A stretch of 64,000 nt of DNA from Thermoanaerobaculia bacterium. GTDB lineage: Bacteria > Acidobacteriota > Thermoanaerobaculia > Multivoradales > JAHEKO01. The stretch lies in assembly GCA_041394745.1 (NCBI GenBank), contig JAWKHP010000003.1, forward strand, positions 29,110 through 93,109. The letters are read 5' to 3'. A program made the translations under genes and the position numbers. This document shows, piece by piece, positions 1 through 64,000 of the stretch. How positions within the stretch are numbered: position 1 is the first letter of the stretch; the number at the start of each line of letters is the position of its first letter. The notes below the pieces were generated by a model, which searched no databases, had not been told where the DNA came from, and saw only the letters and a list, made by a program, of their open reading frames with translations.

Positions 1-259
1 CGACGAACCCCGCCAACCAGGTGCGCAGGCGCGAGCGTCCGGCGAACCCCTCCAGCCGCTGAACGGCTCGGATCCACGCCTCCTGCACGGCTTCCTCCGC
101 CTCGTCGGCCCGGCCGCCGGCCAGACGCAGGGCGAGGCAGTGCAGGTAAGGAGTGTGGGCGCGGTAGAGGGAGCGGAAGGCGCCTTCGGAACGCTCGCGC
201 AGGTAGCGCTCGACGAGCGTGCGGTCGTCTGCTCCCTGCGTCTCTTGTTCCCGGTTCAC
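1..259 (-). CDS. ECF-type RNA polymerase sigma factor, partial (N-terminal region 2 only; C-terminus lies beyond the window start)
   Basis: The reverse complement of 1-259 reads VNREQETQGADDRTLVERYLRERSEGAFRSLYRAHTPYLHCLALRLAGGRADEAEEAVQEAWIRAVQRLEGFAGRSRLRTWLAGFV, a typical sigma-70 region 2 with a GTG start (forward 'cac' at 257-259). It is not in the ORF track because it runs off the window edge. Confidence 0.55.
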   Translation of the reverse strand, partial: MNREQETQGADDRTLVERYLRERSEGAFRSLYRAHTPYLHCLALRLAGGRADEAEEAVQEAWIRAVQRLEGFAGRSRLRTWLAGFV

Positions 260-364
260 CGACGGCCCCCTCCCTCCTGAGTGACGCCGGCCGGCAAAAA
301 GGTTCGGATCGAACCTTCCGGGCCCCTCGCGTCACTCAGTTGCCGAACCGAAGAGGAGATCTCC

Positions 365-1003
365 ATGCGCCCGATTCCGTCCGCCCCGTCCGCCCTGCTC
401 GCCCTCGTCGCGATCACCTGCGCCGCCCCCTCCGCCGGGGAGTGGAAGCCCGAGCCCCTCTCCCGTGCCGACGAGACCGCAGCGGCGCTCGAAGCCTGCC
501 CGTCGGTCCTGCGCGAGCAGGCGGGCGTCTACGTCCTGACCGGGGAAGGGTACGAGCTTGCACGGCCCAGCGGCAACGGCTTCCACGCCGTCGTCGAGCG
601 CAGCCAGCCGGACGCCTTCGAGCCGCAGTGCCTCGATGCCGAGGGGTCGCGCACGACACTGCAGGAGATCCTCCTGCGCGGGGAGCTGCAGATGAGCGGC
701 CGCTCGACCGAGGAGATCCGCGCCGAGCTCGGCGCCGCCTGGCGAGAGGGTCGCCTGCAGGCGCCCGGGAGGCCCGGGATCAACTACATGCTCTCCGAGC
801 GCAACCGCGTCCCGATCTCGCCCGACCAGGTCATCTCGTACCAGCCCCACGTCATGTTCTACGCCCCGTACCTGACCGACGCCGACATCGGCGGCGACCC
901 GCGCGGCGGCGGCAGCCCCGTCTTCGTCGTCAACCAGGGCGCCCCGTCGGCCTACGTCATCGTGCCGGTGGGGCATGCTGACGAGGGCGGCTCGGCGCAC
1001 TGA
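365..1003 (+). CDS. hypothetical secreted protein with an N-terminal signal peptide
   Basis: It lies inside ORF 281..1003. The internal ATG at 365 gives MRPIPSAPSALLALVAITCAAPSAGEW, a signal-peptide-like start. Composition is protein-like and it is divergent from the ECF sigma gene. Confidence 0.5.
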   Translation: MRPIPSAPSALLALVAITCAAPSAGEWKPEPLSRADETAAALEACPSVLREQAGVYVLTGEGYELARPSGNGFHAVVERSQPDAFEPQCLDAEGSRTTLQEILLRGELQMSGRSTEEIRAELGAAWREGRLQAPGRPGINYMLSERNRVPISPDQVISYQPHVMFYAPYLTDADIGGDPRGGGSPVFVVNQGAPSAYVIVPVGHADEGGSAH

Positions 1004-1014
1004 GGAGTGGAGGA

Positions 1015-1290
1015 GTGACAGCCGTTCGGCTCCGGGATACGGTGAGCCCCATGAGGACGGTCGTCGATCTCCCCGGTCCACTGCTCGAACGTGCCCGGAA
1101 GAGGGCGCGCCGGGACGGAGTGACGCTCGAGCAGCTCCTCGTCGTCTTGCTGCAACGCGAGATCGAGAAGCGCGAGCGCCAAGCCGAAGCGCCCTCTCGC
1201 CTCGACGAGCTCGTCGTTTGCGGCCATGGCGTGGCCTCCGAGGTCCGGGAAGGCGATTGGTTCGACCTGATCTACCCTCTGGCCGGCTGA
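1015..1290 (+). CDS. ribbon-helix-helix (CopG/VapB-like) antitoxin-like DNA-binding protein
   Basis: ORF 1015..1290. The segment MRTVVDLPGPLLERARKRARRDGVTLEQLLVVLLQREIEKRER matches the RHH antitoxin pattern. The alternative start is the Met at 1051. Confidence 0.45.
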   Translation: MTAVRLRDTVSPMRTVVDLPGPLLERARKRARRDGVTLEQLLVVLLQREIEKRERQAEAPSRLDELVVCGHGVASEVREGDWFDLIYPLAG

Positions 1291-1307
1291 CCGGCCGGCC
1301 GCCACGG

Positions 1308-1925
1308 ATGAGCGGGCTCGCGCACGGCTCTGAGCTGGACGCCTTCATGCCGCTTCCGGACGTGCGGGAACGCTTCGAGACGATGGTGGGAGCGCCGCCG
1401 GAGCTGGTACTCGACGTGGCTGTGGAGTTCGACCTCCAATCGTTGGCCGCCGTCCGGGCTCTGATCAGGACGCGAGCGATCATCCTGCGGGCGCCGAAGG
1501 CGGAGCCGCGGAGGGCCCGGGGTCTGCTGGCGGAGACGCTCGGTCTCGGCTGGGGGCTGCTGGTCGAAGAGCCGGGTCGGTTCGTCGTCTGCGGTGCGGC
1601 GTGCAGACCGTGGGAGGGAGATCCAGGCTTCGAGCCGATCCCACCGGACCGTTTCGCGGAGTGGTCGCAGCCCTGCCGGGAGAAGATCGCCTGGAGCCTC
1701 GAGGCGCAACCGCTGGCCCCGACCCGCACTCGATTCGCGCACGAAGTCCGGGCGGTCGCCACCGACGAGGAGGGCCGGCGCCGCTTTCGTCGCTACTGGC
1801 GCTGGGCTCGCTTCGGGATCATCGGCATCCGTCTCCTCCTCCTACCGGCTATCCGCCGCGAGGCCGAGCGCCGGTGGTCCACATCCGGCGCTGGAGGGCG
1901 TGACGTCAGCCTTCCCGGTGCCTGA
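1308..1925 (+). CDS. hypothetical protein of about 205 aa immediately downstream of the RHH gene
   Basis: The in-frame ATG at 1308 sits within ORF 975..1925. The sequence from MSGLAHGSELDAFMPLPDVRERFETMV onward is protein-like with no recognisable catalytic motif. It lies 17 nt after the RHH gene. Confidence 0.4.
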   Translation: MSGLAHGSELDAFMPLPDVRERFETMVGAPPELVLDVAVEFDLQSLAAVRALIRTRAIILRAPKAEPRRARGLLAETLGLGWGLLVEEPGRFVVCGAACRPWEGDPGFEPIPPDRFAEWSQPCREKIAWSLEAQPLAPTRTRFAHEVRAVATDEEGRRRFRRYWRWARFGIIGIRLLLLPAIRREAERRWSTSGAGGRDVSLPGA

Positions 1926-2319
1926 GGTGGAGGAGTCGGAGACAGAAGAGCAGGCTCGTGGTCGGCAAGAGAGCCAGCGGCCAGGCGAGGAGCACCGTCG
2001 CAGGCACGCCGATGGCTGCGGCCGACGCGCCTGCGATCAGACTCAGATCGATCCACGTCGAGGGCCTCGACGTTGCGTCGGTCGAGGAGCGAACGACGGC
2101 GGTGACGTAGCCGGGCGCAGAGAGCAAGCCGAGCGCAGCCGCGGCTCCGATCAGCCAGAAGGGCCAGTGCCTCTCCCCGGGATGGACCAGCTCGTACGGC
2201 AACACCTCGGTCACGATGGGGAGCGCGAGGGCCCAGGCGAGAAGGGGAACGGCGCAGTACACCGTGTTCGCGAGACAGCGCCCGAGCGTGAGCGAGGGGG
2301 CGGGGCTCAGTTCGGGCAC
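1906..2319 (-). CDS. small hydrophobic membrane protein (about 137 aa, non-ATG start)
   Basis: The C-terminal part of minus ORF 1906..3201 is strongly hydrophobic (AVPLLAWALALPIVTEVL...WLIGAAAALGLLSAPGYV...LIAGASAAAIGVPATVLLAWPLALL). There is no Met, so a GTG start near 2319 is assumed. Confidence 0.3.
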   Translation of the reverse strand: MPELSPAPSLTLGRCLANTVYCAVPLLAWALALPIVTEVLPYELVHPGERHWPFWLIGAAAALGLLSAPGYVTAVVRSSTDATSRPSTWIDLSLIAGASAAAIGVPATVLLAWPLALLPTTSLLFCLRLLHLRHREG

Positions 2320-2457
2320 GGGACGATCTCCGCGGGTTCGCTGGGCACTTCCCGGCGACCGGGGCCGCGAGAAAACCCAGGAGAATCGCCGTCGAAGCCC
2401 GGAGAGCCCGCGCTGTCGGTGGTCACCGCGCCAGCCTACAGAAGCTCGCGGTCGGGT

Positions 2458-3201
2458 CAGGCCCGCCTGGGTGCGAAAGCGGCCAGCATCTCTCCGGCCG
2501 AGGGTGGGTCGAGGACGTAGCGGTCGGCGAATGTGCGGGCGGGCGTCGGGGTAGGGGTGGCGGCGATGCGCTCGGCGGCGGCCTCGAGGGTCGTAGTCGG
2601 TGTGGCGGGGCTCGACCTTCGGGCCCAGCAGGAGCCAGTCGGCGCCGGGGGGACCGAAGGGCATGCCGATGCTGCCGGCGTTGACGACGCGGACGCCGCC
2701 GATGGTGCGGTCGAAGGGCATGTGGGTGTGGCCGCAGACGACGAGGTCGACGTCGAGGTCCGAGAAGAGGGGGAGGAGATCCTCCTCCGGGGTGAGGCGG
2801 GTGAAGATCTGCGTGTCGCTCGTCGGCGTGGCGTGGCAGAAGAGCACGCGGCCGAGCTCGGGGATCTCCAGGGTCACGGTCGGCGGCCAGCCGGCGACGC
2901 CGTCGAGATCGGCGGGGGAGAGCCAGCCCGCGGTCCAGCGGATCACCTGGCGCACCGCGGCCGGGACGGCCGGCACGCGGCCCTCGCGCTCGGCCAGCAC
3001 CGCCGACTCGCCATTGCCGTGGAGCGCCTCGACCGGCAGGTCGAGCTCGCGCAGCGCGGCGAAGCACTCGCGCGGCATCGGCCCCGGCACGACGTCGCCG
3101 CCGACGACCACCCGATCGACGTGGGCCTCGCGCACCTGCTCGAGCACGGCCTCGAGGGCGGGGAGGTTGCCGTGGATGTCGTAGAGGGCGGCGACGCGCA
3201 T
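2458..3201 (-). CDS. calcineurin-like metallophosphoesterase with an apparent single-base frameshift near 2608-2612
   Basis: The N-terminal 197 aa are intact (MRVAALYDIHGNLPALEAV...VVGGDVV...LHGNGE...CGHTHMPFDR...VNAGSIG) up to ...HTDYD. Shifting one base at 'gactacgaCCCtcgagg' gives a protein-like tail LEAAAERIAATPTPTPARTFADRYVLDPPSAGEMLAAFAPRRA and a stop (forward tca) at 2458-2460. Confidence 0.6.
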
Positions 3202-3256
3202 CGGAGGCCGACTCTATCGGGCCGCTTCCGGACACCCGGCGGAGGCCGGGGGTAGC

Positions 3257-4366
3257 ATGTGCGCCGTGGACCGCTTCGCGCCGCTTCGCCGTCCGTCGAC
3301 CCTCGCCGCGCTCCTCCTCTTCGTCGCTTCCTCGGCGGTGGCCGACGGTCGCTTCGACGCCTTCGGCGAGCTCCTCGCCGCCTTCCGGACGCAGAACGCG
3401 ATACCCGCGCTGGTGGCCGTCGTGGTCGAGGACGGCGCGATCGCCTGGGAGTCCGCGTGGGGGACGGCGGACGACGAGGGCGAGGTGCCGGCGACGCCCG
3501 ACACGGTGTTCTGGATCGCGTCGGTGACCAAGCCGCTGGCGGCCACCGCGATCCTGGCCGAGGCGGCGGCCGGCCGGCTCTCGCCGGCGACACCGCTCTC
3601 CGCGGACCCCGGCTGGGCGGAGACGTGCGAGTGGCTGCGTGGTACACGGATCCCGTTCGGCGGCGGCACCACGCTCGAGGACGGCACGGTGCTGCCGCCG
3701 GTGGCCTGCGACCGGGAGCTGACGATCCGCGACGCGCTCGACATGAAGGTGAACGGCCCCGCCGGCCACGGCTTCGTCTACAACCCGATCGTCTACGCGC
3801 GCCTCGACCGCGTGATCGAGGGTGCTGGCGGCCGCCCGCTGCGCGAGATCGTGCGCGAGCGCGTGGTCGACCCCGCGGGCATGCGCGACACCGCGCTCGG
3901 CTGGCGCGACCCGGACGGCGGCGCCGCCCTGCGCCTGCTGGCGCCGCCCTTCGCCCTCGACGAGGAGGGCCGCCCGCAGAAGGCCCCCTTCCCCGACGAC
4001 GACTTCCGCGCCGCCGCCGGCGTCTACACCTCGGCCCGCCAGCTCGCCCGCTTCGACATCGCCTTCGACTCCGATGCCCTGCTCCCACCCGAGGTCCGCG
4101 CCGAGATCGTCGACGCTCCCGAGGGCTACTCCTCCGGCTGGTTCCACCAGACCTGGGACGGCCACCGCCTCCTCTGGCACTCCGGCTGGGAGCCCGACGC
4201 CTACTCGGCCCTCTACCTCAAGGTCCCCGACGAGCACCTCACCCTCATTCTCCTGGCCAACACCGAGGGCCTCTGGTGGGGCAACTCCCTGGTGCGTGCG
4301 GAGGTCGAGAAGAGCCCCCTGGCGGCGGCCTTCCTCGCCGCGTTCGTCGAGCCGGCCGGCGAGTGA
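3257..4366 (+). CDS. beta-lactamase-fold serine hydrolase (class C/PBP-like), secreted
   Basis: ORF 3257..4366 has a signal-like N-terminus, the SVTK (SxxK) active-site motif within FWIASVTKPLAATAIL, and a length of about 370 aa. Confidence 0.7.
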   Translation: MCAVDRFAPLRRPSTLAALLLFVASSAVADGRFDAFGELLAAFRTQNAIPALVAVVVEDGAIAWESAWGTADDEGEVPATPDTVFWIASVTKPLAATAILAEAAAGRLSPATPLSADPGWAETCEWLRGTRIPFGGGTTLEDGTVLPPVACDRELTIRDALDMKVNGPAGHGFVYNPIVYARLDRVIEGAGGRPLREIVRERVVDPAGMRDTALGWRDPDGGAALRLLAPPFALDEEGRPQKAPFPDDDFRAAAGVYTSARQLARFDIAFDSDALLPPEVRAEIVDAPEGYSSGWFHQTWDGHRLLWHSGWEPDAYSALYLKVPDEHLTLILLANTEGLWWGNSLVRAEVEKSPLAAAFLAAFVEPAGE

Positions 4367-4662
4367 CGGAGTCCCGCCCGACCCGCCGTCAGGAGGTCAC
4401 CGACCTGCTGCGCCAGGGCGAGTGGAGCGTCGACGCTCTGCGCCGCGAGCTCGAGGTTCCCGTCCACGTCCTCGAGGAGGACCTCGCCCACATCGCCAAG
4501 AGCGTCCGCGCCGAGGGCCGGCGCCTCCGCATCGACCCCGCCCGCTGCCCGCAGTGCGGTTTCACCCTCCGCCCCCCGCGGCCGGGCAGCATCCACCCGC
4601 CCAGCCGCTGCCCCCGCTGCCGCAACGAGCGGCTCGAGGGTCCGTGGCTGCGGGTTCTCTAG
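4363..4662 (+). CDS. small HTH plus zinc-ribbon putative regulator (COG3357-like)
   Basis: A GTG at 4363 overlaps the upstream stop. The product reads VTDLLRQGEWSVDALRRELEVPVHVLEEDLAHIAKSV...CPQCGF...CPRCRN, giving two CxxC pairs. Confidence 0.4.
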   Translation: MTESRPTRRQEVTDLLRQGEWSVDALRRELEVPVHVLEEDLAHIAKSVRAEGRRLRIDPARCPQCGFTLRPPRPGSIHPPSRCPRCRNERLEGPWLRVL

Positions 4663-4823
4663 TCGCGGACGTCGCGCAGCGTCCCGGCGGCGCAGCGGTG
4701 GAGGATGCTGGCGATCAGGGGCCGGTAGGGAAGCGATAACATCGCCCGCGGCCCGACTGACAGTCGAGCCGGCCAGGCGGCCGGCGAGGTAGGACGAGCG
4801 AGTGGAAGCCACGCTTCGCTCGC

Positions 4824-5858
4824 ATGAGGGACTCGATGCCGGCGGCGACTTCGGAAGAGGCTGAGGCGGTCGTTCGGGAGGACCGCGAGGTCCACGACTT
4901 CACGCCCAAGCTGACAATGTGGTGGGCGCGGGCGGCCCTCCTTGTCCTTGGGATGGTTTCCTCCGAGGTCCTGCTCTGGCAGATCGTCTTCCTCCCCTCG
5001 GACTGGGGGAACTGGGCCCACCTCCTCATGGCGGTCCTGCTGGTGGTGAACTTTCCGCCCTACGTGCGACCTCCCGGCCGCGCCCTCTGGCGCGTGACGG
5101 GTGAAGGTTTCTGGAGTCTCTCGGGCCGGCCCCGTCTGCTGATCGCCGCCGAGGACATCGCGGGGACCTGGCCCAGCGAGGAGAAGAGCCGGGGCGTGGC
5201 CGCCGGCGCGAGCCATTACTTCTTTGTTTCGGGTCGCGATGGGGCGAAGGGAATCGCCCTCCACTACGGAGACCTGGCCGAGAACGAGCGCCGGGAGCTC
5301 GAGCGGTGCCTCAGCGAGGTGGCCGACCTCGCTTCGCGCGAGGCGAACCACAGCTCCGGACCGGATGCCCCGCGGCTGTTCTACCGCGCTCGCGTCCGCC
5401 ACGAACCGGGGTTCTACCGACCGGCGCTCCTGGTTGCAAGCTGGATCGGTGTTCAGGGACTGGTCTTGCAGTCGATCGAAAGCGGTGTGGGTTGGCGGGC
5501 CGGGCTCTGGCTCCTCCCGCTCGTCTTGCTCCTGATCGGCCGGGCGCTCTGGAAGCGCCGGCGGCACACCCGGCCCGACCCGGTGGTGCGTGTCGACGAA
5601 GCCGGTGTGTGGCTGCTCCGCGGCGAGCCCGCTCCGCGGCTCGTCCTGCGGGCCGACGACGTCTCCCAGGTGCTCTGGGGCGGGCCGAAGATGGCGATCA
5701 AGCGGCGGGACGGGTCGACGTTGCACCTGGGGGTGGGGCGGCTGGCGCGACCGGATCAGGAGGACCTGGAGAGGCGGATCCGCGGGTTCGCGGAGGGCGG
5801 GCAGCGGCGGGAGGTAGAGTACGCGGACGGTGACCACGAACCGAACGGAGCCGAACCC
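4824..5858 (+). CDS. membrane protein (two TM segments plus a PH-like cytoplasmic region); the 3' end is ambiguous
   Basis: ORF 4824..6968 is protein-like up to ...EVEYADGDHEPNGAEP. It then runs without a stop into the S8 peptidase region, so the true stop is probably in another frame (TAG at 5815, TGA at 5831). Confidence 0.45.
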
Positions 5859-7296
5859 ATGAGACTCGGAGCTGTTGCCGTCGTTGCGCGACCCTCGTCC
5901 TCGCCGCCACCGGTCCCGCTGCGCCGCTGTGGCCGCGATCTGGGAGGGCGGCACTTCGAACGCCGGGGGACCGGTTGGCTGCAGGTCGAGGCCGACGAGC
6001 TCGTTCGAGGTGCCCGCGGGTGCTCACGGTGCGGTTCCGCGACGGGGTGGAGCGCGCGGCGCAGGATGCGGTGCTGGCCCAGCTCGGCGGCGTCGAGCTG
6101 CGCCGGGCGATCACCGGTTCGTGGACGTCGAGATCGCCGAGGGGCGCGACGTCCTCGACGCCGTGGCGGCCTTCGCGGCCCGCCCGGAGATCGCGGTGGC
6201 CGAGGCCAACACCTTCGGCGCCTACGCGCTGATCCCCAACGACACCCTCTACGGCAGCGAGTGGCACCTGCCTCAGATGCAGGTCGACGACGCCTGGGAC
6301 GTGACCACCGGCTCGACCCAGATCGTCGTCGCGGTGCTCGACTCCGGGACCGAGTTCACCCACGAGGACCTCGGCCTCGGGGTCGACGGCTACCGCAACG
6401 TCTGGCTCAACCCGGGCGAGGACGCCTGGTCGGATCCGACGAACCCGGCCACCGGCAACGGGGTCGACGACGACGGCAACGGCTTCATCGACGACTGGCA
6501 GGGTTGGGACTTCAACAACGGCAACAACGACCCGGCCGGGACCTTCTTCCACGGGACGGCGGTGGCCGGCGTCATCTCCGCGAAGACCAACAACAACCGC
6601 GGTGTTGCGGGAGTGGCGGGGGGCAACGGCGCGCCGGGCGTGAAGGTGCTCCTGGCCGGTGTCGGCGACAGCGCTCCCAACGGCGCCATCCTGGACGACG
6701 CCATCCTGTACGCGGCCGACAGCGGCGCCAGGATCATCCAGCTCAGCCTCACCGTCGGTCAGAGCTCGGCCATCGACGCCGCGCTGGCCATGGCCTACGA
6801 CACGTTCGGCCTGACGATCATCTGCTCGTCCGGCAACGGCGGGACCTCGAGCGTCGGCTACCCGAGCTCCGACTCGCACGTCATGGCCATCGGTTCGACG
6901 GGCATGACCGACCAGAAGAGCAGCTTCTCCCAGTACGGCGTGCTTCTGGAGCTGGCCGCCCCGGGTGAGGGGATCTGGATGCTCGACCTCAACGACGGCT
7001 ACGGGCCGAGCTCGGGCACGTCCTTCTCCTCGCCCAACACCTCGGGCACGGCGGCGCTGGTGCTGAGTCTCGCTCCGACGATGACCAACGCCCAGCTGCG
7101 CCAGCTGCTGCACGACACCGCGGCCAAGGTCGGCGGCTACAACTACAACTGGAACCCCGGCATGCCGGGCCACTCCATGGAGCTGGGCTACGGCCGGGTC
7201 GACGCGCTGGCCGCCGTTCAGGCGGTCCAGGCGCCGATCTTCGAGGACGGATTCGAGAGCGGCGACACCAGCGCGTGGACCACGTCGGCTCCCTAA
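5859..7296 (+). CDS. subtilisin-like S8 serine peptidase with an I9-type propeptide; the N-terminal quarter is split over three frames
   Basis: The catalytic triad is visible (VAVLDSGTE for Asp, HGTAVAG for His, GTSFSSP for Ser) in ORF 5875..7296. Propeptide pieces RVLTVRFRDGVERAAQDAVLAQLGGVELRRAITGS (frame of 5975..6232) and FVDVEIAEGRDVLDAVAAFAARPEIAVAEAN (frame of 5875) imply about two single-base indels near 6030 and 6118. The C-terminus ends ...APIFEDGFESGDTSAWTTSAP*. Confidence 0.65.
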
Positions 7297-7307
7297 GGCG
7301 GTCGACG

Positions 7308-8821
7308 GTGAGGCTCGCACTCGCTCTGCTCGCCCTCCTCGCCGGAAGCGTCGCGCCGTCGCGCGCGGCCGACCCGGCGGCCGAGCTCGATGCCTATACG
7401 GCCGCCGCGGTCGATGCCTGGGAGGTCCCCGGTCTGGCGATCGCCGTCGTCAAGGACGGCGAGCCCGTCTTCGAGCGCGGCTACGGCGTGCGCGAGCTGG
7501 GCCGCGAGGAGCCCGTCGATGCCGACACGCTCTTCGCGATCGGCTCGACGACCAAGGCCATGACGGCCGCCACGGTCGCCCTCCAGGTCGATGCCGGACG
7601 GCTCGGATGGAACGACCGCGTCGAGGAGAAGCTCCCCTGGTTCGAGCTCTCTGACCCGTGGGCGAGCCGGGAGCTGACCGTACGCGATCTCCTCACCCAC
7701 CGCGCCGGCCTCGGCAACGTCGACCTGCTCTGGTATGGAGCCGACCGCACCCGGCGCGAGATCCTCGAGAAGATGGCCGCCGTCGAGCCCGCCTACTCGA
7801 TGCGCGACGGCTTCGTCTACCAGAACATCCTCTACGTGGCGGCCGGCGAGGTGGCGGCGGCTGCCGCCGGCAAGAGTTGGGAGGAGCTGCTGGTGGGGGG
7901 CCTCCTCGAGCCGCTCGGCATGGACCGCACCGTCGTCACCGTCGGCGACACGACGGCGATGGACGACGTGGCCAGCCCGCACGACGAGGTCGCCGGCACG
8001 CTGACCGTGATCGAGAACGCCCGCTTCGACAGCATGGGCCCGGCGGGCACCGTCTGGTCGAGCGTCCACGACATGTCGCTGTGGCTGCGCATGCTGCTGG
8101 CCGAGGGACGGGTGGGAGAGACGCAGGTGCTGACGGAGGCGTCGGTGGCCGAGCTGCTGCGGCCGCAGACCCTGCTCGACCTCTCGCAGCTCTACCCCGA
8201 CGTCGAGCTCCTGGCACCGCACTGGACGAGCTACGGTCTCGGCTGGTTCCAGCTCGACTACCGCGGTCGCGCCGTCTCGTTCCACACCGGCTCGATCGAC
8301 GGCATGTCGGCGATCGTGGGGATGGTGCCCGACGAGGACCTCGGCGTCGTCGTTCTCGCCAACCGCGATCACGCCGAGGTGCGTCACGCCCTGCTCTGGA
8401 AGGCACTCGACCTCTGGGGCGGGGAGGCCGACGGTCGCGACTGGAGCACCGAGCTCATGGCCCTCTACGATGGGCTCGCGGCCGAAGCGGAGACGCGGCG
8501 TGCGGAGCGCGACGAGGCGCGCGTGACCGGGACCTCTCCGACCCTGCCGTTGAGCGACTATGTGGGCGTCTACTCGAACCCCCTATACGACGACGTCGAG
8601 GTCGTCGAGCGCGACGGGGGTCTGGCCCTGATCCTCGGCCGACCCTGGCCGGAACGCTCGAGCATTGGCACTACGACACCTTCCGGCTGGCCTTCGACCG
8701 CGCCTGGCGCGGCGACGCCCTGGTCACGTTCACCGTCGGCCCCGACGCCCGGCCGGATCGCCTGGAAGCCCTCGACCTCGCCTTCGAGAGACGGCCCGCG
8801 CCCGAGCGGGCACCCGAGTGA
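7308..8821 (+). CDS. beta-lactamase-fold serine hydrolase with a C-terminal lipocalin-like domain; apparent frameshift near 8640
   Basis: A GTG start gives the signal peptide VRLALALLALLAGSVAPSRAADP, and the STTK motif is present. After ...LALILG the frame continues in ORF 7658..8821 (TLAGTLEHWHYDTFRLAFDRAWRGDALVTFTVGPDARPDRLEALDLAFE...). Confidence 0.65.
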
Positions 8822-8874
8822 AGCGCGTCGCGGGCGGCTGACCTCGCCCGCCGCCTGGGCTACGATTCGGGGCA

Positions 8875-10701
8875 GTGCCGTCACAGACCCTGCCCGACAC
8901 GGTCGGGCGCTACGAGATCGTCGCGGAGATCGGCCGCGGCGCGATGGGGCGCGTGTTCCGCGCCCGGGATCCGAACGTGGATCGCGAGGTCGCGGTCAAG
9001 GTCATGGCCTCGCCCTTCCTGGCCGGGTCGGACGCGGAGGACGAGGAAGCGCGGCAGCGCTTCCTGCTCGAAGCCCGGGCGGCGGGCAGGCTCAACCACC
9101 CCGGGATCGTGATGGTGCTCGACGCCGACAGCGATCCGGCCACGGGAGCCCCCTACATCGCCATGGAGCTCGTCGAGGGCCGATCGCTCGACAACCTCCT
9201 GCATCAGTACCGGAGGCTCGTTCCGGCCCGGGCCGTCGATCTGGTCGCCCAGGCGGCGCGAGCGCTGGCGTACGCCCACGACCGCGGGCTCGTGCACCGC
9301 GACATCAAGCCGAACAACCTCCTGGTGGCGGATTCCGGGAGCGTGAAGATCGCCGACTTCGGCATCGCCAAGCTCCCGGCCGAGGCGCTGACGCTGCCCG
9401 GAAGCGTGCTCGGGAGCCCCGGCTTCATGTCGCCCGAGCAGGCTCGCGGCGAGCCGCTCGACGGCCGCTCGGACCTCTTCTCGCTGGGCTCGGTGCTCTA
9501 CCGGGCGCTCACCGGGGCCGAGCCCTTCGGTGGCGACGACATCCCCAGCGTTCTCTACAAGGTCGCGCACGTGGATCCCCGGCCGGCTCGCGACCGCGCG
9601 CCGGAGCTTCCCGAGTCGCTCGAGCGCGTGCTCGAGCGCGCCCTGGCCAAGGAACGCCGGCACCGCTTCCGCGACGGCCGGGAGAAGGCGGCGGCGCTCG
9701 ACGCCGTGGCCGTTGAGCTGGCGGGCGGGCCGCCGGCGGCCATCGCGCCGCCGCCGCGCCCTTGGGACCCGGGGGCCGCGGACCCGACGGCCGCGGACTC
9801 CTCACCGGGATCGACGGAGAGGCTCACGGACACGCCCGAGAGCTCGGAGAGCGACGCGGCGCCGGCGACGACCGGAGCCCGCCGCGAGGCGGAAGCTCCC
9901 GCCTCGCGGTCGAAATCCGGAGGCGGCGATCCGCGTCCGCGGAGCCGGGCACGGCACGCGGCCTGGCTGGCTGCGGCGGTGACGGTCGCCGTGGCGGCGG
10001 CGCTGCTCGTCTCGGCCCTCCACGACGGCTCGGCCGGACCGCCCGCTCCGCCCCCGACCGCCGAGGCGACGGCGAGCTCGTCGGAGCTCGAGGAGCTCGC
10101 GAGCGCCGACCGGGTGCCGCCGGCGGGAGCCGGCGCCGTCGACCGGCGCTCCGCCGGTGCCTCCGGCCGGTCCCCCGCCGCCTCTCCCCCTCCGGGAGGC
10201 CGGAGCCGCAGTGGGAGCCGGGATGGAGACGCCGCCGCCGGGCCCGGGCCTTCGTGGACCGTGCCGGAGAAGACCGGTGCCCGGGCCGCCGACGGGGAGA
10301 TCGCTGCGCCCGCACAGGCCGAGGCCGGCTCGCGCCGGCCGGAACACCGCGAGGAGTCGGAGAGCAAGGCGTCCGAGTCGGCGAGCCTCCACATCGTCTA
10401 CAACAACCGCCTCTCCTCCGGCAGTCTCGCCCTGCTGGTCGACGGTCGCACCGTCTGGTCGACGCGCGTCAGCAGCCCGCAGAGCGTGGCGCAGCGTTTC
10501 GCCGGCCGGGAGCGGCGCTACGTCGTCCGCGTTCCCGCCGGCGGCCACCTGCTGCAGCTGCGCCTCGTCGGGCGCGGACCCGGCATGGAGGTGAACGTGA
10601 GCGAGACCATCCGGGGCACCTTCCCCGCGGGGGGGCGGCGGGACCTGCGGGTGTCGCTCAACCCCCTCACCAACAACCTGAAGCTGTTCTGGACGAGCTG
10701 A
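8875..10701 (+). CDS. Hanks-type Ser/Thr protein kinase with one TM helix and a C-terminal extracytoplasmic beta-rich (PEGA-like) domain
   Basis: ORF 8875..10701 has a GTG start. It carries GRGAMGRV, VAVK, HRDIKPNN, DFG and SPE motifs, a TM segment AAWLAAAVTVAVAAALLVSAL, a low-complexity linker and a C-terminal domain. Confidence 0.75.
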   Translation: MPSQTLPDTVGRYEIVAEIGRGAMGRVFRARDPNVDREVAVKVMASPFLAGSDAEDEEARQRFLLEARAAGRLNHPGIVMVLDADSDPATGAPYIAMELVEGRSLDNLLHQYRRLVPARAVDLVAQAARALAYAHDRGLVHRDIKPNNLLVADSGSVKIADFGIAKLPAEALTLPGSVLGSPGFMSPEQARGEPLDGRSDLFSLGSVLYRALTGAEPFGGDDIPSVLYKVAHVDPRPARDRAPELPESLERVLERALAKERRHRFRDGREKAAALDAVAVELAGGPPAAIAPPPRPWDPGAADPTAADSSPGSTERLTDTPESSESDAAPATTGARREAEAPASRSKSGGGDPRPRSRARHAAWLAAAVTVAVAAALLVSALHDGSAGPPAPPPTAEATASSSELEELASADRVPPAGAGAVDRRSAGASGRSPAASPPPGGRSRSGSRDGDAAAGPGPSWTVPEKTGARAADGEIAAPAQAEAGSRRPEHREESESKASESASLHIVYNNRLSSGSLALLVDGRTVWSTRVSSPQSVAQRFAGRERRYVVRVPAGGHLLQLRLVGRGPGMEVNVSETIRGTFPAGGRRDLRVSLNPLTNNLKLFWTS

Positions 10702-11336
10702 TGCCCGCCATCCCCTGCCCGACCTGCGGAGCGCCGGTGGCCGTCGACGAGCGGGCCGAGGAGCGCACCTGGGTGACGATTCGCTGCGCTGCCTGCGGGG
10801 AGCGTATCCGCTACTGCGTCGGGAGCCCGGCGACGACCGCGCGCCTCGTTTTCGACGCCCCGATCGAGTACCCGCCCGGGACCCGACCCGGAGAGCTGGG
10901 CGAGGATGCGTTCTCGACCCTCTTCCACCCGCGCTCGGCCCTGCGCTACGACCCCGAGGACGCTGCGGAGGACCCGGCGTCCGACGGTACGGTCCGGGCG
11001 GATGCGGAGGACGTCCGGCCGCCGGACCTGCCCTCGGACGAGCCGGTCGGGTTCCTCGTGCTCGGCGCCCGGCCGGGCAGCGAGCGAGTGAGGCTCACCA
11101 GCGCGCGAACCGTCTTCGGCCGCCAGGGAGCCGACGTCGATCTCGACGACGCCGCCGTGTCGCGGCGGCACTTCCAGGTCGAAGCGGCGGGCAGCGAGTT
11201 CTTCATCCGCGACCTCGACAGCTCGAACGGCACGTGGGTCAACGGCCGGCGGATCCGCTACACCGAGCTCGCCGACGGTGACGAGGTGCGCGCCGGGCGC
11301 ACCTTTCTCGTCTTCCGGCTCCTCTCCGGTGCTTGA
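10701..11336 (+). CDS. FHA-domain protein with an N-terminal zinc ribbon
   Basis: The ATG at 10701 overlaps the kinase TGA (ATGA junction). The product has CPTCG...CAACG and FHA signatures (TVFGRQGADVDLDDAAVSRRHFQVEAAGSEFFIRDLDSSNGTWVNGRRI). Confidence 0.7.
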   Translation: MPAIPCPTCGAPVAVDERAEERTWVTIRCAACGERIRYCVGSPATTARLVFDAPIEYPPGTRPGELGEDAFSTLFHPRSALRYDPEDAAEDPASDGTVRADAEDVRPPDLPSDEPVGFLVLGARPGSERVRLTSARTVFGRQGADVDLDDAAVSRRHFQVEAAGSEFFIRDLDSSNGTWVNGRRIRYTELADGDEVRAGRTFLVFRLLSGA

Positions 11337-11356
11337 GGCGGCCGCGGGAGGAGGCC

Positions 11357-12130
11357 TCAGCCGTCGCAGTGGGCGCGGCCGTCGCCGGCGGCCGCGATGA
11401 CGATCCAGCCGAGCGTGCGCTCGAGCTCCAGGATCTCGGGCCGGTCCTGCAGGCACTCGAGGTCCGCCGAGATCTCCCAGGTCAGCTCCTTGTCCACGCC
11501 CTCGCGCAGCGCATGGTGCCGCGTCGTGTTGCGCGGCTGCGGGTCACAAGGCGCGGCGTAGCGATCGTGCGCGTCGCGGATCGCGGAGCGGAGACCGAAG
11601 ATCGCGTCGGCCTCGTCGAAGACGAGCGTGGCCGTGCAGGTCGCGGCCTCGGGGCCGACCGCGGTCCAGCGAGCCGTCCACGTGGCGCCGTCGACGACCA
11701 GGTCCCGGTAGGGACGATGGGCGTCGGCGGTCGCGATCTGTGACTCGAATCGGAACGCGGAGGGCGGCGGCAGGGGCTCGTTCCTCCCGCTGGCGGCGAG
11801 ATGGTCCGCGCGCAGGGAACGGGCGCGCCACACCAGAGCGCCGACGGTCAGCACGCCGAGGCCGACGACGAGCCAGGTCACCACGCGCAGCGTGCCGAGG
11901 GCCGTTCTCCACGCCACCAGCCCGGCGACCGCCCCGCCCAGGATCGCCCCCAGCAGCCCGTAGCCGAGGGCGATCGCGGGTCCCGCGAGACCGCTCCCCT
12001 CGGGCACGCAGCAGGCCGAGCCGATCGCGGTGCCGGCGGCCAGGCCGAGCAGCAGGCAGGCGCCGACCAGTGCCGCCACCAGCGGCCAGCGTCTCTCGGG
12101 GTGCGCGGCGGGCTCGACGCTCTGGGTCAT
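11357..12130 (-). CDS. hypothetical membrane protein (about 257 aa)
   Basis: The Met at 12130 within minus ORF 11357..12520 gives MTQSVEPAAHPERRWPLVAALVGACLLLGLAAG... with several hydrophobic helices and a soluble C-terminal part. Confidence 0.45.
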   Translation of the reverse strand: MTQSVEPAAHPERRWPLVAALVGACLLLGLAAGTAIGSACCVPEGSGLAGPAIALGYGLLGAILGGAVAGLVAWRTALGTLRVVTWLVVGLGVLTVGALVWRARSLRADHLAASGRNEPLPPPSAFRFESQIATADAHRPYRDLVVDGATWTARWTAVGPEAATCTATLVFDEADAIFGLRSAIRDAHDRYAAPCDPQPRNTTRHHALREGVDKELTWEISADLECLQDRPEILELERTLGWIVIAAAGDGRAHCDG

Positions 12131-12245
12131 GGGTGCTCGAAGTGTAACCTCACCGACGCCGTCGAACGAGGGCGGGCGCAACATACGCTCTCCGTCTCTC
12201 GTAGGGCCGGTCGAACCCGTTCTTCCACGACCCTGGAGCCCGTCG

Positions 12246-13902
12246 ATGAAGTCGATCCTCGCCATCGTGCTCGCGCTCGCGCCGGCCGGAGTCGACGCCC
12301 GGACACCTTCCGACCGTCTGGACGCTGCGGCTTGGCGGGAGGACCTCGCTGCCCTGGTGACGCACGTCACGGAGAAGCACCGCGAGCCGTTCCACGCACT
12401 GTCCCGGGCGGACTTCGACGCGGAGGTCGCAGCGATCGAGCGATCGATCGACGGGGCGGACGACGTGGCGGTCGTGCTCGGCATGGCGCGTCTGCTCGCC
12501 TCGATCGGCGACGGGCACACCCGGTTGACCCTGCCCGTCGATCCGGAGCAGCTCGGGTTGCGCCTCGGTCACGCCGACGACCCGGAGCCCGCGGCCGGCG
12601 TACCGCGCCTCGGTGTCCTGCCCGTGCGGCTCCGCTTCCTGGGCGAGGGTCTCTACGTCGTCGCGGCCTCGCCGGCCTGGAGTCGCCTGCTCGGGCGGGA
12701 AGTGGTGCGCGTGGGCACTGCGGAGGTCGACGAGGCGGTCGCCGCCGTCGCTCCATGGTGCCCGCACGACACGCCGTCCGGCCTGCGTCTGGCGGCCTCG
12801 ACCCGGTTCTCGATCCCCGCCGTCCTCGCGGCGGCCGGGATCGGCGACGCGCGAGATGCGGCGACGCTCGGAGTGCGCACCGCGTCGGGCGAGGAGGAGC
12901 CCGTGCGCCTCGGCGCCCTGGAATGGGGGGCCGAGGTCGAGTGGCACGAGCTCGGGTCCGCTCGGCACCCGGCGCCGGAGGGGCGGGAGGGGGAGTGGTA
13001 CTGGATCGAGCCGCTCGCCGATCGCGACGCGCTCTACGTGCGCGTCGACCGGCATCGAGGACCAGCCGGGTGCGCCGCGCGCGGCGCAGCTCGGCGAGCT
13101 CCTGGCGCTGGAGCTCGCGAGGCGGTCGCCGCGCAAGGTGATCGTGGACCTGCGAGCCAACCACGGCGGGGACGGCTCGCTGGCCCGCGCCCTGGTGCTG
13201 CCGCTGATCCGTTGGGAGGGCTCCGCCGAGCCGGGGCGCCTCTACACGCTGGTCGGCCCGGAGACGTTCTCGGCCGCCGTCCTGTTGCTCGACCGCCTGG
13301 AGCAGTGGACCCAGAACCTCCTGGTGGGAGAGGAGCCGGGCAGCGGGCCGGCGAGCTACGGCGACTCCGATCGCGAGATCCTCCCCAACAGCCGCCTCGT
13401 GGCGCGGGTCTCGACCCGCATCCACGTCGGCTGGACGGGGGGAGAGGCGCGACGCCGCTACGCCGTCGACCTCCCGGTCGCGCCGAGCATCGAGGACGTG
13501 CTGGCGGGACGCGACCCGGCGCTCGAGCGGGCGCTCGCCGAAGGGCCCCATGCGCTCGACGAACGGCTGGTGGCCTCCTACGAGGCTGCCGGCGTCGACG
13601 CCGCGCTGATGGTCTGGTACCGCGAGCGCACCGACCCGCGGACCGTCGCGGTCTCGACCGAAGCGCCGATGAACGCGCTGGCGGCGCACGTCCTGGAGGA
13701 CGGAGACGCCGGGCTCGCCGCGGCGCTCTTCGCCCTCAACCGGGGCGACTACCCGGACTCCGTCGACGCTTGGCGCGGCGAGGCCGAGGCGCAGCTCGCC
13801 GCCGGTGATGACGAGGCCGCGCGCGCCGCGCTCGACCGCGCCCGCCGGCTCGCCCCCGAGGACCCCGCGATCCTCGCCCTCGAGCAACGGTTGAACGACT
13901 GA
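12246..13902 (+). CDS. S41-family (C-terminal processing / tricorn-core-like) peptidase with a C-terminal TPR-like tail; apparent frameshift near 13055
   Basis: MKSILAIVLALAPAG starts at 12246 in ORF 12030..13808. After ...YVRVDR the frame continues in ORF 12613..13902 (VIVDLRANHGGDGSLARALVLPLIR..., S41 motif). Confidence 0.6.
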
Positions 13903-13918
13903 GATCCGCTACGGGGCG

Positions 13919-14941
13919 TCAGTCCTCGGCGCGGCGCGGGAAGACCGGCTGGATCCACGCCACGGCGCCGGTCGAGTCCTCCACGCGGGCACGCACGTAG
14001 AGCTCGTCGCCGCGGAAGGCGTAGCTCGGCTCGAGGCTCTCGTCGACCTTCAGCACCTCGCCGTCCCGGCCGACGAAGACGGTGCGGAAGCGCGTCGGGT
14101 TGCGCCCGGGCTCGAGCCATTCGACCTGGTCGTTCTCCTCGTCCAGACGCAGGCGGATCCCCTCCTCGTCGCTCTCCAGATCGAGCAGCCACACGCCGGT
14201 ACTGGCGTAGAAGTCGCCATCCTCGAGTGCGGCGAGCAAGGTCTCGGCGTCGAGCCGATCGGCACGCACCATGACCCAGGCCCGTCCGGGGTTCGCCCAC
14301 TCCGGGCCGAAGCGGTCGAAGTGGTGCGAGTCGTCCACCGCGACTCCGTAGAGACGGCGGCCGGTGGAGAGCACGCGATCCCAGATCTGCTCGGTCGAGG
14401 GTGAGCCGCCGCCGCCCAGGTTGTGCATCCCGGGCTCGGCGTTCCAGATCTCGAGCAGGGCGAACCCGTCGGCGGCGATCAGATCTTCGGCCGCGACCGC
14501 CCAGGTGAGGTTCGGGTGCGCCGCGATGGGGACGCCTCCCGCTGCGCGCACGGCTGCGGCGTCGGCGGTCACCACGTCTGCGACGGTCTCTCCGTCCTGC
14601 GGTCCTACGGCCGTCGCGACCCCGAGGCCGACGACGTCGACGATGCCGCCGTCCACCTCCTGCGACAGCTCGACGCCGGGCAGCACGAGGAACCGATCGG
14701 GCGAGCCGAGCAGGCCGTTGAGGGTCTCGACCGGCGTCAGGCGGTGGATGTCGGTCAAGGCGACGAACTGGTACCCGTGGTCGCGGTACCAACCGGCGAC
14801 CACGTCGGGCGAGGCCCGGTTGGTGTGGGCGTGCAGATTGCCCCGGTACCAGCGCTGCGGCTGGGCGGCCGCGCCGCCGGCGAGCGGAAGGGTGCCGACC
14901 CAGCCGGCCGCGAGGAGCAGCAGGGCGGAGGGGCCCCTCAT
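13919..14941 (-). CDS. PHP-domain metallohydrolase (CehA/McbA-like), secreted
   Basis: The Met at 14941 gives MRGPSALLLLAAGWVGTLPLAGGAAAQ, then YRGNLHAHTNRSPD...ALTDIH...AAHP...DDSHH, which are PHP histidine motifs. Confidence 0.6.
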   Translation of the reverse strand: MRGPSALLLLAAGWVGTLPLAGGAAAQPQRWYRGNLHAHTNRASPDVVAGWYRDHGYQFVALTDIHRLTPVETLNGLLGSPDRFLVLPGVELSQEVDGGIVDVVGLGVATAVGPQDGETVADVVTADAAAVRAAGGVPIAAHPNLTWAVAAEDLIAADGFALLEIWNAEPGMHNLGGGGSPSTEQIWDRVLSTGRRLYGVAVDDSHHFDRFGPEWANPGRAWVMVRADRLDAETLLAALEDGDFYASTGVWLLDLESDEEGIRLRLDEENDQVEWLEPGRNPTRFRTVFVGRDGEVLKVDESLEPSYAFRGDELYVRARVEDSTGAVAWIQPVFPRRAED

Positions 14942-15402
14942 TCGTGTCGCCGGTAGGTGCCCTCGAACATCGGGCTCCACTCCCGGGCGTCCTCGGAGCT
15001 CTCCATACGTACCCGCAGGGCGTCGTCGGTGGAGAGGTCGTAGGTCAGGCGGGCGTAGCCCATCGGATTGCGGCTGACCACGCTGACGACGTCGCCGTCC
15101 CACATGCCGCGGAACGTTTCGAGCCCCATGCCCAGCGAGTCGAGCCAGTGCAGGACGCACTCGTCCGTGCGCTGTTCCACCGTCCAGATGCCGTGGCCGG
15201 CGTAGGTGACCGCACCGTCGACCTCCTGTTCGTAGTCGCTGATCACCGCGAAGCCGTCGAGGGCCACGCGGGCGCTGATCCGGGCTCGAGCGGACCCTCC
15301 CTCGGGCATCCACGGCGAGGGAAACAGCGTCTCCTCGCCGCTCCACTCGCCGGCCAGGCGGGTGAGCGCGCGGTGTGCCTCGGTGGGTCGGGGGGTGTCC
15401 AT
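14938..15402 (-). CDS. DUF1579-family protein
   Basis: The Met at 15402 gives MDTPRPTEAHRALTRLAGEWSGEE..., the typical DUF1579 layout. Its stop overlaps the downstream PHP gene start (ATGA). Confidence 0.55.
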   Translation of the reverse strand: MDTPRPTEAHRALTRLAGEWSGEETLFPSPWMPEGGSARARISARVALDGFAVISDYEQEVDGAVTYAGHGIWTVEQRTDECVLHWLDSLGMGLETFRGMWDGDVVSVVSRNPMGYARLTYDLSTDDALRVRMESSEDAREWSPMFEGTYRRHE

Positions 15403-15617
15403 CGTCGTCTCCTCTCGTTCGACGCAGCCGCGTGCGGCGGTCGGAGCGCCGGGCTCGTCGAAACGTCGGGGACGCGGGTGCCGTCGCAGCGTACCAGCAC
15501 CCGCGGGCCGACGGCTGCGTGCGGTGTCACGAAGGATCTTTCGATCCCCGGCATCTCGGGACACCAGAGGCACCCCGCTCCGGGGCGCCGGCACATCGAA
15601 CGGAAGGAGCGCTCTGC

Positions 15618-16367
15618 ATGAATCACGAAGGGACTTCCACCCGAGGCCCGGGGAGGGCCGTCCTCGCCCTGCTGTTGCTGCTCACGCTGGCGGCCGGCGC
15701 GGCGAGTGCCGTCGGCTTCACCGACAGCTTCCGGGTTCGCGACTGCAGCTGGAGCTCGAAGGGAACGGCGAACCCCTACTTCAGCCTCCGGCCCGGAGAC
15801 CAGCTGATCCTCGAAGGGGACGACGAGGGCGAAACCGTGCGCAACGAGATCACCGTGCTGAACCGGACCGAGCGGATCACCTTCGACGTCGACGGCATGC
15901 CGGTCACGGTGCGGGCACGGGTGATCCGTGAGCGTGAGACGGCCGACGGCGAGCTGACCGAGATCTCACGGAACTTCTTCGCCCGCTGCCGTCAAACCAG
16001 CGACATCTACTACTTCGGGGAGGACGTCGACATCTACGAGGACGGCCAGGTGGTGAGTCACGACGGCGCCTGGCGAGCCGGAGAGGACGGCGCGATGCCC
16101 GGCATCGTCATGCCGGGCACGTTCCTGCTCGGCGCCAAGTACTACCAGGAGATCGCTCCTGAGTCCGAGGCCCTGGACCGCAGCCAGCACGTCGAGATGG
16201 GTATCGAGATGCCCACCCCGGCGGGGACCTTCAGCGACTGCGTGGGCGTGGTCGACACGACGCCCCTCGATCCCGAGTCCCGCGACGCCAAGGTCTATTG
16301 CCCGGGTGTCGGGCTGGTCATGGACGAAGCGATCGTCCTCATCGAGCACAACCGGGTTCACCCGTAG
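15618..16367 (+). CDS. hypothetical secreted protein (about 250 aa)
   Basis: The ATG at 15618 is preceded by ggaaggag. The signal peptide reads MNHEGTSTRGPGRAVLALLLLLTLAAGAASAVG. Confidence 0.5.
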   Translation: MNHEGTSTRGPGRAVLALLLLLTLAAGAASAVGFTDSFRVRDCSWSSKGTANPYFSLRPGDQLILEGDDEGETVRNEITVLNRTERITFDVDGMPVTVRARVIRERETADGELTEISRNFFARCRQTSDIYYFGEDVDIYEDGQVVSHDGAWRAGEDGAMPGIVMPGTFLLGAKYYQEIAPESEALDRSQHVEMGIEMPTPAGTFSDCVGVVDTTPLDPESRDAKVYCPGVGLVMDEAIVLIEHNRVHP

Positions 16368-16387
16368 CGGGCGCCGGCGCGCCGGGG

Positions 16388-17488
16388 CTACTCGCCGACG
16401 CGGTAGCCCTGGCGCGCCCGCACCGCGAAGTCGGGGTTCACCGTCTCGACCTCCACCTTCTGGTACCCCGACGCGTCCCGTGGATGGCGGGCGCGGTAGG
16501 AGAGCAGGTAGTAGCCGTTGTTGTCGCTGTCGATCTCCTCGAGCGGGGCCAGGAAGTTGACGAAGGTGAAGTAGTACTGGCCGCCGGTGTCCGCCGCCAG
16601 GCTGGAGAGCGAGCTGCCGTAGGGGCTCTGTTGCAGCCTGCCGCTGAAAGAGGTCGGCACCAGGTCGATGCCGTAGACGGCGACGTTGCCGTCGTTGAGC
16701 GCGCGGACCATGGGCGGGTAATACCGCGGGTCGGGTGTGTAGAAACCGAAGTCGTTGATCTCTCCGAAACCGAGGCCGAAGAAGACCAGGTTCTTGCGGC
16801 CGGGGATGGCGTGAGCCGCGTCGCCGAGCACCTGCAGGGCGCTCTGGATCCGTCGCGTCCGCCGAGCCAGCTCCTTGCCCTGGGGCAGCTGTGCGAGCAG
16901 GGAGGGCCCGTCGCTGGGGGTGCGTCGGGACGGCCAGTTGCCGTTCGCGTCGCGGCCGGAGGCGGCCGCCTCGATGGCGCGGTCCAGGACCTCCCGATCG
17001 GTCGTGAAGTCGGTGTGCACCTGCAGGTCTCGATCGTAGGAGACCACGGCGACCCAGTCGTTGGGTGACAGGCCGCCGACCCAGCGCCGGGCGCGGTCGC
17101 CGGCCTCGAGCTGTTGCGCCATCAGCCGCGGGAGGGTGCGCTGCAGGTCCTGGAAGAAGAGGATGAAGTAGCGATCGACCGGGACCGTCGAAACGTCCAC
17201 TCCCGTGGGCAGGGCGCCCCCGGCGGCGTCCAGGAAGCGGCGGTTGGAGTAGAACGTGGCACCCGTGAGCTCCACCGGCTCCCCGTCCTCGGTCACCCGG
17301 AAGTCGTTCTTGTCGAGGCCGACGATGACGTTGCCGTGGGAGTCGGTCACCAGCACGTCGAGGAGCACCTCGTCCACCTGGATCTCCTCCTCCAGAGTGG
17401 GCGTCTGCGCCGAGGCCGGCAGGGCCCAGGTGCCGAAAAGGCCGAGCGCCGCGGTCAGGGCGACTGTCAGGTGGCGGGTCGTGGTCAT
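16388..17488 (-). CDS. VWA-domain protein of the acidobacterial VWFA-related family (TIGR03436-like)
   Basis: The Met at 17488 gives MTTTRHLTVALTAALGLFGTWALPASAQ followed by EEIQVDEVLLDVLVTDSHGNVIVGLDKNDFRVTEDGEPVEL, the hallmark N-terminal motif of this family. Confidence 0.65.
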   Translation of the reverse strand: MTTTRHLTVALTAALGLFGTWALPASAQTPTLEEEIQVDEVLLDVLVTDSHGNVIVGLDKNDFRVTEDGEPVELTGATFYSNRRFLDAAGGALPTGVDVSTVPVDRYFILFFQDLQRTLPRLMAQQLEAGDRARRWVGGLSPNDWVAVVSYDRDLQVHTDFTTDREVLDRAIEAAASGRDANGNWPSRRTPSDGPSLLAQLPQGKELARRTRRIQSALQVLGDAAHAIPGRKNLVFFGLGFGEINDFGFYTPDPRYYPPMVRALNDGNVAVYGIDLVPTSFSGRLQQSPYGSSLSSLAADTGGQYYFTFVNFLAPLEEIDSDNNGYYLLSYRARHPRDASGYQKVEVETVNPDFAVRARQGYRVGE

Positions 17489-17562
17489 GGGGGTCCTTCC
17501 TCTCTCGTCGGTGAGGAAGAGGTGCAAAACCCCTGCCGTCCGGCCCGGTCGCCGTTGCCGCG

Positions 17563-19680
17563 CTAGCCGCGGAGCAGCTCGACGAGCTGCGCTGCGGGTT
17601 GGGGTCGGGCGAGCAGGAAGCCCTGGCCCAGGGAGCAGCCCAGATTGCGCAGAAGATCGAGCTGGTCCTCGTGCTCGACCCCTTCGGCCACGACGTCGAG
17701 CGCCAGGCCCTGGCCGAAGCGCAGGATCGCTTCGATCAGGGGGGCCGCGGGGCCGGTCTCGGCCAGCCCCTGGATGAAGAGCCGGTCCATCTTCACCATG
17801 GTCACCGGCAGGTTGCGCAGATAGCTCAGCGAGGAGTATCCGCTCCCGAAGTCGTCGAGCGCGATCTGGACCCCGAGCTCCCGCAGGCGCTCCAGCCGGG
17901 TGCGGGCGGACTCCATGTCGAGCAGGAGGTGGTTCTCGGTGATCTCGAGGACCAGGCGCTCGGGGGGCAGACCGGCTTGCGCGAGCAAGGCGGTGATGAC
18001 CTCGACGGTCTCGGGGTAGTGCAGCCGGGTCGGCAGGAGGTTGACGTGGAGCCGGGCGGACGCCGCCGTCGCGCCGAGATCGGCCGTGAAGCGACAGGAC
18101 TGCTCGAGCGTCCACAGATCGATGCTCGCGAGGAGGCCGGAGCGTTCGGCCTCCTGGATGAAGGAGGCGGCCTCGAGCAGGCCGTGCTCGGGGTGCTGCC
18201 AGCGCAGCAGAGCCTCGAAGCCGATCACCTCACGGGAGTGGAGCCGCACGATCGGCTGGTAGTGCACCTCGAACTGCTTCTCCTCGAACGCCCGCTCGAT
18301 CTCGGATCCCAGGTCGCCGCCTCCGACGGTCGACGGTCGACCGACCGCGATCGGCTCACCCGTGTTGCGAGCGGCGCGCAGGGCCGAATCGGCGCCGGCC
18401 AGCAGCTCGTCCATCGTGGTCCAGCCGGGCGCCTCGAGCACGGCGCCGAGGCGAGCGTTGAGCTCGACGTCGATCTCGCCGAGCTGGAAGGGCTCGTCGA
18501 ACAGGTCCAGGAAGCGCTCGGCGATCGCCAGCACGCTCTCTTCGTCGCCGATGTTCTCGAGCAGGATGGCGAACTCGTCCCCACCGAGCCGGGAGAGCGT
18601 GTCGCCGCGACGGCACACCGAGCGCAGCCGGCCCGCGATGTCGATGAGCACGCGGTCTCCGACCGCGTGGCCGTAGCGGTCGTTGACCGACTTGAACTCC
18701 TGCAGGTCCATGAAGAGGACCGCCAAACGCTGCTCCGAACCGCGCCGGCGGGTCTGCGCGTGGCGCAGGCGCTCGAGGAAGAGGGCGCGATTGGGCAGGT
18801 TGGTCAGCGGATCGTGCAGGGCCCGGAAGACGCCTTGCGTCGCCGTCAGCCGCTCGTTCTCGAGCAGCTGCGCGTTGGCGATCGCCACGGCGGCCTGCTC
18901 GGCGAAGAAGGAGAGGGCGCGCAGGTCGTGCTCGGTGTAGCGCCGTCCCTGCGGAGCGTTGACGTTGAGCACGCCCAGCACCGCCCCGCGATGGATGAGC
19001 GGCGTGCACATCGCGCTCTCGGGCCACGGCAGGGCACTGTCGGAGTCGTGGCTCATCAGACCGTTGATCAAGAGCGGCTCGCGACTCTCGGCCACCCGTC
19101 CCGCGACCCCCTGGCCGAGCAGGGCCCGCGCCCCGCCGGCCAGGCTCGAGCCGGCGGTGGCCACGGTCTGCAGCTCGTTGCCGCTGCGCATCAACATCAC
19201 GGAGGCGTCCTTGGCCTCGAGCAGCTCGAGGGCGGAAGCCAGGATGCTGGAGAGCACCTGCCGCAGGTCGAGATCGAGGTTGAGCGCCCTCCCCGCCTCG
19301 AGCAGCGACGAGAGCTCGGAGACGCGGTTGGTGAGCGCCGTGGTCAGCACCCGCTCCTCGATGAGGAGCCGGGTGAGCTTGCGCAGGGTGAGCTCCTTCT
19401 CGATCGCGTAGGCGCAGAAGAGAGCCGTGAGCATCAGCAGCGCGACCTGCATCTCGCGCGGCGTGAGCCACCCCGGCGTCGTGACCGCTCCCGTGGCCAG
19501 CAACGCCAGCGCCGCGGCGAGCGCCAGCAGCAAGCCGACGGTCAGCATCCACAGCTGCATCCGCCGCTTGTCGACCGCCTCGAGCGACGGCGTGTCGAAC
19601 CCCTTCAGCCCGGCGATGCGGGCTGCCCGGGTGCTCGCTTCCGGGGCTCGACCCCCGGTACCGCGGGAGGCGTCGGTCAC
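17563..19680 (-). CDS. membrane-anchored GAF-GGDEF-EAL signalling protein (c-di-GMP turnover)
   Basis: The intact 705-aa ORF has TM helices, a GAF-like region, RLGGDEF and EAL (EITENHLL...QGF) motifs. Confidence 0.8.
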   Translation of the reverse strand: MTDASRGTGGRAPEASTRAARIAGLKGFDTPSLEAVDKRRMQLWMLTVGLLLALAAALALLATGAVTTPGWLTPREMQVALLMLTALFCAYAIEKELTLRKLTRLLIEERVLTTALTNRVSELSSLLEAGRALNLDLDLRQVLSSILASALELLEAKDASVMLMRSGNELQTVATAGSSLAGGARALLGQGVAGRVAESREPLLINGLMSHDSDSALPWPESAMCTPLIHRGAVLGVLNVNAPQGRRYTEHDLRALSFFAEQAAVAIANAQLLENERLTATQGVFRALHDPLTNLPNRALFLERLRHAQTRRRGSEQRLAVLFMDLQEFKSVNDRYGHAVGDRVLIDIAGRLRSVCRRGDTLSRLGGDEFAILLENIGDEESVLAIAERFLDLFDEPFQLGEIDVELNARLGAVLEAPGWTTMDELLAGADSALRAARNTGEPIAVGRPSTVGGGDLGSEIERAFEEKQFEVHYQPIVRLHSREVIGFEALLRWQHPEHGLLEAASFIQEAERSGLLASIDLWTLEQSCRFTADLGATAASARLHVNLLPTRLHYPETVEVITALLAQAGLPPERLVLEITENHLLLDMESARTRLERLRELGVQIALDDFGSGYSSLSYLRNLPVTMVKMDRLFIQGLAETGPAAPLIEAILRFGQGLALDVVAEGVEHEDQLDLLRNLGCSLGQGFLLARPQPAAQLVELLRG

Positions 19681-19745
19681 GTCCGGTGGCTCCGTCGCAA
19701 CGTCGGCACCTTAGCAGGGTTGAAGGTCGACGGCCCCACCGTCCG

Positions 19746-22700
19746 TCACTCCCAGAACAGCGGCCGGCGCTGGCGGGGGTGGTTGCCGATCTCGTTCATG
19801 GTGGCGGCGTCGTAGAGGCGGCCGCCGACCATGGTGAGGGCGACGGATTCGGTGTTGCGGATGTCGGTCAGCGGGTCGCGGTCGAGGAGGATGAGGTCGG
19901 CGAGCTTGCCGGGCTCGACGGAGCCGAGGTCGGCGTCCATTCCGAGGTAGTGGGCGCCGTTGGCGGTGGCGGCGTGGAGGGCGTCGAGCTCGCCCATCCC
20001 TCCCTGGACGAGCATCCAGATCTCCCAGTGCGCCCCCAGGCCCTCACGCTGGCCGTGGGCGCCGATGTGGACCTCGACGCCGCGGGCGGCCAGCGCCTCG
20101 ACGCCCTCGGCGATGCGGAAGTGGTTGTACTCCTCCTCCGGGGCCAGGACCGGGCGCCGGGCCACCGGGTCGATCTGGTCGGCGGGGACGAAGGAGCGCA
20201 GGCGCTCGTCCTTCCAGACGTCGGTGTGGGCGTACCAGTAGTTCTCGCCCCAGAGACCGCCGTAGGCGACGATCAGGGTCGGCGTGTAGGCGGTGCCGGT
20301 CTGCGGCCACAGCTGCAGCACGTCCTCGTAGAGGTGCTCAAGCGGGATGGCGTGCTCGATGCCGGTGTGGCCGTCGACCACCATGGTCATGTTGTGCTCG
20401 TAGAGCGAGCCGCCCTCGGGCACCACCAGCATGTCGAGCCGGCGCGCGGCCTCGAGGATCTGCTGACGCTGATCGCGCCGCGGCTGGTTGTAGCTCTTGA
20501 CGCTGAAGGCCCCGGCGGCCTTCATCCGCCCGAGGTGGAAGAGCGCATCGTCGAGGCTGTCGATCTCGGCCTTGTAGGCGGGACCCGCGGCGCCGTAGAG
20601 GATGGTGCCGGTGGAGAAGAGCCGGGGCGCGGTGATCAGGCCGGCGCGAGCCATCTCGGCGGCGGCGAAGAAGGTGCTGGTGTCCGTGGACGGATCGTGG
20701 ATGGTGGTGACGCCGAAGCCCAGCGCCGCCAGGTGGAACCAGTTCTGCTGCGGCACGATCTCCTCGAACCCCTGGGAGCCGTGCCAGTGGACGTCGACCA
20801 GCCCCGGCATCAGGGTGCGCCCGGCGGCGTCGACGACCGCGGCGTCGGCGGGCACGTCGACCTCGTCGCGGGGGCCGACGGCGACGATGCGGTCACCCTC
20901 GACGAGCACCGTCGCGTCGTCGAGGACGGTGTCCTCGGCGTCCATCGTCAGCACGCGGGCGCCGACGAAGGCGACGCTGCCGGAGGGCACGTCCTTCTCG
21001 ACCGTCATCCCCAGCCGGGTCTCGGCGATCTGCGGCTCGGCCTCCGCACCCTCCTCCGCGGCCGGAGCGTCGGAGAGGAAGGCGAAGGCGTCGTCGAGGG
21101 GCCGCGTGTAGAGGGTGTTGCCGAGCGCCCAGTGGAGCCGCGCCGAGTCGCCCGACCAGTGCAGGTACTCCCCGGCCTCCTCGGAGACCTGCTCGACCGG
21201 GAAGCTCTCCGTGCCCGGACCCACGGCGACCGGCTTGCCGGTCACCGCGAAGGGGGCGACGAAAGCCTTGAAGCGTTCCGTGAAGGCGACCCAGCGGCCG
21301 TCGGGCGACACGTTCCACTCGAGCGCCGCCTCGCTGGTGAAGTGCTCGCGCTCGGCGCGCTCCTCGCGCGATCCGGTGAGGCCGACGCTCTTGAGCGCCC
21401 GGCCGTCCTCCCCCTCGAAGGTCATGAAGAAGACGCGCGAAGAGTCGGCACCGAAGTGCGGGCGGACGCCGTCGGCGGAGATCAGCTCGCTCGCGCCCCC
21501 GGCGGCCGGCACGCGGTAGAGACCGGTGTCGCGGCCGTAGAGGTCCTTGGAGAGGAAGCCGCCGCTGGTCTTGCGGTAGACGACCGTGGAACCGTCGGGG
21601 GAGAGCGCCGGCTCGACGTAGTGGCCCGGCGTGCCGGTGACGACGCGGCCCTCGGCCGCGCCCGCCACCGGCGCGATGCGCACCGCGCCGAGCTCCTCGT
21701 CGTCCCAGGAGACGAAGACCACGGAGCGGCCGTCGCGCGAGAACGACGGGTAGAGCTCCCAGTGGTCCGTCTGCGTGGTGAGGCGGTGGGGCGCGCCGTC
21801 TGGCAGCTCCTGGATCCAGATCCTGCCGAGCGTCTGGTAGAGAGCGCGGTCGCCGTCCGGGGAGACCTCCACCCAGCGCAGCATCTTGGTCTCGAAGGTG
21901 TCGGGCGCCGCCTCGCGCGCCGACCAGACGGTGGGGGAGACCCGGTGCGTCTGGTGGACGTGGAACGGGATCTCGACCGGCTCGCCGCTCTCGACATCGA
22001 CGCGGCGGATCTTGCCGCCCGCCCAGTAGACGAGGGAGCGCGAGTCCGGCGTCCAGGCGAAGTTGGCGTACACGCCGTGGATGGCCCAGGTCTCCTGATG
22101 GTCGCGGTCGAGGCCGTCGGCCACCTGCCGGATGGCGCCGCTGGCGACGTCGGTCACGAAGAGGGCGGTACCGTAGCCGCCGTCCTGCCGCCGTCCGACG
22201 AAGGCCAGCCGGCTGCCGTCCGGCGAGGGCGTCGGTCGCACCGCGCCGCCGGCGCGAACGACGAAGGGCTCGACCTCGCCGGTCGTCCGGTCGAGGCGCG
22301 AGATGCGATAGATGCCGCCGTGCGGGTCCTTGTTGTACTCGAACACCGGGCCCGGCGTGGCGTCGTGGCTGTAGTAGACGTAGCGCCCGTCGGGGGAGAA
22401 GGCCGGCTCGCCGAGGTCCTTCTGGTCGTTCGGCTTCTCGGTCATCTGCAGGCCGCCGCCGCCCGAGCGGTGGTAGAGCCAGATCTCGCCGGCGCCGAGC
22501 GAGCGCGTCGAGGTGAAGTGCTTGCGCGCCGCCAGGTACTCGCCGTCCGGGCTCCAGACGGCGTTGTTGAGGAGGCGGAAGTCCTCGTCGGTCACCTGGG
22601 TCGTCTCGCCGCTGGCGCGGTCGAGGATCCAGATGTTGTCGCCGCCGCCGGCGTCGCTGGTGTAGGAGATGGAGCGTCCGTCCGGGGAGAAGCGCGGCTG

Positions 22701-23084
22701 CATGTCCCACTGCATGCCGCTGGTGAGCGCCGTCGCCTCGCCGCCCGCGATGGGCAGAAGGTAGAGGTCACCCAGGAGGTCGAAGACGATCTCGCTGCCG
22801 TCGGGGGAGACGTCGAGGTTCATCCAGCTGCCCTCGGTGACGTCGATCGTCACCTCGCGCTCCTCGCCCGGCGGGTCGGCGACGTCCCAGGCGTCCTTCT
22901 CCTCCTCGCCGCTCTCCCGAGCGGTCTCGGCAGCCGCCTCCATCGTGCCGGTGCCGTCCTCGTCGGGCAGGCGCGCCGCGGACTGCCCTTCGGCACGGCT
23001 CTGCATCCGCCACTCGGCCGCGCCCAGAGGAAGAGCCAGGTGGAGTACGACGGCGATCGCGAGGGTCCGGGACAGTGTGCGCAT
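19746..23084 (-). CDS. TolB-like beta-propeller (WD40/PD40 repeats) fused to a C-terminal amidohydrolase domain, secreted
   Basis: The Met gives MRTLSRTLAIAVVLHLALPLGA. Repeated SPDG...LYxxx propeller blades are followed by an amidohydrolase domain (DVHWHGSQG...HDPS...). It is intact over 3.3 kb. Confidence 0.8.
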   Translation of the reverse strand: MRTLSRTLAIAVVLHLALPLGAAEWRMQSRAEGQSAARLPDEDGTGTMEAAAETARESGEEEKDAWDVADPPGEEREVTIDVTEGSWMNLDVSPDGSEIVFDLLGDLYLLPIAGGEATALTSGMQWDMQPRFSPDGRSISYTSDAGGGDNIWILDRASGETTQVTDEDFRLLNNAVWSPDGEYLAARKHFTSTRSLGAGEIWLYHRSGGGGLQMTEKPNDQKDLGEPAFSPDGRYVYYSHDATPGPVFEYNKDPHGGIYRISRLDRTTGEVEPFVVRAGGAVRPTPSPDGSRLAFVGRRQDGGYGTALFVTDVASGAIRQVADGLDRDHQETWAIHGVYANFAWTPDSRSLVYWAGGKIRRVDVESGEPVEIPFHVHQTHRVSPTVWSAREAAPDTFETKMLRWVEVSPDGDRALYQTLGRIWIQELPDGAPHRLTTQTDHWELYPSFSRDGRSVVFVSWDDEELGAVRIAPVAGAAEGRVVTGTPGHYVEPALSPDGSTVVYRKTSGGFLSKDLYGRDTGLYRVPAAGGASELISADGVRPHFGADSSRVFFMTFEGEDGRALKSVGLTGSREERAEREHFTSEAALEWNVSPDGRWVAFTERFKAFVAPFAVTGKPVAVGPGTESFPVEQVSEEAGEYLHWSGDSARLHWALGNTLYTRPLDDAFAFLSDAPAAEEGAEAEPQIAETRLGMTVEKDVPSGSVAFVGARVLTMDAEDTVLDDATVLVEGDRIVAVGPRDEVDVPADAAVVDAAGRTLMPGLVDVHWHGSQGFEEIVPQQNWFHLAALGFGVTTIHDPSTDTSTFFAAAEMARAGLITAPRLFSTGTILYGAAGPAYKAEIDSLDDALFHLGRMKAAGAFSVKSYNQPRRDQRQQILEAARRLDMLVVPEGGSLYEHNMTMVVDGHTGIEHAIPLEHLYEDVLQLWPQTGTAYTPTLIVAYGGLWGENYWYAHTDVWKDERLRSFVPADQIDPVARRPVLAPEEEYNHFRIAEGVEALAARGVEVHIGAHGQREGLGAHWEIWMLVQGGMGELDALHAATANGAHYLGMDADLGSVEPGKLADLILLDRDPLTDIRNTESVALTMVGGRLYDAATMNEIGNHPRQRRPLFWE

Positions 23085-23248
23085 GCGCTCCTCCGGGAGA
23101 CTCAGATCCGGCCGTGACCGGAAACAGGAAAGTGAGGGATCGAGCGGGATTATCTCAGGCCCGAGGCGCGGGGGTGGCGACGGCCCTGGCGCCCGCCGGC
23201 GGATCGGTCCAGACTCTCGGAGCCGGGACGTCCTCCCGGTCCCACACC

Positions 23249-24316
23249 ATGGAGCCGTCTCCCTCCGGATCCGAAGACCGAGCCAGGGGTGCCGTGCGTC
23301 GGGTCCTCGGCCGCTTGGCGCTCGTCGTCGGCGTGACGCTGGCGCTCCTCCTCCTGCTCGAGGCGCTGATGGCCCTGACCGGCTCCTACGAGCCGAATCC
23401 ACCCCTCTATCCCGGGGACGTCGAGGCGGTGAGCGATGCGACGACGGATCCCGACGTCGGGTGGCACCTGCCGCCGGGGGTGGTCTCGCGCGAGGAGACG
23501 GTCGACTACCGGATGCGCTACCGGGCCAACCGCCAGGGCTTCCGCGACCGCGAGCCGGAGGCGCGGCCGGGCCGGTGGAGGATCGCCTTCCTCGGCGACT
23601 CCTACACCTTCGGCAGCGGGGTCGAGCTGAGGGAGACGTTCGTCCGGCTGATCGAAAAACGGCACCGCGGCGTGCGCACCGACAACTTCGGCATCGGGGG
23701 GTTCGGAGTCGACCAGATGTGGGCGACGCTGCGTCGCTACGCGCTGGGCGTCTCGCCGGACGTCGTCGTCCTCTGCTTCATCCACTACGACCTCGATCGC
23801 AGCTTGACGGCGTACCGCGAGGGGCACGCGTGGCTGGCCAAGCCGACCTTCAAGCTGGCGGACGGCTCCCTCCGGCCGCTGACTCGCGCCGACCGGCCCA
23901 CCGGCCTCGCCGGCTGGCTCGAGCGCCGCTCGCACCTCGTCGAGCTCTGGCGCCGCGCCACCTTCGGCCTCGAGCGCACCCTCCCGGTCGGCTACCGCTG
24001 GCGCCTCAACCGCGCCCTCTTCGCCGCCGTGCGCGACGACTGCCGCGCCGCCGGCATCCCCCTGGTCGTCGTCCACATCCCGGTCAACCGCGCCGCCCCG
24101 GCGCCCTCCTTCGCCCGCGAGATGAAGAGGCTGGGCATCGCCTACCTCGACCTCCAGCCCCTCCTCCCCGACGACTTCACCCCCCTCTACTTCCCCCACG
24201 ACCGCCACTTCACCCCGGCCGGCCACCGCTGGGCCGCCGACGCCATCGACGCCTTCCTCGAAGAGCGGGGCCTGCTCGGTCCACCGGCCCCAGTGTCGCC
24301 CGGACCGGAGCGGTAG
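23249..24316 (+). CDS. SGNH/GDSL-family hydrolase with an N-terminal TM anchor
   Basis: MEPSPSG... with the TM segment LALVVGVTLALLLLLEALMAL, the GDSL block FLGDSYTFGSGV, and a C-terminal DRHFTPAGHRW (DxxH). Confidence 0.6.
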   Translation: MEPSPSGSEDRARGAVRRVLGRLALVVGVTLALLLLLEALMALTGSYEPNPPLYPGDVEAVSDATTDPDVGWHLPPGVVSREETVDYRMRYRANRQGFRDREPEARPGRWRIAFLGDSYTFGSGVELRETFVRLIEKRHRGVRTDNFGIGGFGVDQMWATLRRYALGVSPDVVVLCFIHYDLDRSLTAYREGHAWLAKPTFKLADGSLRPLTRADRPTGLAGWLERRSHLVELWRRATFGLERTLPVGYRWRLNRALFAAVRDDCRAAGIPLVVVHIPVNRAAPAPSFAREMKRLGIAYLDLQPLLPDDFTPLYFPHDRHFTPAGHRWAADAIDAFLEERGLLGPPAPVSPGPER

Positions 24317-24321
24317 GTCGG

Positions 24322-24612
24322 CGGCTCCGGGTGCAGCGCCAGCCGTCTCAGGGGCCCCCAGTCGAGACCGCTCCTCCTCAGACCTGCAAAGTCTTGCGTC
24401 GGAGGTCTCTCCCTGCAGTCGAGACGACATCGAAGGGTCCCTGATGTCGCCCCGACCGGAGGGAGGGGCCTCAGCTCAGGGAGTCGGAGGGCGCAGTGGG
24501 TCCGGGTGCAGCGGTAGGGGCCTCAGCGGTCCCTGGCCGAGACCGTTCCCCTCAGGCTTGCCGGGTCCTGCGTCGAGGTCTCTCCCTGGGGTCGAGACGA
24601 CGGTGGGGGCCG
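24322..24612. repeat. intergenic tandem repeat, 2 copies of a unit of about 170 bp (core GAGGTCTCTCCCTGnnnTCGAGACGAC with an internal GTCTC/GAGAC hairpin)
   Basis: Copy A (about 24322-24445) and copy B (about 24492-24612) align at roughly 75-80%: ccgggtgcagcg..gagaccg.tcc..tcag...gcgtcg(g)aggtctctccctg...tcgagacgac. Confidence 0.5.
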
Positions 24613-25110
24613 TCAGTGGCTCTCCCGGCGACGTTCTTCGGCCAGGGCCAGGAGGAGGGGGACCAGGAGGCGGTCGCGGGCTCGGCCGGTGTGGGACTTG
24701 ACGTCGATCAGCGTTGGGAGGTCGAGGACGCGGACCGCAAGGTCCCCATCGCGGAGGACCGCGGTGTGGGGAAGGAGTTCCGGGAAGCCTCGGCCGTCGT
24801 GGAGGGTGCCGAGGAGATCGAGCGGACCGAGGCGGGTCGTCAGTTGCAGCTGGCCGTCGGAAGCGAGGGCGGCCCGCTCCGGGAGGAGATCACGCCCGGC
24901 GGGATCGCGCACGCGGGCCTCGAGAGCGTCCAGCAGCGATTCCAGCCGCTCGAGGTTGGCGCCCGACCGGTCGTGGACCAGGTCCAGATCGAAGGTCGTC
25001 GTCGGGGCCCCGTGGAGCACCGCCGCGACACCGCCGACGACGATGCACTCGACGCCCGAGGCGCACACGGCCTCGAGCAGCGCCTCCAGCTCCGCCGGCG
25101 GCTCAGTCAC
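24613..25110 (-). CDS. minimal nucleotidyltransferase (MNT-fold) protein
   Basis: The 165-aa ORF has IVVGGVAAVLHGAPTTTFDLDLV, i.e. a GG...[DE]h[DE]h nucleotidyltransferase signature. Confidence 0.5.
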   Translation of the reverse strand: MTEPPAELEALLEAVCASGVECIVVGGVAAVLHGAPTTTFDLDLVHDRSGANLERLESLLDALEARVRDPAGRDLLPERAALASDGQLQLTTRLGPLDLLGTLHDGRGFPELLPHTAVLRDGDLAVRVLDLPTLIDVKSHTGRARDRLLVPLLLALAEERRRESH

Positions 25111-25303
25111 GGCGCAGCCGCGCCACGGCCCGCGCGGCGGCCGTGCAGGAGCGCAGGCGCTCTCGCGGTGACAAGGCGAGCGACCACGCGAGCAGGGTCC
25201 GGTCGACCTCGCGAGCGGCCGCGAGGAGGATCGGGTCGATCGCGCGGTCCGGACGCGCCGTACCGGTCGGCTGATCGGGAAGGCTCCGCTCCCTTGGGGG
25301 CAC
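25103..25303 (-). CDS. small hypothetical protein overlapping the start of the nucleotidyltransferase gene (possible partner)
   Basis: A 66-aa ORF whose stop overlaps the downstream start by 8 nt. Coding status is uncertain. Confidence 0.25.
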   Translation of the reverse strand: MPPRERSLPDQPTGTARPDRAIDPILLAAAREVDRTLLAWSLALSPRERLRSCTAAARAVARLRRD

Positions 25304-25368
25304 GGAGGGATCGTAGCACCGGGAGCACGACTTCCCGGCTCTACTCCCTCAGCGCTACTCCCTCAGCT

Positions 25369-26976
25369 CTACTGCAGGATCCGGTCCCTGTTCCCCGTCA
25401 TCTCCCAGCGGATGAGCGAGACCGGGATGACGCCGGAGGCGTAGAGCTCGTCCATGAAGCGGTGGAGGGTGAAGTCGTCGCCGAGCTGGTGGGCGCGCTC
25501 GGAGAGGAGGTCCTCGATCAGGGCCTTGCCGGTGATGTAGCTCGTGCCGTAGCCCGGCTGCTCGAGGTAGAGCGACTGCTCGAACCAGACGAGGTCGCCG
25601 CCGCGGCGCAGCCAGCCCCGCGGTACTTCGGCGGCGGCGTGCTCCATGGCCTCATCGAGGGTCCACTCGTTCGAGTGCATGCGCAGGCCCGAGATGGCGC
25701 GGGCGGCGCGCATGGCGACCATCATGTCGGTCATCTCGCGGCCGCGCGGGCGGTCGTCGAGCAGGCCGGCGCCGGTCATCATCTCCTCCATCGCCGTGGC
25801 GAAGCCCTCCGAGCGGTTGTCCCAGATGTTGTAGAGGAGCGGCTCGCGCCGGATCGGGCTCGGGTGGGGCTGCTCGCGGAAGCGGGCCGTGTCGATCCAG
25901 TGGACCTGGTGGCAGCGCATCAGGAGCGGCTCGCGCATCTCGACCTGGGCGAAGAAGTGACGGTCGTCCGGCGCGAGGTAACCGGCGATGCGCTCGCGCA
26001 GGGCCGGCTCCATCCACTCTTCGACCGTCATCACGTCCTCGCCGTCGAGGAAGGCGACGAAGCGGGTGACCGCTTCGTTGGCGCGGCGGTCCCACTCTTC
26101 GGGGGTCGCGGCGGGCTCGAGCGGCGGCAGGTCGCGGTCGTCGTGCTCGTGGAGGGCCAGATAAGCGCGCGACCGGGCGAGCTCGCGCTGCATCAGGCGC
26201 ATCTCGTCCTGCCAGGTCATCGGCACCAGGTGGACGTTGGCCAGGTACCAGTCGTAGGCCAGCACGCCGACGCCGGAGGTGCCGTGCTTCTCGGGGAGCT
26301 TCTCCTCGAGCCAGGAGGCGAAGGACGCCATCGCGTCGCGCGCCGCCTCGGCGTCGGGGACGAGCTCGGGGTGATGCTCCGCCAGGCGGTCGCGGAGGCG
26401 CTCGAGCGACGTCACCTGCTCGTGGGCGCCGCGGATGCCGATGCGCCAGAGGTCGCGCGCGTCGCCGGTCAGGTTCTCGCGCGCCGCCGCCAGCAGGGCG
26501 GGTGCGGCCCGCAGGCTCGCTCCCACCGCGGCGAGGCCCTCGGCGTCGAGCGGGAAGTCGTAGCGCCAGAGCTCGAGTGCACCGGCCATGATCGGCCCTT
26601 CCCGCAGCGGCGTGTCGCTCTGCTCGTCGACGACGACGGTGTAGAAGTCGGGCATGCGCTCCCAGGGCCGCAGCACCTTGTGGTCGAAGTCCAGCCCGTT
26701 CATCTCGGCGCGCACGAGGTGCCAGTCGATCTGCTGGGCCACCGGCCACGAGGAGCGGTCGATGGCGTAGAGCCGCGCCTGCCAGCGCGGCAGCTCGGCC
26801 GCCTGCGCCGCCATCGCGCCGGCGGAGTAGTCGGGCACGCCGTCGCGCACGAAGGGACGCTGGAACTCGCGCCAGTCCTGGAAGAGGGCGACGAGGTCGT
26901 CGTAGCCCGTCGGTGTCTGCGCGACGGCGGGGACGGCGGCGAGGACGGCGAGGACGGAAACGAGTCGGCGGAACAT
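25369..26976 (-). CDS. DUF885-family secreted protein
   Basis: The Met gives MFRRLVSVLAVLAAVPAVAQ. The DUF885 hallmark EQPGYGTSYITGK lies near the C-terminus. Confidence 0.7.
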   Translation of the reverse strand: MFRRLVSVLAVLAAVPAVAQTPTGYDDLVALFQDWREFQRPFVRDGVPDYSAGAMAAQAAELPRWQARLYAIDRSSWPVAQQIDWHLVRAEMNGLDFDHKVLRPWERMPDFYTVVVDEQSDTPLREGPIMAGALELWRYDFPLDAEGLAAVGASLRAAPALLAAARENLTGDARDLWRIGIRGAHEQVTSLERLRDRLAEHHPELVPDAEAARDAMASFASWLEEKLPEKHGTSGVGVLAYDWYLANVHLVPMTWQDEMRLMQRELARSRAYLALHEHDDRDLPPLEPAATPEEWDRRANEAVTRFVAFLDGEDVMTVEEWMEPALRERIAGYLAPDDRHFFAQVEMREPLLMRCHQVHWIDTARFREQPHPSPIRREPLLYNIWDNRSEGFATAMEEMMTGAGLLDDRPRGREMTDMMVAMRAARAISGLRMHSNEWTLDEAMEHAAAEVPRGWLRRGGDLVWFEQSLYLEQPGYGTSYITGKALIEDLLSERAHQLGDDFTLHRFMDELYASGVIPVSLIRWEMTGNRDRILQ

Positions 26977-26989
26977 GAACGGGAGTCTA

Positions 26990-27117
26990 GCCGCACCCAC
27001 GTCCAGCCACCCCCGTGTCGGCCGGACGCGGGTGCCGCTGCCACCGGACGGCCGGCAGGGGCGCCGGCCGCTTCAGTCGCTGGATTGAAGCGGCCCACCC
27101 CCGTGTCGGCCGACGGC
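26990..27117. repeat. REP-like intergenic hairpin repeats (CCCCCGTGTCGGCCGGACGCGGGT motif plus a GCCGCTTCA...TGAAGCGGC stem-loop)
   Basis: CACCCCCGTGTCGGCCGGACGCGGGTGCCGC at about 27013-27045 and CCACCCCCGTGTCGGCCGACGGC at about 27094 flank a perfect 9-bp stem gccgcttca(gtcgctggat)tgaagcggc. The same family occurs at 44300-44400. Confidence 0.45.
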
Positions 27118-28590
27118 TCAGTTGGCGGTCGTCGTCCAGTGACTCGTGTCGCCGCTCTCGAACCCGTCGAGGAAGAACGCGCCTTCGCCGGCCCACGGAC
27201 AACCCTCCCCGTTGTGGATGCAGGCGATGCGGCTGCCCGCTCCAACCACGACGTAGAGCTCACCGAGGTGGTCCTCGGCGAACCCGTAGGTCCCCGAGAA
27301 CCCGCTGGCCCAGCACTGGGCGTTGATGGCCGCCGGGTTGGCGGGGTTGAGGGTGGTCGTCTTCCAGATCTGCCCGCAGGCCGCGTCGCTGTAGAGGTAG
27401 TCCCCCGCGATCGAGGGCACCTCGGTGCCACGGTAGCGGAAGCCCCCCATGACCGAGGCCCAACCGCCGTTGTGGTGGCAGAGGATGGGATCCCAGAAGC
27501 CGCTCGAGCGCGGGAACTCGCAGGTCGTACCCGGGTCCACCGGGCAGCCGGTCACCGAGCAGCCGGACTCGTCGTTGTTCGACGTCTCGCACCCTTCACG
27601 GCACGACCATCCGAAGTTCACGGGCGCGGCGAGGGCGGCGCGCTTGAGGTTGATCTCCTCCCACTTGTTCTGACCCACGTCGCCGATGTAGAGGTCGCCC
27701 GTCGTCCGGTCGAAGCTGAAACGGAACGGGTTGCGCAGCCCCATCGCCCAGACCTCGTCGCAGGCGGGATCCTGACCGAAGAACGGGTTGGTGGACGGCA
27801 CCGTGTAGTTGCTCGGCTCGCCCGTGGCGTCGCAGTCGTCCGGGGGGCCGCCCAGCGGGTCGATTCCGCGCACGTCGATGCGCAGCATCTTGCCGAGCAG
27901 GGTGGTGTTCTGCTGGCCGTCGCCGTTGATGCCCTGATTGCCGTCACAGCCGCCGCCGCCGTCGCCGATCGAGATGTAGAGGAAGCCGTCCGGGCCGAAC
28001 GCCATGTTGCCGCCGTTGTGGTTGCTGGCGGAGGAGTGCTCGATGACGAGGATCTTGGTCGCGGACCCCGGGTCGGCCACGTCGGGGTTCCCGGCCGAGC
28101 GCTCGTAGCGTTCGATGACGACGTCGCCCAGCGTGCCGCCGCCGAGGTCGCGGCGGGTGTAGTAGACGTAGAAGCGTCCGTTGGTCACGTAGTCGGGATC
28201 GGCCACCATCGAGAGCAGACCGCGCTCGCCGCCGAAGGAGACCGGCCCGCCGCTGCTCTGGCGCAGGTCGAGGAACATCGTCGGCAGGATCTCGCCGGTC
28301 CCGCCGTCCCAGACGAGGATCGCCCCCTCCTGGGTGGCGATGAGGCGCTTGCTCCGGCCGTCGTTCGGATCCACGAACGAGATCGGCGTGTTGGCGCCGC
28401 TCGGGAAGTCCGACGGACCGACGATGTTCGTGATTCCGACCGGAGCGCCCGGCGTGCAGGTCGTGCCGCACGACACGTTGAAGCAGCTCGTCGCGCCGTG
28501 AGCCGGTGCCCCGAGGAGGGCGGCGGCGAGGACGGCGGAGACGGGGACGAGGAAACCGGCGAGCCGGCGATGGGCGGTCGAGAACGTCAT
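27118..28590 (-). CDS. PQQ-dependent sugar (glucose/sorbosone) dehydrogenase-like beta-propeller protein, secreted
   Basis: The Met at 28590 gives MTFSTAHRRLAGFLVPVSAVLAAALLGAPAHG. Motifs GLLSMVADPDY, NHNGGNMAFGPDGFLYISIGDGGGG and GLRNPFRFSFD are present. It ends ...GAFFLDGFESGDTSHWTTTAN*. Confidence 0.7.
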   Translation of the reverse strand: MTFSTAHRRLAGFLVPVSAVLAAALLGAPAHGATSCFNVSCGTTCTPGAPVGITNIVGPSDFPSGANTPISFVDPNDGRSKRLIATQEGAILVWDGGTGEILPTMFLDLRQSSGGPVSFGGERGLLSMVADPDYVTNGRFYVYYTRRDLGGGTLGDVVIERYERSAGNPDVADPGSATKILVIEHSSASNHNGGNMAFGPDGFLYISIGDGGGGCDGNQGINGDGQQNTTLLGKMLRIDVRGIDPLGGPPDDCDATGEPSNYTVPSTNPFFGQDPACDEVWAMGLRNPFRFSFDRTTGDLYIGDVGQNKWEEINLKRAALAAPVNFGWSCREGCETSNNDESGCSVTGCPVDPGTTCEFPRSSGFWDPILCHHNGGWASVMGGFRYRGTEVPSIAGDYLYSDAACGQIWKTTTLNPANPAAINAQCWASGFSGTYGFAEDHLGELYVVVGAGSRIACIHNGEGCPWAGEGAFFLDGFESGDTSHWTTTAN

Positions 28591-28788
28591 GGCGGAGCCT
28601 CCTGGGTTGCCCTCATCGGGCGTGCGATCCACGGCCGGCGATTGTAGCGGCAGCCGGGGAGGGGCCCTGAACCTATCGTGCCCCGCGGGCCGGGTGCCGT
28701 GGAGGGTGCCACTCGGTCGGGCCGGGTGCCGATACGCTATCTTCGGCGGCGGGGCCGGCGGCCCGAGGCGGCCCCGCCCTCCGCTGCG

Positions 28789-29544
28789 ATGACCGACACG
28801 CCCCCCCAGCGCTTCGCCGGCCGCGCCATCCTCGTGTCCGGTTCGACCCGCGGCATCGGCCGAGGGATCGCCGAGCGTCTGCTCGCCGAGGGCGCCGTGG
28901 TCGGCATCCACGGCAGGAGCCCGGAGGCGGTCGAGGAGGCGGCCCGCGCGCTCCATGCCGAGCGGGCGGTGCCGGTCGCCGCCGACCTCTCCGAGCCCGA
29001 GCGGGCGCGGGAGATGGTGGAGGGGTTCGTCGCCGCGGCCGGCGGCCTCGACGGCCTGGTCAACAACGCCGGCGGCGGCCGCTCGGCAGGGTTCCGGGCG
29101 CTCACGTTGGAGGCGTGGCGCGAGACCTTCCGCGTCAACCTCGAGTCCGCCGTCGTGGCCTGCCAGACGGCCTACGGCGTCTTGAGGAAGCAACGGCGGG
29201 GCGCCATCGTCAACGTCTGCTCGCTGGCCGCGCACGGGCCCGGGCGGTGGATGGGCGCCGACTACGCGGCGTCGAAGGCCGGGCTGCTCTCCGTGACCCA
29301 GAGCCTGGCGGTCGAGGCGGCGCGCTTCGGCGTGCGCTGCAACGCCGTCTCCCCGGGGTTCATCGAGACCGACATGACGGGGACCATCCCGGAGGAGGCG
29401 CGCGAGGGTCTCTCGATCCCTCTCGGCGCCCTCGGCACTCCGGCCCAGGTGGGAGGCGTCGTGGCCTTCCTGCTCTCCGACGACGCCTCCTACCTCACCG
29501 GCCAGGTCGTGCACGTCGACGGCGGCCTGTGGATGAACGGATGA
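28789..29544 (+). CDS. SDR-family oxidoreductase (3-oxoacyl-ACP reductase FabG-like)
   Basis: GSTRGIGRGIAERL (TGxxxGIG), NNAG and YAASKAG (YxxxK) motifs are present. Confidence 0.75.
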   Translation: MTDTPPQRFAGRAILVSGSTRGIGRGIAERLLAEGAVVGIHGRSPEAVEEAARALHAERAVPVAADLSEPERAREMVEGFVAAAGGLDGLVNNAGGGRSAGFRALTLEAWRETFRVNLESAVVACQTAYGVLRKQRRGAIVNVCSLAAHGPGRWMGADYAASKAGLLSVTQSLAVEAARFGVRCNAVSPGFIETDMTGTIPEEAREGLSIPLGALGTPAQVGGVVAFLLSDDASYLTGQVVHVDGGLWMNG

Positions 29545-30800
29545 GCGCCGCGGGACGCAGGGTGCTGGTGACCGGGCTGGGCCTGGTGAGCGCCGTCGGA
29601 TCGGACCGCGAGAGCGCGTGGGCGAGCCTGGTGGGAGGTCGCACGGGGATCGGCCCGCTCACCGGCTTCGACGTCTCGGGCAACGCGGTGACCTTCGGGG
29701 GCCAGGTCGACGCGACATTCCTCGACGAGCGGCAGAAGGGCAAGCTGCGGCGCGCCGACCGCACCCTGCGCTTCGCCGTCGAGGCGGCGCGCCAGGCGCT
29801 CACCGAGGCCGGCTGGATCGGGGTGGAGGAGGCCGAGGACGCAGGGGAGGGCCGAGCCGTGCTGCCGATCGGCAACCTCTGGGGGTGCGGCGTCGGCCCG
29901 GCCGGTCACCTCGCCGGGTTCCACACCCGCTTCGCCGAGAAGGGGCCGCAGGGGATGCGTCCGAGCACGGTCCCGGAGGGCATGGCCAACTCGATCTCGG
30001 CCGGCGTCTCCATCCGGTTCGGCCTCGGCGGCACGAACCAGGTCGTCGTCTCCGCCTGCACCTCGTCCACCAACGCCATCGGCCAGGCGTTCCGGGCGGT
30101 GCGGCACGGCTACGCGGAAGCGGTGCTCTGCGGCGGCGTCGACTCCTTCTTCGACCCGTTCGACTACGGCGTCTGGAACAACCTCGGCGTGCTGTCGACG
30201 TTGCCCGATCCGGCGACGGCCCTGCGCCCCTTCGACGCCGGCCGCGCCGGCACCCTGCTCGGCGAGGGCGCCGCGGCGCTCCTGCTCGAATCGGAGGAGT
30301 CCGCCGCGCGCCGGGGTGCCGCAACGCGCGGCGAGGTGCTCGGCTACGGCGAGTCCTCCGACGCCACCCACATCACCAGTCCCGACGTCGCCGGTCAGGT
30401 GCGCGCCATCCGTGCCGCCCTGGCGGACGCCGGCGTCGAGCCGGAGGAGCTGGTCTACGTCAACGCGCACGGCACGGCGACCGAGAGCAACGACGTGACC
30501 GAGTGCCGCTCGATCCGCGAGGCTCTGGGGTCGGCGGCGGAGGCGGTTCCGGTAGGGGCGATGAAGTCCTACTTCGGGCACACCCTGGGTGCTTCGGGCG
30601 CCCTCGAGACGGTCGGCACCCTGCTCGCCCTGGAGCACGGGACGGCCCCTCCCAACCTCAACCTCGACACGCCGGACCCGGAGTGCGCGGTGCGGCTGAT
30701 CGGGGGCGAGCCGCTGGCGCTCGGCGCCGGTCCGGCGATGAAGAACAGCTTCGGCTTCGGCGGCGGCAACGGCGTGCTGGTGCTCGGCCGCGGAGCGTGA
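29541..30800 (+). CDS. beta-ketoacyl-ACP synthase II (FabF-like KAS)
   Basis: The ATG at 29541 overlaps the SDR stop (ATGA). The product has the active-site Cys in VVSACTSS, NAHGTAT and KSYFGHTLGASGA motifs. Confidence 0.8.
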   Translation: MSAAGRRVLVTGLGLVSAVGSDRESAWASLVGGRTGIGPLTGFDVSGNAVTFGGQVDATFLDERQKGKLRRADRTLRFAVEAARQALTEAGWIGVEEAEDAGEGRAVLPIGNLWGCGVGPAGHLAGFHTRFAEKGPQGMRPSTVPEGMANSISAGVSIRFGLGGTNQVVVSACTSSTNAIGQAFRAVRHGYAEAVLCGGVDSFFDPFDYGVWNNLGVLSTLPDPATALRPFDAGRAGTLLGEGAAALLLESEESAARRGAATRGEVLGYGESSDATHITSPDVAGQVRAIRAALADAGVEPEELVYVNAHGTATESNDVTECRSIREALGSAAEAVPVGAMKSYFGHTLGASGALETVGTLLALEHGTAPPNLNLDTPDPECAVRLIGGEPLALGAGPAMKNSFGFGGGNGVLVLGRGA

Positions 30801-30816
30801 GAGGAGAACGGGGACG

Positions 30817-31080
30817 ATGAGCGCTTCCGACAACGCAGATCGCGCGGGGATCCTCGAACGGCTCGGCGCCGTGCTCGAGGAGTCCGCCACCGAGGAGGTC
30901 GACTGGAGCACCGTCGACGAGTCGACGACGCTCGAGTCGTTCGGGTTCGACTCGCTGGCCGTGCTCGACCTGATCTTCGATCTGGAGCAGGAGTTCGGCG
31001 TGCAGATCCCGGCCGAGACCATGATCCGGATGAAGACGGTCGGCGACCTGGTCACCTTCCTCGAGGAGAGCGGCGGCTAG
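30817..31080 (+). CDS. acyl carrier protein
   Basis: An 87-aa ORF with the GFDSLAVLDL phosphopantetheine-attachment motif. Confidence 0.8.
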   Translation: MSASDNADRAGILERLGAVLEESATEEVDWSTVDESTTLESFGFDSLAVLDLIFDLEQEFGVQIPAETMIRMKTVGDLVTFLEESGG

Positions 31081-31090
31081 CCGCCCACCG

Positions 31091-31837
31091 ATGCGCTGGG
31101 GCACGGCCGGCGAGGAGGAGAGCCGCTCCCGGGCCGGCCCGCTGCGCCGGTTCCTGATGCGCCGGGTGGCGCCGTACGCCACCCTGGCCCTCCTGCGCAC
31201 GTTGGACTTCACCTGGCGCTATCGCCAGACCGGTCGGGAGCGCTTCGAGGAGGCCCTGGCCGATCCGCGGCCGCTCGTGGGCGCCTTCCTGCACGGCCGC
31301 TCCTTCGCGCTGCTGCCGTTCATGAGCCGGCGGGAGAACGGTCGCTGGATGGCGATGTGCTCGAAGAGCCTCGACGGCGACGCCATGGCCAGGGTCGAGG
31401 CGGCGCTCGGCTACGAGGTCGTGCGCGGCTCCTCCGGCCGCGACGGGCTGCAGGCGATCGTCGACATGATCCGCCGGGTGCGGGCCGACCCGGGGCTGGG
31501 CTCCTGCCTTGCCGTCGACGGCTCGCGCGGCCCGCGCGGCCACGTCCAGGGCGGCGTCCTCTCGCTCGCCCAGCGCACCGGCGGCCTGCTGATCCCGGTC
31601 ACCCTCTCCGCCCGCCCCGCCCTCGTGCTGCGCGGCACCTGGGACCGCACCCTGCTCCCGGCCCCGTTCGCCCGCGTCGACGTCGTCTTCGGCGAGGCGA
31701 TGGAGGTGCCGCCCAAGGTCAAGGGGGAAGCCTTCGAGCGCCTGCGCCTCGACCTCCAGGACCGCCTGGTGGCCCTGCAGGCCGAGGCCGACCGGCTGAG
31801 CGGCCACCGGGCGGCGGAGCCGGTCGTGGCGCCCTGA
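31091..31837 (+). CDS. DUF374 / lysophospholipid-acyltransferase-like protein
   Basis: A 248-aa ORF (FLHGRSFALLPF...MCSKSLDGDAMARV...GSSGRDGLQAIVDMI...AVDGSRGPRG) consistent with COG2121/DUF374. Confidence 0.55.
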   Translation: MRWGTAGEEESRSRAGPLRRFLMRRVAPYATLALLRTLDFTWRYRQTGRERFEEALADPRPLVGAFLHGRSFALLPFMSRRENGRWMAMCSKSLDGDAMARVEAALGYEVVRGSSGRDGLQAIVDMIRRVRADPGLGSCLAVDGSRGPRGHVQGGVLSLAQRTGGLLIPVTLSARPALVLRGTWDRTLLPAPFARVDVVFGEAMEVPPKVKGEAFERLRLDLQDRLVALQAEADRLSGHRAAEPVVAP

Positions 31838-31864
31838 GGGTCGAGGCGGCTCGGGCGCCGTGGG

Positions 31865-31960
31865 CTTCACACGGACCGCCGGCGGCATGCCGGGACCCGA
31901 GCTGAGGTCTCTCGCTGCGCTCGAGACGACGGCGGGGGCGTGGCGGCGAAACGACGGTGA
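31865..31960. repeat. solo copy of the 24.3-kb repeat family (GCTGAGGTCTCTCGCTGCGCTCGAGACGACGGCGGGGG)
   Basis: It aligns at about 80% with copy B at 24.55 kb, including the GTCTC...GAGAC hairpin core. Confidence 0.45.
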
Positions 31961-33434
31961 ATCCCGTCGTCCCGAGCGCAGCGGGATTCAACGCAGGCGC
32001 CGAGCGCCCTGACGGGCCTGGGTGCAGTCCTCGGCCCGCAGCCGCCCATGAGCCCTACCTGTGCCAACCTCGCCAGCACGCGATCCAGCTCCCCTCGATC
32101 CAGCCACTGCCCCCTGAGCACGACGCCGTCGATCGCGTCGACCGCCGCCAGGTCCTCGAACGCGTTCCCGCGCAGGAGCACCAGATCCGCCGGCGCGCCG
32201 GCCACCAGCCGACCCTGCAGCGGATCGCCGCCGGCCGCCTCCCGGCTCCCGGGCCGCTGCGCGCGCAGCGCCGCGGCGGGGAGAGGGCGCGGCCGAGCAG
32301 CCGGACCTCGTCGTGCAGGCTGTAGCCGGGCAGCAGGCCGGGGCCCGCGATGTCGGTGCCGGCGCCGACCGGCGCGCCGCGCTCGGCCAGCAGGCGGACG
32401 AAGTCGACGCCGACGTCGACCAGCGACTCGCGCAGGCGGATGACCTCCTCGTCGCGATCGACGTCGCTCACCTGCGCCTCGGACCAGCTCCGTCTCTGCT
32501 CGGCGGTCAGGTAGCGCCACTCCGGCGCCGGGTCGTCGTGCTCCGCCGCCCAGTGGGCGCGCAGGTCGTAGGCGCGCAGCGTCGGGTCGAAGAGCGTGCC
32601 GTGGGCGGCGAAGCAGTCGGCGAGCGCCGGCGCCTCGTGGGCGAGCCAGTCGGGCATCGCCAGGAAGGCGGCCATCTGGTCGTCGAAGCCGGCCAGGTAG
32701 GTGCCCTCGAAGAGGGTCGCGATGTGCTCCACCGAGTCGAGCCCCGCCTCGCACGCCTCGATCGGCGTCACCGTCACCGGCACGTGGCCGGCCACCGGCA
32801 GCCCGGCGTCGTGCGCCGCCGCGACGAGGGCGAAGAACGTGTCGCGTGCGGTGGCGTTGTGCGTCTTGATCAGGTCGAACCCCGCCGAGGCGAGCCCCTT
32901 CACGGCCTGCCGGGCCTCCTCGGGAGTCTCGATCACCCGGTGGTGCGGGGCGTTCGGTGCCCCGTTCAGGGTCGGCCCGGCGCGGATCACCCGCGGACCG
33001 AGGAGCACGCCGCTCTCGATCCGCCTTCGCAGCGCCTCGATCTCCTCCGGCACCGCGCCGAGGTCGCGCACGCCGAGCACACCCTGCGTCACCAGCAGCG
33101 GCGGCGCGTGGTCGTCGAGCAGCGCCAGGTGCGTGTGCAGGTCCCAGAGCCCGGGCAACAGGTAGAGCCCCGCCGCGTCGACCGTGGTCGCGCCGGGCGG
33201 CGTCGTCGCCGTCCGCGCCGGCTCGATCCCGGTGATGCGATCGCCGGAGACGAGGACCGTCGAGGGCTCGCCGGCGCGGCCGGTCACCGGGTCGAGCGGT
33301 ACCGCACCGAGGAGGGCGAGCACCGGCCCGGCCGGATCGCTTCCCGGCTCGGCGTCGTGGCGGCACGCCAGGGGAAGGAGGACGAGGGAGGCGACGCCGG
33401 CGGCCAGCACGGTCCGGAGGGCGGAGGAGTGCAC
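31867..33434 (-). CDS. amidohydrolase-family lipoprotein with apparent frameshifts in the C-terminal third; the 3' end is uncertain
   Basis: ORF 32055..33434 reads MHSSALRTVLAAGVASLVLLPLAC (lipobox)...HTHLAL...HV...AGTDIAGPG. The C-terminal ...ADLVLLRGNAFEDLAAVDAIDGVVLRGQWLDRGELDRVLARL is in the frame of ORF 31867..33366. Confidence 0.55.
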
Positions 33435-33469
33435 GTTCGGGACTACCGGCAGCGCCCGCGGGAGGTTTC

Positions 33470-33499
33470 GTGTATCGGTGTACTAAAGCTGTGATACAC
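33470..33499. promoter_or_regulatory. inverted repeat GTGTATC-N16-GATACAC in an AT-richer spacer just upstream of the GntR gene (candidate YtrA-type operator)
   Basis: The palindrome is perfect over 7 bp. It lies 8 nt upstream of the GTG start at 33507, in the divergent region shared with the amidohydrolase gene. Confidence 0.35.
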
Positions 33500-33506
33500 T
33501 GGGCCG

Positions 33507-33902
33507 GTGATCGAGCTCCTTCCTCACGACGCCCGCCCGCTCTGGGCGCAGATCCGCGACGGCGTCCGCGATCGCATCGCCACCGGCACGCTCGCGCCCG
33601 GCGCCGCCGTGGCCTCCGTCCGGGAGATGGCGCAGCGCCTGCGCGTCAACCCGGCGACGGTGGCCAAGGCGTACCGCGATCTCACGGACGAGGGGCTGCT
33701 CGAGGTCCGGCGCGGCGAGGGCACCTTCGTCGCCGACCTCCCGGCCGAGACCCGCCGGCAGGCCGGCCGGGAGCTTCTCGCCGGCCACGTGCGGGACCTC
33801 GTCGACTGTGCGCGGGCCCTCGGGCTCGACTGGGAGGAGACGCGGGCGACGGTCGAAACGGAGTGGACCGCCACCACGACCCGAAAGAGAGCCACCCGAT
33901 GA
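33507..33902 (+). CDS. GntR-family transcriptional regulator, YtrA subfamily (short C-terminal domain)
   Basis: A 131-aa ORF with a winged-HTH N-terminus (ASVREMAQRLRVNPATVAKAYRDLTDEGLLEVRRGEGTFV), followed by ABC exporter genes. Confidence 0.7.
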   Translation: MIELLPHDARPLWAQIRDGVRDRIATGTLAPGAAVASVREMAQRLRVNPATVAKAYRDLTDEGLLEVRRGEGTFVADLPAETRRQAGRELLAGHVRDLVDCARALGLDWEETRATVETEWTATTTRKRATR

Positions 33903-34008
33903 CGCCCTTTCCTCGCAGCCGCCCCATCGCTGAGGACCGCCACGGCGGCACGCCACGCAACGCCTCCGTCAGGTCCACCAGGCCGTCGGAGACGCGGGGA
34001 CTCGTGCC

Positions 34009-34755
34009 GTGACGGCCATGCCCCCGGCCATCGAGGCCGAGAGCCTCGAGATCCGCTACGGCGCTTCCCGCCCCGTCCGTGACCTGTCCCTGCGGGTCGA
34101 ATGGGGCTCCGTCTACGCGCTGCTGGGCCGCAACGGGGCCGGCAAGAGCACCCTGGTGCGCTGCCTGCTGGGCCAGCGGCGCGCTTCGCGGGGCACCGCT
34201 CGGCTGCTCGGCCGCGACAGCTGGCGCCACCGGTGCCGGATCATGGCGGAGGTGGGCGTGCTCCCCGAGACGCCGCAGCTGCCGCCGCGGCTGACCCTCG
34301 CCCAGCTCTTCCTCCTGCGCCGCTCGCTCGGCGGCTGGGACGATGAAGAAGCCGAGGCCCGGCGCCGGGCGCTCGAGCTGCCGAGCGACGTGCCGGTCGG
34401 CAAGCTCGCGCGGTCAGAAGAGGCGCCGCCCTGGTGATGGCCCTCGCCGGTCGCCCGAAGCTCCTCGTCTGCCGCGACGACCCGACCCTCGGCCTCGACC
34501 CGGTGGCCCGCGCCCTCTTCTACGAGGCTCATCGCTTGCACGACCTCGCCGACCGCGGCACGACCGTCTTCCCTCACCACCCACGACCTGGCCGGCATCG
34601 AGGGCCTGGCGAGCGCACACGTCGGCATCCTCCATGGCGGAGCGCTCGTCGCCGACGACACCGTCGACGCGCGCTGCGCGACCGGCACCGCGACCCCCTC
34701 CGGCGAGCCGCGCGGCCTCCCGGACGATCTTCCGGACGCTCACCGCGGGAGGTGA
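34009..34755 (+). CDS. ABC transporter ATP-binding protein, split over three frames by apparent single-base indels
   Basis: Walker A GRNGAGKST is in ORF 34009..34437. The signature and Walker B region ...ALAGRPKLLVCRDDPTLGLDPVARALFYEAHRLHDLADRGTTVF is in ORF 34434... After a one-base correction the tail reads LTTHDLAGIEGLASAHVGILHGGALVADD...HRGR* with TGA at 34753. Confidence 0.6.
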
Positions 34756-35400
34756 TGCATGAGGGCTTCCTCTTCGTCCTGCGCAAGGAGCTGCTCGAGC
34801 GCCGCCTACGTCTTCCCGGTCGCCCTGGCCGTCGGCCTCGTCCCCTGGAGTCTTGCCCCTGGCTCCTCCCCTGCAGGCCGAGGATCTCCGCCTCGTCGCT
34901 GCCGCCGCCCTCGCCCTCGGCCTCCAGCTGGCCGTCGCCTGCGCCACCGGCGCCTCCACCCTCACCCGGCGACCTCGCCGCCGGCCGCCTCGGCTTCCTC
35001 TTCCTCCTCCCCATCTCCGAACGCGCCATCTGGGCGGCAAGCTCAACGCCGCGCTCCTGGTAAACGTCGGGGGCCCGAGCTCTGACGCTCGCGCCGAGCG
35101 TCGCTCTCCAGAAGCGTGGAGCTGACGATCTTCATCCGTGCCTACTGCTTGCAGCGCTGGCGTCTCTCCTGCGCAGTTCTCGTCGCTGGCAGCGCGCGAT
35201 TGCGGAGCGCGCTCGGAGCGCCTGGCTGATCCTCGATCTGCTGGTATTGGCGGGATCGTCCGGCTCGACGCTGGAGCCTCAAACGCTCAGGGACACGGGG
35301 GTGCCTGGGCTATCCGACCTCGTACTGACGGTCCTGTCCCAGTCGCTCTCGTCACCCTGCTGCTTTCCTCTTGGGGGCTCGTGAGGCAGGGCCGTAGCGA
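34755..35400 (+). pseudogene. ABC-2-type permease gene beginning MHEGFLFVLRKELLERR, broken by several frame changes (sequencing error or pseudogene)
   Basis: The ATG at 34755 overlaps the ATPase stop (TGATG). The hydrophobic pieces YVFPVALAVGLVPWSLAP, LRLVAAAALALGLQLAVACATG, LLLAALASLLRSS and PVPVALVTLLLSSWGLV lie in different frames. The end is not determinable. Confidence 0.3.
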
Positions 35401-35453
35401 AGCCGGATCAGGCGCACCGGGCATTCTCCCAGCGTGCGGCGATCGGCTTCGGG

Positions 35454-36747
35454 GTGACCGGTCGTGGTCGGAACGTACGCTGCGTGGGCTGTTCGGGTCG
35501 GTCCCCGCGACCTCGTCGGCTGCCAATACGCGGTACCCCTTCGCGGAACCAGCTGGGTGGTGTTGAGCGGTCCTTTGAAGGCGAGGCCCGGCGCGTGGGG
35601 ATTCCTCTTGTACGACACCGGCTCGGCGCGCTTCGTGCCCCCTCTCCGGGGACTCTGGACGGCATTCCGGGCCAGCTAGTCAGCTTGTCCGGAGACGGTC
35701 TGCTGCTCGTTGCGGTCGACGATCCGCAGGACAGGGGATCCTGGCGAACCTCTGTCGTGGACGGAGTGGGGCCCCCAGCCCGTCTGGACCGAAGTGCCGA
35801 TCTGGTTCCGAGACCCGACCCTTGGAGATCCGGCTCTCCTCCGACGGCTCCTGTTGGCGGCTTGGCAGAATCGAGACGGTGGGCTCCTGACGGTCCACGA
35901 AGCCATGACCGGCAGGCCGAGGTCCACTCTCCTCTCGAGCTCGCTCCGCCGACCGAGATACGTTTCGTCGATCCTGACCGGATCCTCTTGGCCTCGCCGA
36001 TCTGGGACGAGGAGGGCGAGTGGTCGCTGGAGCTCCACACCGTGTCGATCTCGACCGGTGAGGTCGTAAGCCAGGCCGAGACCGGCTCGATCTCGCGAGG
36101 AGGATTCTGGCTCGATTCGAGGAACTGGATGGTCGGCACAGTCGAAGGGCTCTACTCGACGGAGACAGCAAAGCTGCTGCAGCCGCTGTCCCAGCCGTTT
36201 CCGGGGAACATGGGTCATGCCACAGCTGTCACCTGGCCTGCTCGGATCGTGCGACTTGCCCGCTTGGATCGAAGTACGGAGAACGATGACCCACAGAACC
36301 CGATCCCGGAGCGAACTGCTTTTTTTTTGGACGACGCAGTCCGGGCTGATCCCCTCACGCAGTTCGCATCGAAGGAAAGACGCCAGAGCTCCACGGGCGG
36401 GTGGGGGAGCAATTGTGGTCTTGGTCAGTGGTCGAACCGATGGGGTAGATACCTGGAAGGTCGATGTGATGACGGAAGCGACTCGTAGCGCCGGGCGTGC
36501 GTTCGGTCGCGTCGCTGATGAGTCCGGCCAGTTCACCTGCAACGTCGCTCTACCTGGATGACGGCGGTGGTCTGATCCGCCTGGGACCCTCGGGTGAGCG
36601 GACCAAGTGCTCGCACCCGCAGAACCTCGACCCCGACGCCGATCTCGAGGCGTGGCCCTACCGCTATTTCGCTCGATTGGTTCACCGATCTCTTCGAGAA
36701 CCTCGGTATGGTGGCGCTGCCGAAGCCCAAGGCGAAGCAAAGCTGAG
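35454..36747 (+). pseudogene. fragmented ORF set (possibly a periplasmic beta-propeller-like protein) in a lower-GC segment containing a T9 homopolymer
   Basis: Protein-like stretches are split between the frames of ORF 35710..36069 (EPLSWTEWGPQPVWTEVPIWFRDPTLGDPALLRRLLLAAW...) and ORF 35454..36488 (LELAPPTEIRFVDPDRILLASPIWDEEGEWSLELHTVSISTGEVV...AFFLDDAVRADP). The T run is at 36320-36328 and a TGA at 36745-36747. Confidence 0.25.
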
Positions 36748-36750
36748 CGC

Positions 36751-39573
36751 TCACCCGGTGTTCTGCAACCCGTGGGCGATGCCGGTGACGGTGGCGAAGA
36801 GGGTTTGGAGGAGGGTGTCGTCCGGTGCGATTCGCCAGCCGCGCCAGCGGCAGGTGCCGACCTGGAGGAGGCTCATCGGGTCGACGTAGGGGTTGCGCAG
36901 GCGGATGGAGCGGGCGAGGACGGGGTCGGCTTCGAGGATCTCGGTCTGGCCGGTGGCGCGCAGGAGCAGGTCGACGGTGAGGTCGTGCTCGCGGCGGACC
37001 TCGTCGAAGAGGGGGCGGGCGTCGGGGTCAGCGGCGCGGCGTGGCCGCTCGGCGATATCGAGGTCGGACTTGGCGAGCGCCATCTCGACGTCGGCCAGGA
37101 GGTTGCGCACAGAGGACGGCGGTGAGCGCGGTGAGGGCGTCGTCGCCGCCCTCCTCGGCGACGGCGGCCAGGCCGCTCCCGACGCCAGAACCAGCCAGGC
37201 ACCCATCTGCCGGCTCTGCGTCCACGAGAAGACCCACGGGATGGCGCGCAGCGACTCCGCGCCGCCGCCCTCGGAGCGTGAGGCCGGACGCGAGCCGATC
37301 GACGGCCATCGATGACGTCGATCGGCGTGGCGGCGCGGAAGTAGGACTCGAACCAGGGGTCCTCGTGAACAACCGGTGGCTCCCCGACTGGCCGACGCCG
37401 AAGAGCCCCAGCCAGGCACGCCCGGGGACTGGTTCCGATCGACCCCTCCCCGTCGTCGGGGACAGGGCGAGGCAGGTACCAAACCGGCCGGGGTCGTCGG
37501 TGGTGGCGTCTGGCGGTGCAGGGCCAGTCGGAACCTGTCCCCTGACGGTGGCCAAGAGGACGGCGCCGGTGGTGCGCTCGGGGTTGCGCTCGGCGATGCC
37601 GCGCAGGCCGTACTTGTCAGCGATCACCTCGCCCTGCTCGGTCACCCGCAGCCAACCGCCAAGCCGAGCCGGGGGCGCGGCGAGGATGGCGCGGTGGTCT
37701 GCCGCCGCCGCGGCCGACGGTGCCGCCGCGGCCGTGGAGAGGACAAGGGCACACCCTCGCGACAGGCGACCTCGACCCGGGCGCTCCTGGAGCCCGCTGC
37801 AGGCCGCAGCGCGAGGCGGCGATGCCGCGTGCGCCTTTCGAGTCACTGCCAGCCCACCATCACGTGCTGGGTGAGGCCGCGGCCCTCGAGATGCCGCCGG
37901 TAGACGGGATCGCGAACGAGCTCGGTCAGCACCTCCGGCGCCGCCTCGAGATCGGCGACGGTCTCGAAGAGCGGGCAGACGTCGACCGCCGCGGGTCGCC
38001 GGTGGCCAACGGGCCGGCGCCAGCACCGAGAGCACGTCGTCGCCGCCCGCGCCATGCTGATGATCGAGAGACCGACGGCGGCGGGTCCCAAGGTCCGTCG
38101 CGCCTCGGCGGCCGCGCGGAACGACTCGAGGACCCGTTCGGTCTCGGGATCGGCGGCCCCGTCTCCCAGGCCCGGAGCCGGGCGGTCCGGCGACCGGGCC
38201 GCGCCCAGCATGGCGTGAAGGACGTCTGCGCGCTCGGCCGCGGAGCGCGTCCCCCACTGGGCGTCATTCAGAAGCCGGCCGACGGCCTGTCGGTGGACGG
38301 CGGCGTGCTGGCGCTGGTCGAGGGTGGCCAGGTGGAAGCCGAAGGTGGCCAGGCGTCTCTCGAGGCGGCGCAGCCAGAAGAGCCCCGCGTGCTCGCCGTG
38401 GTGGCGCGACAGGCTCTCGGCGATCGTGGCGAGATCGGCGGCAAAGCCGGCCGGCCCGTCGTAGCCCGCTTCGCCTCCGGCCGCGGTGGCGTCGAGGCGG
38501 GCGGCGATCAGGGTGAGGAGGACGTGGTAGGGCATCCGCCGCCGCCGCTCGGGGATCGCCGCCCGGGCCTCGGGGAGGAGCTCGCCCAGCGCCTCGATGC
38601 GCTCATCCACCGCGCCGTCCACCTCGACGCGCTCCGTCGACTGCGAGAGCCGCCCGGCGAGCGCGCGGACGTCGCGCCGGTAGAGGCCGAGGACGAGCTC
38701 GCGCTGGCGCGCCAGGGCGGCGCGGAAGGTGCCGGCGTCGACGAACGGGTTGCCGTCCATGTCGCCGCCGACCCAGGAGCCGAAGCGCAGGAGGGCCGGT
38801 GCCCGCCGGGTCCCCCCCGCCTCGGGCCAGGCGGCGACGGCCGCGCGCTCGAGCTCCTCGAGGAAGGGCGGGACGACGCGATACAAGACGTCGGTCAGGA
38901 AGAAGAGCACGTGCTCCCGCTCGTCGGCCACCGTCGGACGCTCGGCCGAGAGCTCGCGGGTCTGCCAGGCGGTCGTCACCTCGGCCCGCAGCCGGGCATC
39001 GATGGCCCGCCGCTCCGGCACGGTCAGCGACGGGTCGAGCCGCTCGACCAGGGAACGGGCGATGCGCTGCTCCTTCTCCAGCAGGACGCGCGGCGTCGCC
39101 TCGGTGGGGTGGGCGGTGAAGACCGGCTCGACCCGCAGGCCGTCGAGGAGCTCCTGGAGGTCGGAGGCGGACAGCTCCGGGCGCTCTGCGCGCAGTCGCG
39201 CCAGGACGTCGAGCAGGCTCTCCGGCTGCGGCGGCCCGTCCTCCACGCGCAGGTAGCTGCGCCGCCGCCGGATGCGGTGCACCTTCTCGGCGAGGTTGAC
39301 GACCCGGAAGTAGGCCGCGAAGGCGCGCACCAGCTCGCCTGCGCCGACGGCGTCGAGCGCCGCGAGGTCCCGAGCCAGCTCCGCGCCGGCCGCCGCGTCC
39401 CCCTGACGGCGGCGGATGGCGAGGCGCCGTGCCGACTCCACCCGCTCGAAGAGCTCGGGGCCGCCCTGCTCGACGAGCATCTCGCCCACCAGGGCCCCGA
39501 GCTCGCGCACGTCATGGCGCAGGGGCTCGTCCTTGGCGTTGAGCTCGACGTCGCGATCGAACGGTTGCGTCAC
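36751..39573 (-). CDS. ppc: phosphoenolpyruvate carboxylase, split over three frames by at least three apparent indels
   Basis: The N-terminal 576 aa are in ORF 37843..39573 (VFTAHPTE motif). A central piece LRVTEQGEVIADKYGLRGIAERN is in ORF 37028..38257. The C-terminus RAIPWVFSWTQSRQ...LRNPYVDPMSLLQV...GIAHGLQNTG* is in ORF 36751..37482. Confidence 0.7.
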
Positions 39574-39614
39574 CCCCGGAGCGTACCGGAGGGACGGTCA
39601 GTCGCGGCGGCGCC

Positions 39615-40799
39615 TCAGGGCGCGACGACGCTCCAGGCGGAGGTGTCGCCGGTTTCGAAGCCGTCGGCGAAGACCAGCGGCCTCGCCACGGCCACCTTGA
39701 GGTCGAGGTCGCCATTGTCGAAGTAGCTCACCACCGGGAGGCCGTCGGCTCCGAGGACGATCGACGTGAAGTAGCCGACGTCCCCGGCGACGTCGACGGT
39801 CTGCAGGGTGGCGGCGGAGCACGCGGCGTCCGCACACCAGGCGACCTCGAGATCGCCGTTCGTCACGTCCGTGTAGCTCACGATGGGCAGGCCCCCGGCT
39901 CCGCGGACGATCGAGGTGTACTGCCCGACGTCCTCGATGCCGTCGACGGTCACCGAGGAGGCGGACGCGCAGCTCGCGTCGTCGCAGTGCGCCACCTTGA
40001 GATCGAAGCCGGTCGAATCCAGGTAGCTGACGACCGGCAGGTCATCGGCGCCGATGGCGATCGCCGTGTAGGCGCCGACGTTGCCGTCACTGTCGACGGT
40101 GTGCCGCTCGGCGGAGGCGCAGAGGAGATCGCCGCAGTGCGCCACCTTGAGGGCGTTGTTGCCGTAGTCGCGGTAGCTGATGACCGGCAGCCCATCCGTG
40201 CCGATGGCGATCGAAGTGTTCTGTCCGACGTCCGGGCCGTCGTCGACCACCTCGAGATGGGCGGAGGTGCAGGGCACGTCGGCGCAGTGCGCCGCCTTCA
40301 ACGTGCCGTTGTCGAGGTCCAGATAGCTGATGATCGCGAGCCCGTCGATCCCGATGGCGATCGAGGTGTGGAAGCCCACGTCACCGGCGCTGTCGAGGGT
40401 GGTGAGGGTGGCCGTCGAGCACGCGACGTCCTCGCAGTGCGCCACCCGGAGATCGTTGGCGGCAGCGTCGAGGTAGCTGACGATGGCGAGCCCGTCGGTG
40501 CCGACGGCGATCGAGGACTCGAACCCCGGATCGCCCTGGTCGTCGATGGTGTGCAGGGTCCTCGTAGCGCAGAGGGGATCGTCGCAGTGGGCGATCTCGA
40601 GCGTGGAGTGGGTGAAATCGCGGTAGCTCACGATCGGCAGCTCGTCCGCGCCGAGGGCGATCGAGGTGTAGCCCCCTACCGCGTCGGCGCCGTCGACGAT
40701 GCCGATTCGCCAGGCGGGCAGCCGAGCTCCACCGCGGGCCGCCGTGGCCGCTGCTGCAAGGATCAGGCAGGCGATCCGAAACGTCCGTCGAGGATCCAT
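39615..40799 (-). CDS. secreted repeat protein with about eight 44-aa beta-propeller-like repeats, each carrying a CxDxxC motif
   Basis: The signal peptide is MDPRRTFRIACLILAAAATAARGGA. The repeat unit is VDxxGDVGxYTSIAIGxDGLPxVSYxDxxNxxLKVAHCxDxxCxxA. The protein ends ...LVFADGFETGDTSAWSVVAP*. Confidence 0.6.
   Translation of the reverse strand: MDPRRTFRIACLILAAAATAARGGARLPAWRIGIVDGADAVGGYTSIALGADELPIVSYRDFTHSTLEIAHCDDPLCATRTLHTIDDQGDPGFESSIAVGTDGLAIVSYLDAAANDLRVAHCEDVACSTATLTTLDSAGDVGFHTSIAIGIDGLAIISYLDLDNGTLKAAHCADVPCTSAHLEVVDDGPDVGQNTSIAIGTDGLPVISYRDYGNNALKVAHCGDLLCASAERHTVDSDGNVGAYTAIAIGADDLPVVSYLDSTGFDLKVAHCDDASCASASSVTVDGIEDVGQYTSIVRGAGGLPIVSYTDVTNGDLEVAWCADAACSAATLQTVDVAGDVGYFTSIVLGADGLPVVSYFDNGDLDLKVAVARPLVFADGFETGDTSAWSVVAP
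39660..40720. repeat. about 8 tandem coding repeats of 132 bp inside the repeat-protein gene
   Basis: The repeat units have near-identical lengths and recurring codons (gtcgac...ggcgacgtcggc...agctacctcgac). They are coding repeats, not CRISPR. Confidence 0.5.
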
Positions 40800-40894
40800 C
40801 GCGACGCTCCTCCCTGCTGCGAGAGAGGAGGCGTCGCGGCGGATTGCTCACGCCGGTGCGGGGCGCCGGGTCTCCCCGACGCCCCGCACGGGCT

Positions 40895-41956
40895 CTAGTT
40901 GATGTCCTGCCCCGCTTCGAGCTGGTCGACCAGGCCCTGGATGTAGGCCTTCTGGTTCTCCGGCGCCTTGCCGAGGCTGACCTTCATCTGCTCGGCGGCT
41001 TCGGCGAAGTCGCCCTGGGCGGAGAGGGCGCGGGCGAGGCCCACCTCGACGAACCAGGCGTCGGGGTTCTGCGCGACGTTGCGGCGGAAGACGGCCACGG
41101 CACCGTCGACGTCGCCCTGGCCGAGCAGGGTCCGACCGTAGTTGTGCAGCTGCGCGGCGTTGGCGATCGCCAGCGCACGGTCCATCGTCTCCGCGGCCTC
41201 CGCGCTCTTGCCGGTTTTCTCGAGCAGCTGCGACTTCACCTGCAGGTTCTCGAAGCGCTCCTCGTTCTGGATCGAGGTCTCGGCCCAGCCGAGCGCCTCC
41301 TCGAGCGCCAGGTCCTTCTGCAGCGCCCAGTTGGCGGCCTGGGTGTAGCCCATCCAGAAGAACTGCGGCAGGCCGGTCAGCTGGTCGCGGATCGACGCCA
41401 GGGTGATGGCGTCGGCGTCGAAGGTGAAGGTGATCGGCACCTCGAGGCCGGCCCAGTGCAGGACCAGGTCGGCGGAGTCCTCGTCGAGGTTCTCGAAGCG
41501 GAACTCGAGGCGCTCCTGGGGGCCCGCCTCGCGCGCCGACGCGGCGACGCGCAGCGCGTCGTGGGACTCGTCGTAGGCGAAGCTGCCCCAGGCGTTGTGG
41601 TCGTTGGAGAAGATGACCGTCCATCCGGACTCGGTGGGGATCGTGTGCAGGCCGTAGGAGCCCGCGGCGAGCGGGCTGCCCTGGACCACGGCGTCGTGGC
41701 TGAGCGTCACCACCGTGTTCTCGTTCGCCCCCGTGCGCCAGACCTGACCCCAGGGCACCAGGGCGCCCCAGACCTCGCGGTCGTTCACCGCGGGCCGGCA
41801 GTAGACGACGTCGATCTCGGCCATCCCGACGGCTTGGCGGACCTCGGCCCGCGGGCTGACGTCGGGAAGCAGGATGTTCTGGGCCTGCCGCTGCGCGGCG
41901 GCCGGCAACGTAGCGAGCGTGAGGGCGAGCAGCGCCCCGGGAATCCGTCGATGCAT
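40895..41956 (-). CDS. DUF2911-domain secreted protein with C-terminal TPR-like repeats
   Basis: MHRRIPGALLALTLATLPAAAQ, then ANENTVVTLSHDAVVQGSPLAAGSYGLHTIPTESGWTVIFSNDHNAWGSFAYD (DUF2911 pattern), then helical repeats. Confidence 0.6.
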   Translation of the reverse strand: MHRRIPGALLALTLATLPAAAQRQAQNILLPDVSPRAEVRQAVGMAEIDVVYCRPAVNDREVWGALVPWGQVWRTGANENTVVTLSHDAVVQGSPLAAGSYGLHTIPTESGWTVIFSNDHNAWGSFAYDESHDALRVAASAREAGPQERLEFRFENLDEDSADLVLHWAGLEVPITFTFDADAITLASIRDQLTGLPQFFWMGYTQAANWALQKDLALEEALGWAETSIQNEERFENLQVKSQLLEKTGKSAEAAETMDRALAIANAAQLHNYGRTLLGQGDVDGAVAVFRRNVAQNPDAWFVEVGLARALSAQGDFAEAAEQMKVSLGKAPENQKAYIQGLVDQLEAGQDIN

Positions 41957-42138
41957 GGTCCTTTCCTCCTGTCCGGTCGGCCGAGCCGCCGGCGTTCGAG
42001 AGCCAGCCTGGTGGGTCACCACCGCCGTGTACGGATGGAGGCGCCTCGGGTTGCGGGAGGAGGCCGGCCGGAGCCGGGACTCCTGCTATTCTGCGCCGCA
42101 AGCCAACCGGAGCAATCCGAATCGGAGGAGGACTCTCC

Positions 42139-42693
42139 ATGGTCGAGATGACCGCGTTGTGGTTGCCGATCCTTCTGTCCGCCGTCTTCGTCTTCATCGC
42201 CAGCTCGGTGGTGCACATGGTGCTGCCCTACCACCGCAGCGACTACGGCAAGCTGGCCGACGAGGACGTGGTGCTGGACGCCCTGCGGGCGCAGAACGCC
42301 GGCCCCTCCGACTACGTGCTGCCCTACTGCGCGTCGGCGGCTGAGCGCAACGATCCGACGGTGAAGGCAAAGCTCGAGCGGGGGCCGATCGTGTTCATGA
42401 CCGTGCGCAGCGGCTTCGGCATGGGCGGAGCCATGGTGACGTGGTTCCTCTACTGCGTCGTGATCTCGATCTTCGCCGCGTATCTGGCGAGCCGGTTCAT
42501 CGCCCCCGGCACCGAGTACCTCGAGGTGTTCCGGCTGGTCGGGACCGCGGCCTTCCTCGGATACGCGGGCGCGGCTCCGGCCCAATCGATCTGGATGGGG
42601 CGCAAGTGGTCGACGACCTTCAAGCACGTCTTCGACGGCCTCGTCTTCGGAATGCTGACCGCCGGCACCTTCGGGTGGCTCTGGCCGGCGTGA
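42139..42693 (+). CDS. hypothetical integral membrane protein (184 aa, about 4 TM helices)
   Basis: A clean ORF, hydrophobic throughout, preceded by ggaggagga about 8 nt upstream. Confidence 0.55.
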   Translation: MVEMTALWLPILLSAVFVFIASSVVHMVLPYHRSDYGKLADEDVVLDALRAQNAGPSDYVLPYCASAAERNDPTVKAKLERGPIVFMTVRSGFGMGGAMVTWFLYCVVISIFAAYLASRFIAPGTEYLEVFRLVGTAAFLGYAGAAPAQSIWMGRKWSTTFKHVFDGLVFGMLTAGTFGWLWPA

Positions 42694-44288
42694 GGCGAAC
42701 GCAGCTCCTGCGCGCCGGACTGGTCCTCGGGCTGACCGGCTGGATCGTCGTCGGCGCCATCGGCGAGGTCCAGGACCTGGGGACCATCTCGTTCCCCAAC
42801 TCCGGAGCTCCGGACGCGCAGGAGGCCTTCGTCCGCGGCGTGCTGTTGCTGCACAGCTTCGAGTTCGCCGACGCGCGCGAGGCCTTCCGGGAGGCCGAGG
42901 GCATCGACCCCGGATTCGCCCTCGCCTACTGGGGCGAGGCGATGACGCACAACCATCCGCTGTGGCGCGAGCAGGATCGGGCGGCGGCTCTGGCCGCCCT
43001 CGAGAAGCTGGCGCCGACGCCGGTGGAGCGGCTGGCCAAGGCGCCCACCGCGCGGGAGCAGGGCTACCTGCGCGCGGTCGAGGCGCTCTACGGGGAGGGC
43101 GACAAGCGGGCTCGCGACCAGGCCTACTCGCGGGAGATGGAGCGGCTGTCGGCGACCTGGCCGGACGATCTCGAAGCGAAGTCGTTCTACGCCCTGTCGA
43201 TCCTCGGAACGACCCAGGGAGAGCGCGACTTCGCGACGTTCATGCGGGCTGCGGCGGTGGCGGAGGAGGTCTTCGCCTTCAACCCGCGTCATCCGGGGGC
43301 AGCGCACTACCTCATCCACTCCTACGACGACCCCGTGCACGCGCCGTTGGGCCTGCGGGCGGCCCGGGTCTACGCCGACATCGCGCCGGCGGCTCCCCAC
43401 GCGCAGCACATGATCTCGCACATCTACGTGGCTCTGGGGCGCTGGGCCGATTCGATCGACGCCAACGTGAAGTCGTTCGCGGTCTCGGTCGAACGGGCCG
43501 AACGCAAGGGGCTCGACGCGGACGCCCGCAACTACCATGCGCTCCATTGGTTGGAGTACTCGCGCCTGCAACTCGGCGAGCTCGCACAGGCGCGGGCGCT
43601 GCTCGACGAAATGGCGGGCTACGCCGGGGAGACCGGGAGCGGGCGCGCGCTCTGGCACTGGGCCGCGTTCCGGGCCGCGTGGGCGGTCGAGACGCGGGGT
43701 CGAGACCTTCCCGCCGGGCCGGATCCGGAGGGTCTGTCCTTCGACGCGGCGATCCTCGAGCACTTCGCGCGGGGTACGGTCGCGCTGGCGCACGGCGACG
43801 TCGGTGCGGCCTCGGCGGCGGCGGCGGGGATCCGCGCGGCGCGGGCCGCGACGGCCGTGCGTGAGGTGGGCGACGGCGCGGCGGTCTTCGAGACCGACCT
43901 CGAGGTCGCCGACGTGATGGCGGCCCAGCTCGCGGCGGGCGCGGCTCTGGCGCGCGGTGAGGAGGCCGAGGCGCTGGAGACGCTCGGTGCCGCGGCGGCG
44001 GTGGAGGCCGCTCTGCCCCTCGAGTACGGCCCGCCCTCGATCGCCAAGCCCTCGCACGAGCTGCTCGGCGAGATGTTGCTCTCCCTCGACCGGCCGGGCG
44101 AGGCGCGTGCCGCGTTCGAGACGGCGCTCTCCCGCGCCCCGCGCCGGCGCCTGTCGCTCGAGGGGCTGGCGGCGGCGTCGGCTGCGCTCGGCGACGCCGA
44201 GGCGACGCGCGACGCCTGCGCGGAGTTGGCGGCGATCGACGAGCATGCCGACGACGACGTGCCCCGGCCCGCCGCCTGCGCGGGCTGA
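42690..44288 (+). CDS. hypothetical helical-repeat (TPR-like) protein with an N-terminal TM anchor
   Basis: A GTG at 42690 overlaps the upstream stop (GTGA). It starts VRRTQLLRAGLVLGLTGWIVVGAIG (TM helix) and is about 530 aa, Ala/Leu-rich and helical. Confidence 0.5.
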   Translation: MRRTQLLRAGLVLGLTGWIVVGAIGEVQDLGTISFPNSGAPDAQEAFVRGVLLLHSFEFADAREAFREAEGIDPGFALAYWGEAMTHNHPLWREQDRAAALAALEKLAPTPVERLAKAPTAREQGYLRAVEALYGEGDKRARDQAYSREMERLSATWPDDLEAKSFYALSILGTTQGERDFATFMRAAAVAEEVFAFNPRHPGAAHYLIHSYDDPVHAPLGLRAARVYADIAPAAPHAQHMISHIYVALGRWADSIDANVKSFAVSVERAERKGLDADARNYHALHWLEYSRLQLGELAQARALLDEMAGYAGETGSGRALWHWAAFRAAWAVETRGRDLPAGPDPEGLSFDAAILEHFARGTVALAHGDVGAASAAAAGIRAARAATAVREVGDGAAVFETDLEVADVMAAQLAAGAALARGEEAEALETLGAAAAVEAALPLEYGPPSIAKPSHELLGEMLLSLDRPGEARAAFETALSRAPRRRLSLEGLAAASAALGDAEATRDACAELAAIDEHADDDVPRPAACAG

Positions 44289-44299
44289 TCCGCCCCCAC

Positions 44300-44400
44300 C
44301 CCGGCCGGCAGAGGCGCCGGCCGCTTCGATCCGCCTTCCCGGGGCAGAATGTCTGAAGCGGCCGGCCCCCGTGCCGGCCGGACGCGGGTCCCGCCGTCCA
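44300..44400. repeat. REP-like intergenic element, same family as 26990-27117
   Basis: GGCGCCGGCCGCTTC...GAAGCGGCC stem, then GGCCCCCGTGCCGGCCGGACGCGGGTCCCGCC, which is about 90% identical to the 27013-27045 motif. Confidence 0.45.
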
Positions 44401-44468
44401 CCGAGGGCCCGTTCCGCCGGGACCCTCCGGCTCCGATCGGGTATGCTGCCGTCGCCTTTTCGAGACCC

Positions 44469-45608
44469 ATGCGACGACTCCCGATCCTCGCCCTCGTCGC
44501 CCTCGTGAGTACCGTCCTCCCGGCGGCAGGGGTCGAGCCCGCGAGCCTGGACGAGCTGCTCGCGGCGCCGGTTCCCGCCGGTGAGCCGTTCCGGTTGCTG
44601 CGCCTCTCGGAGCGCGCCGTGTACGCCGAGTTCGCCTCCGCGGCGCTGCGCGCGGAGGCGCTCGAAGGGCTCGATCCGGCCGCGGTCGGGGGTTCGCTCT
44701 CCGGGCCCGCCCTGACCGTCACCGACGCCGCCCTCGCCGCGGCCTACGGCGAGGCGCCGGGCCTGCACGGAGTCGCGGCGCGGTTCCGCGAGGAGCTGGA
44801 GGCCGTCGCGCTCCTGCCTGCCGGTTGGGAGCGCCAAGCCCTCATCACCCTGGTCGCCACCGAGCGCGCGAGCGACCTCTTCGACTTCTCGGCCTCGGCG
44901 CGGATGGAGGCCGTGGCCCGCGAGGCCGACGCCATCGATCAGGGGCGCAGCACCGACCCCGGCCTCGACAGCCGGCTGACCCATTTCGGAAGCGATCTGC
45001 CGAGCGCCGAGCTCTTCGAGGCGTGGAAGTTCGACGACCTTCCCGACGTGGTCGACGAGGCCGGGAGGCGCGACCGTGATGCCGAGCGGTTGGCCGACGC
45101 GCGGCGGGCGCGCTTCCTCTCCGAGGCGGTCCGCGCGCTCTACTGGACCGACCCCTCCTACGAGGCCACGGTCATCGAGTGGATCGAGCAGGAGCTGCGT
45201 CAGGAGGACGTCAACCTCATGGCCCAGCTACTCCAGCTCGCCGGCCTGGCGGAGATCGACCCCGAGACCCTGGTGCGCGAGAGCGCCCCGCACCTCATCG
45301 ACCCGTCCGTGCTCACCGGTCGCCTCTACCGGCGGCTCGAGAGCGTCACGGTCGAGGCCAAGGGGAAGGGCCGCCGGCTCGACGCGGCGCAGTTCCCGGA
45401 CGCGGACCTGCTCGCCCGCGCCGAGACGTTCTATCGACGCTTCTTCGTCGCCGACGGGAAGGGCCGCCTCCAGTTCGAGCTCACCCCGGAGATCCGTACC
45501 TTCATCGACGCGCGCAGTGCGCGCGTCCGCCAGATCACCAGCCCCCACCTCGAGCGCCTGCTCGGGGCGGCGTACCAGAGCGGCCAGGCCGCTGGAGACA
45601 CCCGATGA
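44469..45608 (+). CDS. hypothetical secreted protein (about 380 aa)
   Basis: The Met at 44469 gives the signal peptide MRRLPILALVALVSTVLPAAG. The sequence is protein-like without recognisable motifs. Confidence 0.5.
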   Translation: MRRLPILALVALVSTVLPAAGVEPASLDELLAAPVPAGEPFRLLRLSERAVYAEFASAALRAEALEGLDPAAVGGSLSGPALTVTDAALAAAYGEAPGLHGVAARFREELEAVALLPAGWERQALITLVATERASDLFDFSASARMEAVAREADAIDQGRSTDPGLDSRLTHFGSDLPSAELFEAWKFDDLPDVVDEAGRRDRDAERLADARRARFLSEAVRALYWTDPSYEATVIEWIEQELRQEDVNLMAQLLQLAGLAEIDPETLVRESAPHLIDPSVLTGRLYRRLESVTVEAKGKGRRLDAAQFPDADLLARAETFYRRFFVADGKGRLQFELTPEIRTFIDARSARVRQITSPHLERLLGAAYQSGQAAGDTR

Positions 45609-46069
45609 CCATCGACCCGCACCTCCGTTCCCCCTTCCGTCGCATCCCCGGTTCCGCAGTCTGGCTGCCGGCGCTCGCCCTGGCGCTCACCGTCGCAGCC
45701 TGCGGCGGCGGTGCTCCCGAGGCCGACTCCGCCGCTCCCGTCGCCGACGCCGGCGACTCCGCTCCGACCACGGCAGGTCGTGAGGCCAAGGAGGAGGGAG
45801 CCGGCGGCAAGATCGAGCGGCAGATCGAGCGCTCGCGGCAGACGCTCGACCGGCTGGAGGGCCTGGTCGACGGCCTGACGCCGGAGGAGCGCCTCGAGTT
45901 CGACGACGCGGTCGCCGAGCTCGAGCGGCGGCGCGACGAGGCCGTGGCCGCCGCGGGTGCCAAGGACCTCCGCCCGGCGAAGTTGCGCAGGCTTTCACGC
46001 GAGCTGGCGAAGGTGGCCGACGAGGCCGCGCAGCTCGCCGCCAAGGCCGAAGCAGCCGCCGGCGGCTAG
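45605..46069 (+). CDS. small lipoprotein (lipobox LTVAAC) with a coiled-coil C-terminus
   Basis: The ATG at 45605 overlaps the upstream stop (ATGA). The product reads MTIDPHLRSPFRRIPGSAVWLPALALALTVAACGG. Confidence 0.5.
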   Translation: MTIDPHLRSPFRRIPGSAVWLPALALALTVAACGGGAPEADSAAPVADAGDSAPTTAGREAKEEGAGGKIERQIERSRQTLDRLEGLVDGLTPEERLEFDDAVAELERRRDEAVAAAGAKDLRPAKLRRLSRELAKVADEAAQLAAKAEAAAGG

Positions 46070-46741
46070 TCGCGACGCGGCGCGCGGCTCGAGAGTGCGT
46101 CGAAGACCCGCTCGACGAGCCGGTCGCAGCGACGACCGTCGAAGAGGTAGAGACGGCGCGCCTCCTCGCCGAGGCGCATGTCGAGGACCCGGCGCAGGTG
46201 CAGCTTCGCCCGATGTAGGCGCACCCGGGCGCCCCCCGCCGGGAGCCCGAGCCGCCCCGATCTCCTCGGCGCCCAGCCCCTCGACCTCGCGAAGCACGAA
46301 GACGGGGCGCAACGAACGGGGAAGGGTCGCGATCGCCTCGCGCAGCAGGGCCGCGAGCTCGTCGTTCGCCGTGTCCGCCTCCGGTCCCCGCGGCCCCGGC
46401 CGGGGTGGAGGGAACGCGTCGTCCAGCGGCGTCGTCGGCCGCCGGCGACGGACCCGGGCGAGCGCCTCGTGGACGGCGATACGCGTCACCCAGGTGGCGA
46501 ACGACGCCTCGCCGCGGAACGTCGCCAGCTTGTCGAAGGTCCGGACCCAGGCCTCCTGCACCACGTCTTCGGCCTCTTGCGCACTGTCGACGACGGAGCG
46601 CGTGACCCGATAGAGACGCTGGTTGTAGCGCCGCATCAGGATCTCGAAGAGCTCGATCTCGCCCTCCAAGACGCGCTCGACGACCCGTCCGTCGGCGAGA
46701 GTCGCCAAGTGCGGCCTGACCTCCAGGAGGGGTTGGCTCAT
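46066..46741 (-). CDS. ECF-family sigma-70 factor; apparent frameshift in region 4
   Basis: The Met at 46741 gives MSQPLLEVRPHLATLADGRVVERVLEGEIELFEILMRRYNQRLYRVTRSVVDSAQEAEDVVQEAWVRTF...LREVEGLGAEEIG. The true C-terminus ...ARRLYLFDGRRCDRLVERVFDALSSRAPRRD* is in another frame, with stop (forward cta) at 46066-46068. Confidence 0.7.
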
Positions 46742-46766
46742 CGGAAGCTCGGGCGGAGTGTACTGC

Positions 46767-47162
46767 TCATGGCGCCGTGCCGGCGGCGTCGCGGAGCGCG
46801 GCCAGCCGGGCCAGGGTGTAGGCGCCGACCGCCATCGCGAGGTCGCGCACCGCCACGTCGAAGCTGCCGAGGGCGAGGAGGTTGATCGCGATGAGACAGA
46901 GCCATGCGGCGGCGATCCAGGCGCCGAGCCTCGGCCAGCGCGTGAGCACCATGCACCCGACCGCCATCTCGACGACTCCGACGACGTGGAGCAGGGTCGT
47001 GGGCTCCAGCGGGACGAAGGAGGCGACCGCGGGCGACAGGTACTCGGGCCAGTCGGCGAGGAGGTTGAAGAACTTGTCGAGCCCGGCGAGCAGCGGCACC
47101 AGGGAGTAGGTGAGCCGGAGCGGCCGGTAGACCGAGTCGGGGACGGGCGAGTGATCGGACAT
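46767..47162 (-). CDS. DoxX-family membrane protein, upstream of and co-directional with the ECF sigma gene
   Basis: The Met at 47162 gives MSDHSPVPDSVYRPLRLTYSLVPLLAGLDKFFNLLADWPEYL... with four hydrophobic helices. A 25-nt gap separates it from the sigma factor start. Confidence 0.6.
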   Translation of the reverse strand: MSDHSPVPDSVYRPLRLTYSLVPLLAGLDKFFNLLADWPEYLSPAVASFVPLEPTTLLHVVGVVEMAVGCMVLTRWPRLGAWIAAAWLCLIAINLLALGSFDVAVRDLAMAVGAYTLARLAALRDAAGTAP

Positions 47163-47444
47163 GCGATCTCCTTTCCCCGATAGAGAGTCGCCCGGATCCG
47201 GATCGTTACGAGGTGGGAAAGAACGGGGCAGTCCTCCCGGGAACGCTTCCGCGGGGTGGGAGCCCGCGCGTCGCAGGAGAGCGCGCCGGCGGCGTCGCGC
47301 GGGCTCCGATGCGTCCGGCACGCCCCTTGCTCTCTAGGGGAGCACGGGAAGCGAGAGGCGTCACCTTCCCGACGACACCGACCGAACGATGAACCGACGC
47401 GGGGGACGAACGACGCCGCGGCCCCCGGCAGAGAGGAACCAGGA

Positions 47445-47765
47445 ATGAAGATCAATCGACTCGGACTCGCAGTCGCCCTCGTGGCGACTCTCCTCGCGCT
47501 CGGCACGGTCGCCACCCTGGCGGCCCAGGACGAAGGCTCCATGGACATGGAGAAGGCTCCCGTGACGTTGACCGGTCAGCTCAACGAGTCGGCCGACGGC
47601 GGCTACGTGCTCGTCGAGCCGGAGAGCGGCGAGGAGATCGTGGTCGACGGACCCGGTCTCGCCGACCACGTGGGCTCCAAGGTGACCGTCACCGGTACCT
47701 GGGAGACCGACGAGGACGGCAACACCTACCTGGCCGTCACCGAGGTGAAGGAGAGCGACGCCTAG
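47445..47765 (+). CDS. small secreted protein (106 aa)
   Basis: The ATG at 47445 is preceded by gagaggaaccagga. The signal peptide is MKINRLGLAVALVATLLALGTVATLAAQ. Confidence 0.5.
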   Translation: MKINRLGLAVALVATLLALGTVATLAAQDEGSMDMEKAPVTLTGQLNESADGGYVLVEPESGEEIVVDGPGLADHVGSKVTVTGTWETDEDGNTYLAVTEVKESDA

Positions 47766-47838
47766 GAGGCCTCGCAAGAGGCGGCCTCGCCCGGGTCGCG
47801 ACCGTTAGCCTGCCGGTCGCGGCCCGGTGCCGAGGCCA

Positions 47839-48528
47839 TCAGTAGGTCCGGGTCGACCGCGTGCGCACGGCGTAGTCGGCCTCGCAGCCGTCGGCGACCA
47901 CCGAGTACTCCGCGAGCGCGTCGTCTCGTCCCGTCGTCCGTCGTTTCGAGGACGAAGGTGAGCGTGTCGCGCAGCGGAAGGCCTTCGGCCAGGTCGCCCG
48001 GATCCGGATAGAGCAGGCCGCCGCCGAAGATCGGCAGCGTCGCGTCGGGCCGACCGGCGAAGCGTACGTGGGTGTTGCCCACCAGCACGACCCGCACGTC
48101 CTCGCTTCCCCACTCGATCTCGGCCGCCATGCTCGCCGCCCGATCCGCGGAGCCCGGAGGGTCGAGGGGGTGCACCACGGCGCGTGACTCGTCGAGGAGC
48201 GAGCGGAAGGCCTCGGCGTTGAACAGCGGTGCCAGTCGGCTGCACTCCAACGCCCGCGGCGGGCACCGGGTGCTCAGGCCTTCGACGTAGAGGCCCACGT
48301 CGAGTCCGCGATCGACGAGACCGTTCACCAGGTCGACGGTGAACTTCTTCACCGGCCCGACCGCATGACGCTCGCCGATGAAGAGGTAGTGGGGACGGTC
48401 GCGCTCGACGCGGGTGAGCACGTCGCCGAGGGTCGTGTCGATCCCCGGTCCGCAGAGGGCGCCCAGAGCTGCCGTCGTGAGGACGGAGAGGGTGCAGGTC
48501 GCGGCGGCGCAGGGGCGAGTCGACTCAT
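47839..48528 (-). CDS. ChaN/Tiki-like haem-binding lipoprotein with about two apparent frameshifts
   Basis: The GERH motif appears in HYLFIGERHAVGPVKKF. A probable start MSRLAP switches frame into CAAATCTLSVLTTAALGALCGPG (lipobox). A corrected tail reads ...DDALAEYSVVADGCEADYAVRTRSTRTY*. Confidence 0.4.
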
Positions 48529-48611
48529 CGGAAAGCGGCCCGAGAATAGCCGACGCCCCCGCCCTTCGCCCACCTGTATGGGTGGGAGGCGGGCTGCTAC
48601 CATGCGGCGCG

Positions 48612-49857
48612 GTGTCCTTCCGGCCCATCTTCCTCACCGTGGTCCTCGCCACGGCGCTGGTCGTCGCGGCGTTCGTGCTTCACGGCGAGAGGCCGGCGAT
48701 CGAGCGGGAGCAGCCGACCGCCGCGCTGGCGCGTGCCACCGGCAAGTGCGCCGAGTGCCACGCGCGGGAGACGCCGGGCGTCGTGCACGAGTTCGAGACC
48801 AGCCGGCACGCGGCGCGGGGCGTCAGCTGCCTGGACTGTCACCGGCCGGCGGAGGGTCAGGAGGAGGTCGATCATCAGGGCTTCGTCATTTCGGGCACGG
48901 TGACCGCCAAGAGCTGCTCCACGCCACCGCGGGCAGTACGAGCAGTACCTTCGCAGCCGGCATGCGGCGCCCGCGTGGGCGGCGGTCCGGGGAGCGGGTG
49001 ACTTCTCGGCCGCGCAGGTGGCGGCGGCGGAGGCGTTGCACCCGGGAGCGGTGGACCGCCCGGCCAACGCGTTGGCGGCGCTCGAAGGGGGACCCGCCCA
49101 GACGAGCGGGTGCCAGCGCTGCCACGACGTCGGCCGGCCCAACGCCGACGGCTCGATCGGTGCCTGCACGGCGTGCCACGCGCGCCACGCGGCTTCGATC
49201 GAGCTCGCCCGCACGCCGGAGACGTGCGGCCAGTGCCACATGGGTCCCGACCACTCCCAGATCGAGATCTACCGCGAGTCGAAGCACGGCGTCCTGTTCC
49301 ACACCCAGAGGGCGTCGATGAACCTGGGGGCCGATCCGAAGCGCCTCACCACCCGGGACATGCCCGTGCCCACCTGCGCCACCTGTCACATGAGCGGCCT
49401 GGAGGGTGCCAAGGTCACCCACGACACCACCGAGCGCCTCTCCTACTGGCTCTTCGCGGAGGTCTCCGAGCGCCGGCCGGCGGCGACCCGGGGAGCGCAG
49501 GAGATGCAGGATCTGTGCGCCAACTGCCACGCGCGGGACTCGATCGAGCGTTTCTACGCCCAGGCGGCGGACGTGGTCACGCGGACCAACGACCTGGTCC
49601 GCCGCGGCAGGGAGGTGATCGAAGGCCTGAGGGCCGAGCACCGCCTCTCGCCCGAGCCCTTCGACGAGCCGATCGAGTTCGCCTACTTCGACCTCTGGCA
49701 CTACTACGGACGAACCGCCAAGCACGGCGCCTTCATGGGCGGAGCCGACTTCGTCCAGTGGCACGGGTTCTACGAGCTGACCCACGGTCTCGCCGAGATC
49801 GAGGACGAGGCGGCACGGCTGCGCGGGGTGGAGGCCGGTGCGACGCCGGCTCCCTGA
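48612..49857 (+). CDS. multihaem (probably octahaem) c-type cytochrome, HAO/Otr-like, split by an indel near 48930
   Basis: A GTG start gives the signal anchor VSFRPIFLTVVLATALVVAAFVLHG. CxxCH motifs are CAECH and CLDCH (frame of ORF 48414), then CQRCH, CTACH, CGQCH, CATCH and CANCH (frame of ORF 49018). A shifted reading gives ...AKSCSTCHRGQYEQYLRSRHAAPAWAAVRGAGDFSAAQVAAAEALHPGAV with a possible eighth CSTCH. Confidence 0.65.
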
Positions 49858-50695
49858 GTCCCTCGCCCGCCCGTCCCTCCAGGTCGAGCTCTTCGTGCTC
49901 GCCAACCTGGCCTTCCTTTCGCTCGACATCGCGGTCGCCCATTCGGTCAATCGCTTCGCCGAGCCCGCCGAGTGGCTGCCGCTGGCCTTCTCCCTCCTGG
50001 CACCGTGGGTACTCCTGGTCGCCCTCTGGCTGGACCGCTGGCGGCCGGGGAGGCAAGGGCGCGGCCGCACCCTCGGTCTCGCGGTGGGCTGGGGGAGCGT
50101 CGCCGTCGGCGTGGGGGGTCTGCTCTTCCACCTCGACAGCCGCTTCTTCGCCGAGCAGACCCTCGAAAACCTCGTCTACACGGCGCCGTTCGTCGCCCCG
50201 TTGGCCTACACCGGTCTCGGGCTGCTGCTGCTGTTGGACCGCACCGTCTCCGATCGCGAGCCGGAGTGGGCCCGCTGGGTGCTGCTGCTCGCGGCAGGAG
50301 GCTTCGCCGGCAACTTCGTCCTCAGCCTCGCCGACCACGCGCAGAACGGCTTCTTCGACCCCCGGGAGTGGATCGCCGTGGGTGCTGCCGCCCTGGGCCT
50401 CTCGACCCTGCTGGTAGCGACCGTCTCGCGCCCGAGCCGGGGATGGCTGCGTTTCGTGATCGGCATCCTGATCCTCGAGGCGCTCGTCGGTCTCCTCGGC
50501 GCCTGGCTGCACTGGCGGGCGATTCTCGCGAGCCCCATGAGCCGGCCGCTGGAGCGGGTCGTCTACTCGGCACCCGCCTTCGCGCCGCTTCTCTTCCCCA
50601 ACCTCGCCCTGCTCGCCGCGCTCGCCGTGGCGGCGGCTCGGCCCGACAGTGAACCCGGCGTCCTCTCGAGCGTAGAAGGGGACCAGGCCGGCTGA
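49838..50695 (+). CDS. polytopic membrane protein (about 7-8 TM helices) overlapping the cytochrome gene end
   Basis: A 285-aa ORF with a GTG start, hydrophobic throughout (LFVLANLAFLSLDIAVAHSV...FVLSLADHAQNGFFDPREWIAVGAAALGLSTLL...). Confidence 0.55.
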   Translation: MRRRLPESLARPSLQVELFVLANLAFLSLDIAVAHSVNRFAEPAEWLPLAFSLLAPWVLLVALWLDRWRPGRQGRGRTLGLAVGWGSVAVGVGGLLFHLDSRFFAEQTLENLVYTAPFVAPLAYTGLGLLLLLDRTVSDREPEWARWVLLLAAGGFAGNFVLSLADHAQNGFFDPREWIAVGAAALGLSTLLVATVSRPSRGWLRFVIGILILEALVGLLGAWLHWRAILASPMSRPLERVVYSAPAFAPLLFPNLALLAALAVAAARPDSEPGVLSSVEGDQAG

Positions 50696-50725
50696 TGTGC
50701 TAAAAAAACTGCAGGAGGACGTCCA

Positions 50726-54004
<3,279 letters not shown>

Positions 54005-54007
54005 AGG

Positions 54008-54140
54008 GCAAGAAAAGAGGGACAGGATCACTTTTCAACGCCCCGATCGCCTCCGTTCCCGGCGTCGGGGAGAAAAAGGGATCCTGTCCCTCTTTTTTCT
54101 GCGGCCTCCCGGGGTGGGACCGGGAGGCCGCGAGGGAGGG
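54008..54140. terminator. bidirectional terminator region between the convergent tricorn and giant-protein genes, with nested hairpins
   Basis: Long stem AAGAAAAGAGGGACAGGATC (54011-54030) pairs with GATCCTGTCCCTCTTTTTTCT (54080-54100) and ends in a T run. A second stem is CGGCCTCCCGG(ggtgggac)CGGGAGGCCG at 54102-54130. Confidence 0.45.
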
Positions 54141-54142
54141 CC

Positions 54143-57100
54143 CTAGTTGGCGCAGATGGCGATGTCGTCGACGCCGGCCTCGATCAGGTCGCCGCTGGCG
54201 GTGCCGTCGGAGGCCTGGACGCGGAAGCGGACGCTGGAGCCCGCCGGGACCGCGGTGGTCGCCTCGGTCCACGCGGCGTTGCTGGTGACGTCGCCGAGGG
54301 AGACCATCGGGGTCCAGGTCGAGCCGCCGTTGGTGGAGATCTCGAGGCGGAAGAAGTCGCCGCTCGGATCGCCGCCGGCGTCGCGCTGGCCGTGGAAGTA
54401 CCAGACCGAGACGTCGGACGACTCGCTCACCGGGTAGACCGGCGACAGCGCGATGCAGTTGCCGCCGTCGACGTCGTCGGTGCCCGCCGCCGTGTTGACG
54501 GCGGTGAAGAAGGCGTTGCCCGTCCCGGTCGTGTGGTCGCCGCCGACCTGGGTGACGACCCCGCCGTTGGTGACCTGGGTGGGCGTGCCGACGACGAAGG
54601 CACCGGTCGTGCAAGTGCTGGAACCGCTGTTGGTCCAGCCCTCGGCGCCGCCGCTGAAGTGCGCGTCGACGCTGCACGCGGAGGCCGTTCCTCCGGTCAC
54701 CACGACGTCGTCGACGAACCACCCGGTGAAGTTGTTGAAGGAGCCGTCGATCGAGTCGAAGCGGAACCGGATCTGGATGTCGTTGCCGGCGAAGGCGGCG
54801 AGAGAGATCGGTCCGCTGGAGACCCAGGCGGCGGTCGAGGCGTTGGTGGAGTCACGCGACCACACCGTCGTCCACGAGCCGCTGCCGGCCACCGAGACGG
54901 CGACCTGCGTCTGGTCGAAGGAGCCTCCGGCGTAGGACTCGACGACCCGGTAGTAGTCGAACGAGAGCTCCGAGGAGGCGGTGACTCCGCTGATGGCCGG
55001 GGAGATCAGATCGCCGGTGGTGTCGCCCGCGTTGTAGGTGCAGGTGGAGTTCTGACCGTAGTAGACCGACGAGACCGGGGAGGAGTAGCCGGGGCTGGCG
55101 CAGCCGGAGCTCGACACCAGGTGCCACAGGCCACTCGTGGTCCAACCGGAGAGACCGCTCTCGAAGTCCTCTTCGAACGGGTTGCCGCCGCCGGCCGGCG
55201 TGATCGTGATGCCGATCGCGTCGGAGTCGGAGAGGCCGCCGGAGTCGGTGACCGAGGCGGTGATGGTGTGGCTGCCGATCGAGAGTGAGCTGGTGGAGAA
55301 CGAGGCCCCGGAGCCGATGGCCCCGTCGAGGCTCGAGGTCCACGACAGGCTCGAGGAGAGCGGACCGTCCTCGGCGTCCGTGGCGGTGCCGCTGAACGAG
55401 ATCGAGCTGCCGACGACGAAGGAGGCACCGTTCGACGGTGCGGTGATCGTCACGCTCGGCGGCGTGTTGGACGCACCACCGCCGGTGACGACGACGTCGT
55501 CGACGAACCACCCGGTGAAGTTGTTGAAGCTGCCGTCGATCGAGTCGAAGCGGAAGCGGATCCGGATGTCGTTTCCGGCGAAGCCGGCGAGGGAGATCGC
55601 ACCGCTGGCGGCCCAGGCCGCGGTCGAGGCGTTGGTGGAGTCGCGCGACCAGACCGTCGTCCACGAGCCGCTGCCGGCCACCGAGACGGCGACCTGCGTC
55701 TGATCGTAGGAGCCTCCGGCGTAGGACTCGACGACCCGGTAGTAGTCGAACGAGAGCTCCGAGGAGGCGGTGATGCCGGTGACGACGGGCGAGATGAGGT
55801 CACCGGTGGTGTCCCCCGCGTCGTACGTGCAGGTCGAGTTCTGACCGTAGTAGAGCGAGGAGACCGGTGAAGAGTAGCCGGGGCTGGCGCATCCGGAGCT
55901 CGAGACCAGGTGCCACAAGCCGCTCGTGGTCCAGGCCCCGAGGCCACCCTCGAAGTCCTCGTGCAGGCGCTCGCCGCCCGCCGAGGTGATGGTCACGCTG
56001 ATCGAGTCGGAGCCCGAGGCGCCGCCCGAGTCGGTGACCGAAGCGGTGATGGTGTGGGTGCCCACCGACAGCGAGCTGATGGAGAACGACGCGCCGGAGC
56101 CGATCGAGCCGTCGCGACTCGAGGTCCAGGAGAGGCTCGAGGAAAGCGGGCCGTCCTCGGCGTCGGTGGCCGTCCCCGCGAACGAGACGGACGCACCCTC
56201 GGCGAAGCTGGAACCGTCGGCCGGGGCCGTGATCGTCACCACCGGGGCCTGATTGACCGGTCCGCCGCACCCCGGAATGCTGAAGGCGCCGACGTGGGTG
56301 CGCCAGGAGGCGCTGCTGGTCGAGGCCAGGTACTCGGTGGTGAACCAGAAGGTGCAGTCGTCCGCCGGGTCGAGCTCCATCGAGGCGTAGTCGCCCCAGC
56401 GCGCGGCGCTGTGGGTCTGTGAGCCGCCGCCGGCGAGCAGCACGGACTCGGCCTCGAGCGTGCCGAGGGGGTCGCCGGCGTCGCGCGTGGCGTAGTAGAT
56501 CGACGGGAAGTTGCTGGCGTTGCCGCGGCTGTAGCCGAGCGCGATGTTGCCGGAGCCGTCCATGGCGATGGAGGGCATCCAGCGGTGCACGGCGTCGGGC
56601 GAGTGCGTGCCCTGCTGATAGAGGGTCCAGCCCGCGCCGGTATCGCGCAGCTCGAACCAGCGCGGAGCCGCCCGGTTGCCGGTGGAATTGACGTCCACCG
56701 TCCAGGCACCCACGAGGGTCTCGTGACTGCCGAAGTTGCGATAGACGAGGCGCTGCATCGGCCACCACGAGGCGCTGTCGATGCCCTGGCTCGTGCCGGG
56801 CTGCGGGATGCAGTTGGAGACGAAGAAGCCGCACACGGTCCAGTTGAAGTTGGCGAGCCCCTGGCTCGGAGTGATCGAGCGCACGAGGCTGATCGAGGAG
56901 CTCGACGGGGTGTTCCAGTCGACGTGGAACTCGTAGACGTCGAGCGAGTCCGTCGCCGGGGAGCCGAAGTAGGGCTCACCGCCGTCCCGGAAGCTGTAGA
57001 ACGTTCCGGGCCTGTTGGCCGGCGGCGGCGTGGCGCCGTCGGAATCGGCGGGCATCATCAGGTTGGGGAAGCTCTGGAAGAACTGCATCGGCCGCGCCGT

Positions 57101-58387
57101 CTGCCCCGCGATCATCCGCGCGCGGTCGATGGCGAAGACGTCGTACTGGTTCTGGGAGCCGGAGTTGGTGCCCATGAAGTACGCGTTGTTGTTCGCCGCC
57201 GGCCAGACACCGAGCTTGAAGTAGTCGGGGAATCGCGGGGTGACGACCTCGTAGAGGTACCAGGAGCCGGTGGGGTCGGGGGTCTGCGAGACGGCGAAGC
57301 ACACCGACTCGTTGTTGTTCGAGACCGCGAACTGGGAGAGGACGAAGCGGTTCGCCTGCTGGTCGTAGAGGGCGATCGCGTCGCCGTCGTTGAAACTCTG
57401 GCACGGTCCGCCGAAGCCCGACCACAGTGAGCTGGTGTTGGTCGGGCCGGTGAGCTTGGTGCCGCTCTTGTCGTAGATGGCGAAGGAGAGGTTGACGACC
57501 TGGATGTAGTGGTTCGGACCGACCGTTCCCTCGGTGTCGGGAGGCAGCACGCCGTTGACGTTGTTGATGCCCTCGAAGTCGAGCGACAGGGAGGGCGTGC
57601 GGCCGGGGGCCTCTGCGCCCGGACCGGCGAGGACGTCCTCGGACTTCGGGGCGGTGGTACCGAAGAGGTTGCCGTTCTCGTCGAAGAGGGTCTCGTGGCG
57701 CAGCTCGTTGACCTCTTCGCCGCGGTCCTTCAGGGTGCCGGTGACGGCGAGCGGCAGGTCGCGGACGGGGAGGGAGAGGCGCGGCCCGAGCACCGGCACC
57801 TCGAAGGGCCGGCGCCGGGTGCCGTGGTCGTTGCGGTCACCGCGCGTGCCGCCGCCGTCGGCCATCGGTCGCAAGATGGCGGCCTGGACGGCGCTCGCGC
57901 CGCCGGGGATCCGGTATCCCTCGAAGTGCGGCCCGGGGGCGCCCGGCGTGCGGACTCCCGCGGCCACCAGCACGGACTCGAGCGTGTGTCCCGCCGGGAG
58001 GATGCCCACGCGCGGCCCGTAGGCCAGGCCGTCCAACGTGAGCTCGAGCTCGACCTCGGGGCAGGCCGCGAAGACGTCCTGCAGGGAGGCGAGCAGGCTG
58101 CCGGGGGCGGCCTCACCGCGGCCGAGATCGATCGAGAAGTCGCCATGGCGCATGGTGGTCGGCGGCAGGGTCTCGGCATAGAGCTCCGCCCCCTCGGGGT
58201 CGAAGTAGCGGGCCGTGACCGAGACGGTGCCGTCGAGCGGCTGGCCCGCGGCGTCGAGCGCCCGACCGCGGTAACCGAGATGCTCGGGTACCGAGACGGC
58301 CGCGACCGGCAGCGCGCCGAACAGGAGGATGCAGGCGGCGGTCGCCGCCCACGCGCTCAGGGGAGCTCTCGAGGTGCAACGGATCAT
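54143..58387 (-). CDS. giant secreted multidomain protein (1413 aa): N-terminal region, propeller-like domain, two tandem PKD/Ig-like plus MAM/LamG-like jelly-roll modules, and a C-terminal MAM-like domain
   Basis: The Met at 58387 (ggagaa RBS) gives the signal MIRCTSRAPLSAWAATAACILLFGALPVAAVSV. The Ig-like region reads ITAPADGSSF...ITASVTDSGG. The jelly-roll region starts EDFE(G/S)GL(G/S)(A/G)WTTSGLWHLVSS...FDYYRVVESYAGGS...FRFDSIDGSFNNFTGWFVDDVVV. The gene is intact over 4.2 kb. Confidence 0.7.
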   Translation of the reverse strand: MIRCTSRAPLSAWAATAACILLFGALPVAAVSVPEHLGYRGRALDAAGQPLDGTVSVTARYFDPEGAELYAETLPPTTMRHGDFSIDLGRGEAAPGSLLASLQDVFAACPEVELELTLDGLAYGPRVGILPAGHTLESVLVAAGVRTPGAPGPHFEGYRIPGGASAVQAAILRPMADGGGTRGDRNDHGTRRRPFEVPVLGPRLSLPVRDLPLAVTGTLKDRGEEVNELRHETLFDENGNLFGTTAPKSEDVLAGPGAEAPGRTPSLSLDFEGINNVNGVLPPDTEGTVGPNHYIQVVNLSFAIYDKSGTKLTGPTNTSSLWSGFGGPCQSFNDGDAIALYDQQANRFVLSQFAVSNNNESVCFAVSQTPDPTGSWYLYEVVTPRFPDYFKLGVWPAANNNAYFMGTNSGSQNQYDVFAIDRARMIAGQTARPMQFFQSFPNLMMPADSDGATPPPANRPGTFYSFRDGGEPYFGSPATDSLDVYEFHVDWNTPSSSSISLVRSITPSQGLANFNWTVCGFFVSNCIPQPGTSQGIDSASWWPMQRLVYRNFGSHETLVGAWTVDVNSTGNRAAPRWFELRDTGAGWTLYQQGTHSPDAVHRWMPSIAMDGSGNIALGYSRGNASNFPSIYYATRDAGDPLGTLEAESVLLAGGGSQTHSAARWGDYASMELDPADDCTFWFTTEYLASTSSASWRTHVGAFSIPGCGGPVNQAPVVTITAPADGSSFAEGASVSFAGTATDAEDGPLSSSLSWTSSRDGSIGSGASFSISSLSVGTHTITASVTDSGGASGSDSISVTITSAGGERLHEDFEGGLGAWTTSGLWHLVSSSGCASPGYSSPVSSLYYGQNSTCTYDAGDTTGDLISPVVTGITASSELSFDYYRVVESYAGGSYDQTQVAVSVAGSGSWTTVWSRDSTNASTAAWAASGAISLAGFAGNDIRIRFRFDSIDGSFNNFTGWFVDDVVVTGGGASNTPPSVTITAPSNGASFVVGSSISFSGTATDAEDGPLSSSLSWTSSLDGAIGSGASFSTSSLSIGSHTITASVTDSGGLSDSDAIGITITPAGGGNPFEEDFESGLSGWTTSGLWHLVSSSGCASPGYSSPVSSVYYGQNSTCTYNAGDTTGDLISPAISGVTASSELSFDYYRVVESYAGGSFDQTQVAVSVAGSGSWTTVWSRDSTNASTAAWVSSGPISLAAFAGNDIQIRFRFDSIDGSFNNFTGWFVDDVVVTGGTASACSVDAHFSGGAEGWTNSGSSTCTTGAFVVGTPTQVTNGGVVTQVGGDHTTGTGNAFFTAVNTAAGTDDVDGGNCIALSPVYPVSESSDVSVWYFHGQRDAGGDPSGDFFRLEISTNGGSTWTPMVSLGDVTSNAAWTEATTAVPAGSSVRFRVQASDGTASGDLIEAGVDDIAICAN
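54702..56280. repeat. intragenic tandem duplication, 2 x 789 bp at about 93-95% nucleotide identity (encodes the duplicated PKD+MAM module)
   Basis: 'acgacgtcgtcgacgaaccacccggtgaagttgttgaag' occurs at 54702 and again at 55491. The alignment continues for about 790 bp with scattered substitutions. Confidence 0.7.
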
Positions 58388-58605
58388 CGTGGTTCTCCTT
58401 CCGACGGCATCCGCCGTCCGGTGGAAACAGACTGATTGCCGGTCGTTCGGGCCGGTGCGGCCGGCGCGGCCGCCCGTGGAAGCGCATCGCCGGTGGACCG
58501 TGCGCCACGCTCTCTGGGGCTTGTTTGACCTCAGATTTAGCACAAGCCGCGGCACGCCCGCGTGACGTGGTCCACAGCGGCCCTCATCGGGCCCTCATCG
58601 TTTCC

Positions 58606-60192
58606 TCAGCGGAGCGGCTCGGTCGGCTCCGTCGGTGCGTCGGGGAGCCGCCCGGCGCGGTAGGCGGCCAGCCGAGCCTCGGCGCGGCGGCGGCCGGGAC
58701 CGGCGGGCCACGCCTCGACGGCGCGCCGCTGGGCGGCGGTCGCGGCGTCGAAGTCACCGCCGGCGGCGAGGACCATGGCCGTCGTCTCGAGCCCCTGCAC
58801 CGTGTCGCCGCCGGTGAGGGAGCGCACCAGCTCCTCCGCCCGGAGCGCTGCCTCGGGCGTACCGGAGAACGCCAGAAGGCGGGCCAGGAGCAGGCGCGGA
58901 CCCTGGGCCTCGGGGGCCACCGGGAGGAACGCCTCGAGGTCCGCGACCGCCCGCTCCGCCTCGCCGGACCTCAGCAGGCAGCGCGCCCTGCCGGTGACGG
59001 CCCCGGCGAGACCCTCGTCGAGCGCGAGCGCCTCGCCGTAGGCGACGTCGGCCTCTCCGCAGCGCCCGGCGCGGCGCAGCAGGTCGCCGAGCGCCACCTG
59101 CGACTCCGCGTCGAGGGGGTCGAGCTCGACCGCCCGGCGCAGCAGACGCTCGCCGTCCTCGCGCTCGCCCAGCTCCTCGCGCAAGAGGCCGAGCCGGCGG
59201 ACCGCCGGCGGGTAGTCGGGCCGCTCCTCGAGCAGGCTCGCGATCTCCTCGCGCGCCTCCTCGGGGCGGCCGAGACGGGTGAGGAGATCGGCGATGTCGA
59301 GTCGAGCGTAGATCCGGTCGGGCTCCATCCGCAGGGCCTGTCGGAGCTCGACGAGAGCCAGCTCGAGGCGTCCGCGGCTCCTCGCTTCGAGGGCGCGGAC
59401 GTCGTGCTCCCGGGCGTCGCTGCGCAGCTGTGCCACCTCGCGCCACACCGGGTCGAGCCGGCGGAGCTCGTCGGCCAGCGTGGCCGTGCCCGTGACTCCT
59501 TCGAGCGCTCGGCCCGCGCCGTCGAGGTCGCCGCTGCGGCGACGGGCCTCAGCCTCCAGGTGGGCCAAGGCGGGTGAGCGGAGCCCGTCGGAGCGGGCGG
59601 CGGCCAGGTGCTCGAGGGCGACCCGGGGCCGCTCCTGCTGGAGGGCGAGACGGGCCAGCTCGGCCTGGGCGAGGCCGCGGACCGCGCCGCCGGGGGCGCG
59701 CGGGAGGACGGCGCGCGCAGCCCGTCCCGCGCCTTCGGCGTCGCCGGTCGCGAAGCGCAGCTCGGCGATCCAGAGGCCGGTGATCGGCTCGTTCCGGGCC
59801 TCGGCTCCCGCTCCTTCGAGCACCTCGAGCGCCTCGGCCGGGCGGCCGTCGCGCAGCCAGGCGTGCGCCAGCAGGGAGGTCCAGCGCGGCTCGGAGGGCG
59901 CCAGCTCGTGGGCGACGCGAAGGCAGGTGCGAGCGCTCTCGAGCGGGCCGTAGGCGAGATGGAAGGTACCGAGCTCGCCGAACGCGGCGGCGCGGCGGGC
60001 GTCCCCCGTGGCTCCGGGAGGCTCCCGCCGGGCCTCTCGGACACCGTCGGAGAGCCGGTCGTAGAGCTCGCCCACGGCAGGGCTCCAGAGGGAGCGATCG
60101 AGAGGCGGCCGGAGCTCGGGCAGCTCGGTGCGGTGGGGCGCGCAGGCGAACAGGGCGGACAGCAGGATCGCGGCGGGGGTCGGGCGCTTCAC
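58606..60192 (-). CDS. TPR-repeat lipoprotein
   Basis: MKRPTPAAILLSALFACAP (lipobox) is followed by multiple TPR-like helical repeats over 528 aa. Confidence 0.55.
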   Translation of the reverse strand: MKRPTPAAILLSALFACAPHRTELPELRPPLDRSLWSPAVGELYDRLSDGVREARREPPGATGDARRAAAFGELGTFHLAYGPLESARTCLRVAHELAPSEPRWTSLLAHAWLRDGRPAEALEVLEGAGAEARNEPITGLWIAELRFATGDAEGAGRAARAVLPRAPGGAVRGLAQAELARLALQQERPRVALEHLAAARSDGLRSPALAHLEAEARRRSGDLDGAGRALEGVTGTATLADELRRLDPVWREVAQLRSDAREHDVRALEARSRGRLELALVELRQALRMEPDRIYARLDIADLLTRLGRPEEAREEIASLLEERPDYPPAVRRLGLLREELGEREDGERLLRRAVELDPLDAESQVALGDLLRRAGRCGEADVAYGEALALDEGLAGAVTGRARCLLRSGEAERAVADLEAFLPVAPEAQGPRLLLARLLAFSGTPEAALRAEELVRSLTGGDTVQGLETTAMVLAAGGDFDAATAAQRRAVEAWPAGPGRRRAEARLAAYRAGRLPDAPTEPTEPLR

Positions 60193-61883
60193 CGCGCCCT
60201 CGCCGGTCCGAAGACGTAGAGACGGCCGGGCCGCGGGTCGAGCAGACGAAGGGGGCGCTCCGGACGCGCGAGGAGCAGGGCCGAAGGGCGCCGACCGCCG
60301 AGGCCGAAGAGCGCCCTGGGGTCCGATGCCGAGGCGAAGCTCCCGTCCGTCTTGAAGCGGCGGCGCTGTCGCCGCCCGCCCGCCTCGAGGTCGACGGTCC
60401 GGGAGGCGAGCCCGGCCGCCACGGCCGTGGGCCGGGCGTCGGCGCCGAGCCAGTCGGCGGCGGCCGGGGCGCCCTCCCGCACCAGGACGCGGACCGGACC
60501 GTTGTTGTTCTGCACCACGAGGTCGGCGTCGCCGTCGCCGTCCAGATCCCCGACGGCCAGCCCCCGGCCGACCTCCGGCGCGGCGAGGTCGTCGATCCCG
60601 GTGCGCACCTCCTCGAAGCGACCCTCGCCGAGATTGTGAAAGAGCTGCCCGGCCTGTCGCAGGGGGTGGGCGAGGCCGGCGCGCCGCTGCTCTTCGATGA
60701 GCTGGATGGAGCCGTTGACGACCGCCAGGTCGAGGAGGCCGTCGAGGTCGTAGTCGAGCGGCACGGCCCCGAAACCGGTGCGGTTCCAGCTCGGGGGGCC
60801 GAGTCCCGAGGGCTCGCTGCGGTCCTCGAAGACGCCGTCCCGATTGCGGTAGAGAGTGTTGGTCTCGCCGTCGAGGTGGGTCAGGAAGACGTCCTCGTCG
60901 AGATCGTCGTCGAGGTCGGCGGCGACCGTCCCCATGCTCGCCTCCGGAGCGCCCAGGAGGTTGACGGCCGCACCGCGCAGCACGGCCTCGTCCCGAAAGG
61001 CGCCGTCGGCGTGTTGGAGCCAGAGCTGGTTGGCCATCAGGTCGTTGCTGACGTAGAAGTCGAGGCGGCCGTCGCCGTCGAAGTCCCCGCTGGCGACGCC
61101 GAGGCCCTTTCCGATCACGGAGCGGAGGCCGGCGGCGACCGTGACGTCCTCGAATCGACCGTCACCCACGTTGTGGAGGAGCCGATCGGGAACGGGGCCG
61201 AAGCCCTGCGGCCCGCAGTAGGCGGGCGCTCCGGCGGCGTCGAGACAGGGCCGTGCGTTGGCCAGGCGGTAGTCGAGATAGTCGACGACGTAGAGGTCCA
61301 GACGACCGTCGCCGTCGTAGTCGGCGAGCGCGGCGCTGGTCGAGAAGCGGGGATCGTCCACGGCGGGATCCGGGGCCGCCGGCGAGAACGTGCCGTCGCC
61401 GTCGTTGAGCCAGAGCCGGTTGGGACCGAAGTCCGTGAGGTAGAGGTCCTCGTCGCCGTCGCCGTCCACGTCGCCGGCCGCGACGCCGATGCCGTAGCCG
61501 TACGCCGCGAGGCGGCTGGAGGGCGTGACGTCGAGGAAGGCGAGCCGGCGGGTGCCCTCGGCCGCGGCCCGCAGATCGTTGCGGAAGAGGCGGTCCCCGC
61601 CGGTCTCCGGCGCGGGGTGCGAGGGATCCAGACGGTGCCCCTGGCGCAGGTAGACGTCGAGGTCCCCGTCCCCGTCGTAGTCGACCAGGGCGACGCCGGC
61701 GCCGAGGTTCTCGACCAGGTAGAGCGCCCCGGTCATGCCGTTGTCGTGCCGGAAGTGCAAGCCCGCCTGCGCCGCGACGTCCCGGAAGAGAGGGGGAGGG
61801 GCCTGCGGCGAGCATGCGCTCCAGAGGGTCCAGGCCGCCAGGGTCCGGAGCGCGAGGGCGCGTCTGCGACGGGAGTCCGACAC
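60189..61883 (-). CDS. FG-GAP/VCBS-repeat, CRTAC1 (ASPIC/UnbV)-family lipoprotein
   Basis: A GTG start gives VSDSRRRRALALRTLAAWTLWSAC (lipobox). It has repeated DxDGDGxxD Ca-binding FG-GAP blades and a C-terminal UnbV/ASPIC-like segment. Its stop overlaps the TPR gene start by 4 nt. Confidence 0.7.
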   Translation of the reverse strand: MSDSRRRRALALRTLAAWTLWSACSPQAPPPLFRDVAAQAGLHFRHDNGMTGALYLVENLGAGVALVDYDGDGDLDVYLRQGHRLDPSHPAPETGGDRLFRNDLRAAAEGTRRLAFLDVTPSSRLAAYGYGIGVAAGDVDGDGDEDLYLTDFGPNRLWLNDGDGTFSPAAPDPAVDDPRFSTSAALADYDGDGRLDLYVVDYLDYRLANARPCLDAAGAPAYCGPQGFGPVPDRLLHNVGDGRFEDVTVAAGLRSVIGKGLGVASGDFDGDGRLDFYVSNDLMANQLWLQHADGAFRDEAVLRGAAVNLLGAPEASMGTVAADLDDDLDEDVFLTHLDGETNTLYRNRDGVFEDRSEPSGLGPPSWNRTGFGAVPLDYDLDGLLDLAVVNGSIQLIEEQRRAGLAHPLRQAGQLFHNLGEGRFEEVRTGIDDLAAPEVGRGLAVGDLDGDGDADLVVQNNNGPVRVLVREGAPAAADWLGADARPTAVAAGLASRTVDLEAGGRRQRRRFKTDGSFASASDPRALFGLGGRRPSALLLARPERPLRLLDPRPGRLYVFGPARAR

Positions 61884-61963
61884 GTTTCGGGATTCTAGTG
61901 TCCCGGCGCGGTTTGACAGCCTCGGGGGCAGCCTCGACAATACCCCCCGCGCCGGCTCCCTCG

Positions 61964-64000
61964 ATGCACCGCTCCCTCCACTTCCGTTCACGCTCCGCCA
62001 CGCTCCTGGTCGCCTTGGCGACGGCGGTGTCGGCACTTCTGTCGGGGTGCTCGCGCCGGGAACCCTGGAACGTGCTCCTGGTGACGTTCGACACCACGCG
62101 GGCCGATCACCTGGGCCCCTACGGCGACCGCGACGTCCGGACGCCGACCCTCGACGCCCTGGCCGCCGAGGGCGTGCTCTTCGAGGAGGCGACGAGCGCC
62201 GTGCCGATCACCATGCCGTCGCACACGACGATCCTCACCGGCGAGTACCCGCTGGGCCACGGCGTGCGCGACAACGGCAACTTCGTGCTCTCGCCGGAGG
62301 TCACGACGCTGCCGGAGGTCCTCCGGGCACGGGGCTGGCACACGGCGGCCGCCGTCGGGGGCTTCCCGCTCGTCGCGCGGTTCGGCCTGAACCAGGGGTT
62401 CGAGCTCTACGACGACCGCTTGCGTCGCAAGGACGACGACTATCTCGGACGCTCCGGTCGCGGCCCTTCCCTCTACTTCGAGGAGCGGCGCGCGGGTCGG
62501 GTCGCGGAGGCGCTGCTCCCCTGGCTACGACGGGAGGAGCACCGGCCCTTCTTCGCCTGGATGCATTTCTACGATCCCCACCAGCCCTTCGATCCGCCGC
62601 CGCCCTACGATCAGCTCTTCGCGGCGGACCCGTACTCGGGGGAGATCAGCTACGCGGACGAGGTGCTGGGAGACGTGCTCGGGGAGCTGCGTCGGCTGGG
62701 GCTCTGGGAGCGCACCGTCGTCGTCTTCACCGCGGACCACGGCGAGGGCCGCGGGCAGCACCGGGAGATGACGCACTCCTATCTGGTCTACCAGACGACG
62801 CAGCACGTGCCGCTCATCCTCAGGATCCCCGGCGGTCCGGCCGGTCTCCGGGTGAGCGAGCGCGTGAGCTCCGTCGACATCGCGCCGACGATCCTCGACC
62901 TGCTGGGGGTCGAGGTGCCGGCGAGCATGCAGGGGACGAGCCTCGTCGGCCTCTTCGACGACAGCCGGCCCGAGCCCCGCGCGCGTCCGTTCTACGCCGA
63001 GACGCTCTCGCCCTGGTTGAGCCAGGGGTGGGGAGAGCAGCGCGCCCTCTTCGAGGACGGCTGGAAGTACATCCACGGGCCGCGTCCCGAGCTCTATCAC
63101 CTCGACGAGGACCCGCAGGAGCTCCACGACCTGGCCGCAGCGGATCCCGAACGGGCCACGGCGATGCGCGAGACCCTCGCCGCCTTCGTGGAGCGCCACG
63201 CCACCGCCTCGAGCGTCGCCTCTCCCGTCGACGAGGACACGCGAGCGCAGCTGCAGGCCCTGGGCTACCTCAGTGCCAACGGCGCGGAAACCGAGATCGA
63301 CGAGACGTTGCGCGACGAGGGCATTCCTCCGCAGGACCGGATCGAGACCCTCAACGCCAACTCCACCGTGCGCTCGCTGCTGACCAAGGGGCAAGCGCTG
63401 CCGGCCCTCGAGGAGATCGAGAAGCTGTTGCGCGACGATCCCGACAACCGCTTCTATCTCGAGAACGCGGCGCGGGCCGAGGCGATGCTGGGCCGCTACG
63501 ACGCCGCCCTCGCCCGGCTCGACCACCTCGAGCGCCTGGCGCCGCTGGGACCGACCGGAGCGCGGTTGCTCTGCGAGGTCGGCAGCGCGCGCTACGCCGC
63601 CGGAGAGCGAGTGGAGGGGATCGACGCCGTGCGCCGCGGCGTCGCTCTCGCCCCTTCGGCTCCGACGTCGTATCTGCTGGCGCTGATGCTCGCCGAGCAG
63701 GGGATGCCGGGCTCCGACGCGCTGCTCGCGCAGGCGCTGGAGGAGGATCCGACGTTCGCGCCGGCGCGGTTGGAGATCGCGGTACGCCTCGATCGGGAGG
63801 GGAGGAGCGAGGAGGCCGAAGAACAGTTCCAGCGCGCCGTGAGGGACCGCCCCTACGATCCGCGGGCGCAGTACAACTACGCCACCTACCTGCTCCACGA
63901 CGGCCGCCTGGAAGAGGCCGCGGAGCGGTTCGAGCGCGCCATCGAGCTGGGTGAGACCTACCCGGAGGCCTACTACGGCGCCGTCGTCGCCCGGGTCGCC
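61964..64000 (+). CDS. sulfatase-family lipoprotein with a C-terminal TPR region; 3' end beyond the window
   Basis: The ATG at 61964 gives MHRSLHFRSRSATLLVALATAVSALLSGC (lipobox) and VLLVTFDTTRADHLGPYG (sulfatase metal and FGly-site region with PSHTT). It has no stop through the window end, so it is absent from the ORF track. Confidence 0.75.
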   Translation, partial: MHRSLHFRSRSATLLVALATAVSALLSGCSRREPWNVLLVTFDTTRADHLGPYGDRDVRTPTLDALAAEGVLFEEATSAVPITMPSHTTILTGEYPLGHGVRDNGNFVLSPEVTTLPEVLRARGWHTAAAVGGFPLVARFGLNQGFELYDDRLRRKDDDYLGRSGRGPSLYFEERRAGRVAEALLPWLRREEHRPFFAWMHFYDPHQPFDPPPPYDQLFAADPYSGEISYADEVLGDVLGELRRLGLWERTVVVFTADHGEGRGQHREMTHSYLVYQTTQHVPLILRIPGGPAGLRVSERVSSVDIAPTILDLLGVEVPASMQGTSLVGLFDDSRPEPRARPFYAETLSPWLSQGWGEQRALFEDGWKYIHGPRPELYHLDEDPQELHDLAAADPERATAMRETLAAFVERHATASSVASPVDEDTRAQLQALGYLSANGAETEIDETLRDEGIPPQDRIETLNANSTVRSLLTKGQALPALEEIEKLLRDDPDNRFYLENAARAEAMLGRYDAALARLDHLERLAPLGPTGARLLCEVGSARYAAGERVEGIDAVRRGVALAPSAPTSYLLALMLAEQGMPGSDALLAQALEEDPTFAPARLEIAVRLDREGRSEEAEEQFQRAVRDRPYDPRAQYNYATYLLHDGRLEEAAERFERAIELGETYPEAYYGAVVARVA

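Follow-up and report, generated by a model that had tools for sequence, protein, structure and literature searches.

C-terminal sorting signals are routinely used for predicting surface and secreted proteomes, and LPXTG, PEP-CTERM, GlyGly-CTERM, MYXO-CTERM and the T9SS CTD have each led to a dedicated enzyme or secretion machine. The choice-of-anchor families are named for their alternative C-terminal anchors in the NCBIfam definitions. In the MYXO-CTERM architecture, a TM helix and then a basic cluster come after the signature (PMC11980579), and T9SS cargo is attached to the surface once its CTD has been removed (PMC7468200). Here we consider a 19-residue tail at the end of three proteins encoded in one stretch of 64,000 nucleotides, the window, which belongs to a Thermoanaerobaculia (Acidobacteriota) MAG. 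We argue that it is a C-terminal tag for sorting or attachment, restricted to a lineage and free of a membrane anchor, with a putative partner that would decide the fate of its carriers after export. We put the probability of this at roughly 0.6.

Three tails in the window

The motif [ILVF]Fx-DGFE(S/T)GDTSxW, followed by 5 residues and a stop, is common to an S8 peptidase, a PQQ sugar dehydrogenase and a seven-bladed propeller. A six-frame search finds exactly 3 matches in the window, and the stop is 5 codons on in each. The original prediction described an identical 19-aa tail with the stop at the same place in each protein. All three tails lie where it put them and the stop distance is the same, but identity was an overstatement because 11/19 positions are invariant. 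These 11 residues include the Trp and two Phe. Their conservation and the fixed stop distance in three unrelated proteins rule out chance.

Passenger 1 is an S8 serine peptidase on the plus strand (6121..7296, 391 aa as annotated; Pfam Peptidase_S8, 2.1e-40). It is a 100% match to the Thermoanaerobaculia MAG protein MEZ5330807.1 at NCBI. Its tail, PIFEDGFESGDTSAWTTSAP (that is, IFEDGFESGDTSAWTTSAP, 19 residues), is encoded at 7237-7293 with the stop at 7294-7296. The 5' part of the gene (5859..6120, plus strand) is disrupted, and tblastn places its signal peptide and prodomain over three frames. The 480-aa orthologue P0155 matches frames +2, +1 and +3 here. Relative to 480-aa orthologues, which carry signal peptides, there are at least 2 frameshifts at about 5859-6120.

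Passenger 2 is a PQQ-dependent glucose/sorbosone dehydrogenase on the minus strand (27118..28590, 490 aa; Pfam GSDH, 4.2e-27) and an exact match to MEZ5330824.1 at NCBI. It has the Sec signal peptide MTFSTAHRRLAGFLVPVSAVLAAALLGAPAHG and the 19-residue tail FFLDGFESGDTSHWTTTAN (27177-27121, stop 27120-27118, minus strand). Its orthologue at locus L002 ends in the same tail. Passenger 3 is a seven-bladed beta-propeller with CxDxxC repeats and a signal peptide, also on the minus strand (39615..40799). It has no Pfam or NCBIfam family. The AlphaFold2 model has 28 strands and a mean pLDDT of 92.4, and its best PDB matches by Foldseek are the Photorhabdus PLL/PHL propeller lectins (E 1e-13). It ends in LVFADGFETGDTSAWSVVAP (that is, VFADGFETGDTSAWSVVAP, 19 residues; 39674-39618, stop 39617-39615, minus strand).

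The three folds do differ, as had been claimed, two of them being assigned by Pfam and the propeller by AlphaFold2. The claim that each protein has an N-terminal signal peptide is right for the dehydrogenase and the propeller. The S8 peptidase as annotated has no in-frame one, its 5' end being frameshifted.

Spread of the tail and its carriers

At E<=1e-3, a profile built from these tails picks up 2,864 representative proteins (<50% mutual identity), so the tail reaches far beyond the three instances on which the original prediction was based. The consensus is (P)(P)[ILV]F[A]DGFESGDTSAWSx[TV][VA]P-COOH. It contains no Lys or Arg and ends in Pro. The motif is exactly 5 residues from the C-terminus in 76 of the best 150 of these 2,864 profile matches. 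Within that best-150 subset there is an F at -18 in 75/76 and a P at -1 in 69/76, and both positions are outside the regex.

The tail can also be sought in DNA without regard to stops. We scanned GTDB species-representative genomes with the pattern DGFE[ST]GDT[ST]xW and found at least 130 matches. Among the matches listed, the stop comes 0-8 codons after the Trp in 117/130 and exactly at +5 in 74/130. The 0-8 residues after the Trp are mostly polar in those 117 and in all three window tails, which upholds the statement that neither a TM helix nor a basic cluster follows the motif. Many natural tails are cut off right after the Trp or after GFE. An exception to the lack of a TM helix is the protein L080, whose tail is followed by one and by RLKER. 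Doubled short tails turned up at only two loci in a metagenome scan. A protein search with a 41-aa tail alignment gave 3 candidates, all S8 fragments, its word index being too coarse for a 19-aa motif.

The tail is restricted mainly to Thermoanaerobaculia and related Acidobacteriota. Acidobacteriota-lineage labels are on 99/119 loci (about 83%) among the matches listed. Members of the Thermoanaerobaculia, almost none of them in culture, abound in soils, sediments and wastewater. All carriers of a terminal tail come from MAGs or metagenomes. The only cultured match among those listed is Acanthopleuribacter pedis, and there the motif is internal.

Searched alone against Pfam and NCBIfam, the tails match no family at E<=10, and no family in either database covers the tail in full-length carriers. 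It was predicted to fall outside the named sorting classes, and neither database has a sorting-signal model for it. A PDB profile search gave one weak, meaningless match. Literature searches by peptide string, Thermoanaerobaculia sorting signals and choice-of-anchor returned nothing on this tail. We also compared the consensus by eye, from general knowledge, with the outer-membrane beta-signal, the RTX nonapeptide, the EF-hand/dockerin and the Bacteroidota O-glycosylation sequon D-(S/T)-(A/I/L/V/M/T). None of them fits.

The carriers are exported proteins of many kinds. A crude Sec signal-peptide test is passed by 68/85 complete carriers, and a signal is visible by eye in several others. The passengers include S8, M14, M28 and trypsin-like peptidases, GSDH, FG-GAP, BNR, beta-helix, LVIVD, cadherin/Big_9, cytochrome c7 and GDSL lipase. 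AlphaFold2 gives pLDDT <50 over residues 374-391 of the 391-aa S8 peptidase, whose catalytic domain is >90. In the propeller model residues 380-394 are likewise <50 and have no secondary structure. The models thus leave the tail unstructured, which suggests a free appendage on two different folds.

It is worth considering what sits at the same place in relatives. S8 orthologues at 45-73% identity carry differing C-terminal elements immediately past a conserved GYGRVNA helix. Some end in the full tail. Gammaproteobacteria-labelled orthologues, such as that of Marinicella litoralis, end in a short '[ILV]Fx[DN]GFE' tail, single or doubled. Others end in the T9SS CTD PF18962 (e.g. Aureitalea marina), and Eisenbacteria- and Planctomycetota-labelled ones in FlgD_ig PF13860. 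Choice-of-anchor domains show up as well. Two scores for choice-of-anchor B (TIGR04312) among tail carriers are 509 and 469 bits against a cut-off of 100, and at locus L008 this domain ends about 6 residues before the tail. Choice-of-anchor Q (NF041518) stands directly before the tail with 111, 62 and 33 bits against a cut-off of 25. By analogy, the tail would take the place of the known secretion or anchoring domains of relatives in other phyla, and this substitution hints at its role. Assigning carriers to the rhombosortase-, myxosortase- or T9SS-dependent M36 families of NCBIfam was rejected. Those matches reach about 35 bits against cut-offs of 1500-1700 and cover a shared MAM-like region only.

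Alternative explanations

The same 14-residue motif is found inside proteins too, forming strand 1 of real jelly rolls, so some of its conservation could reflect ancestry and not signalling. Terminal copies share 13/14 consensus residues with the jelly-roll N-terminal strand motif [ILV]FxNG/DGFExG...W. In the profiles, the match begins at position 1 for PF14099 and at position 3 for CBM_4_9, which is where the internal motifs lie. Judged by this resemblance, jelly-roll domains of the CBM4/9 and PF14099 kind appear to be the source of the tag, through their first strand or hairpin.

One can imagine that such a strand still does a strand's work. Like a 'mini-dockerin', the tail strand or hairpin would enter a jelly-roll, or some other domain, that lacks a strand in a surface or scaffold protein, and so tether many enzymes, either non-covalently or by an isopeptide based on Asp/Asn. 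This is the tag hypothesis with one particular mechanism. The tail aligns to the first positions of jelly-roll models, terminal and internal copies have [PV][ILV]FADGFESGDxSAW[ST] in common, and the AlphaFold2 models leave the tail free to bind. Tandem double tails and doubled short tails (LIFSNGFESDIIFANGFE before the stop) look hairpin-like. The alternation of Asp and Asn at a core position would fit isopeptide chemistry, though it is equally typical of beta-turns. Strand donation had been suggested for this tail before, and the near-identity to strand 1 of CBM_4_9/PF14099-type jelly rolls speaks for it. However, the core Leu/Phe is replaced: 91/96 terminal tails have Thr at a position held by L/F/M in 73/121 jelly-roll strands, which speaks against its fitting a canonical hydrophobic core. 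Many tails also stop short, directly behind the Trp or GFE, and about 1 Mb of flanking DNA yielded no acceptor that lacks a strand. We consider donor-strand complementation doubtful. The same resemblance could mean that the tails are non-functional remnants of C-terminal jelly-roll or CBM domains lost by truncation, and a few proteins (L055, P0025, P0005) do have a full domain after the motif. Independent truncations would not end at one codon (+5 in 74/130 matches listed) across dozens of unrelated families, however. There is purifying selection at all 19 positions with synonymous turnover, and only the terminal copies, not the internal ones, show the signature of Thr at position 7 with Pro at the end. 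A vestige is very unlikely. It is improbable too that the tail belongs to its passenger's structure, folding back to stabilise the last domain as a cap strand or Ca2+ site. Many tails do come after a jelly-roll or MAM-like last strand (..WYIDDVKIQ..), and the invariant D, E and D could bind Ca2+. Yet the passenger folds are unrelated, the tail is unstructured in the models of both the S8 fold and the propeller, and at this spot orthologues manage with a T9SS CTD or without any tail.

The remaining alternatives concern the DNA and the neighbouring genes. A mobile element, repeat or recombination cassette could supply the last 19 codons and the stop, or the assembly could be at fault. This would suit a tail that is on many unrelated genes and whose carriers are clustered, with three in the 64-kb window and 15 extra variant tails beside the seeds in other loci. 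But nucleotide identity is 68% inside the tail, against a background of 31% in the 60 nt upstream and 28% in the 60 nt downstream, and synonymous sites vary freely. All Gly codons and both Ser codon families are in use. The three window copies differ at synonymous sites and third codon positions, including AGC versus TCC for serine, and their 3' flanks are unrelated to one another. Synonymous variation in the tail, together with unrelated flanking DNA, means that selection acts on the peptide. The tail is also in many independent assemblies, including contigs >1 Mb, so a DNA-level cause has next to no chance of being right. Could the tail instead be a C-terminal degron or PDZ ligand, read by an S41/Prc/Ctp or tricorn peptidase for activation or turnover? 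It is at the extreme C-terminus, and the window does encode a tricorn protease with PDZ and S41 domains (50762-54004), which confirms the one predicted at 50.7 kb. The S41 peptidase that had been placed at 12.2 kb fared worse, since Pfam finds no S41 domain at 11.8-13.9 kb in the overlapping ORFs tried. No S41 or tricorn family recurs beside the tails in 119 other loci, and the window tricorn groups with kinases through shared repeat domains only. Clustering the neighbours of the 119 loci and the window (8-kb neighbourhoods) yielded no recognition or processing partner. The recurring neighbours are phylum-common families only: sulfatases, sigma-54 activators and ECF sigma + Ser/Thr kinase pairs. 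The last are in 7-13 loci, probably by coincidence or with a regulatory role. A PDZ domain typically favours a ligand that ends in a hydrophobic residue in fixed register. The conserved part of the tail is 5-19 residues from the end, the residues after the Trp number 0 to 8, the usual last residue is Pro (a poor PDZ ligand) and short-tail relatives end in Glu. We therefore give the degron or PDZ explanation little credence.

A candidate tag among known systems

We argue that a sorting tag is the better explanation. Thousands of unrelated exported proteins carry the tail, it matches no catalogued signal, and it occupies the site of known secretion and anchoring domains. Most likely, then, it is a tag for protein sorting that has not been described before. 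The original prediction of a sorting tag thus survives in that the tail genuinely recurs at the C-terminus of exported proteins whose folds are unrelated, but without its link to neighbouring peptidases. In the mechanism we envisage, carriers would leave the cytoplasm by Sec through the N-terminal signal peptide, as the signal-peptide test indicates for most of them. A roughly 19-residue acidic, aromatic tail would then hang from the folded passenger via a short, often Pro-rich hinge. A periplasmic, outer-membrane or surface partner may recognise it and decide the post-export fate, whether outer-membrane passage, cell-surface retention or both. The T9SS CTD and the PEP-CTERM, GlyGly-CTERM and MYXO-CTERM signals would be its counterparts in other phyla. 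The conserved core would be [ILV]Fx[DN]GFE, and the SGDTSAWSxTVP half may be a lineage-specific elaboration.

A bolder proposal, which we hold tentatively, is that this is a new sorting and surface-display system of diderms. It would use a ~19-residue, TM-less tag derived from a jelly-roll strand, with the shorter '[ILV]Fx[DN]GFE' form in some Gammaproteobacteria. Its dedicated machinery would be unrelated to sortases, exosortases, rhombosortases and T9SS and might work by strand complementation into an acceptor domain, and it would serve about a hundred cargo proteins per Thermoanaerobaculia genome. To our knowledge, current annotation pipelines do not flag the tail. It is a cheap means of listing the exoproteome of the lineage (peptidases, lectin-like propellers, adhesins) and a handle on the recognition machinery through phylogenetic profiling. 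If the partner were found, a tail this short, autonomous and unstructured could also be put to use in protein display or secretion.

How does the tail compare with the known systems? It is like the tripartite signals (PEP-CTERM/exosortase, GlyGly-CTERM/rhombosortase, MYXO-CTERM/myxosortase, LPXTG/sortase and IPTL-CTERM) in being a short, lineage-specific C-terminal signature on many unrelated exported proteins, and it too is attached to 'choice-of-anchor' domains. The difference is in the architecture. Theirs is a signature, a TM helix and a basic cluster, whereas in the tail the stop follows the Trp after 0-8 polar residues. The lineage also has IPTL-CTERM-like tails.

The T9SS CTD (type A, PF18962/TIGR04183, and the FlgD_ig-type CTDs) invites comparison too. 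Both are C-terminal and TM-less, are found on Sec-exported proteins of many folds, have many carriers per genome, are lineage-restricted and occupy the same position in orthologous S8 peptidases. However, the CTD is a folded beta-sandwich of about 70-100 residues, and the tail is 19 residues long and unstructured in models, has no HMM match to the CTD and belongs to an Acidobacteriota lineage. SprA, PorV and PorU were not seen among the window genes scanned.

Dockerin-cohesin and donor-strand or SpyTag-type complementation resemble it in that a small C-terminal module may attach diverse enzymes to a common partner, and the tail is acidic with an invariant Asp, Glu and Asp. Dockerins, in contrast to its 19 residues, have about 60-70 with duplicated EF-hand-like loops, and no cohesin-like or Catcher-like partner was found for the tail. 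In sequence, the tail is close to strand 1 of the CBM_4_9 (PF02018), Polysacc_lyase (PF14099) and Laminin_G_3 jelly rolls, which has a near-identical [ILV]FxDGFESGDxSxW. Those domains are complete beta-sandwiches of about 130-210 residues, whereas the tail corresponds to the first ~20 profile positions and then the protein ends. It also has Thr in place of the hydrophobic core residue and a terminal Pro in place of Gly.

The tail as a widespread appendage

Translation of the three window regions gives proteins that end in PIFEDGFESGDTSAWTTSAP, FFLDGFESGDTSHWTTTAN and LVFADGFETGDTSAWSVVAP. A six-frame search of the 64-kb window (G+C 71.9%) finds exactly these three copies. The original prediction called the 19-residue tail identical. 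It is only similar, with 11 of the last 19 residues invariant, but it is true that the stop falls at the same position, 5 codons past the Trp in all three. The tail DNAs have synonymous differences, including AGC vs TCC serine codons, and the 3' flanks of the genes are unrelated. The passengers do have completely different folds, as had been proposed. Two are an S8 peptidase (Pfam 2.1e-40) and a PQQ glucose/sorbosone dehydrogenase, GSDH (4.2e-27), which exactly match NCBI MEZ5330807.1 and MEZ5330824.1, respectively, both on one 298,802-bp contig of a Thermoanaerobaculia MAG. The third is a CxDxxC-repeat protein (39615-40799, minus strand) with no Pfam or NCBIfam family. Its AlphaFold2 model is a confident seven-bladed beta-propeller (mean pLDDT 92.4), which in the PDB is best matched by Photorhabdus PLL/PHL lectins.

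A signal peptide was expected on each protein and is in frame in two. In the S8 gene, the 5' region for the signal peptide and prodomain (5859-6120, plus strand) is split among three frames when compared with 480-aa orthologues, which is why the NCBI annotation covers 391 aa and lacks a signal peptide. Either the assembly has an indel error here or the gene is a pseudogene. Between 11.8 and 13.9 kb the ORFs likewise appear fragmented. Two PF00144 genes (serine beta-lactamase/DD-peptidase family) flank the S8 gene at 3257-4366 and 7308-9716, both on the plus strand; the product of the latter has a signal peptide plus a DUF3471 extension.

A profile built from the last 30 residues of the three proteins matches 2,864 of 1.84 billion representative proteins at E<=1e-3, so there are many more instances than the window's three. 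Among the best 150 of these matches, 76 copies have the motif exactly 5 residues from the C-terminus. These copies give the consensus (P)(P)[ILV]F[A]DGFESGDTSAWSx[TV][VA]P-COOH, with 13 positions near-invariant. A stop-codon-blind scan with a DNA pattern encoding DGFE[ST]GDT[ST]xW, using one genome per GTDB species, gives at least 119 loci. A stop lies 0-8 codons past the Trp in 117 of the 130 matches listed, and at exactly +5 in 74. Stop-loss or frameshift read-through seems to account for most of the other 13, and a few are true internal copies. Phe at -2 (69/75) and terminal Pro (64/75) recur among the matches listed even though both lie outside the scan pattern. In the loci listed, codon usage in the tails is diverse, and nucleotide identity is 68% in the tail vs 28-31%, or background, in the flanking 60 nt. 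Therefore it is the peptide, and not a DNA element, that is under selection. The tail is a real, widespread C-terminal tag. The same listed loci contain a further 15 variant tails next to the seed tails, IFADGFESGSSGRWSSTVP among them.

Acidobacteriota-lineage labels (Thermoanaerobaculia, Multivoradales, Sulfomarinibacteraceae, 'Holophagae', Acidobacteriota) cover 99 of the 119 loci listed. The rest are unclassified MAGs and a few Polyangiaceae, 'Deltaproteobacteria', Gammaproteobacteria/Kangiella and Crocinitomicaceae. Among the matches listed, all tail carriers are from uncultured organisms. The sole cultured organism, Acanthopleuribacter pedis, has the motif internally, before a jelly-roll-like domain.

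A crude Sec signal-peptide test is passed by 68 of 85 complete carriers, and several of the other 17 have a signal peptide visible by eye. Passengers include peptidases (S8, M14, M28, trypsin-like), propellers (FG-GAP, BNR/sialidase-like, LVIVD), GSDH, right-handed beta-helices, cadherin/Big_9 arrays, multihaem cytochromes and a GDSL lipase. Two unrelated carriers from the window were modelled with AlphaFold2; in both models the passenger is confident, and the tail has pLDDT <50 and no secondary structure. We conclude that the tail is an autonomous element appended to its passenger. Genes for Ser/Thr protein kinases, often paired with one for an ECF-type sigma factor, adjoin tail genes in 7-13 of the 119 loci listed (L011, L025, L031, L034, L071, L102 and others) and once in the window (8842-10701, plus strand). 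This may be a regulatory linkage or mere abundance in the phylum.

Jelly-roll ancestry and substitution at the C-terminus

Proteins with several profile matches owe these to internal copies, which fall at position 1 in matches to PF14099 (Polysacc_lyase) and at position 3 in those to CBM_4_9. The sequence [PV][ILV]FADGFESGDxSAW[ST] is common to internal and terminal copies. They differ at position 7 (Thr in 91/96 terminal copies vs Leu/Phe/Met in 73/121 internal ones) and at the last position (Pro in 70/96 vs Gly in 42/121). Thus the tag appears to be a jelly-roll strand 1 or hairpin that was recruited and has constraints of its own. Seven proteins (P0015, P0016, P0020, P0031, P0034, P0040, P0041) have two complete tandem C-terminal tails 21-24 residues apart. 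In P0005 and P0025 the motif stands on either side of a jelly-roll-like domain.

The clearest case for a sorting-type role comes from S8 orthologues (45-73% identity), although this is evidence by substitution and not proof. After the conserved GYGRVNA helix the C-terminal element varies. Some orthologues have the full tail, and others have degenerate tails retaining only [ILV]FxDGFE. Gammaproteobacteria-labelled ones (Marinicella litoralis, Wenzhouxiangellaceae, Lysobacteraceae) have short tails ending [ILV]Fx[DN]GFE, single or doubled. In the tail's place there may also be a T9SS CTD (PF18962), as in Aureitalea marina, or a FlgD_ig domain (PF13860), in Eisenbacteria- and Planctomycetota-labelled proteins. 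Choice-of-anchor families are named for their occurrence with alternative C-terminal anchors. Choice-of-anchor B (TIGR04312) and Q (NF041518) score above threshold in carriers, and their domains end shortly before the tail. NCBIfam 'sortase-dependent M36' matches on carriers were weak, limited to a shared MAM-like region, and not counted.

The doubled short tails, LIFxNGFE(xx-xxxx)IFANGFE, end exactly at the Glu. They are found on S8 peptidases whose origin is marine and Gammaproteobacteria-like (P0193, P0206-P0208, P0216, P0218, P0222, P0225, P0233, P0242), and at least two further passengers have them (L120:1530-1580 and L121:162-212, both minus strand). These doubled tails may form a class that is sister to the Thermoanaerobaculia tail. 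Most propeller homologues (P0275-P0394) have another conserved C-terminal motif, AHCSNxFCVPYxRRR; those with a named source are from Chloroflexota or Dehalococcoidia. In smaller groups the C-terminus is SPWWITGGR or VAVEGxxxIFE.

Possible roles of the tail

We argue that the best-supported reading, at a probability of about 0.6, is that carriers are exported by Sec and the free acidic, aromatic tail would then be recognised by a putative partner, which would determine outer-membrane passage or surface retention. No partner was found among the gene neighbours of tails in the window and at the 119 loci listed. One can imagine a specific variant, donor-strand complementation, where the tail inserts into a strand-deficient acceptor. 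The jelly-roll ancestry and the hairpin-like doubled tails would suit it, but the Thr-for-Leu change in terminal copies does not, and the tail gene neighbourhoods yielded no such acceptor. We consider it unlikely. Recognition by a nearby S41 or tricorn peptidase has no support. The S41 peptidase predicted at 12.2 kb has no detectable S41 domain anywhere at 11.8-13.9 kb. The tricorn is real and full-length (50762-54004, plus strand), with PD40 propellers, Tricorn_C1, PDZ_Tricorn, Peptidase_S41 and a signal-peptide-like N-terminus, but neither family recurs near tails at the 119 loci listed. The variable number of residues past the Trp and the terminal Pro also poorly suit PDZ recognition. The ideas that the tail is a vestige, a DNA element or a structural cap are contradicted jointly by the near-invariant terminal consensus, the stop-blind scan, the S8 orthologue C-termini, the terminal-vs-internal differences, the codon and flank identity and the two AlphaFold2 models.

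Comparison with catalogued sorting signals

No Pfam or NCBIfam model (June 2026) matches the tail, in line with its predicted place outside the named classes, and nothing was found on the motif in the literature. It is apparently absent from signal catalogues. It probably belongs with C-terminal sorting signals as a broad type; the idea that a wholly new machinery for sorting or display lies behind it is tentative, and we would sooner bet against it. The tail has neither a TM helix nor a basic cluster, as originally noted, which excludes the tripartite sortase/exosortase-type classes. Their architecture (signature, TM helix, basic cluster) is summarised for MYXO-CTERM in PMC11980579. Nor does the tail match the T9SS CTD, which is far longer. 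A multihaem-cytochrome-like protein (L080:5381-6379, minus strand) has a PT-rich linker, the tail LLFGDGFETGDTSAWSTVIP, and then a hydrophobic helix and RLKER, which looks like a tripartite-type hybrid. IPTL-CTERM-like tripartite tails also occur in the same lineage, ending PIPSLSPSGLALLFLILAGAGCWMLFRR (L076:3454-4329, minus strand) and AIPTLDGRGALVFAALLAAVSIAMLRRRLV (L092:5505-6356, plus strand), so the new tail exists alongside sorting signals of the classical kind.

Follow-up and report, generated by a model that had tools for sequence, protein, structure and literature searches.

Frameshifts clustered across an ABC exporter operon and ppc in a Thermoanaerobaculia contig very probably reflect consensus error rather than gene decay

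Bacterial genomes that are host-restricted, or whose niche has recently shifted, are examples of those in which pseudogenes arise under relaxed selection. Real decay of this kind affects genes in full, brings in stop codons as well as many substitutions, and shows up in every accurate read.

Long-read (meta)genome assembly is also known to fail through small indels that shift reading frames, a problem described for proovframe (10.1101/2021.08.23.457338), by Sereika et al. 2022 (PMC9262707) and for Polypolish (PMC8812927). Errors of this nanopore type split genes into adjacent ORF fragments, partly at short homopolymers, and persist after polishing as a patchy residue, usually of one error per several kb, while accurate assemblies of the same organism carry those genes intact.

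Here, we report on a window of 64,000 nucleotides from a contig of a Thermoanaerobaculia bacterium (the window being the whole stretch of DNA analysed) that resembles both situations and departs from both. As in bacterial pseudogenes, conserved genes carry frameshifts and their annotation is truncated, but the affected tract ignores gene borders, the frame-corrected ppc gene is free of stops, and an independent assembly lacks the indels. The fragmented genes, the patchiness and the intact copies in other assemblies of the population are those of long-read error, while the density of about one indel per 40 bp, the sharp left edge, the additional ~2.5–3% of substitutions over 3.8 kb (near raw-read quality) and the many events that are not homopolymer changes set the tract apart from the usual residue. 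From these comparisons we judge, with a probability of about 0.92, that positions 34263 to ~38040 form an under-polished, error-prone consensus tract, an assembly defect and not gene decay. The features concerned are as follows.

33507..33902, plus strand: intact short GntR-family regulator (YtrA/PmtR/Rv1152-like), 131 aa, adjoining the tract on its left
34018..34762, plus strand: ABC-2/DrrA-type ATPase, broken in the window from 34405 on, with a probable true product of 244 aa (P0121)
34263..38050, no strand: probable error-rich tract of ~3.8 kb and roughly raw-read quality, from comparison with the independent contig L002 and frameshift-aware alignments
34759..36746, plus strand: single membrane-protein gene of ~660 codons with at least 23 frameshifts, recognised by full-length homologs
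36751..39573, minus strand: ppc (phosphoenolpyruvate carboxylase), ~926–940 codons, with the 3' 1.3 kb within the tract and the 5' 1.5 kb clean
46232..48923, no strand: second, milder error-rich stretch, from comparison with the independent contig L084
32270..32290, minus strand: isolated frameshift in an amidohydrolase gene, from the ortholog in the relative L001 and a frame tracker
~2590, 6018, 6116, 8640 and 13048, no strand: isolated frameshift candidates, from tracker switches

The earlier note on this DNA had described a cluster of at least about 10 frame changes between 34009 and 39573. The clustering is borne out and is stronger than was claimed, while both its limits and its density had to be revised. 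The left edge is exact at 34263, as L002 is identical to the window up to 34262 (0 differences over the 502 bp of 33761–34262). The right edge, placed at the first detectable event (38040), carries an uncertainty of ~100 bp; frameshift-aware alignments reveal no events past it, and 38051–39573 is event-free. Between these edges lie at least 50 frame-breaking indels, against ~9 visible frameshifts in the remaining 60 kb. The count is composed of 21 indels from the L002 comparison (34405–35103), at least 13 at 35334–36665 and at least 16 in ppc (36830–38040), the last two being lower bounds obtained by frameshift-aware alignment to homologs. An independent codon-usage frame tracker placed 13 of its 22 switches inside this 5.9% of the window (chance test, p = 3e-11), and 50 of 63 homology- and reference-supported events fall in the tract (chance test, p = 2e-49). 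Multi-kb neighbours stay in one frame, including, in the tracker, the long genes at 50745–53966, 54144–58358, 19747–23097 and 17606–19621.

One unbroken tract takes in three unrelated genes, encoded on both strands: it begins mid-ATPase, 245 nt inside that gene, and ends mid-ppc, at ~1.5 kb from the start codon, with edges unrelated to gene borders. Its sequence differs by ~5–7%, half of this in indels of 1–4 nt. The suggested association with homopolymers holds for about half of the verified indels, which alter a short run; the others involve di- to tetranucleotides or non-repeat sequence, and a purely homopolymer-based cause was rejected on that ground.

The references used were Logan k-mer assemblies of the public runs SRR32022410 and SRR32022564, which sample the same population as the window; our literature search found no paper naming SRR32022410. 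Their contigs cover 846 bp at the left end of the 3.8-kb tract and, among the ~nine isolated sites, three; homolog alignments support the remainder of the tract. Exact product matches were sought for three genes, one of 99 aa at 4363, one of 248 aa at 31091 and the 394-aa neighbour upstream of ppc; none came up, and for this reason no independent contig was obtained over the right edge of the tract, the sites at 2590–13048 or 32282. A search of GTDB species representatives likewise returned no sister genome, the top ppc match being 60%. L002, a contig from SRR32022410, shows that accurate reads over the left part of the tract exist in at least one run, a point that counts against the reading as consensus error.

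Over 34263–35108 (846 bp), L002 differs from the window by 21–25 substitutions and 20–23 small indels. It has none of the 23 window indels at 34405–35103, which measure 1–4 nt and in 21 cases shift the frame, and the ratio of indels to substitutions is ~1:1 (23 vs 21). Natural variation in clean stretches has a different form: two further contigs show 2 substitutions in 1780 bp (L085) and 6 in 1345 bp (L086), both without indels, with a combined count of 10 substitutions and no indels against the window; flanks are identical or at least 99.5% identical. In clean stretches, Logan assemblies and window differ by substitutions only, at no more than 0.45%. Every indel covered by a Logan contig is missing from it, namely the 23 in the left 846 bp and a further 7 in 46.2–48.9 kb. 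The earlier note had called for comparison with a sister genome; these same-population assemblies served in that role, and they lack the indels and carry the genes intact.

The first affected gene encodes the ATPase. Base by base against L002, it has 11 frame-shifting and two in-frame indels in the window, and it is represented in the NCBI annotation by a 139-aa fragment only (P0123). L002 encodes an intact 244-aa ORF (P0121), 96% identical to the window ATPase, and the gene that follows stays open up to the contig end. Upstream, the product of 33507..33902 matches Pfam GntR (E = 3.5e-15) as well as the Rv1152 and PmtR families of NCBIfam, and orthologs occupy the equivalent position in the relative L003 and in L088. 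The arrangement recalls YtrA/PmtR-type operons of a GntR regulator and an ABC-2 exporter, in which a short GntR gene precedes those for a DrrA-like ATPase and a membrane subunit, with stop and start codons overlapping. It is unlike them in that the membrane subunit has 654–660 aa, including a C-terminal domain of ~400 aa without a Pfam or NCBIfam match.

This membrane subunit had previously been seen as a permease and a separate unknown segment, the latter an ORF set at 35.4–36.7 kb. Full-length homology to proteins of 654–657 aa identifies a single gene, of which the ORF set is the C-terminal two thirds: P0241 (657 aa) and P0242 (655 aa) match over their full length (E = 1e-99), and frameshift-aware alignment of 34759..36746 covers residues 3–653 with 19 events. 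Ten frame-shifting events fall in its first part, up to 35103, by comparison with L002. In L088 the order GntR, ATPase, ortholog of the ~660-codon gene is kept. Every hydrophobic, predicted membrane-spanning segment lies in the N-terminal ~250 aa (hydropathy), and the C-terminal ~400 aa match no known family in Pfam or NCBIfam. The gene is absent from the NCBI annotation of the window, and Pfam finds nothing on the raw ORFs of 34.3–36.7 kb, owing to the broken frames and to the uncharacterised nature of the family. Scans of the entire window for Rfam families and tRNAs were empty, which ruled out an RNA gene in the lower-GC segment at 35–36.7 kb.

In ppc, tblastn alignments hop between frames, and Pfam PEPcase (PF00311) positions 1–572, 623–677 and 728–919 are matched in three ORFs in different frames. 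Alignment to P0002 allowing frameshifts covers residues 6–926 with 16 events and no stops. All of the at least 16 frameshifts lie at 36830–38040, within the 3' 1297 nt of 2820, and none at 38051–39573, an arrangement with p = 4e-6 under random placement. After frame correction the 3' part is 75.7% identical to P0002, vs 76.1% for the clean half, with no stop codons. Genuine decay, with indels accumulated in ppc and in the genes for the ABC ATPase and the membrane protein until all three became pseudogenes, would be consistent with the disruptions being present in the deposited sequence, with the truncated NCBI products (P0123 and, for ppc, the 576-aa P0001), and with the variable occurrence of the GntR–ABC module, which some relatives have and others lack, so that the operon may be dispensable. 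We nevertheless consider decay highly improbable: the flanks are identical to an independent assembly where the tract differs by ~5–7%, indels equal substitutions in number where populations naturally differ by substitutions only, the edges lie inside genes with 1.5 kb of ppc 5' sequence untouched, corrected ppc has kept its identity, and the same population carries an intact ATPase together with intact ECF sigma, ChaN-like and cytochrome genes. The preference of the earlier note for sequencing or assembly error, from locally low coverage or error-prone reads, is in this way supported, and we reject its alternative of a pseudogene status for ppc and the exporter.

A still smaller chance, close to negligible, is left to programmed frameshifting or transcriptional slippage that restores the frames in vivo. 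Nothing but the presence of frame changes speaks for it, while the at least 50 events are of mixed sign and size and have no common motif, and every homolog, like the ATPase copy from the same population, is one uninterrupted ORF, with no single conserved shift site.

The density of substitutions in the tract is ~2.5%, vs 0.03–0.07% in clean stretches of the same run (the left part of L002, L085, and L084 apart from its garbled patch), a ~40–90-fold difference. All nine third-position substitutions relative to L002 are synonymous, five of them consecutive (34882–34976), which suggests, at the level of sequence comparison, that some are true strain variants and not errors. Together with the variable presence of the GntR–ABC module among relatives, these features would fit a consensus built from two haplotypes ~1–3% apart, or a graph path through a rare strain, in which variants are overlaid with uncorrected read errors. 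We regard such a mixture as possible, though doubtful; it would be one form of the artefact and offers no biological alternative. Weighing against it, 12 of the 21 substitutions are non-synonymous and they are spread 5:7:9 over codon positions, as with random errors; haplotype mixing by itself gives no 1–4-nt indels every 40 bp; and the tract edges differ from those of the inserted module. That a rare strain, whose path the assembler chanced to take, really has this sequence, either after very recent local indel-rich hypermutation of a 3.8-kb segment that includes part of ppc or through import of a segment decayed beforehand, seems to us every bit as improbable as decay.

Milder damage of the same kind recurs elsewhere. 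The Logan contig L084 (6290 bp) spans 44360–50644 at 99.7% identity and differs from the window by seven indels, one garbled patch and two lone substitutions. All seven indels, at 46258–48923, fall in the broken spots of the window or in adjacent spacers. The window has a 27-bp garbled patch in the ECF sigma gene (46232–46258), +1, -1 and +1 shifts in the ChaN-like gene (47927, 47976 and 47984), -1 shifts at 48512 and 48556, each in a run of 5–6 G or C, and -2 at 48923 in the multihaem cytochrome; in L084 the three genes are intact (225, 229 and 415 aa). Isolated sites were assessed with the codon-usage tracker and a stop-distance test, and the isolated frameshifts reported before were reproduced at 2590, 6018/6116, 8640, 13048, 32282, 46230, 47925 and 48923. 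At the 2590–13048 candidates the upstream-frame stop is 115–1075 nt away, and Pfam domains cross the junctions at 6116, 8640, 46230 and 48923. In the amidohydrolase, the L001 ortholog aligns over residues 2–341 in frame -3 and 328–400 in frame -2, with a switch near 32280, and the tracker switches at 32281/32282.

On the reading as consensus error, local accuracy would have failed at 34263–~38040, leaving it near the quality of raw error-prone reads; the contig was probably built from long, noisy, nanopore-like reads. Low depth, strain heterogeneity or a bridge made of a single read or a few may have kept the stretch from being polished; elsewhere the contig is much cleaner, with patchy leftover indels. 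Gene order is collinear with the relatives L001 and L003 on both flanks, and a chimeric join was rejected for that reason. The true genome here would hold four intact genes, namely those for the GntR regulator, the 244-aa ATPase, a ~660-aa membrane protein and a ~926-aa ppc product.

In such MAGs, error density can swing ~40-fold within a few kb, and a genome-wide mean quality value conceals tracts of this kind. The biological importance of the finding is low, and its practical value lies in the misannotated ppc and exporter: the public record of this Thermoanaerobaculia MAG lists as proteins a stump of 576 aa for ppc and a fragment of 139 aa for the ABC ATPase, and it misses the 660-aa gene. 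Pseudogene counts, scores of completeness or quality and reconstructions of metabolism (anaplerotic CO2 fixation) that rely on the contig would therefore be wrong. In the organism itself, ppc is very probably normal and the ABC exporter under GntR control very probably works.

Frame-breaking changes in the window are concentrated in an error-rich tract of roughly 3.8 kb, from 34263 to ~38040, which cuts an ABC ATPase gene, a membrane-protein gene and the 3' part of ppc (phosphoenolpyruvate carboxylase; minus strand, 36751..39573). Because long spurious ORFs occur in every frame of the window at its G+C of ~72%, frames were judged by third-position G+C, by a Viterbi frame tracker that models codon usage and was trained on the clean long ORFs of the window, and by homology, with a frameshift-tolerant protein-to-DNA alignment purpose-written for the analysis. 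The features concerned, from three-frame translation and Pfam matches respectively, are as follows.

33507..33902, plus strand: GntR regulator, 131 aa, intact (three-frame translation)
34018, plus strand: start of the ABC ATPase (three-frame translation)
34759, plus strand: start of the hydrophobic protein (three-frame translation)
37843..39573, minus strand: ORF matching PEPcase profile positions 1-572 (Pfam)
37028..38257, minus strand: ORF matching PEPcase profile positions 623-677 (Pfam)
36751..37482, minus strand: ORF matching PEPcase profile positions 728-919 (Pfam)

Three-frame translation reveals many frame changes in the ATPase and the hydrophobic protein. The hand-joined ATPase matches P0122 (82%, JGI) and P0121 (244 aa, 96% identity), the latter from the Logan assembly of run SRR32022410, whose source contig L002 (1369 bp) represents the same population and aligns to window positions 33761-35108. 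The first 502 bp show zero differences, whereas from 34263 on default scoring counts 25 mismatches and 20 gap openings, and gap-friendlier scoring 21 substitutions and 23 indel events. These indels (14 insertions and 9 deletions in the window) measure 1-4 nt, and 21 of the 23 have a length not divisible by three. L002 encodes the ATPase as a single ORF of 244 aa, and the gene after it is open up to the contig end. It is possible that a second, slightly divergent strain contributes to the tract consensus, as all nine third-position substitutions are synonymous, five of them consecutive, but the remaining 12 are non-synonymous and all three codon positions are affected evenly. Such a strain would help to explain why the consensus is poor, without giving the frameshifts a biological meaning.

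Fragments joined from 34759-36746 retrieved two database proteins of 655-657 aa (P0241 and P0242; E about 1e-99) matching the entire query, and a frameshift-tolerant alignment with 19 events spans residues 3-653 of these proteins and window positions 34764-36737. Since both homologs and alignment span them, the "permease" and the "35.4-36.7 kb ORF set" that the earlier note listed as separate features are one gene of ~660 codons. All hydrophobic segments of the homologs lie within the first ~250 residues and are followed by a C-terminal domain of ~400 aa; no matching family was found in Pfam or NCBIfam. After frame correction, this domain shows lower identity to homologs than the N-terminal domain, and G+C over 35000-37000, which covers it, is 0.645-0.67 against ~0.72 elsewhere, which may reflect its fast evolution or extra noise. 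The longest homopolymer of the window, a nine-T run at 36320-36328, also lies inside the tract and is possibly itself an error product.

The 576-aa ORF at 37843..39573 (-) is identical to P0001, an NCBI entry ([quoted passage not shown]) from a 298,802-bp contig. With tblastn, the match to the closest full-length homolog, P0002 (926 aa, 73% identity), jumps among all three minus-strand frames between ~38100 and 36750. Frameshift-tolerant alignment of P0002 residues 6-926 gave 16 events at 36830-38040 and none in 38051-39573 (p = 4e-6 for all 16 falling in the 3' 1297 of 2820 nt, under random placement along the gene). Once frame-corrected, the 3' part contains no stop codons and is 75.7% identical to P0002, compared with 76.1% for the clean 5' part; intact homologs are 8-10 points more conserved in their C-terminal than in their N-terminal part. 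The modest shortfall fits a few percent base errors, not decay.

Directly upstream of ppc, a 394-aa protein (39615-40799, -) consists of about eight ~45-aa repeats in tandem, in which the motif VAHC.D..C recurs, and has no convincing Pfam match. It shares a C-terminal motif, F.DGFE[ST]GDTS.W plus 4-5 residues and the stop, with two unrelated window proteins and with one protein of L001, a relative's contig (gene 2-676); from sequence, this ending looks like a shared sorting or anchoring tag. In the window it occurs at these sequence ends.

7249-7278, plus strand: S8 protease
27136-27165, minus strand: ORF ending near 27136
39633-39662, minus strand: 394-aa repeat protein

The supported frame-breaking events in the tract number at least 50 (21 from the L002 comparison, 13 farther along the membrane-protein gene and 16 in ppc), with homolog alignments as the sole source for the right edge and ~3 kb of the tract. 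Because the alignment method recovered 6 of 10 events in the stretch whose true sequence is known, the actual total probably lies closer to 90. The tracker and a stop-distance test gave nine frameshift candidates outside the tract, five with homology support. Under a uniform model, p = 3e-11 for 13 of 22 tracker switches falling within 5.9% of the window and 2e-49 for 50 of 63 events within the tract. The clustering described in the earlier note is confirmed and is stronger than stated there.

That note had preferred error over gene decay, and the analysis supports error and rejects decay: the tract starts within the ATPase gene and ends within ppc, affecting three unrelated genes that lie on both strands, and its flanks are identical to an independent assembly. 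Indels match substitutions in frequency, and the proteins are undamaged once frame-corrected. A chimeric join was likewise rejected. L003, from a relative, carries the amidohydrolase (-), GntR, ATPase and membrane-protein genes in the window's order, and in L001 the amidohydrolase comes immediately after ppc, with the next gene behind it. The GntR-ABC module, which lies between ppc and the amidohydrolase in the window, thus adjoins the amidohydrolase in L003 and is absent from L001 (3536-3884 against window 33400-36750), so that it is a natural difference between lineages, caused by insertion or deletion; the module's edges, at about 33.4 and 36.75 kb, do not match those of the tract. In the window, L003 and L088 (4001-5965), the gene for the 654-660-aa protein comes after those for a short GntR regulator and a DrrA-like ABC ATPase. 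Conservation of this three-gene module reaches as far as L088, an 8.8-Mb genome contig, where the protein has 654 aa and the trio also has overlapping stops and starts.

Other same-population contigs extend the comparison. L084 (6290 bp, same run as L002) is 99.7% identical to window 44360-50644, differing by 7 indel events, 2 lone substitutions and a garbled patch of 27 bp (46232-46258). Its genes for the ECF sigma factor (225 aa), the ChaN-like protein (229 aa) and the multihaem cytochrome (415 aa) are all intact, bearing out the frameshifts earlier noted in all three window genes, which the tracker flags at ~46230, 47925 and 48923. All 7 indels and the patch fall within a milder error-rich stretch of 2.7 kb (46232-48923), with zero indels in the flanking 1.9 and 1.7 kb. 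In clean stretches, only substitutions separate L085 (2 in 1780 bp) and L086 (SRR32022564; 6 in 1345 bp) from the window, so natural variation in the population consists of substitutions and the indels are peculiar to the window. A single 1-nt difference occurs near the end of L087 (SRR32022410), where a T present at 31185 in the window and in L086 is missing (position 893), probably a contig-end artefact, 30 nt from that end, or a minor variant. Where the tract is covered, indels number ~27 per kb, against ~0.7 per kb over the 9.9 kb of comparison outside it.

The spectrum of errors, the contig's length of 299 kb, the residual indels scattered patchily elsewhere and the literature on long-read assemblies (10.1101/2021.08.23.457338, PMC9262707, PMC8812927) suggest that the contig was built from noisy long reads and that the tract escaped correction. 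The tract is an assembly artefact of low biological interest.

Follow-up and report, generated by a model that had tools for sequence, protein, structure and literature searches.

The protein encoded at positions 39,615 to 40,799 is best read as a Sec-exported protein that combines a signal peptide, a seven-bladed beta-propeller and a flexible, modular tail of 21 residues, where the tail would serve after export as a tag for sorting or docking, of a kind that appears to be undescribed so far. We put the probability of this reading at roughly 55%. That Thermoanaerobaculia-type Acidobacteriota attach this modular C-terminal tag to hundreds of unrelated exported proteins is strongly supported. 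A role in sorting or docking, and the mechanism proposed below, are our best reading of the observations. By "the window" we mean the whole 64,000-nucleotide stretch of DNA that was analyzed.

The features of the gene and its product are the following.

39615..40799, minus strand: whole coding sequence, 394 amino acids plus the stop codon (39615-39617), with an intact reading frame in the open reading frame list and translation
40731..40799, minus strand: N-terminal signal peptide, residues 1-23, MDPRRTFRIACLILAAAATAARG, recognizable in the sequence by a basic n-region ahead of a hydrophobic stretch
39681..40718, minus strand: seven tandem 50-residue repeats, residues 28-373, predicted seven-bladed beta-propeller, from Cys-motif spacing, repeat identity, AlphaFold2 and Foldseek
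40569..40586, minus strand: C-x4-C pair of blade 1 (C72-C77, CDDPLC)
40419..40436, minus strand: C-x4-C pair of blade 2 (C122-C127, CEDVAC)
40269..40286, minus strand: C-x4-C pair of blade 3 (C172-C177, CADVPC)
40119..40136, minus strand: C-x4-C pair of blade 4 (C222-C227, CGDLLC)
39969..39986, minus strand: C-x4-C pair of blade 5 (C272-C277, CDDASC)
39819..39836, minus strand: C-x4-C pair of blade 6 (C322-C327, CADAAC), preceded by Trp, not His
39618..39680, minus strand: C-terminal tag, residues 374-394, PLVFADGFETGDTSAWSVVAP, recognized by a profile hidden Markov model (HMM) of foreign tags (score 42, i-E 1e-12), by its disorder in the AlphaFold2 model and by the consensus of the 130 genomic matches listed

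All six C-x4-C pairs fall on invariant Cys columns in a 40-sequence family alignment. The GC3 of the gene is 0.90, a usual value for coding frames of this window, which has a GC content of 72%. The assembly has frameshifts at other places; this open reading frame is itself intact. In the AlphaFold2 model the signal peptide is a detached helix (pLDDT 62-72). Its RRTF stretch may alternatively be read as a weak twin-arginine motif.

AlphaFold2 (pLDDT 92.4, pTM 0.88) places 28 strands in seven blades of four, with pLDDT above 95 over the repeat region, and the best-matching folds in the PDB are seven-bladed lectins of Photorhabdus. The protein is thus propeller-like, as had been proposed from its sequence, but the original prediction differs from the result in its details. 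It described about eight near-identical repeats of 44 residues, whereas there are seven, the Cys motifs are spaced exactly 50 residues apart, and pairwise identity among the repeats is 38-58% (mean 48%). The paired Cys that it attributed to every blade are present in six; the seventh blade lacks the pair and leads directly into the tag. The Cys motif of the blades reads C-x-D-x-x-C, usually with His just before it. However, only 50% of 2,179 repeat units of the family have His directly ahead of the first Cys, and the position two residues after this Cys is Asn or Asp about equally often (44% and 43%). These frequencies, together with the export of the protein, favor a loop closed by a disulfide over a metal site at H-C-x-D-x-x-C, which is disfavored. 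The invariant C-x4-C pairs most likely close six inter-blade loops as disulfides.

The structural similarity to lectins raises the possibility that the propeller is a PLL/PHL-type lectin for fucose or O-methylated sugars. All of the top 20 Foldseek matches in the PDB are Photorhabdus PLL/PHL lectins (E 8.5e-15 to 3e-12, target-normalized TM-score 0.71-0.79, about 340 aligned columns; for 8q83 and 5c9l, E is 8.5e-15 and TM 0.75). Like these lectins, e.g., 5c9l, 6rg2, 5mxe and 8q83, the protein is a seven-bladed propeller of repeats about 50 residues long. However, identity in the structural alignment is only 13-16%, and sequence homology was not detectable, in that neither the single sequence (phmmer) nor the family profile (hmmsearch) found a relative in the PDB. 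The sugar sites of the PLL family rely on Trp between adjacent blades, and its cysteines form bridges between subunits rather than pairs within blades (PMC6943638). Our protein has three Trp (positions 30, 321 and 389), none of which recurs per repeat, and its Cys are paired within repeats; the described lectins lack such pairs and also a signal peptide. We therefore regard this putative lectin assignment as doubtful. Rather than acting as an enzyme, the propeller probably serves as a module for binding, and would then bind some ligand.

The propeller belongs to a large family whose tandem repeat of 50-52 residues, VG-x-YTSIAIG-x-DGLP-x-ISY-x-D-x-TN-x-DLKVAHC-x-[ND]-x-x-C in a logo of the 2,179 units, is also the pattern of our protein. 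At 50% identity the family comprises 13,406 representative clusters with E <=1e-3, and 3,374 with E <=1e-30. A Pfam and NCBIfam scan of the protein left the repeat unmatched, SBBP, YVTN and LVIVD included, and hmmscan against Pfam with E up to 1 returned three spurious sub-threshold matches and no propeller repeat family (SBBP, YVTN, LVIVD, NHL, Kelch and others). The match to a well-characterized repeat family that might have spoken against the original prediction is thus absent, and the family, with its more than 13,000 sequence clusters, has neither a Pfam model nor a solved structure. An exact search for the protein in public assemblies returned no record. In 92 of the 120 best homologues the N-terminus is hydrophobic, as in exported proteins. 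Whether homologues also end in the tag had been posed as a question, and the answer is almost always no: the tag is found on 0 of these 120, on 0 of 13 metagenome relatives and on 2 of 150 representatives. A query made of the last repeat plus the tag had only two matches, both untagged, and the 119 tagged loci listed include no propeller homologue. Because the tag is so rare among homologues, it is a lineage-specific addition, foreign to the propeller family as such; for the same reason, it is uninformative as to what the propeller does.

We now turn to the tag itself. After the last blade, the protein continues into the 21-residue tail and then stops. A six-frame translation of the window contains the pattern DGFE[ST]GDTS.W, followed by five residues and a stop codon, exactly three times, and the three carriers are an S8 protease, a GSDH-type dehydrogenase and the 394-residue propeller protein. 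The copies other than that of the propeller protein are as follows.

7231..7293, plus strand: second tag copy, APIFEDGFESGDTSAWTTSAP, at the end of the Peptidase_S8 gene, whose open reading frame ends at 7296
27121..27183, minus strand: third tag copy, GAFFLDGFESGDTSHWTTTAN, at the end of the GSDH-type dehydrogenase gene (27118..28590)

These findings confirm that the propeller protein carries a third instance of a shared C-terminal tag; genome and protein searches, described below, extend the claim far beyond the window. The extent originally given to the tail, 60 nucleotides at 39615-39674, corresponds to 19 codons plus the stop, while the conserved tag comprises 21 codons at 39618-39680. 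An HMM that was built from 74 tags of other genomes only gives the three open reading frame ends scores of 42, 37.6 and 29, and the highest score elsewhere in the window is 5.5. Synonymous sites vary among the three copies (GGA/GGG/GGC, GAG/GAA, AGC/AGT/TCC), so that conservation is at the level of the protein, and an origin of the tail as a DNA repeat or mobile element is ruled out. None of the three contains Arg or Lys, and the propeller protein ends in SVVAP. Downstream of the tag stop codons in the window, neither a membrane helix nor anything resembling a domain is encoded. The dehydrogenase gene encodes a signal peptide, MTFSTAHRRLAGFLVPVSAVLAAALLGAPAHG, and its orthologue in a Thermoanaerobaculia metagenome-assembled genome (MAG) (locus L002, 76.7% nucleotide identity) likewise terminates in the tag. 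In the Peptidase_S8 gene, the region encoding the N-terminal propeptide is frame-shifted. A further protein of the window, with 1,470 residues, is untagged, and its homologues in locus L018 and four others are tagged. The first strands of MAM-like domains in this protein (FEEDFESGLSGW) were considered as relatives of the tag, but the tag HMM gives them no score, and the similarity is merely loose.

In public genome contigs, we searched for the motif using a pattern that did not require a stop codon. Nonetheless, a stop follows within eight residues of the Trp in 117 of the 130 matches listed, and after exactly five in 74. A search of 5.8 billion proteins, with the three tags of the window concatenated as query, yielded 496 tag matches; of the best 120, 82 end exactly five residues after the Trp and 98 within eight. 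The 21-residue consensus is [ILV]-F-x-D-G-F-E-[ST]-G-D-T-[ST]-x-W-S-x-x-V-P-stop. At positions beyond the search pattern, 119 of the 130 genomic matches listed have I, L or V at -3, 119 have F at -2 and 92 have S following the Trp; at the terminus, V is found in 53, the subsequent P in 72 and the stop after it in 75. The stretch of five residues ahead of the tag is rich in Pro and Gly. In the AlphaFold2 model of the propeller protein, the tail is disordered, with block pLDDT values that fall from 67 to 43 to 30, although this is weak evidence because the underlying alignment contained no tagged homologues.

The carriers of the tag are diverse. Among the matches listed, 69 tagged proteins contain 40 Pfam families that are typical of surface or secreted cargo, including S8, FG-GAP, beta-helix, BNR, InhA-MAM, LVIVD, GSDH, trypsin, M14, M28, PAD_porph, GDSL and cytochrome c7. 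According to a crude heuristic of our own, which has a background rate of 40%, N-termini resembling signal peptides are present in 42 of 53 tagged versus 92 of 228 untagged open reading frames of the same loci (Fisher p = 2.6e-7). Besides the three copies in the 64-kb window, there are at least 3-6 per MAG. Of the 119 loci listed, 100 are labeled Acidobacteriota and come from MAGs, mostly of Thermoanaerobaculia. Nearly all carriers are uncultured MAGs, and there are a few Myxococcota and Gammaproteobacteria among them. Pfam and NCBIfam scans of the three tagged proteins of the window and of the bare tag peptides left the tag unmatched, and literature searches for the motif strings and for secretion in Thermoanaerobaculia returned no paper with the motif and nothing relevant. 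In the window, we found no recognition or export machinery for the tag, and among genes near the tags of the 119 loci listed there is no candidate for a sorting machine. The only recurring neighbors are Ser/Thr kinase-TPR proteins (12 of 119) and ECF sigma factors (6 of 119); as these genomes are rich in kinases and the frequencies are about those of the background, we judge this recurrence to be background.

In several respects, then, the tag behaves statistically as a sorting signal: it is terminal, multi-copy, modular, found on exported proteins and restricted in lineage. Known signals with an extreme C-terminal signature, multiple copies, unrelated carriers with signal peptides and restricted lineages are LPXTG (sortase), PEP-CTERM (exosortase), GlyGly-CTERM (rhombosortase) and MYXO-CTERM (myxosortase). 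For tripartite C-terminal sorting signals, Haft's criteria are location at the C-terminus, more than one copy in a genome, a signature that is invariant, signal peptides, unrelated carriers, a membrane helix and a basic cluster (bioRxiv 10.1101/2023.06.07.544157). Five of these seven features are found for our tag, which generically favors a signal of the sortase or exosortase class that is cleaved by a membrane-embedded enzyme. However, the transmembrane segment and the terminal basic cluster are absent: the protein ends five residues past the motif, and only S-x-x-V-P, with neither a hydrophobic segment nor Arg/Lys residues in a cluster, typically follows the Trp. Moreover, the CTERM models of NCBIfam do not match the tag, and the combination of motif, membrane helix and basic cluster occurs only in the rare outliers L080 and P0198. 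To our knowledge, every known short sorting signal depends on a membrane helix and a basic cluster. A cognate sorting enzyme co-occurs with such signals across genomes, and we know of none for the tag. Given that it has neither element, the tag cannot work in the manner of sortase or exosortase signals, and its reader must be of a different kind than a membrane-embedded transpeptidase or protease. We consider this class of explanation effectively refuted by the sequence and give it next to no credence. A signal of the T9SS or T1SS type is a further candidate. The T9SS C-terminal domain of Bacteroidota is an anchor-free signal on Sec-exported proteases, adhesins and propellers, and reading of our tag would similarly be periplasmic or at the outer membrane. 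The cargo spectrum, with S8, M14, M28, PAD_porph, BNR, FG-GAP and beta-helix proteins, also resembles lists of T9SS cargo. However, that domain is a folded beta-sandwich of 70-100 residues matched by TIGR04183 and PF18962, whereas the tag is an apparently unstructured peptide of 21 residues (predicted pLDDT 30-67), occurs mainly in Acidobacteriota, and matches neither model at E values up to 1-10. T1SS substrates lack N-terminal signal peptides, which the carriers of the tag have. Both types are therefore very improbable.

It is also necessary to consider that the tail has no role in localization. It could be a non-functional vestige of a lost C-terminal CBM or jelly-roll domain, and the tag does appear to match the opening strand of a domain frequently found at the C-termini of secreted enzymes. 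Alternatively, it could be a C-terminal cap, in that the terminal V-P might shield against carboxypeptidases, a pro-peptide, or a signal for a periplasmic S41/PDZ protease, since one of the proteins encoded in the window is an S41 protease, tricorn-like and with a PDZ domain. However, a vestige would not retain a common stop position and at least 10 almost invariant residues throughout about 40 unrelated families and many genomes, and a pro-peptide is a poor fit with non-enzymes such as our propeller. The last residue of PDZ ligands is normally hydrophobic, whereas the tag ends in Pro. This group of explanations is unlikely, although less so than the secretion signals considered above.

The relationship to jelly-rolls deserves attention in its own right. 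In 6 of 9 matches in viral contigs, and in Acanthopleuribacter pedis (locus L055), the exact motif opens a domain of about 200 residues. The domains downstream of the motif are homologous to one another, with 24-31% identity at E values of 1e-6 to 1e-12, and their last residues are G-x-YFD-x-F. Matches that are all below threshold (Pfam E 0.008-0.02, PDB E 0.0076-2.7) align the motif with the N-terminal strand in CBM_4_9, Polysacc_lyase, Cip1 (3zyp), CBM22 and CBM61. In the CBM4_9/ConA-like jelly-rolls (PF02018, PF14099; 3zyp Cip1, 4xuo CBM22), F-x-DGFESG-x4-W appears to be the motif of the N-terminal strand, whereas the rest of the domain, about 180 residues, is missing in our protein and in about 90% of the genomic matches. 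Based on these similarities, of which those to Pfam and the PDB are sub-threshold, the tag would be a CBM/ConA-like jelly-roll's opening beta-strand that stands alone.

The docking idea also has a more specific form along these lines: the tag might be donated in trans to complete a secreted receptor, a jelly-roll without a first strand of its own, and would thereby tether tagged proteins non-covalently to a common scaffold or partner. In addition to the domains that begin with the exact motif and the sub-threshold placements, one gene pair in locus L042 is in line with this proposal. Here, 237 nucleotides downstream of a tagged dihaem cytochrome c gene, whose product has the tail LIFEDGFESGDTSSWSGTQ, and in the same orientation lies a gene (2206-2871, minus strand) that has its own ribosome-binding site and signal peptide. 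The mature product of this second gene matches the domain from HMM position 16 on, i.e., without just the motif strand. The motif in tags is also much more uniform than domain N-termini usually are, which suggests one common partner. However, this is a single pair and comes from a Polyangiaceae MAG, not from Thermoanaerobaculia; a search for strand-less jelly-rolls in the window and all 119 loci (about 1 Mb) found none in the window or the other 118 loci. Furthermore, jelly-rolls may tolerate N-terminal variation, so that "strand-less" may be an over-reading. Strand donation is therefore a tentative possibility, and improbable on balance. An analogous arrangement is donor-strand complementation in chaperone-usher and type V pili, where a terminal peptide supplies the missing beta-strand to the incomplete beta-sandwich of another protein. 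The resemblance would lie in the orphan first strand and the one neighboring gene for a jelly-roll without it; the differences are a CBM/ConA-like jelly-roll in place of an Ig-like pilin, the lack of a pilus, usher or chaperone, and the single gene pair. In its fullest form, to which we would assign a similarly low chance, the proposal sees in the DGFESGDTSAWS-xxVP tail a natural "strand tag": many exported proteins of Thermoanaerobaculia, and of some Myxococcota, would donate it in trans to a jelly-roll "catcher" that is secreted and lacks this strand. Such donor-strand complementation would serve to display proteins at the surface or to assemble complexes, and would have no relation to pili, sortases or T9SS.

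Under our preferred reading, that of a post-export sorting or docking tag, the protein would first be exported by Sec via its signal peptide. The exported tail would then be read as a linear peptide by a component of the envelope, which would either pass the tagged protein on to the surface or the exterior of the cell or retain it there. Recognition might take place by beta-strand addition to the receptor; given that the tag appears to correspond to the first strand of a jelly-roll, this is the most concrete mechanistic proposal.

C-terminal tags and their enzymes, e.g., those of the sortase, exosortase, rhombosortase, myxosortase and T9SS systems, have each opened up an area of cell-envelope biology and provided tools such as sortagging. 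If strand donation is true, the tag and its receptor would constitute a natural peptide-and-catcher pair of biotechnological interest. Thermoanaerobaculia are an abundant class in soil, sediment and wastewater, and the tag marks a defined subset of their exported proteome, for whose prediction it could be used at once.

The 21-residue C-terminal tail, or tag (consensus [ILV]F-x-DGFE[ST]GDT[ST]-x-W-S-x-x-V-P-stop), was found exactly three times in a six-frame scan of the window and nowhere else in it. The original prediction of a tail motif at the end of the propeller protein was correct, and two further ORFs end in the same way.

gene ending at 7296, (+) strand: tagged Peptidase_S8 (S8) gene
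27118..28590, (-) strand: tagged glucose/sorbosone-dehydrogenase-type (GSDH) gene
39615..40799, (-) strand: tagged propeller gene (394 residues), the target

We trained an HMM on 74 tags, all from other genomes; with it, these three ORF ends scored 42 (the target), 37.6 and 29 bits, and nothing else in the window exceeded 5.5. The three copies differ in their synonymous codons, so conservation acts on the peptide, and a DNA repeat as their source is ruled out. The window has a G+C content of 72%, and nearest to it is a Thermoanaerobaculia MAG; in L002, a Thermoanaerobaculia MAG, the GSDH orthologue is 76.7% identical in nucleotides to the window gene and is tagged too. The tagged S8 ORF has no in-frame signal peptide, and its propeptide-like stretch (VRFRDGVERAAQDAVLAQLGGVELRRAITG) is encoded out of frame at approximately 5700-6100 (+), pointing to a frameshift or an indel error. 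The next gene downstream of the target, for phosphoenolpyruvate carboxylase (36751-39573, (-) strand), is split among three or more reading frames (e.g., ...HVMVGWQ and a stop, then continuation in other frames), and is either a pseudogene or affected by assembly indel errors.

The tag is widespread, modular, strictly C-terminal and enriched in Thermoanaerobaculia. A protein search with the three window tags joined as the query (E up to 10) returned 496 proteins. Among the best 120 of these 496, all 120 contain the motif, and the protein ends exactly 5 residues past the Trp in 82 and within 8 residues in 98, typically as ...[ILV]F[AS]DGFESGDTSAWS-x-x-VP. We also scanned DNA from one genome per GTDB species for DGFE[ST]GDT[ST]xW, a pattern that does not include the stop, which gave at least 130 matches in at least 119 loci. 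Among the matches listed, a stop follows the Trp within 8 codons in 117 of 130 and at exactly 5 codons in 74. Outside the pattern, these matches have I, L or V at -3 in 119 of 130, F at -2 in 119 and S after the Trp in 92; the V, P and stop positions are conserved in 53, 72 and 75 of 130, and Pro and Gly are abundant in the residues just before the tag. Acidobacteriota account for 100 of the 119 listed loci, labeled Thermoanaerobaculia (including Ca. Multivoradales and Ca. Sulfomarinibacteraceae), 'Holophagae' MAGs or unclassified Acidobacteriota. Ten belong to other phyla (a Polyangiaceae MAG, a deltaproteobacterial MAG, gammaproteobacterial MAGs, Kangiella, Crocinitomicaceae and Peribacter), nine are unclassified, and individual MAGs in this list carry at least 3-6 tags. 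At L047:213-3112(+), each of three paralogous genes in tandem has a tag at its end (LDGNGCFGRLF[RN]DGFE[ST]GDTSAWS...), and a 105-aa fragment, P0121, has two tandem motifs at one C-terminus (...IFFDGFESGDTGAWSKAVALFLIFLDGFESGDLEAWDD). In several loci, neighboring genes bear further, more divergent tags that the exact pattern missed and the HMM detected.

The carriers are otherwise diverse. The 69 tagged proteins match 40 different Pfam families, among them Peptidase_S8, FG-GAP, beta-helix, BNR, InhA-type MAM, LVIVD, GSDH, trypsin-like, M14, M28, PAD_porph, GDSL lipase, cytochrome c7 and NHL, a repertoire as expected for surface or secreted proteins. By a home-made heuristic, signal peptides are present in 42 of 53 tagged ORFs vs. 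92 of 228 untagged ORFs in the same loci (Fisher p = 2.6e-7). The window also contains clearly exported proteins that are untagged, i.e., two beta-lactamase-family proteins, a DUF2911-TPR protein and a 1,470-aa protein, and therefore the tag marks only part of the exported proteins. Homologues of one and the same protein can differ in having the tag: five tagged proteins elsewhere match the first 670 residues of the 1,470-aa protein (53% identical in the case of locus L018), and the window copy is untagged. This protein (54143-58555, (-) strand) contains an internal module of ~290 aa in two almost identical copies, each with a PKD/Big_7-like part and then a MAM-like part starting FE(E/-)DFE(S/G)GL(S/G)(G/A)WTTSGLW. 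Two large periplasmic-type hydrolases, at 50726-54004 (+) and 19746-23402 (-), are likewise untagged; one is a tricorn-like S41 protease with PD40 propeller and PDZ domains, the other a PD40-amidohydrolase fusion.

There is no description of the tag in the libraries and literature that we searched: no model of Pfam-A or NCBIfam (release 20) matches it, whether as whole proteins or as bare peptide, the motif was not found in any paper searched, and the carriers are named 'hypothetical protein' at source. Haft (bioRxiv 10.1101/2023.06.07.544157) names seven attributes of small C-terminal sorting domains. The tag has five of them: it is terminal and multi-copy, its signature is invariant, and its carriers have signal peptides and are unrelated to each other. 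It has neither a transmembrane segment nor a basic cluster, and is therefore ruled out as a signal of the sortase, exosortase, rhombosortase or myxosortase class. A T9SS C-terminal domain is rejected because the tag is far too short, and a T1SS signal because the carriers have signal peptides, whereas T1SS substrates do not. In rare cases (locus L080:5381-6379(-) and protein P0198), the motif is internal, and a hydrophobic helix plus an Arg/Lys cluster comes after it (...WSTVIPALFGDGPLVNGMLLVLMVAGAAVMRLKER); these look like hybrids with a classical tripartite anchor.

The target begins with a signal-peptide-like segment, MDPRRTFRIACLILAAAATAARG. It had been described as about eight near-identical 44-aa repeats with a Cys pair in every blade, which needs correction: from residue 28 there are seven tandem units of exactly 50 residues, with pairwise identities of 38-58% (mean 48%) and the consensus T-x-VD-x-x-GDVG-x-YTSIAIG-x-DGLP-x-VSY-x-D-x-x-N-x-x-LKVAHC-x-D-x-x-C. 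The C-x-D-x-x-C pair closes six of the seven units, as follows.

Cys pairs 72/77, 122/127, 172/177, 222/227, 272/277 and 322/327, (-) strand gene: units 1-6

Unit 7 ends ...LKVAVAR, followed directly by PLVFADGFETGDTSAWSVVAP and the stop codon. The propeller-like character was supported by an AlphaFold2 model made from a 40-sequence family alignment (submitted without the initiator Met, so that model numbers are the true numbers minus 1). Its 28 beta-strands form seven four-stranded blades, with a mean pLDDT of 92.4 and a pTM of 0.88; the signal peptide is a detached helix, and over the final ~20 residues block pLDDT falls from 67 to 43 to 30. When the model was compared to the PDB with Foldseek, the top 20 places were all Photorhabdus PLL/PHL seven-bladed lectins (E 8.5e-15 to 3e-12, target-normalised TM 0.71-0.79, identity 13-16%). 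The seven-bladed fold is common to both. However, sugar sites in these lectins depend on Trp between adjacent blades (PMC6943638), and the target has three Trp in total, none periodic. Neither sequence nor family-profile searches found PDB relatives, and on these two points the target does not fit the lectin family.

The family of the target is very large and without a name. HMMER searches of 1.84 billion cluster representatives gave 13,406 hits at E<=1e-3 and 3,374 at E<=1e-30, including giant multi-propeller proteins. Pfam and NCBIfam models gave no match to the propeller, those for SBBP, YVTN and LVIVD repeats included. All twelve target cysteines are invariant in the family alignment, and the N-terminus is hydrophobic in 92 of the 120 best-scoring homologues. 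The 2,179 repeat units analyzed have a period of 50-52 residues; His stands directly before the first Cys in just 50%, and position +2 is Asn in 44% and Asp in 43%. Because of this His/Asn/Asp pattern and the export of the proteins, a small inter-blade loop closed by a disulfide appears to fit better than a metal site. The target is an exported, probably disulfide-stapled seven-bladed propeller from a large uncharacterised family.

It had been proposed to check whether homologues also end in the tag; they almost never do. The tag is absent from all 120 best hits in a set of 5.8 billion proteins and from 13 of 13 metagenome relatives, a query of the last repeat plus tag gave two hits, neither tagged, and only 2 of the 150 best representatives are tagged propellers, i.e., P0265 (ending ...GIFSDGFESGSTAAWIP and stop) and the truncated P0347. 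The tag is therefore an add-on gained in the target's lineage and not a component of the propeller family. The usual end of relatives is ...C-S-N-x-F-C-x-P-Y-[FHW]-R-R-R, in fuller form ...H-C-S-N-x-F-C-x-P-Y-[FHW]-R-R-R and stop, in members that are largely Chloroflexota and metagenome sequences (P0001-P0120, L121-L133); a C-x(3-4)-C-x(4-7)-R terminus occurs in 63 of 120 homologues, and smaller groups end in ...ARPPVS, ...SPWWITGGR or ...VAVEGxxLIFE. Members of this family seem prone to gaining lineage-specific tails at the C-terminus.

A clue to how the tag may work comes from IMG/VR contigs, where the exact motif occurs nine times and in six of these is not C-terminal, opening a further 190-610 residues. 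The regions after the motif in loci L134, L141, L135, L137 and L055 (Acanthopleuribacter pedis) are mutually homologous over ~200 residues (identity 24-31%, E 1e-6 to 1e-12) and end in G-x-YFD-x-F. In sub-threshold alignments, the motif falls on the N-terminal strand of CBM_4_9 (PF02018, positions 4-46, E 0.008-0.02), Polysacc_lyase (PF14099), Cip1 (3zyp, E 0.0076), CBM22 (4xuo) and CBM61 (2xom). On this evidence, the tag resembles the opening beta-strand of a CBM/ConA-like jelly-roll, standing alone: the viral and Acanthopleuribacter domains begin with the motif, whereas the tag would be that strand without the rest of the domain.

The most specific version of a docking role is that the tag would be inserted in trans as a strand of a jelly-roll receptor lacking the motif strand. 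Such a receptor is suggested by L042, a Polyangiaceae MAG with three tagged loci. There, a second gene (L042:2206-2871(-)) lies 237 nt downstream of a tagged dihaem cytochrome c gene (L042:3106-4035(-), ending ...LIFEDGFESGDTSSWSGTQ and stop), on the same strand. It has its own GGAGG ribosome-binding site and a signal peptide, MKRFVTLLAFAAILFVSTGAMA, and its mature protein matches the profile of the same jelly-roll domain from position 16 to 195, the motif strand being absent. However, this is a single case, with no such gene found in the window or the other loci, and we consider strand donation unlikely. The pair adjoins a sigma-54 two-component system.

The target's neighbors in the window are ordinary chromosomal genes, with no sorting machinery among them, and gene families recurring near tagged genes resemble background. 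Ser/Thr kinase-TPR genes lie near tagged genes in 12 of 119 listed loci (L005, L011, L031, L034, L071, L102 and others), often accompanied by an ECF sigma factor gene (6 of 119). In the window, 1.6 kb separates the tagged S8 gene from a kinase gene further downstream (8875-10701, (+) strand). This recurrence is probably background in kinase-rich genomes. The best-supported function of the tag, to which we assign a probability of roughly 0.55, is that after export it would serve as a new type of signal for sorting or docking.

What the first reader, a model, noticed from the sequence alone, without database searches (positions are those of the whole stretch)
48612..50695. Octahaem-type cytochrome c gene with an overlapping polytopic membrane partner, next to a ChaN-like haem lipoprotein
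Seven CxxCH motifs are visible, and an eighth (CSTCH) appears if the indel near 48930 is corrected. Haem spacing and the C-terminal region (FAYFDLWHYYGRTAKHGAFMGGADFVQWHG) are reminiscent of HAO, octahaem tetrathionate reductase or ONR-like enzymes. The downstream 285-aa 7-8-TM protein starts inside the cytochrome stop region (coupled) and could be the quinone-interacting or anchor subunit. A divergently transcribed ChaN/Tiki-type haem-binding lipoprotein lies immediately upstream. Together this is an uncharacterised respiratory or redox module.
Basis: partly seen in the sequence, partly recalled or inferred. Interest (0 to 1): 0.6.

Follow-up and report, generated by a model that had tools for sequence, protein, structure and literature searches.

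The report
Octahaem HAO-like cytochrome with novel membrane partner
This is a real two-gene unit, an eight-haem enzyme of the hydroxylamine-oxidoreductase family always followed by an uncharacterised eight-helix membrane protein, that occurs in hundreds of soil and water bacterial species and probably connects the membrane quinone pool to reduction of nitrite, nitric oxide or hydroxylamine.

Summary
The cytochrome gene (48612-49857) has seven intact CxxCH motifs and an eighth (CSTCH) broken by a 2-nt deletion after 48922. An independent 99.7%-identical assembly carries the missing GT and an intact 415-aa ORF, so the frameshift is almost certainly an assembly error.

The protein belongs to the HAO family (PF13447). 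Its closest solved relative is Ignicoccus IhOCC, and it is not NrfA, ONR or OTR. No cross-linking Tyr could be placed.

The 285-aa downstream protein overlaps the cytochrome stop by 20 nt. It has eight TM helices made of a duplicated 4-TM unit and exactly four His, which are conserved (three in all 119 homologues aligned, H98 in 118) and predicted on the periplasmic side. It matches nothing in Pfam, NCBIfam or PDB.

The pairing held in 74 of 74 testable loci across Acidobacteriota, Planctomycetota, Myxococcota and other phyla, and in two distant family members. Flanking genes are not conserved, except in Acidobacteriaceae, where qNOR, RIC, Crp/Fnr and hemerythrin genes sit nearby.

The upstream protein does have a ChaN/Tiki-superfamily fold, but it is an incidental neighbour.

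Best reading: a minimal membrane-bound, quinol-linked reductase for nitrogen oxides with a new kind of membrane subunit. The function is inferred, not shown.

The parts
48612..49857 (+). HAO-family (IhOCC-clade) octahaem cytochrome c gene. It encodes 415 aa once the 2-nt assembly deletion after 48922 is repaired. As deposited it is split into frame 3 (48612-48922) and frame 1 (48925-49857).
   Evidence: NCBI annotated only the C-terminal 279 aa (P0012).
48612..48689 (+). N-terminal hydrophobic segment of the cytochrome (VSFRPIFLTVVLATALVVAAFVLHGE). Probably an uncleaved signal anchor.
   Evidence: It is conserved about as well as the haem core (0.70-0.78 column identity; M1, F7, A15 and A20 invariant, F3 and V18 nearly invariant). 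The anchor role is inferred.
48915..48927 (+). Third haem motif (CSTCH), disrupted by the missing GT/TG dinucleotide after 48922.
49111..49125 (+). Fourth haem motif (CQRCH). It aligns with the catalytic haem 4 motif (CTMCH) of N. europaea HAO.
   Evidence: Profile alignment; coordinates.
49249..49254 (+). Asp214-His215 (GPDH). It aligns with the GVDH Asp-His of N. europaea HAO and is invariant in the family.
49692..49781 (+). The most conserved C-terminal block of the cytochrome (approximately FDLWHYYGRTAKHGAFMGGADFVQWHGFYE), with three invariant His (H364, H372, H385). The oxidative HAOs and IhOCC do not share these His (KsHAOr has one His in this stretch, aligned to M376).
   Evidence: Its role (subunit interface or extra ligand site) is unknown.
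49838..50695 (+). Partner gene: a 285-aa, 8-TM protein built from an internal 4-TM + 4-TM duplication. GGAGG lies at 49830-49834 and the GTG start overlaps the cytochrome gene by 20 nt.
49940..49942 (+). His35, at the end of TM1, in the motif D30-x3-A-H35-x2-N38.
   Evidence: Invariant in 119/119.
50129..50131 (+). His98 (TM3).
   Evidence: 118/119.
50336..50338 (+). His167, at the end of TM5, in the motif LADHAQNGFF.
   Evidence: 119/119. Aligns with His35 in the internal repeat.
50510..50512 (+). His225 (TM7).
   Evidence: 119/119. Aligns with His98 in the internal repeat.

Best explanation
The two genes encode a minimal membrane-bound respiratory or detoxifying enzyme. The catalytic subunit is a periplasm-facing octahaem cytochrome c of the HAO family, in the IhOCC-like clade that appears to lack the Tyr cross-link and is therefore 'reductive-type'. 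It is probably held at the membrane by its own conserved N-terminal helix. The second subunit is an 8-TM protein of a previously undescribed family. Its four conserved histidines, with conserved Asp, Glu, Asn and Gln, cluster at the periplasmic membrane surface. I propose that this subunit takes electrons from quinol, either through one or two bis-His haems b or through a cofactor-less quinol pocket. It would pass them to the haem chain of the cytochrome (to haem 1 by analogy with HAO and NrfH), and the five-coordinate haem 4 would then reduce nitrite, NO and/or hydroxylamine.

Shown here: the family assignment, the eight haem motifs, the strict gene pairing, the duplication, the conserved His residues, and the absence of any match to known membrane families. 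Inferred: that the two proteins form a complex, the cofactor content, quinol as donor, the substrate and the direction of the reaction.
For: Family: PF13447 at 74.8 bits. Profile E 3.4e-48 to IhOCC 4qo5, 5e-26 to NeHAO and 1.8e-22 to KsHAOr 6h5l. All 8 CxxCH motifs and the Asp-His pair over haem 4 are invariant.

Reductive type: IhOCC, εHAOs and KsHAOr lack the cross-link and reduce nitrite or hydroxylamine (PMC9250108, PMC8042395). Most non-anammox HAO-like proteins are predicted to be reductive (PMC12758564). NeHAO Tyr467 aligns to A370 (MAFFT) or to Q383 (by hand via KsHAOr, from the alignment), never to a Tyr.

Pairing: 74/74 loci from at least 552 matching species-genome stretches have the cytochrome directly upstream. 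Distant partners P0387 and P0339 are paired too. Starts overlap or abut the cytochrome stop. No third conserved gene exists outside Acidobacteriaceae.

Partner: AF2 pLDDT 91.4 and pTM 0.89 with 8 TM helices. N-half versus C-half hhalign gives probability 98.2%, E 2.7e-14, with H35 aligned to H167 and H98 to H225. The window protein has exactly four His, all conserved, and no Cys; the K+R distribution places the His ends outside.

Context: in about 20 Acidobacteriaceae loci, plus single Planctomycetota loci, the pair lies beside qNOR, RIC (ScdA_N + hemerythrin), a Crp/Fnr regulator and a hemerythrin. That is the position a nir gene usually occupies next to nor.
Against: No experiment exists for this clade or for the partner. 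Haem b or quinone binding is not shown, and coordinates of the model were not available to measure His-His geometry. All four His lie at one membrane face, which does not fit a transmembrane dihaem wire. The NO-related neighbourhood comes mostly from one family (Acidobacteriaceae), so it counts as few independent events, and the window itself has no N-cycle neighbours. The physiological role of IhOCC is itself unknown. The Tyr position could not be aligned unambiguously, and two invariant Tyr (Y365, Y388) lie nearby. Carriers are mostly aerobic heterotrophs not known to respire nitrite.
Confidence: 0.5

Rival explanations
1. The same complex runs oxidatively. It would be a compact hydroxylamine (or NO or hydrazine):quinone oxidoreductase, a two-subunit version of the HAO, c554, cM552, quinone route of nitrifiers, feeding electrons from hydroxylamine into the quinone pool.
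For: It is a member of the HAO family with the Asp-His pair conserved. Sources name homologues 'hydroxylamine dehydrogenase'. Two invariant Tyr (Y365, Y388) lie in the C-terminal block where the cross-linking Tyr could not be placed with certainty.
Against: The closest solved relative, IhOCC, has a Tyr at the Y388-equivalent position yet no P460 (PMC9250108). No alignment puts NeHAO Tyr467 on a Tyr. Cross-link-free HAOs tested so far do not oxidise hydroxylamine (PMC8042395). No amo or pmo genes are nearby.
Confidence: 0.12
2. The 8-TM protein is not a redox subunit. It would be a dedicated anchor, assembly or haem-handling factor for this cytochrome, or a channel for its substrate or product.
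For: Conserved His pairs at the periplasmic face of TM helices are also the hallmark of haem-handling proteins such as CcsA and CcmF (general knowledge). Strict co-occurrence fits a chaperone equally well.
Against: The cytochrome has only canonical CxxCH motifs, which need no special lyase. The partner has no W-rich WWD motif. hhalign to the N-terminal part of E. coli NrfE gives 0.3% probability. Translational coupling suggests similar amounts of the two proteins, which would be unusual for a catalytic maturation factor.
Confidence: 0.15
3. The enzyme acts on a substrate that is not a nitrogen compound, for example sulfite, polysulfide or tetrathionate, peroxide, or a metal. Alternatively it is mainly an electron-transfer relay.
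For: Related octahaem enzymes such as MccA and OTR act on sulfur compounds. The physiological substrate of IhOCC is unknown, and it was reported to be reduced by hydrogenase (PMC4429474). Most loci have no N-cycle neighbours.
Against: It matches the HAO clade and not MccA or OTR. The HAO-type Asp-His pair is invariant. The only recurrent neighbours are NO-related.
Confidence: 0.12
4. In this organism the cytochrome is a true pseudogene, so the module is dead here.
For: The deposited sequence carries the frameshift, and NCBI called only the C-terminal 279 aa.
Against: An independent 99.7%-identical assembly has the intact gene. The two assemblies differ mostly at indels in G/C runs. The ChaN-like gene, an ECF sigma gene and PEP carboxylase in the same window are also broken by frameshifts. 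No other damage has accumulated: the repaired protein is 100% identical to the intact copy.
Confidence: 0.06

Closest known systems
IhOCC (Igni_0955) of Ignicoccus hospitalis, PDB 4qo5
   Same: It is the best solved match (profile E 3.4e-48). It is an octahaem HAO-clade protein and membrane-associated. It shares the short link between the last two long helices, without the ~57-residue insertion seen in KsHAOr. It has no P460 and reduces nitrite (PMC9250108).
   Different: The match is patchy rather than full-length and the proteins are clearly distinct. IhOCC lacks the His-rich GRTAKHG...VQWHG block. Whether IhOCC has a homologous 8-TM neighbour could not be checked. It is archaeal and from a hyperthermophile.
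Reductive HAOs: KsHAOr (kustc0458/0457, PDB 6h5l) and epsilonproteobacterial εHAO
   Same: They are HAO-family enzymes that lack the Tyr cross-link and reduce nitrite (to NO in KsHAOr), NO and hydroxylamine (PMC8042395).
   Different: Their partners differ. KsHAOr is soluble and binds a dihaem cytochrome c. εHAO uses NapC/NrfH-type tetrahaem quinol dehydrogenases (from my own knowledge, not tested here). Here the partner is a Cys-free polytopic protein. Profile E-value to 6h5l is only 1.8e-22.
NrfHA, and NrfABCD or other NrfD-type quinol-linked multihaem reductases
   Same: The proposed logic is the same: a periplasmic multihaem reductase wired to the quinol pool by a small membrane subunit. 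NrfD/PsrC proteins, from my own knowledge, also have 8 TM helices arranged as two four-helix bundles with a periplasmic-side quinol site.
   Different: There is no CxxCK haem, and NrfA and NrfH models score far below cutoff. The partner gets no Pfam NrfD hit. hhalign to E. coli NrfD gives 0.7% probability. Foldseek finds no PDB match with E below 0.08. No FeS subunit is encoded nearby.
N. europaea HAO with c554/cM552 (the hydroxylamine-ubiquinone redox module) and HaoB
   Same: Same cytochrome family, with haem 4 and the Asp-His pair aligned. The overall idea of an HAO linked to the quinone pool is shared.
   Different: No Tyr467 equivalent was found. The protein is 415 aa against 570 aa. No c554 or cM552 genes are present. 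HaoB is, from my own knowledge, a different single-anchor protein, and no HaoB sequence was available to test.

Membership tests
HAO / octahaem cytochrome c family (Pfam PF13447) | Eight CxxCH haem c motifs in the conserved order | tested here: met
   Motifs at residues 46, 73, 102, 168, 186, 206, 256 and 303 after repair. All are invariant in 18 sequences. The intact copy is in L085.
HAO / octahaem cytochrome c family (Pfam PF13447) | Significant match to the family model and to solved members | tested here: met
   PF13447 E 8.9e-21, 74.8 bits against a cutoff of 21.9. 4qo5 at 3.4e-48, 4fas at 5e-26, 6h5l at 1.8e-22, 6hif at 2.4e-18.
HAO / octahaem cytochrome c family (Pfam PF13447) | Catalytic haem 4 with a distal Asp-His pair | tested here: met
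   CQRCH aligns to NeHAO CTMCH, and GPDH (D214-H215, invariant) aligns to NeHAO GVDH. Five-coordination itself is not testable here.
Oxidative (P460) HAO/HDH subgroup | Tyr that cross-links to haem 4 of the neighbouring subunit (NeHAO Tyr467) | tested here: inconclusive
   The NeHAO 408-505 sequence was verified against 4fas. MAFFT aligns Tyr467 to A370. My hand alignment through KsHAOr, based on the alignment, gives Q383. HMMER does not align this region. No placement falls on a Tyr, but invariant Y365 and Y388 are close. IhOCC has the Y388-equivalent Tyr and no P460.
NrfA / NrfH nitrite reductase pair | CxxCK active-site haem in NrfA; tetrahaem NapC/NrfH partner | tested here: not met
   No CxxCK. 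NrfA NF008339 scores 20 bits against a cutoff of 595, and NrfH TIGR03153 scores 23.9 against 134. The partner has 0 Cys.
ONR (TvNiR) and OTR octahaem reductases | Full-length similarity to ONR or OTR | tested here: not met
   ONR matches only residues 45-120 at E ~3e-4, and OTR does not appear in the list.
NrfD/PsrC polytopic quinol-interacting subunits (PF03916) | Sequence or fold similarity to NrfD-family proteins | tested here: not met
Membrane dihaem cytochromes b (NarI, HyaC/FdnI type) | Sequence similarity, and His pairs placed at both membrane faces | tested here: not met
   hhalign to NarI and to HyaC gives 0.2% probability each, and there is no Pfam hit. The four conserved His all lie at the ends of odd-numbered helices, that is at one face.
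ChaN / Tiki superfamily (upstream neighbour only) | ChaN-like alpha/beta fold with GxxH motifs; for ChaN proper, a match to PF04187 and haem binding | tested here: inconclusive
   Fold: the AF2 model (pLDDT 88) matches HopBA1 at 8.5e-6, ChaN 2g5g at 7.6e-5, RRSP and BcR135. GE-H and G-x-x-H are invariant. No Pfam or NCBIfam hit. Haem binding is not testable here.

The most novel reading that the evidence does not exclude
The 8-TM protein would found a new class of respiratory membrane subunit, unrelated to NapC/NrfH, NrfD or the known cytochromes b. It would use a duplicated four-helix unit with a four-His site on the periplasmic side (haem b or another metal) to connect the quinone pool directly to an HAO-type enzyme. 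The pair would then be an overlooked, widespread quinol:nitrite/NO/hydroxylamine oxidoreductase of soil Acidobacteriota and Planctomycetota. In Acidobacteriaceae it would take the 'nir' role next to qNOR.
Probability: 0.3. Interest if true: 0.75.

Novelty: new variant of a known kind. Interest (0 to 1): 0.6.

Why it matters
Genes of this clade are routinely labelled 'hydroxylamine dehydrogenase', 'hao' or even 'nitrate reductase' in MAG surveys. They are then used to argue for nitrification, anammox-like or nitrite-reducing potential (PMC11266412, PMC10732223) without any biochemistry.

This work shows three things about the clade:
- It always travels with one specific membrane protein of an undescribed family.
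- It lacks a recognisable cross-linking Tyr.
- In one large lineage it sits with qNOR and NO-stress genes.

That gives a concrete, testable model for how many abundant soil and wastewater heterotrophs handle nitrite, NO or hydroxylamine, with consequences for NO and N2O budgets. It also supplies a candidate physiological electron partner for the IhOCC-type enzymes, whose role is unknown. Cultured carriers exist for experiments: Paludisphaera borealis, Telmatobacter bradus DSM 23630, and strains ZRK32 and ZRK34.

Tried and rejected
- Single-base repair of the frameshift leads into the wrong frame. A 1-nt skip gives CSTH, not CxxCH. Only a 2-nt insertion works.
- Profile and phmmer searches of the C-terminal block against PDB could not align the oxidative HAO C-termini. 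I verified the NeHAO 408-505 sequence and aligned it with MAFFT and HMMER, but the Tyr467 position stays ambiguous.
- One PDB search was wasted on a spurious ORF fragment entered by mistake.
- My guess that a ~430-aa membrane protein next to the pair in Acidobacteriaceae is NnrS was not supported: no Pfam hit even at E<=1.
- Clustering of flanking ORFs outside Acidobacteriaceae found no third conserved gene, only shadow ORFs of the pair.
- The window's own neighbours do not recur near the pair elsewhere. These are the ChaN-like protein, the DUF5818-like protein, the DoxX-like protein and the tricorn protease.
- hhalign of the partner family against E. coli NrfD, NarI, HyaC and NrfE gave probabilities below 1%.
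- Seven literature searches found no study of the partner or of this clade's function. Parey 2016 and Maalcke 2014 are not held.
- I could not check whether the 'small membrane-bound protein' next to Hao in Deferribacter (PMC6896113) is related.
Full report
**Origin of the window.** The window matches, at 100% protein identity, a 298,802-bp contig of a Thermoanaerobaculia (Acidobacteriota) MAG held at NCBI (P0012 and P0121). Its GC content is 72%.

**The observation.**
- From GTG 48612 the reading frame encodes a hydrophobic N-terminus, then CAECH and CLDCH, and then reads '...AKSCSTPPRAV' to a stop at 49001.
- The +1 frame continues with '...HRGQYEQYLRSRHAAPAW...' and five further CxxCH motifs, ending at the stop codon 49855-49857.
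- Inserting one base, or skipping one, does not restore a haem motif. Inserting two bases after 48922/48923 (ACG|TG|CCAC) gives CSTCH and a single 415-aa protein with eight CxxCH motifs.
- In an alignment with 17 homologues of 61-69% identity, that motif and the other seven are invariant.
- The decisive check came from a near-identical strain assembled independently: Logan contig L085, SRR32022410, 6,290 bp, 99.7% identical to window 44360-50644. It reads CTCCACGTGCCACC at this site and encodes an intact 415-aa ORF, 100% identical to my repaired protein.
- Several of the other differences between the two assemblies are also indels in G/C runs.
  - One (an extra C at 47927) frameshifts the upstream gene.
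  - A garbled stretch at 46232-46257 falls in an ECF sigma gene.
  - Elsewhere in the window, PEP carboxylase is split over three frames.
- I therefore treat the frameshift as an assembly artefact. NCBI annotated only the last 279 aa.

**What the cytochrome is.**
- Pfam assigns it to PF13447, Multi-haem_cyto (74.8 bits; cutoff 21.9).
- Against solved structures, a family profile gives:
  - IhOCC of Ignicoccus hospitalis (4qo5): E 3.4e-48.
  - N. europaea HAO: 5e-26.
  - The cross-link-free nitrite-reducing KsHAOr (6h5l): 1.8e-22.
  - mHAO, HDH and KsHOX: about 1e-18.
  - ONR and NrfA: only a short N-terminal stretch, at 1e-4 to 1e-3.
- NrfA, NrfH and HDH NCBIfam models score far below their cutoffs, and there is no CxxCK motif.
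- The fourth motif (CQRCH) aligns with the catalytic haem 4 motif of HAO. The invariant GPDH aligns with the HAO Asp-His pair.
- The protein is therefore a member of the HAO lineage, in the IhOCC branch that Soares et al. place as sister to HAO/HDH (PMC9250108).

**The cross-linking tyrosine.**
- HMMER does not align the C-terminal 60 residues to the oxidative HAOs.
- I verified the NeHAO 408-505 sequence against 4fas, which fixes Tyr467 in 'GGWTYTEGW'.
- MAFFT places Tyr467 on A370. A hand alignment through KsHAOr, based on the alignment, places it on Q383.
- Neither position is a Tyr, but invariant Y365 and Y388 are nearby.
- IhOCC has a Tyr at the Y388-equivalent position and no P460 (PMC9250108).
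- A recent phylogenetic reconstruction predicts that most non-anammox HAO-like proteins are of the reductive type (PMC12758564).
- I score this feature as inconclusive, leaning towards absent.

**The partner.**
- The ORF 49838-50695 starts at a GTG three bases after GGAGG and overlaps the cytochrome gene by 20 nt.
- It has no Pfam or NCBIfam match. Twenty homologues scanned at E<=10 also match nothing meaningful.
- A 119-sequence profile finds nothing in PDB sequences.
- It has more than 2,000 relatives in the 90%-clustered collection, all 'hypothetical'. In the exhaustive search of 1.84 billion representatives there are 945 hits at E<=1e-3 and 573 at 1e-10. This is a compact family of proteins about 260-300 aa long, plus fragments.
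- AlphaFold2 gives a confident model (pLDDT 91.4, pTM 0.89) with eight long helices and two short surface helices.
- Foldseek against PDB gives no match better than E 0.08 or TM 0.33.
- The two halves are homologous: hhalign probability 98.2%, E 2.7e-14. H35 aligns with H167, H98 with H225, E45 with E177, and YTAPFxAPL with YxAPxFAPL.
- The window protein contains exactly four histidines and no cysteine. Three of the four His are invariant in 119 sequences and the fourth is present in 118.
- Lys and Arg are concentrated in the N-terminus, the TM2-3 loop and the C-terminus. This implies an N-in topology, which puts all four His, at the ends of TM1, 3, 5 and 7, at the periplasmic face where the cytochrome must sit.
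- hhalign against E. coli NrfD, NarI, HyaC and NrfE gives probabilities below 1%.

**Gene pairing.**
They come from Acidobacteriota, Planctomycetota, Myxococcota, Poribacteria, Gemmatimonadota and Marinimicrobia.
  - Acidobacteriota include Terracidiphilus, Telmatobacter bradus DSM 23630 and Thermoanaerobaculia.
  - Planctomycetota include Isosphaeraceae, Gemmataceae, Pirellulales, Phycisphaerae and strains ZRK32 and ZRK34.
- In all 74 of the 84 loci examined that have at least 1.3 kb upstream, tblastn finds the cytochrome directly upstream on the same strand.
- Starting instead from cytochrome homologues gave the same pair in Paludisphaera borealis, a Phycisphaerales MAG and a third contig.
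- Two of the most distant full-length partners (P0387, E 9e-35; P0339) also follow a PF13447 cytochrome that carries the same C-terminal block.
- Flanking genes vary. Clustering of all flanking ORFs outside Acidobacteriaceae shows no third conserved gene.

**Functional context.**
- In about 20 Acidobacteriaceae loci the pair lies among the following genes:
  - a quinol-dependent NO reductase (789 aa; PF22085 + PF00115);
  - a RIC/ScdA-type di-iron repair protein;
  - a Crp/Fnr regulator;
  - a hemerythrin;
  - a radical-SAM protein.
- qNOR also neighbours the pair in a Planctomycetales MAG (L012), and the Crp/Fnr cluster includes a Planctomycetia locus (L042).
- This is the arrangement usually seen for nir next to nor. 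It favours a role in nitrite or NO metabolism, but it comes largely from one lineage.
- The window itself has unrelated neighbours: tricorn-like protease, ECF sigma, DoxX-like, PEP carboxylase and TPR/FG-GAP proteins.

**The upstream 'ChaN-like' gene.**
- It belongs to a small family of 58 hits, apparently centred on Thermoanaerobaculia (every source name given is from that class or an allied lineage), with no Pfam domain.
- A model built on a clean 89%-identical homologue (pLDDT 88) matches HopBA1, ChaN, RRSP and BcR135, that is the Tiki/ChaN/EreA superfamily, at E 1e-5 to 1e-3 and TM about 0.5.
- The invariant GE-H, H, E and G-x-x-H residues look more like the enzyme members of that superfamily than like a haem carrier. 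This is inference.
- It does not recur near the pair in 84 other loci.
- Its homologues in two other Thermoanaerobaculia genomes have no cytochrome neighbour. They do keep a gene of about 110 aa next to them.
- It is an incidental neighbour.

**Mechanism proposed.**
- Shown here:
  - an HAO-family octahaem protein with a conserved N-terminal hydrophobic helix, conserved as well as the haem core;
  - a first haem motif about 20 residues after that helix;
  - a strictly co-inherited, translationally coupled 8-TM protein with a conserved four-His and acidic cluster on the periplasmic side.
- Inferred:
  - the two proteins form a complex;
  - the membrane subunit oxidises quinol at the periplasmic face, through bis-His haem(s) b in each four-helix unit or through a cofactor-less pocket;
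  - electrons pass along the haem chain to haem 4, which reduces nitrite, NO or hydroxylamine.
- Such a site on the periplasmic side would be electroneutral, as in NrfH or CymA systems (general knowledge).
- Rivals are:
  - an oxidative hydroxylamine:quinone module;
  - a non-redox assembly or anchor role for the partner;
  - a substrate that is not a nitrogen compound;
  - a true pseudogene.

**Literature.** Hao-like octahaem genes in Phycisphaerae have been noted and tentatively called 'Onr', explicitly untested (PMC11266412). Similar genes are counted as 'hao' in MAG surveys (PMC10732223). None of the papers found mentions the membrane partner or characterises this clade.

**Verdict.**
- The cytochrome is a new member of a known family.
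- The two-gene system, with its undescribed partner family, is a new variant of the known theme of quinol-linked multihaem reductases.

Noticed in passing
window 47839-48508 (- strand); indel at 47927: The upstream Tiki/ChaN-superfamily gene is also frameshifted. The window has one extra C at 47927 compared with L085, and the true C-terminus (...EYSVVADGCEADYAVRTRSTRTY*) is in another frame. It belongs to a small unannotated family, apparently centred on Thermoanaerobaculia, with invariant GE-H / H / E / G-x-x-H residues and two invariant Cys.
   Followed up: yes
window 47445-47765 (+); L086 6896-7231; L087 6833-7162: A ~106-aa secreted protein (weak DUF5818 hit, E 2.7e-4) lies beside the ChaN-like gene. 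Genes of similar size (109-111 aa) sit next to the ChaN-like homologues in two other Thermoanaerobaculia genomes, which suggests a separate small conserved pair. Homology between these small proteins was not checked.
   Followed up: partly
window 45995-46800 (- strand), differences at 46232-46257: An ECF sigma-70 gene (225 aa and intact in L085) is garbled in the window. A cluster of substitutions and a 2-nt indel separates region 2 from the region 4 peptide (MRLHRAKLHLRRVL...).
   Followed up: partly
window 36751-39573 (- strand): PEP carboxylase is split over at least three reading frames. The N-terminal 575 aa match PF00311 positions 1-572 of 919. The TEQGE and GLQNTG motifs lie in other frames. 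This is further evidence of indel errors across this assembly.
   Followed up: partly
L083 2017-4389, L081 6560-7606, L023 9047-10069, L040 10838-11569, L063 9399-11165: In about 20 Acidobacteriaceae genomes the pair is embedded in an NO-related cluster: qNOR, RIC/ScdA, Crp/Fnr regulator, hemerythrin and a radical-SAM protein. qNOR also neighbours the pair in a Planctomycetales MAG (L012).
   Followed up: partly
L078 6864-8378 (- strand) and about 19 other loci, including Gemmataceae L051: A polytopic membrane protein of ~430-500 aa with His-rich motifs lies immediately downstream of the pair on the opposite strand. It has no Pfam match even at E<=1. I guessed NnrS, and that was not supported.
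   Followed up: partly
L042 4886-5665: In one Planctomycetia locus the cytochrome upstream of the partner is only 34% identical over a partial match. It is either a divergent variant or a damaged gene.
   Followed up: no
L004 9233-9502: In this contig the partner was called as only 217 aa, starting 270 nt after the cytochrome stop. tblastn covers only residues 69-248. The cause is probably a miscalled start or an indel.
   Followed up: no
window 50726-54004 (+): A 1,092-aa tricorn-type protease (PD40 repeats, Tricorn_C1, PDZ_Tricorn, Peptidase_S41) lies directly downstream. A homologue lies near the pair in only one other locus (L033).
   Followed up: yes
window 54143-62036 (- strand): A run of large secreted or surface-type proteins: 1,470 aa with Big_7 and PKD-like domains, a 528-aa TPR protein and a 615-aa FG-GAP repeat protein.
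   Followed up: no
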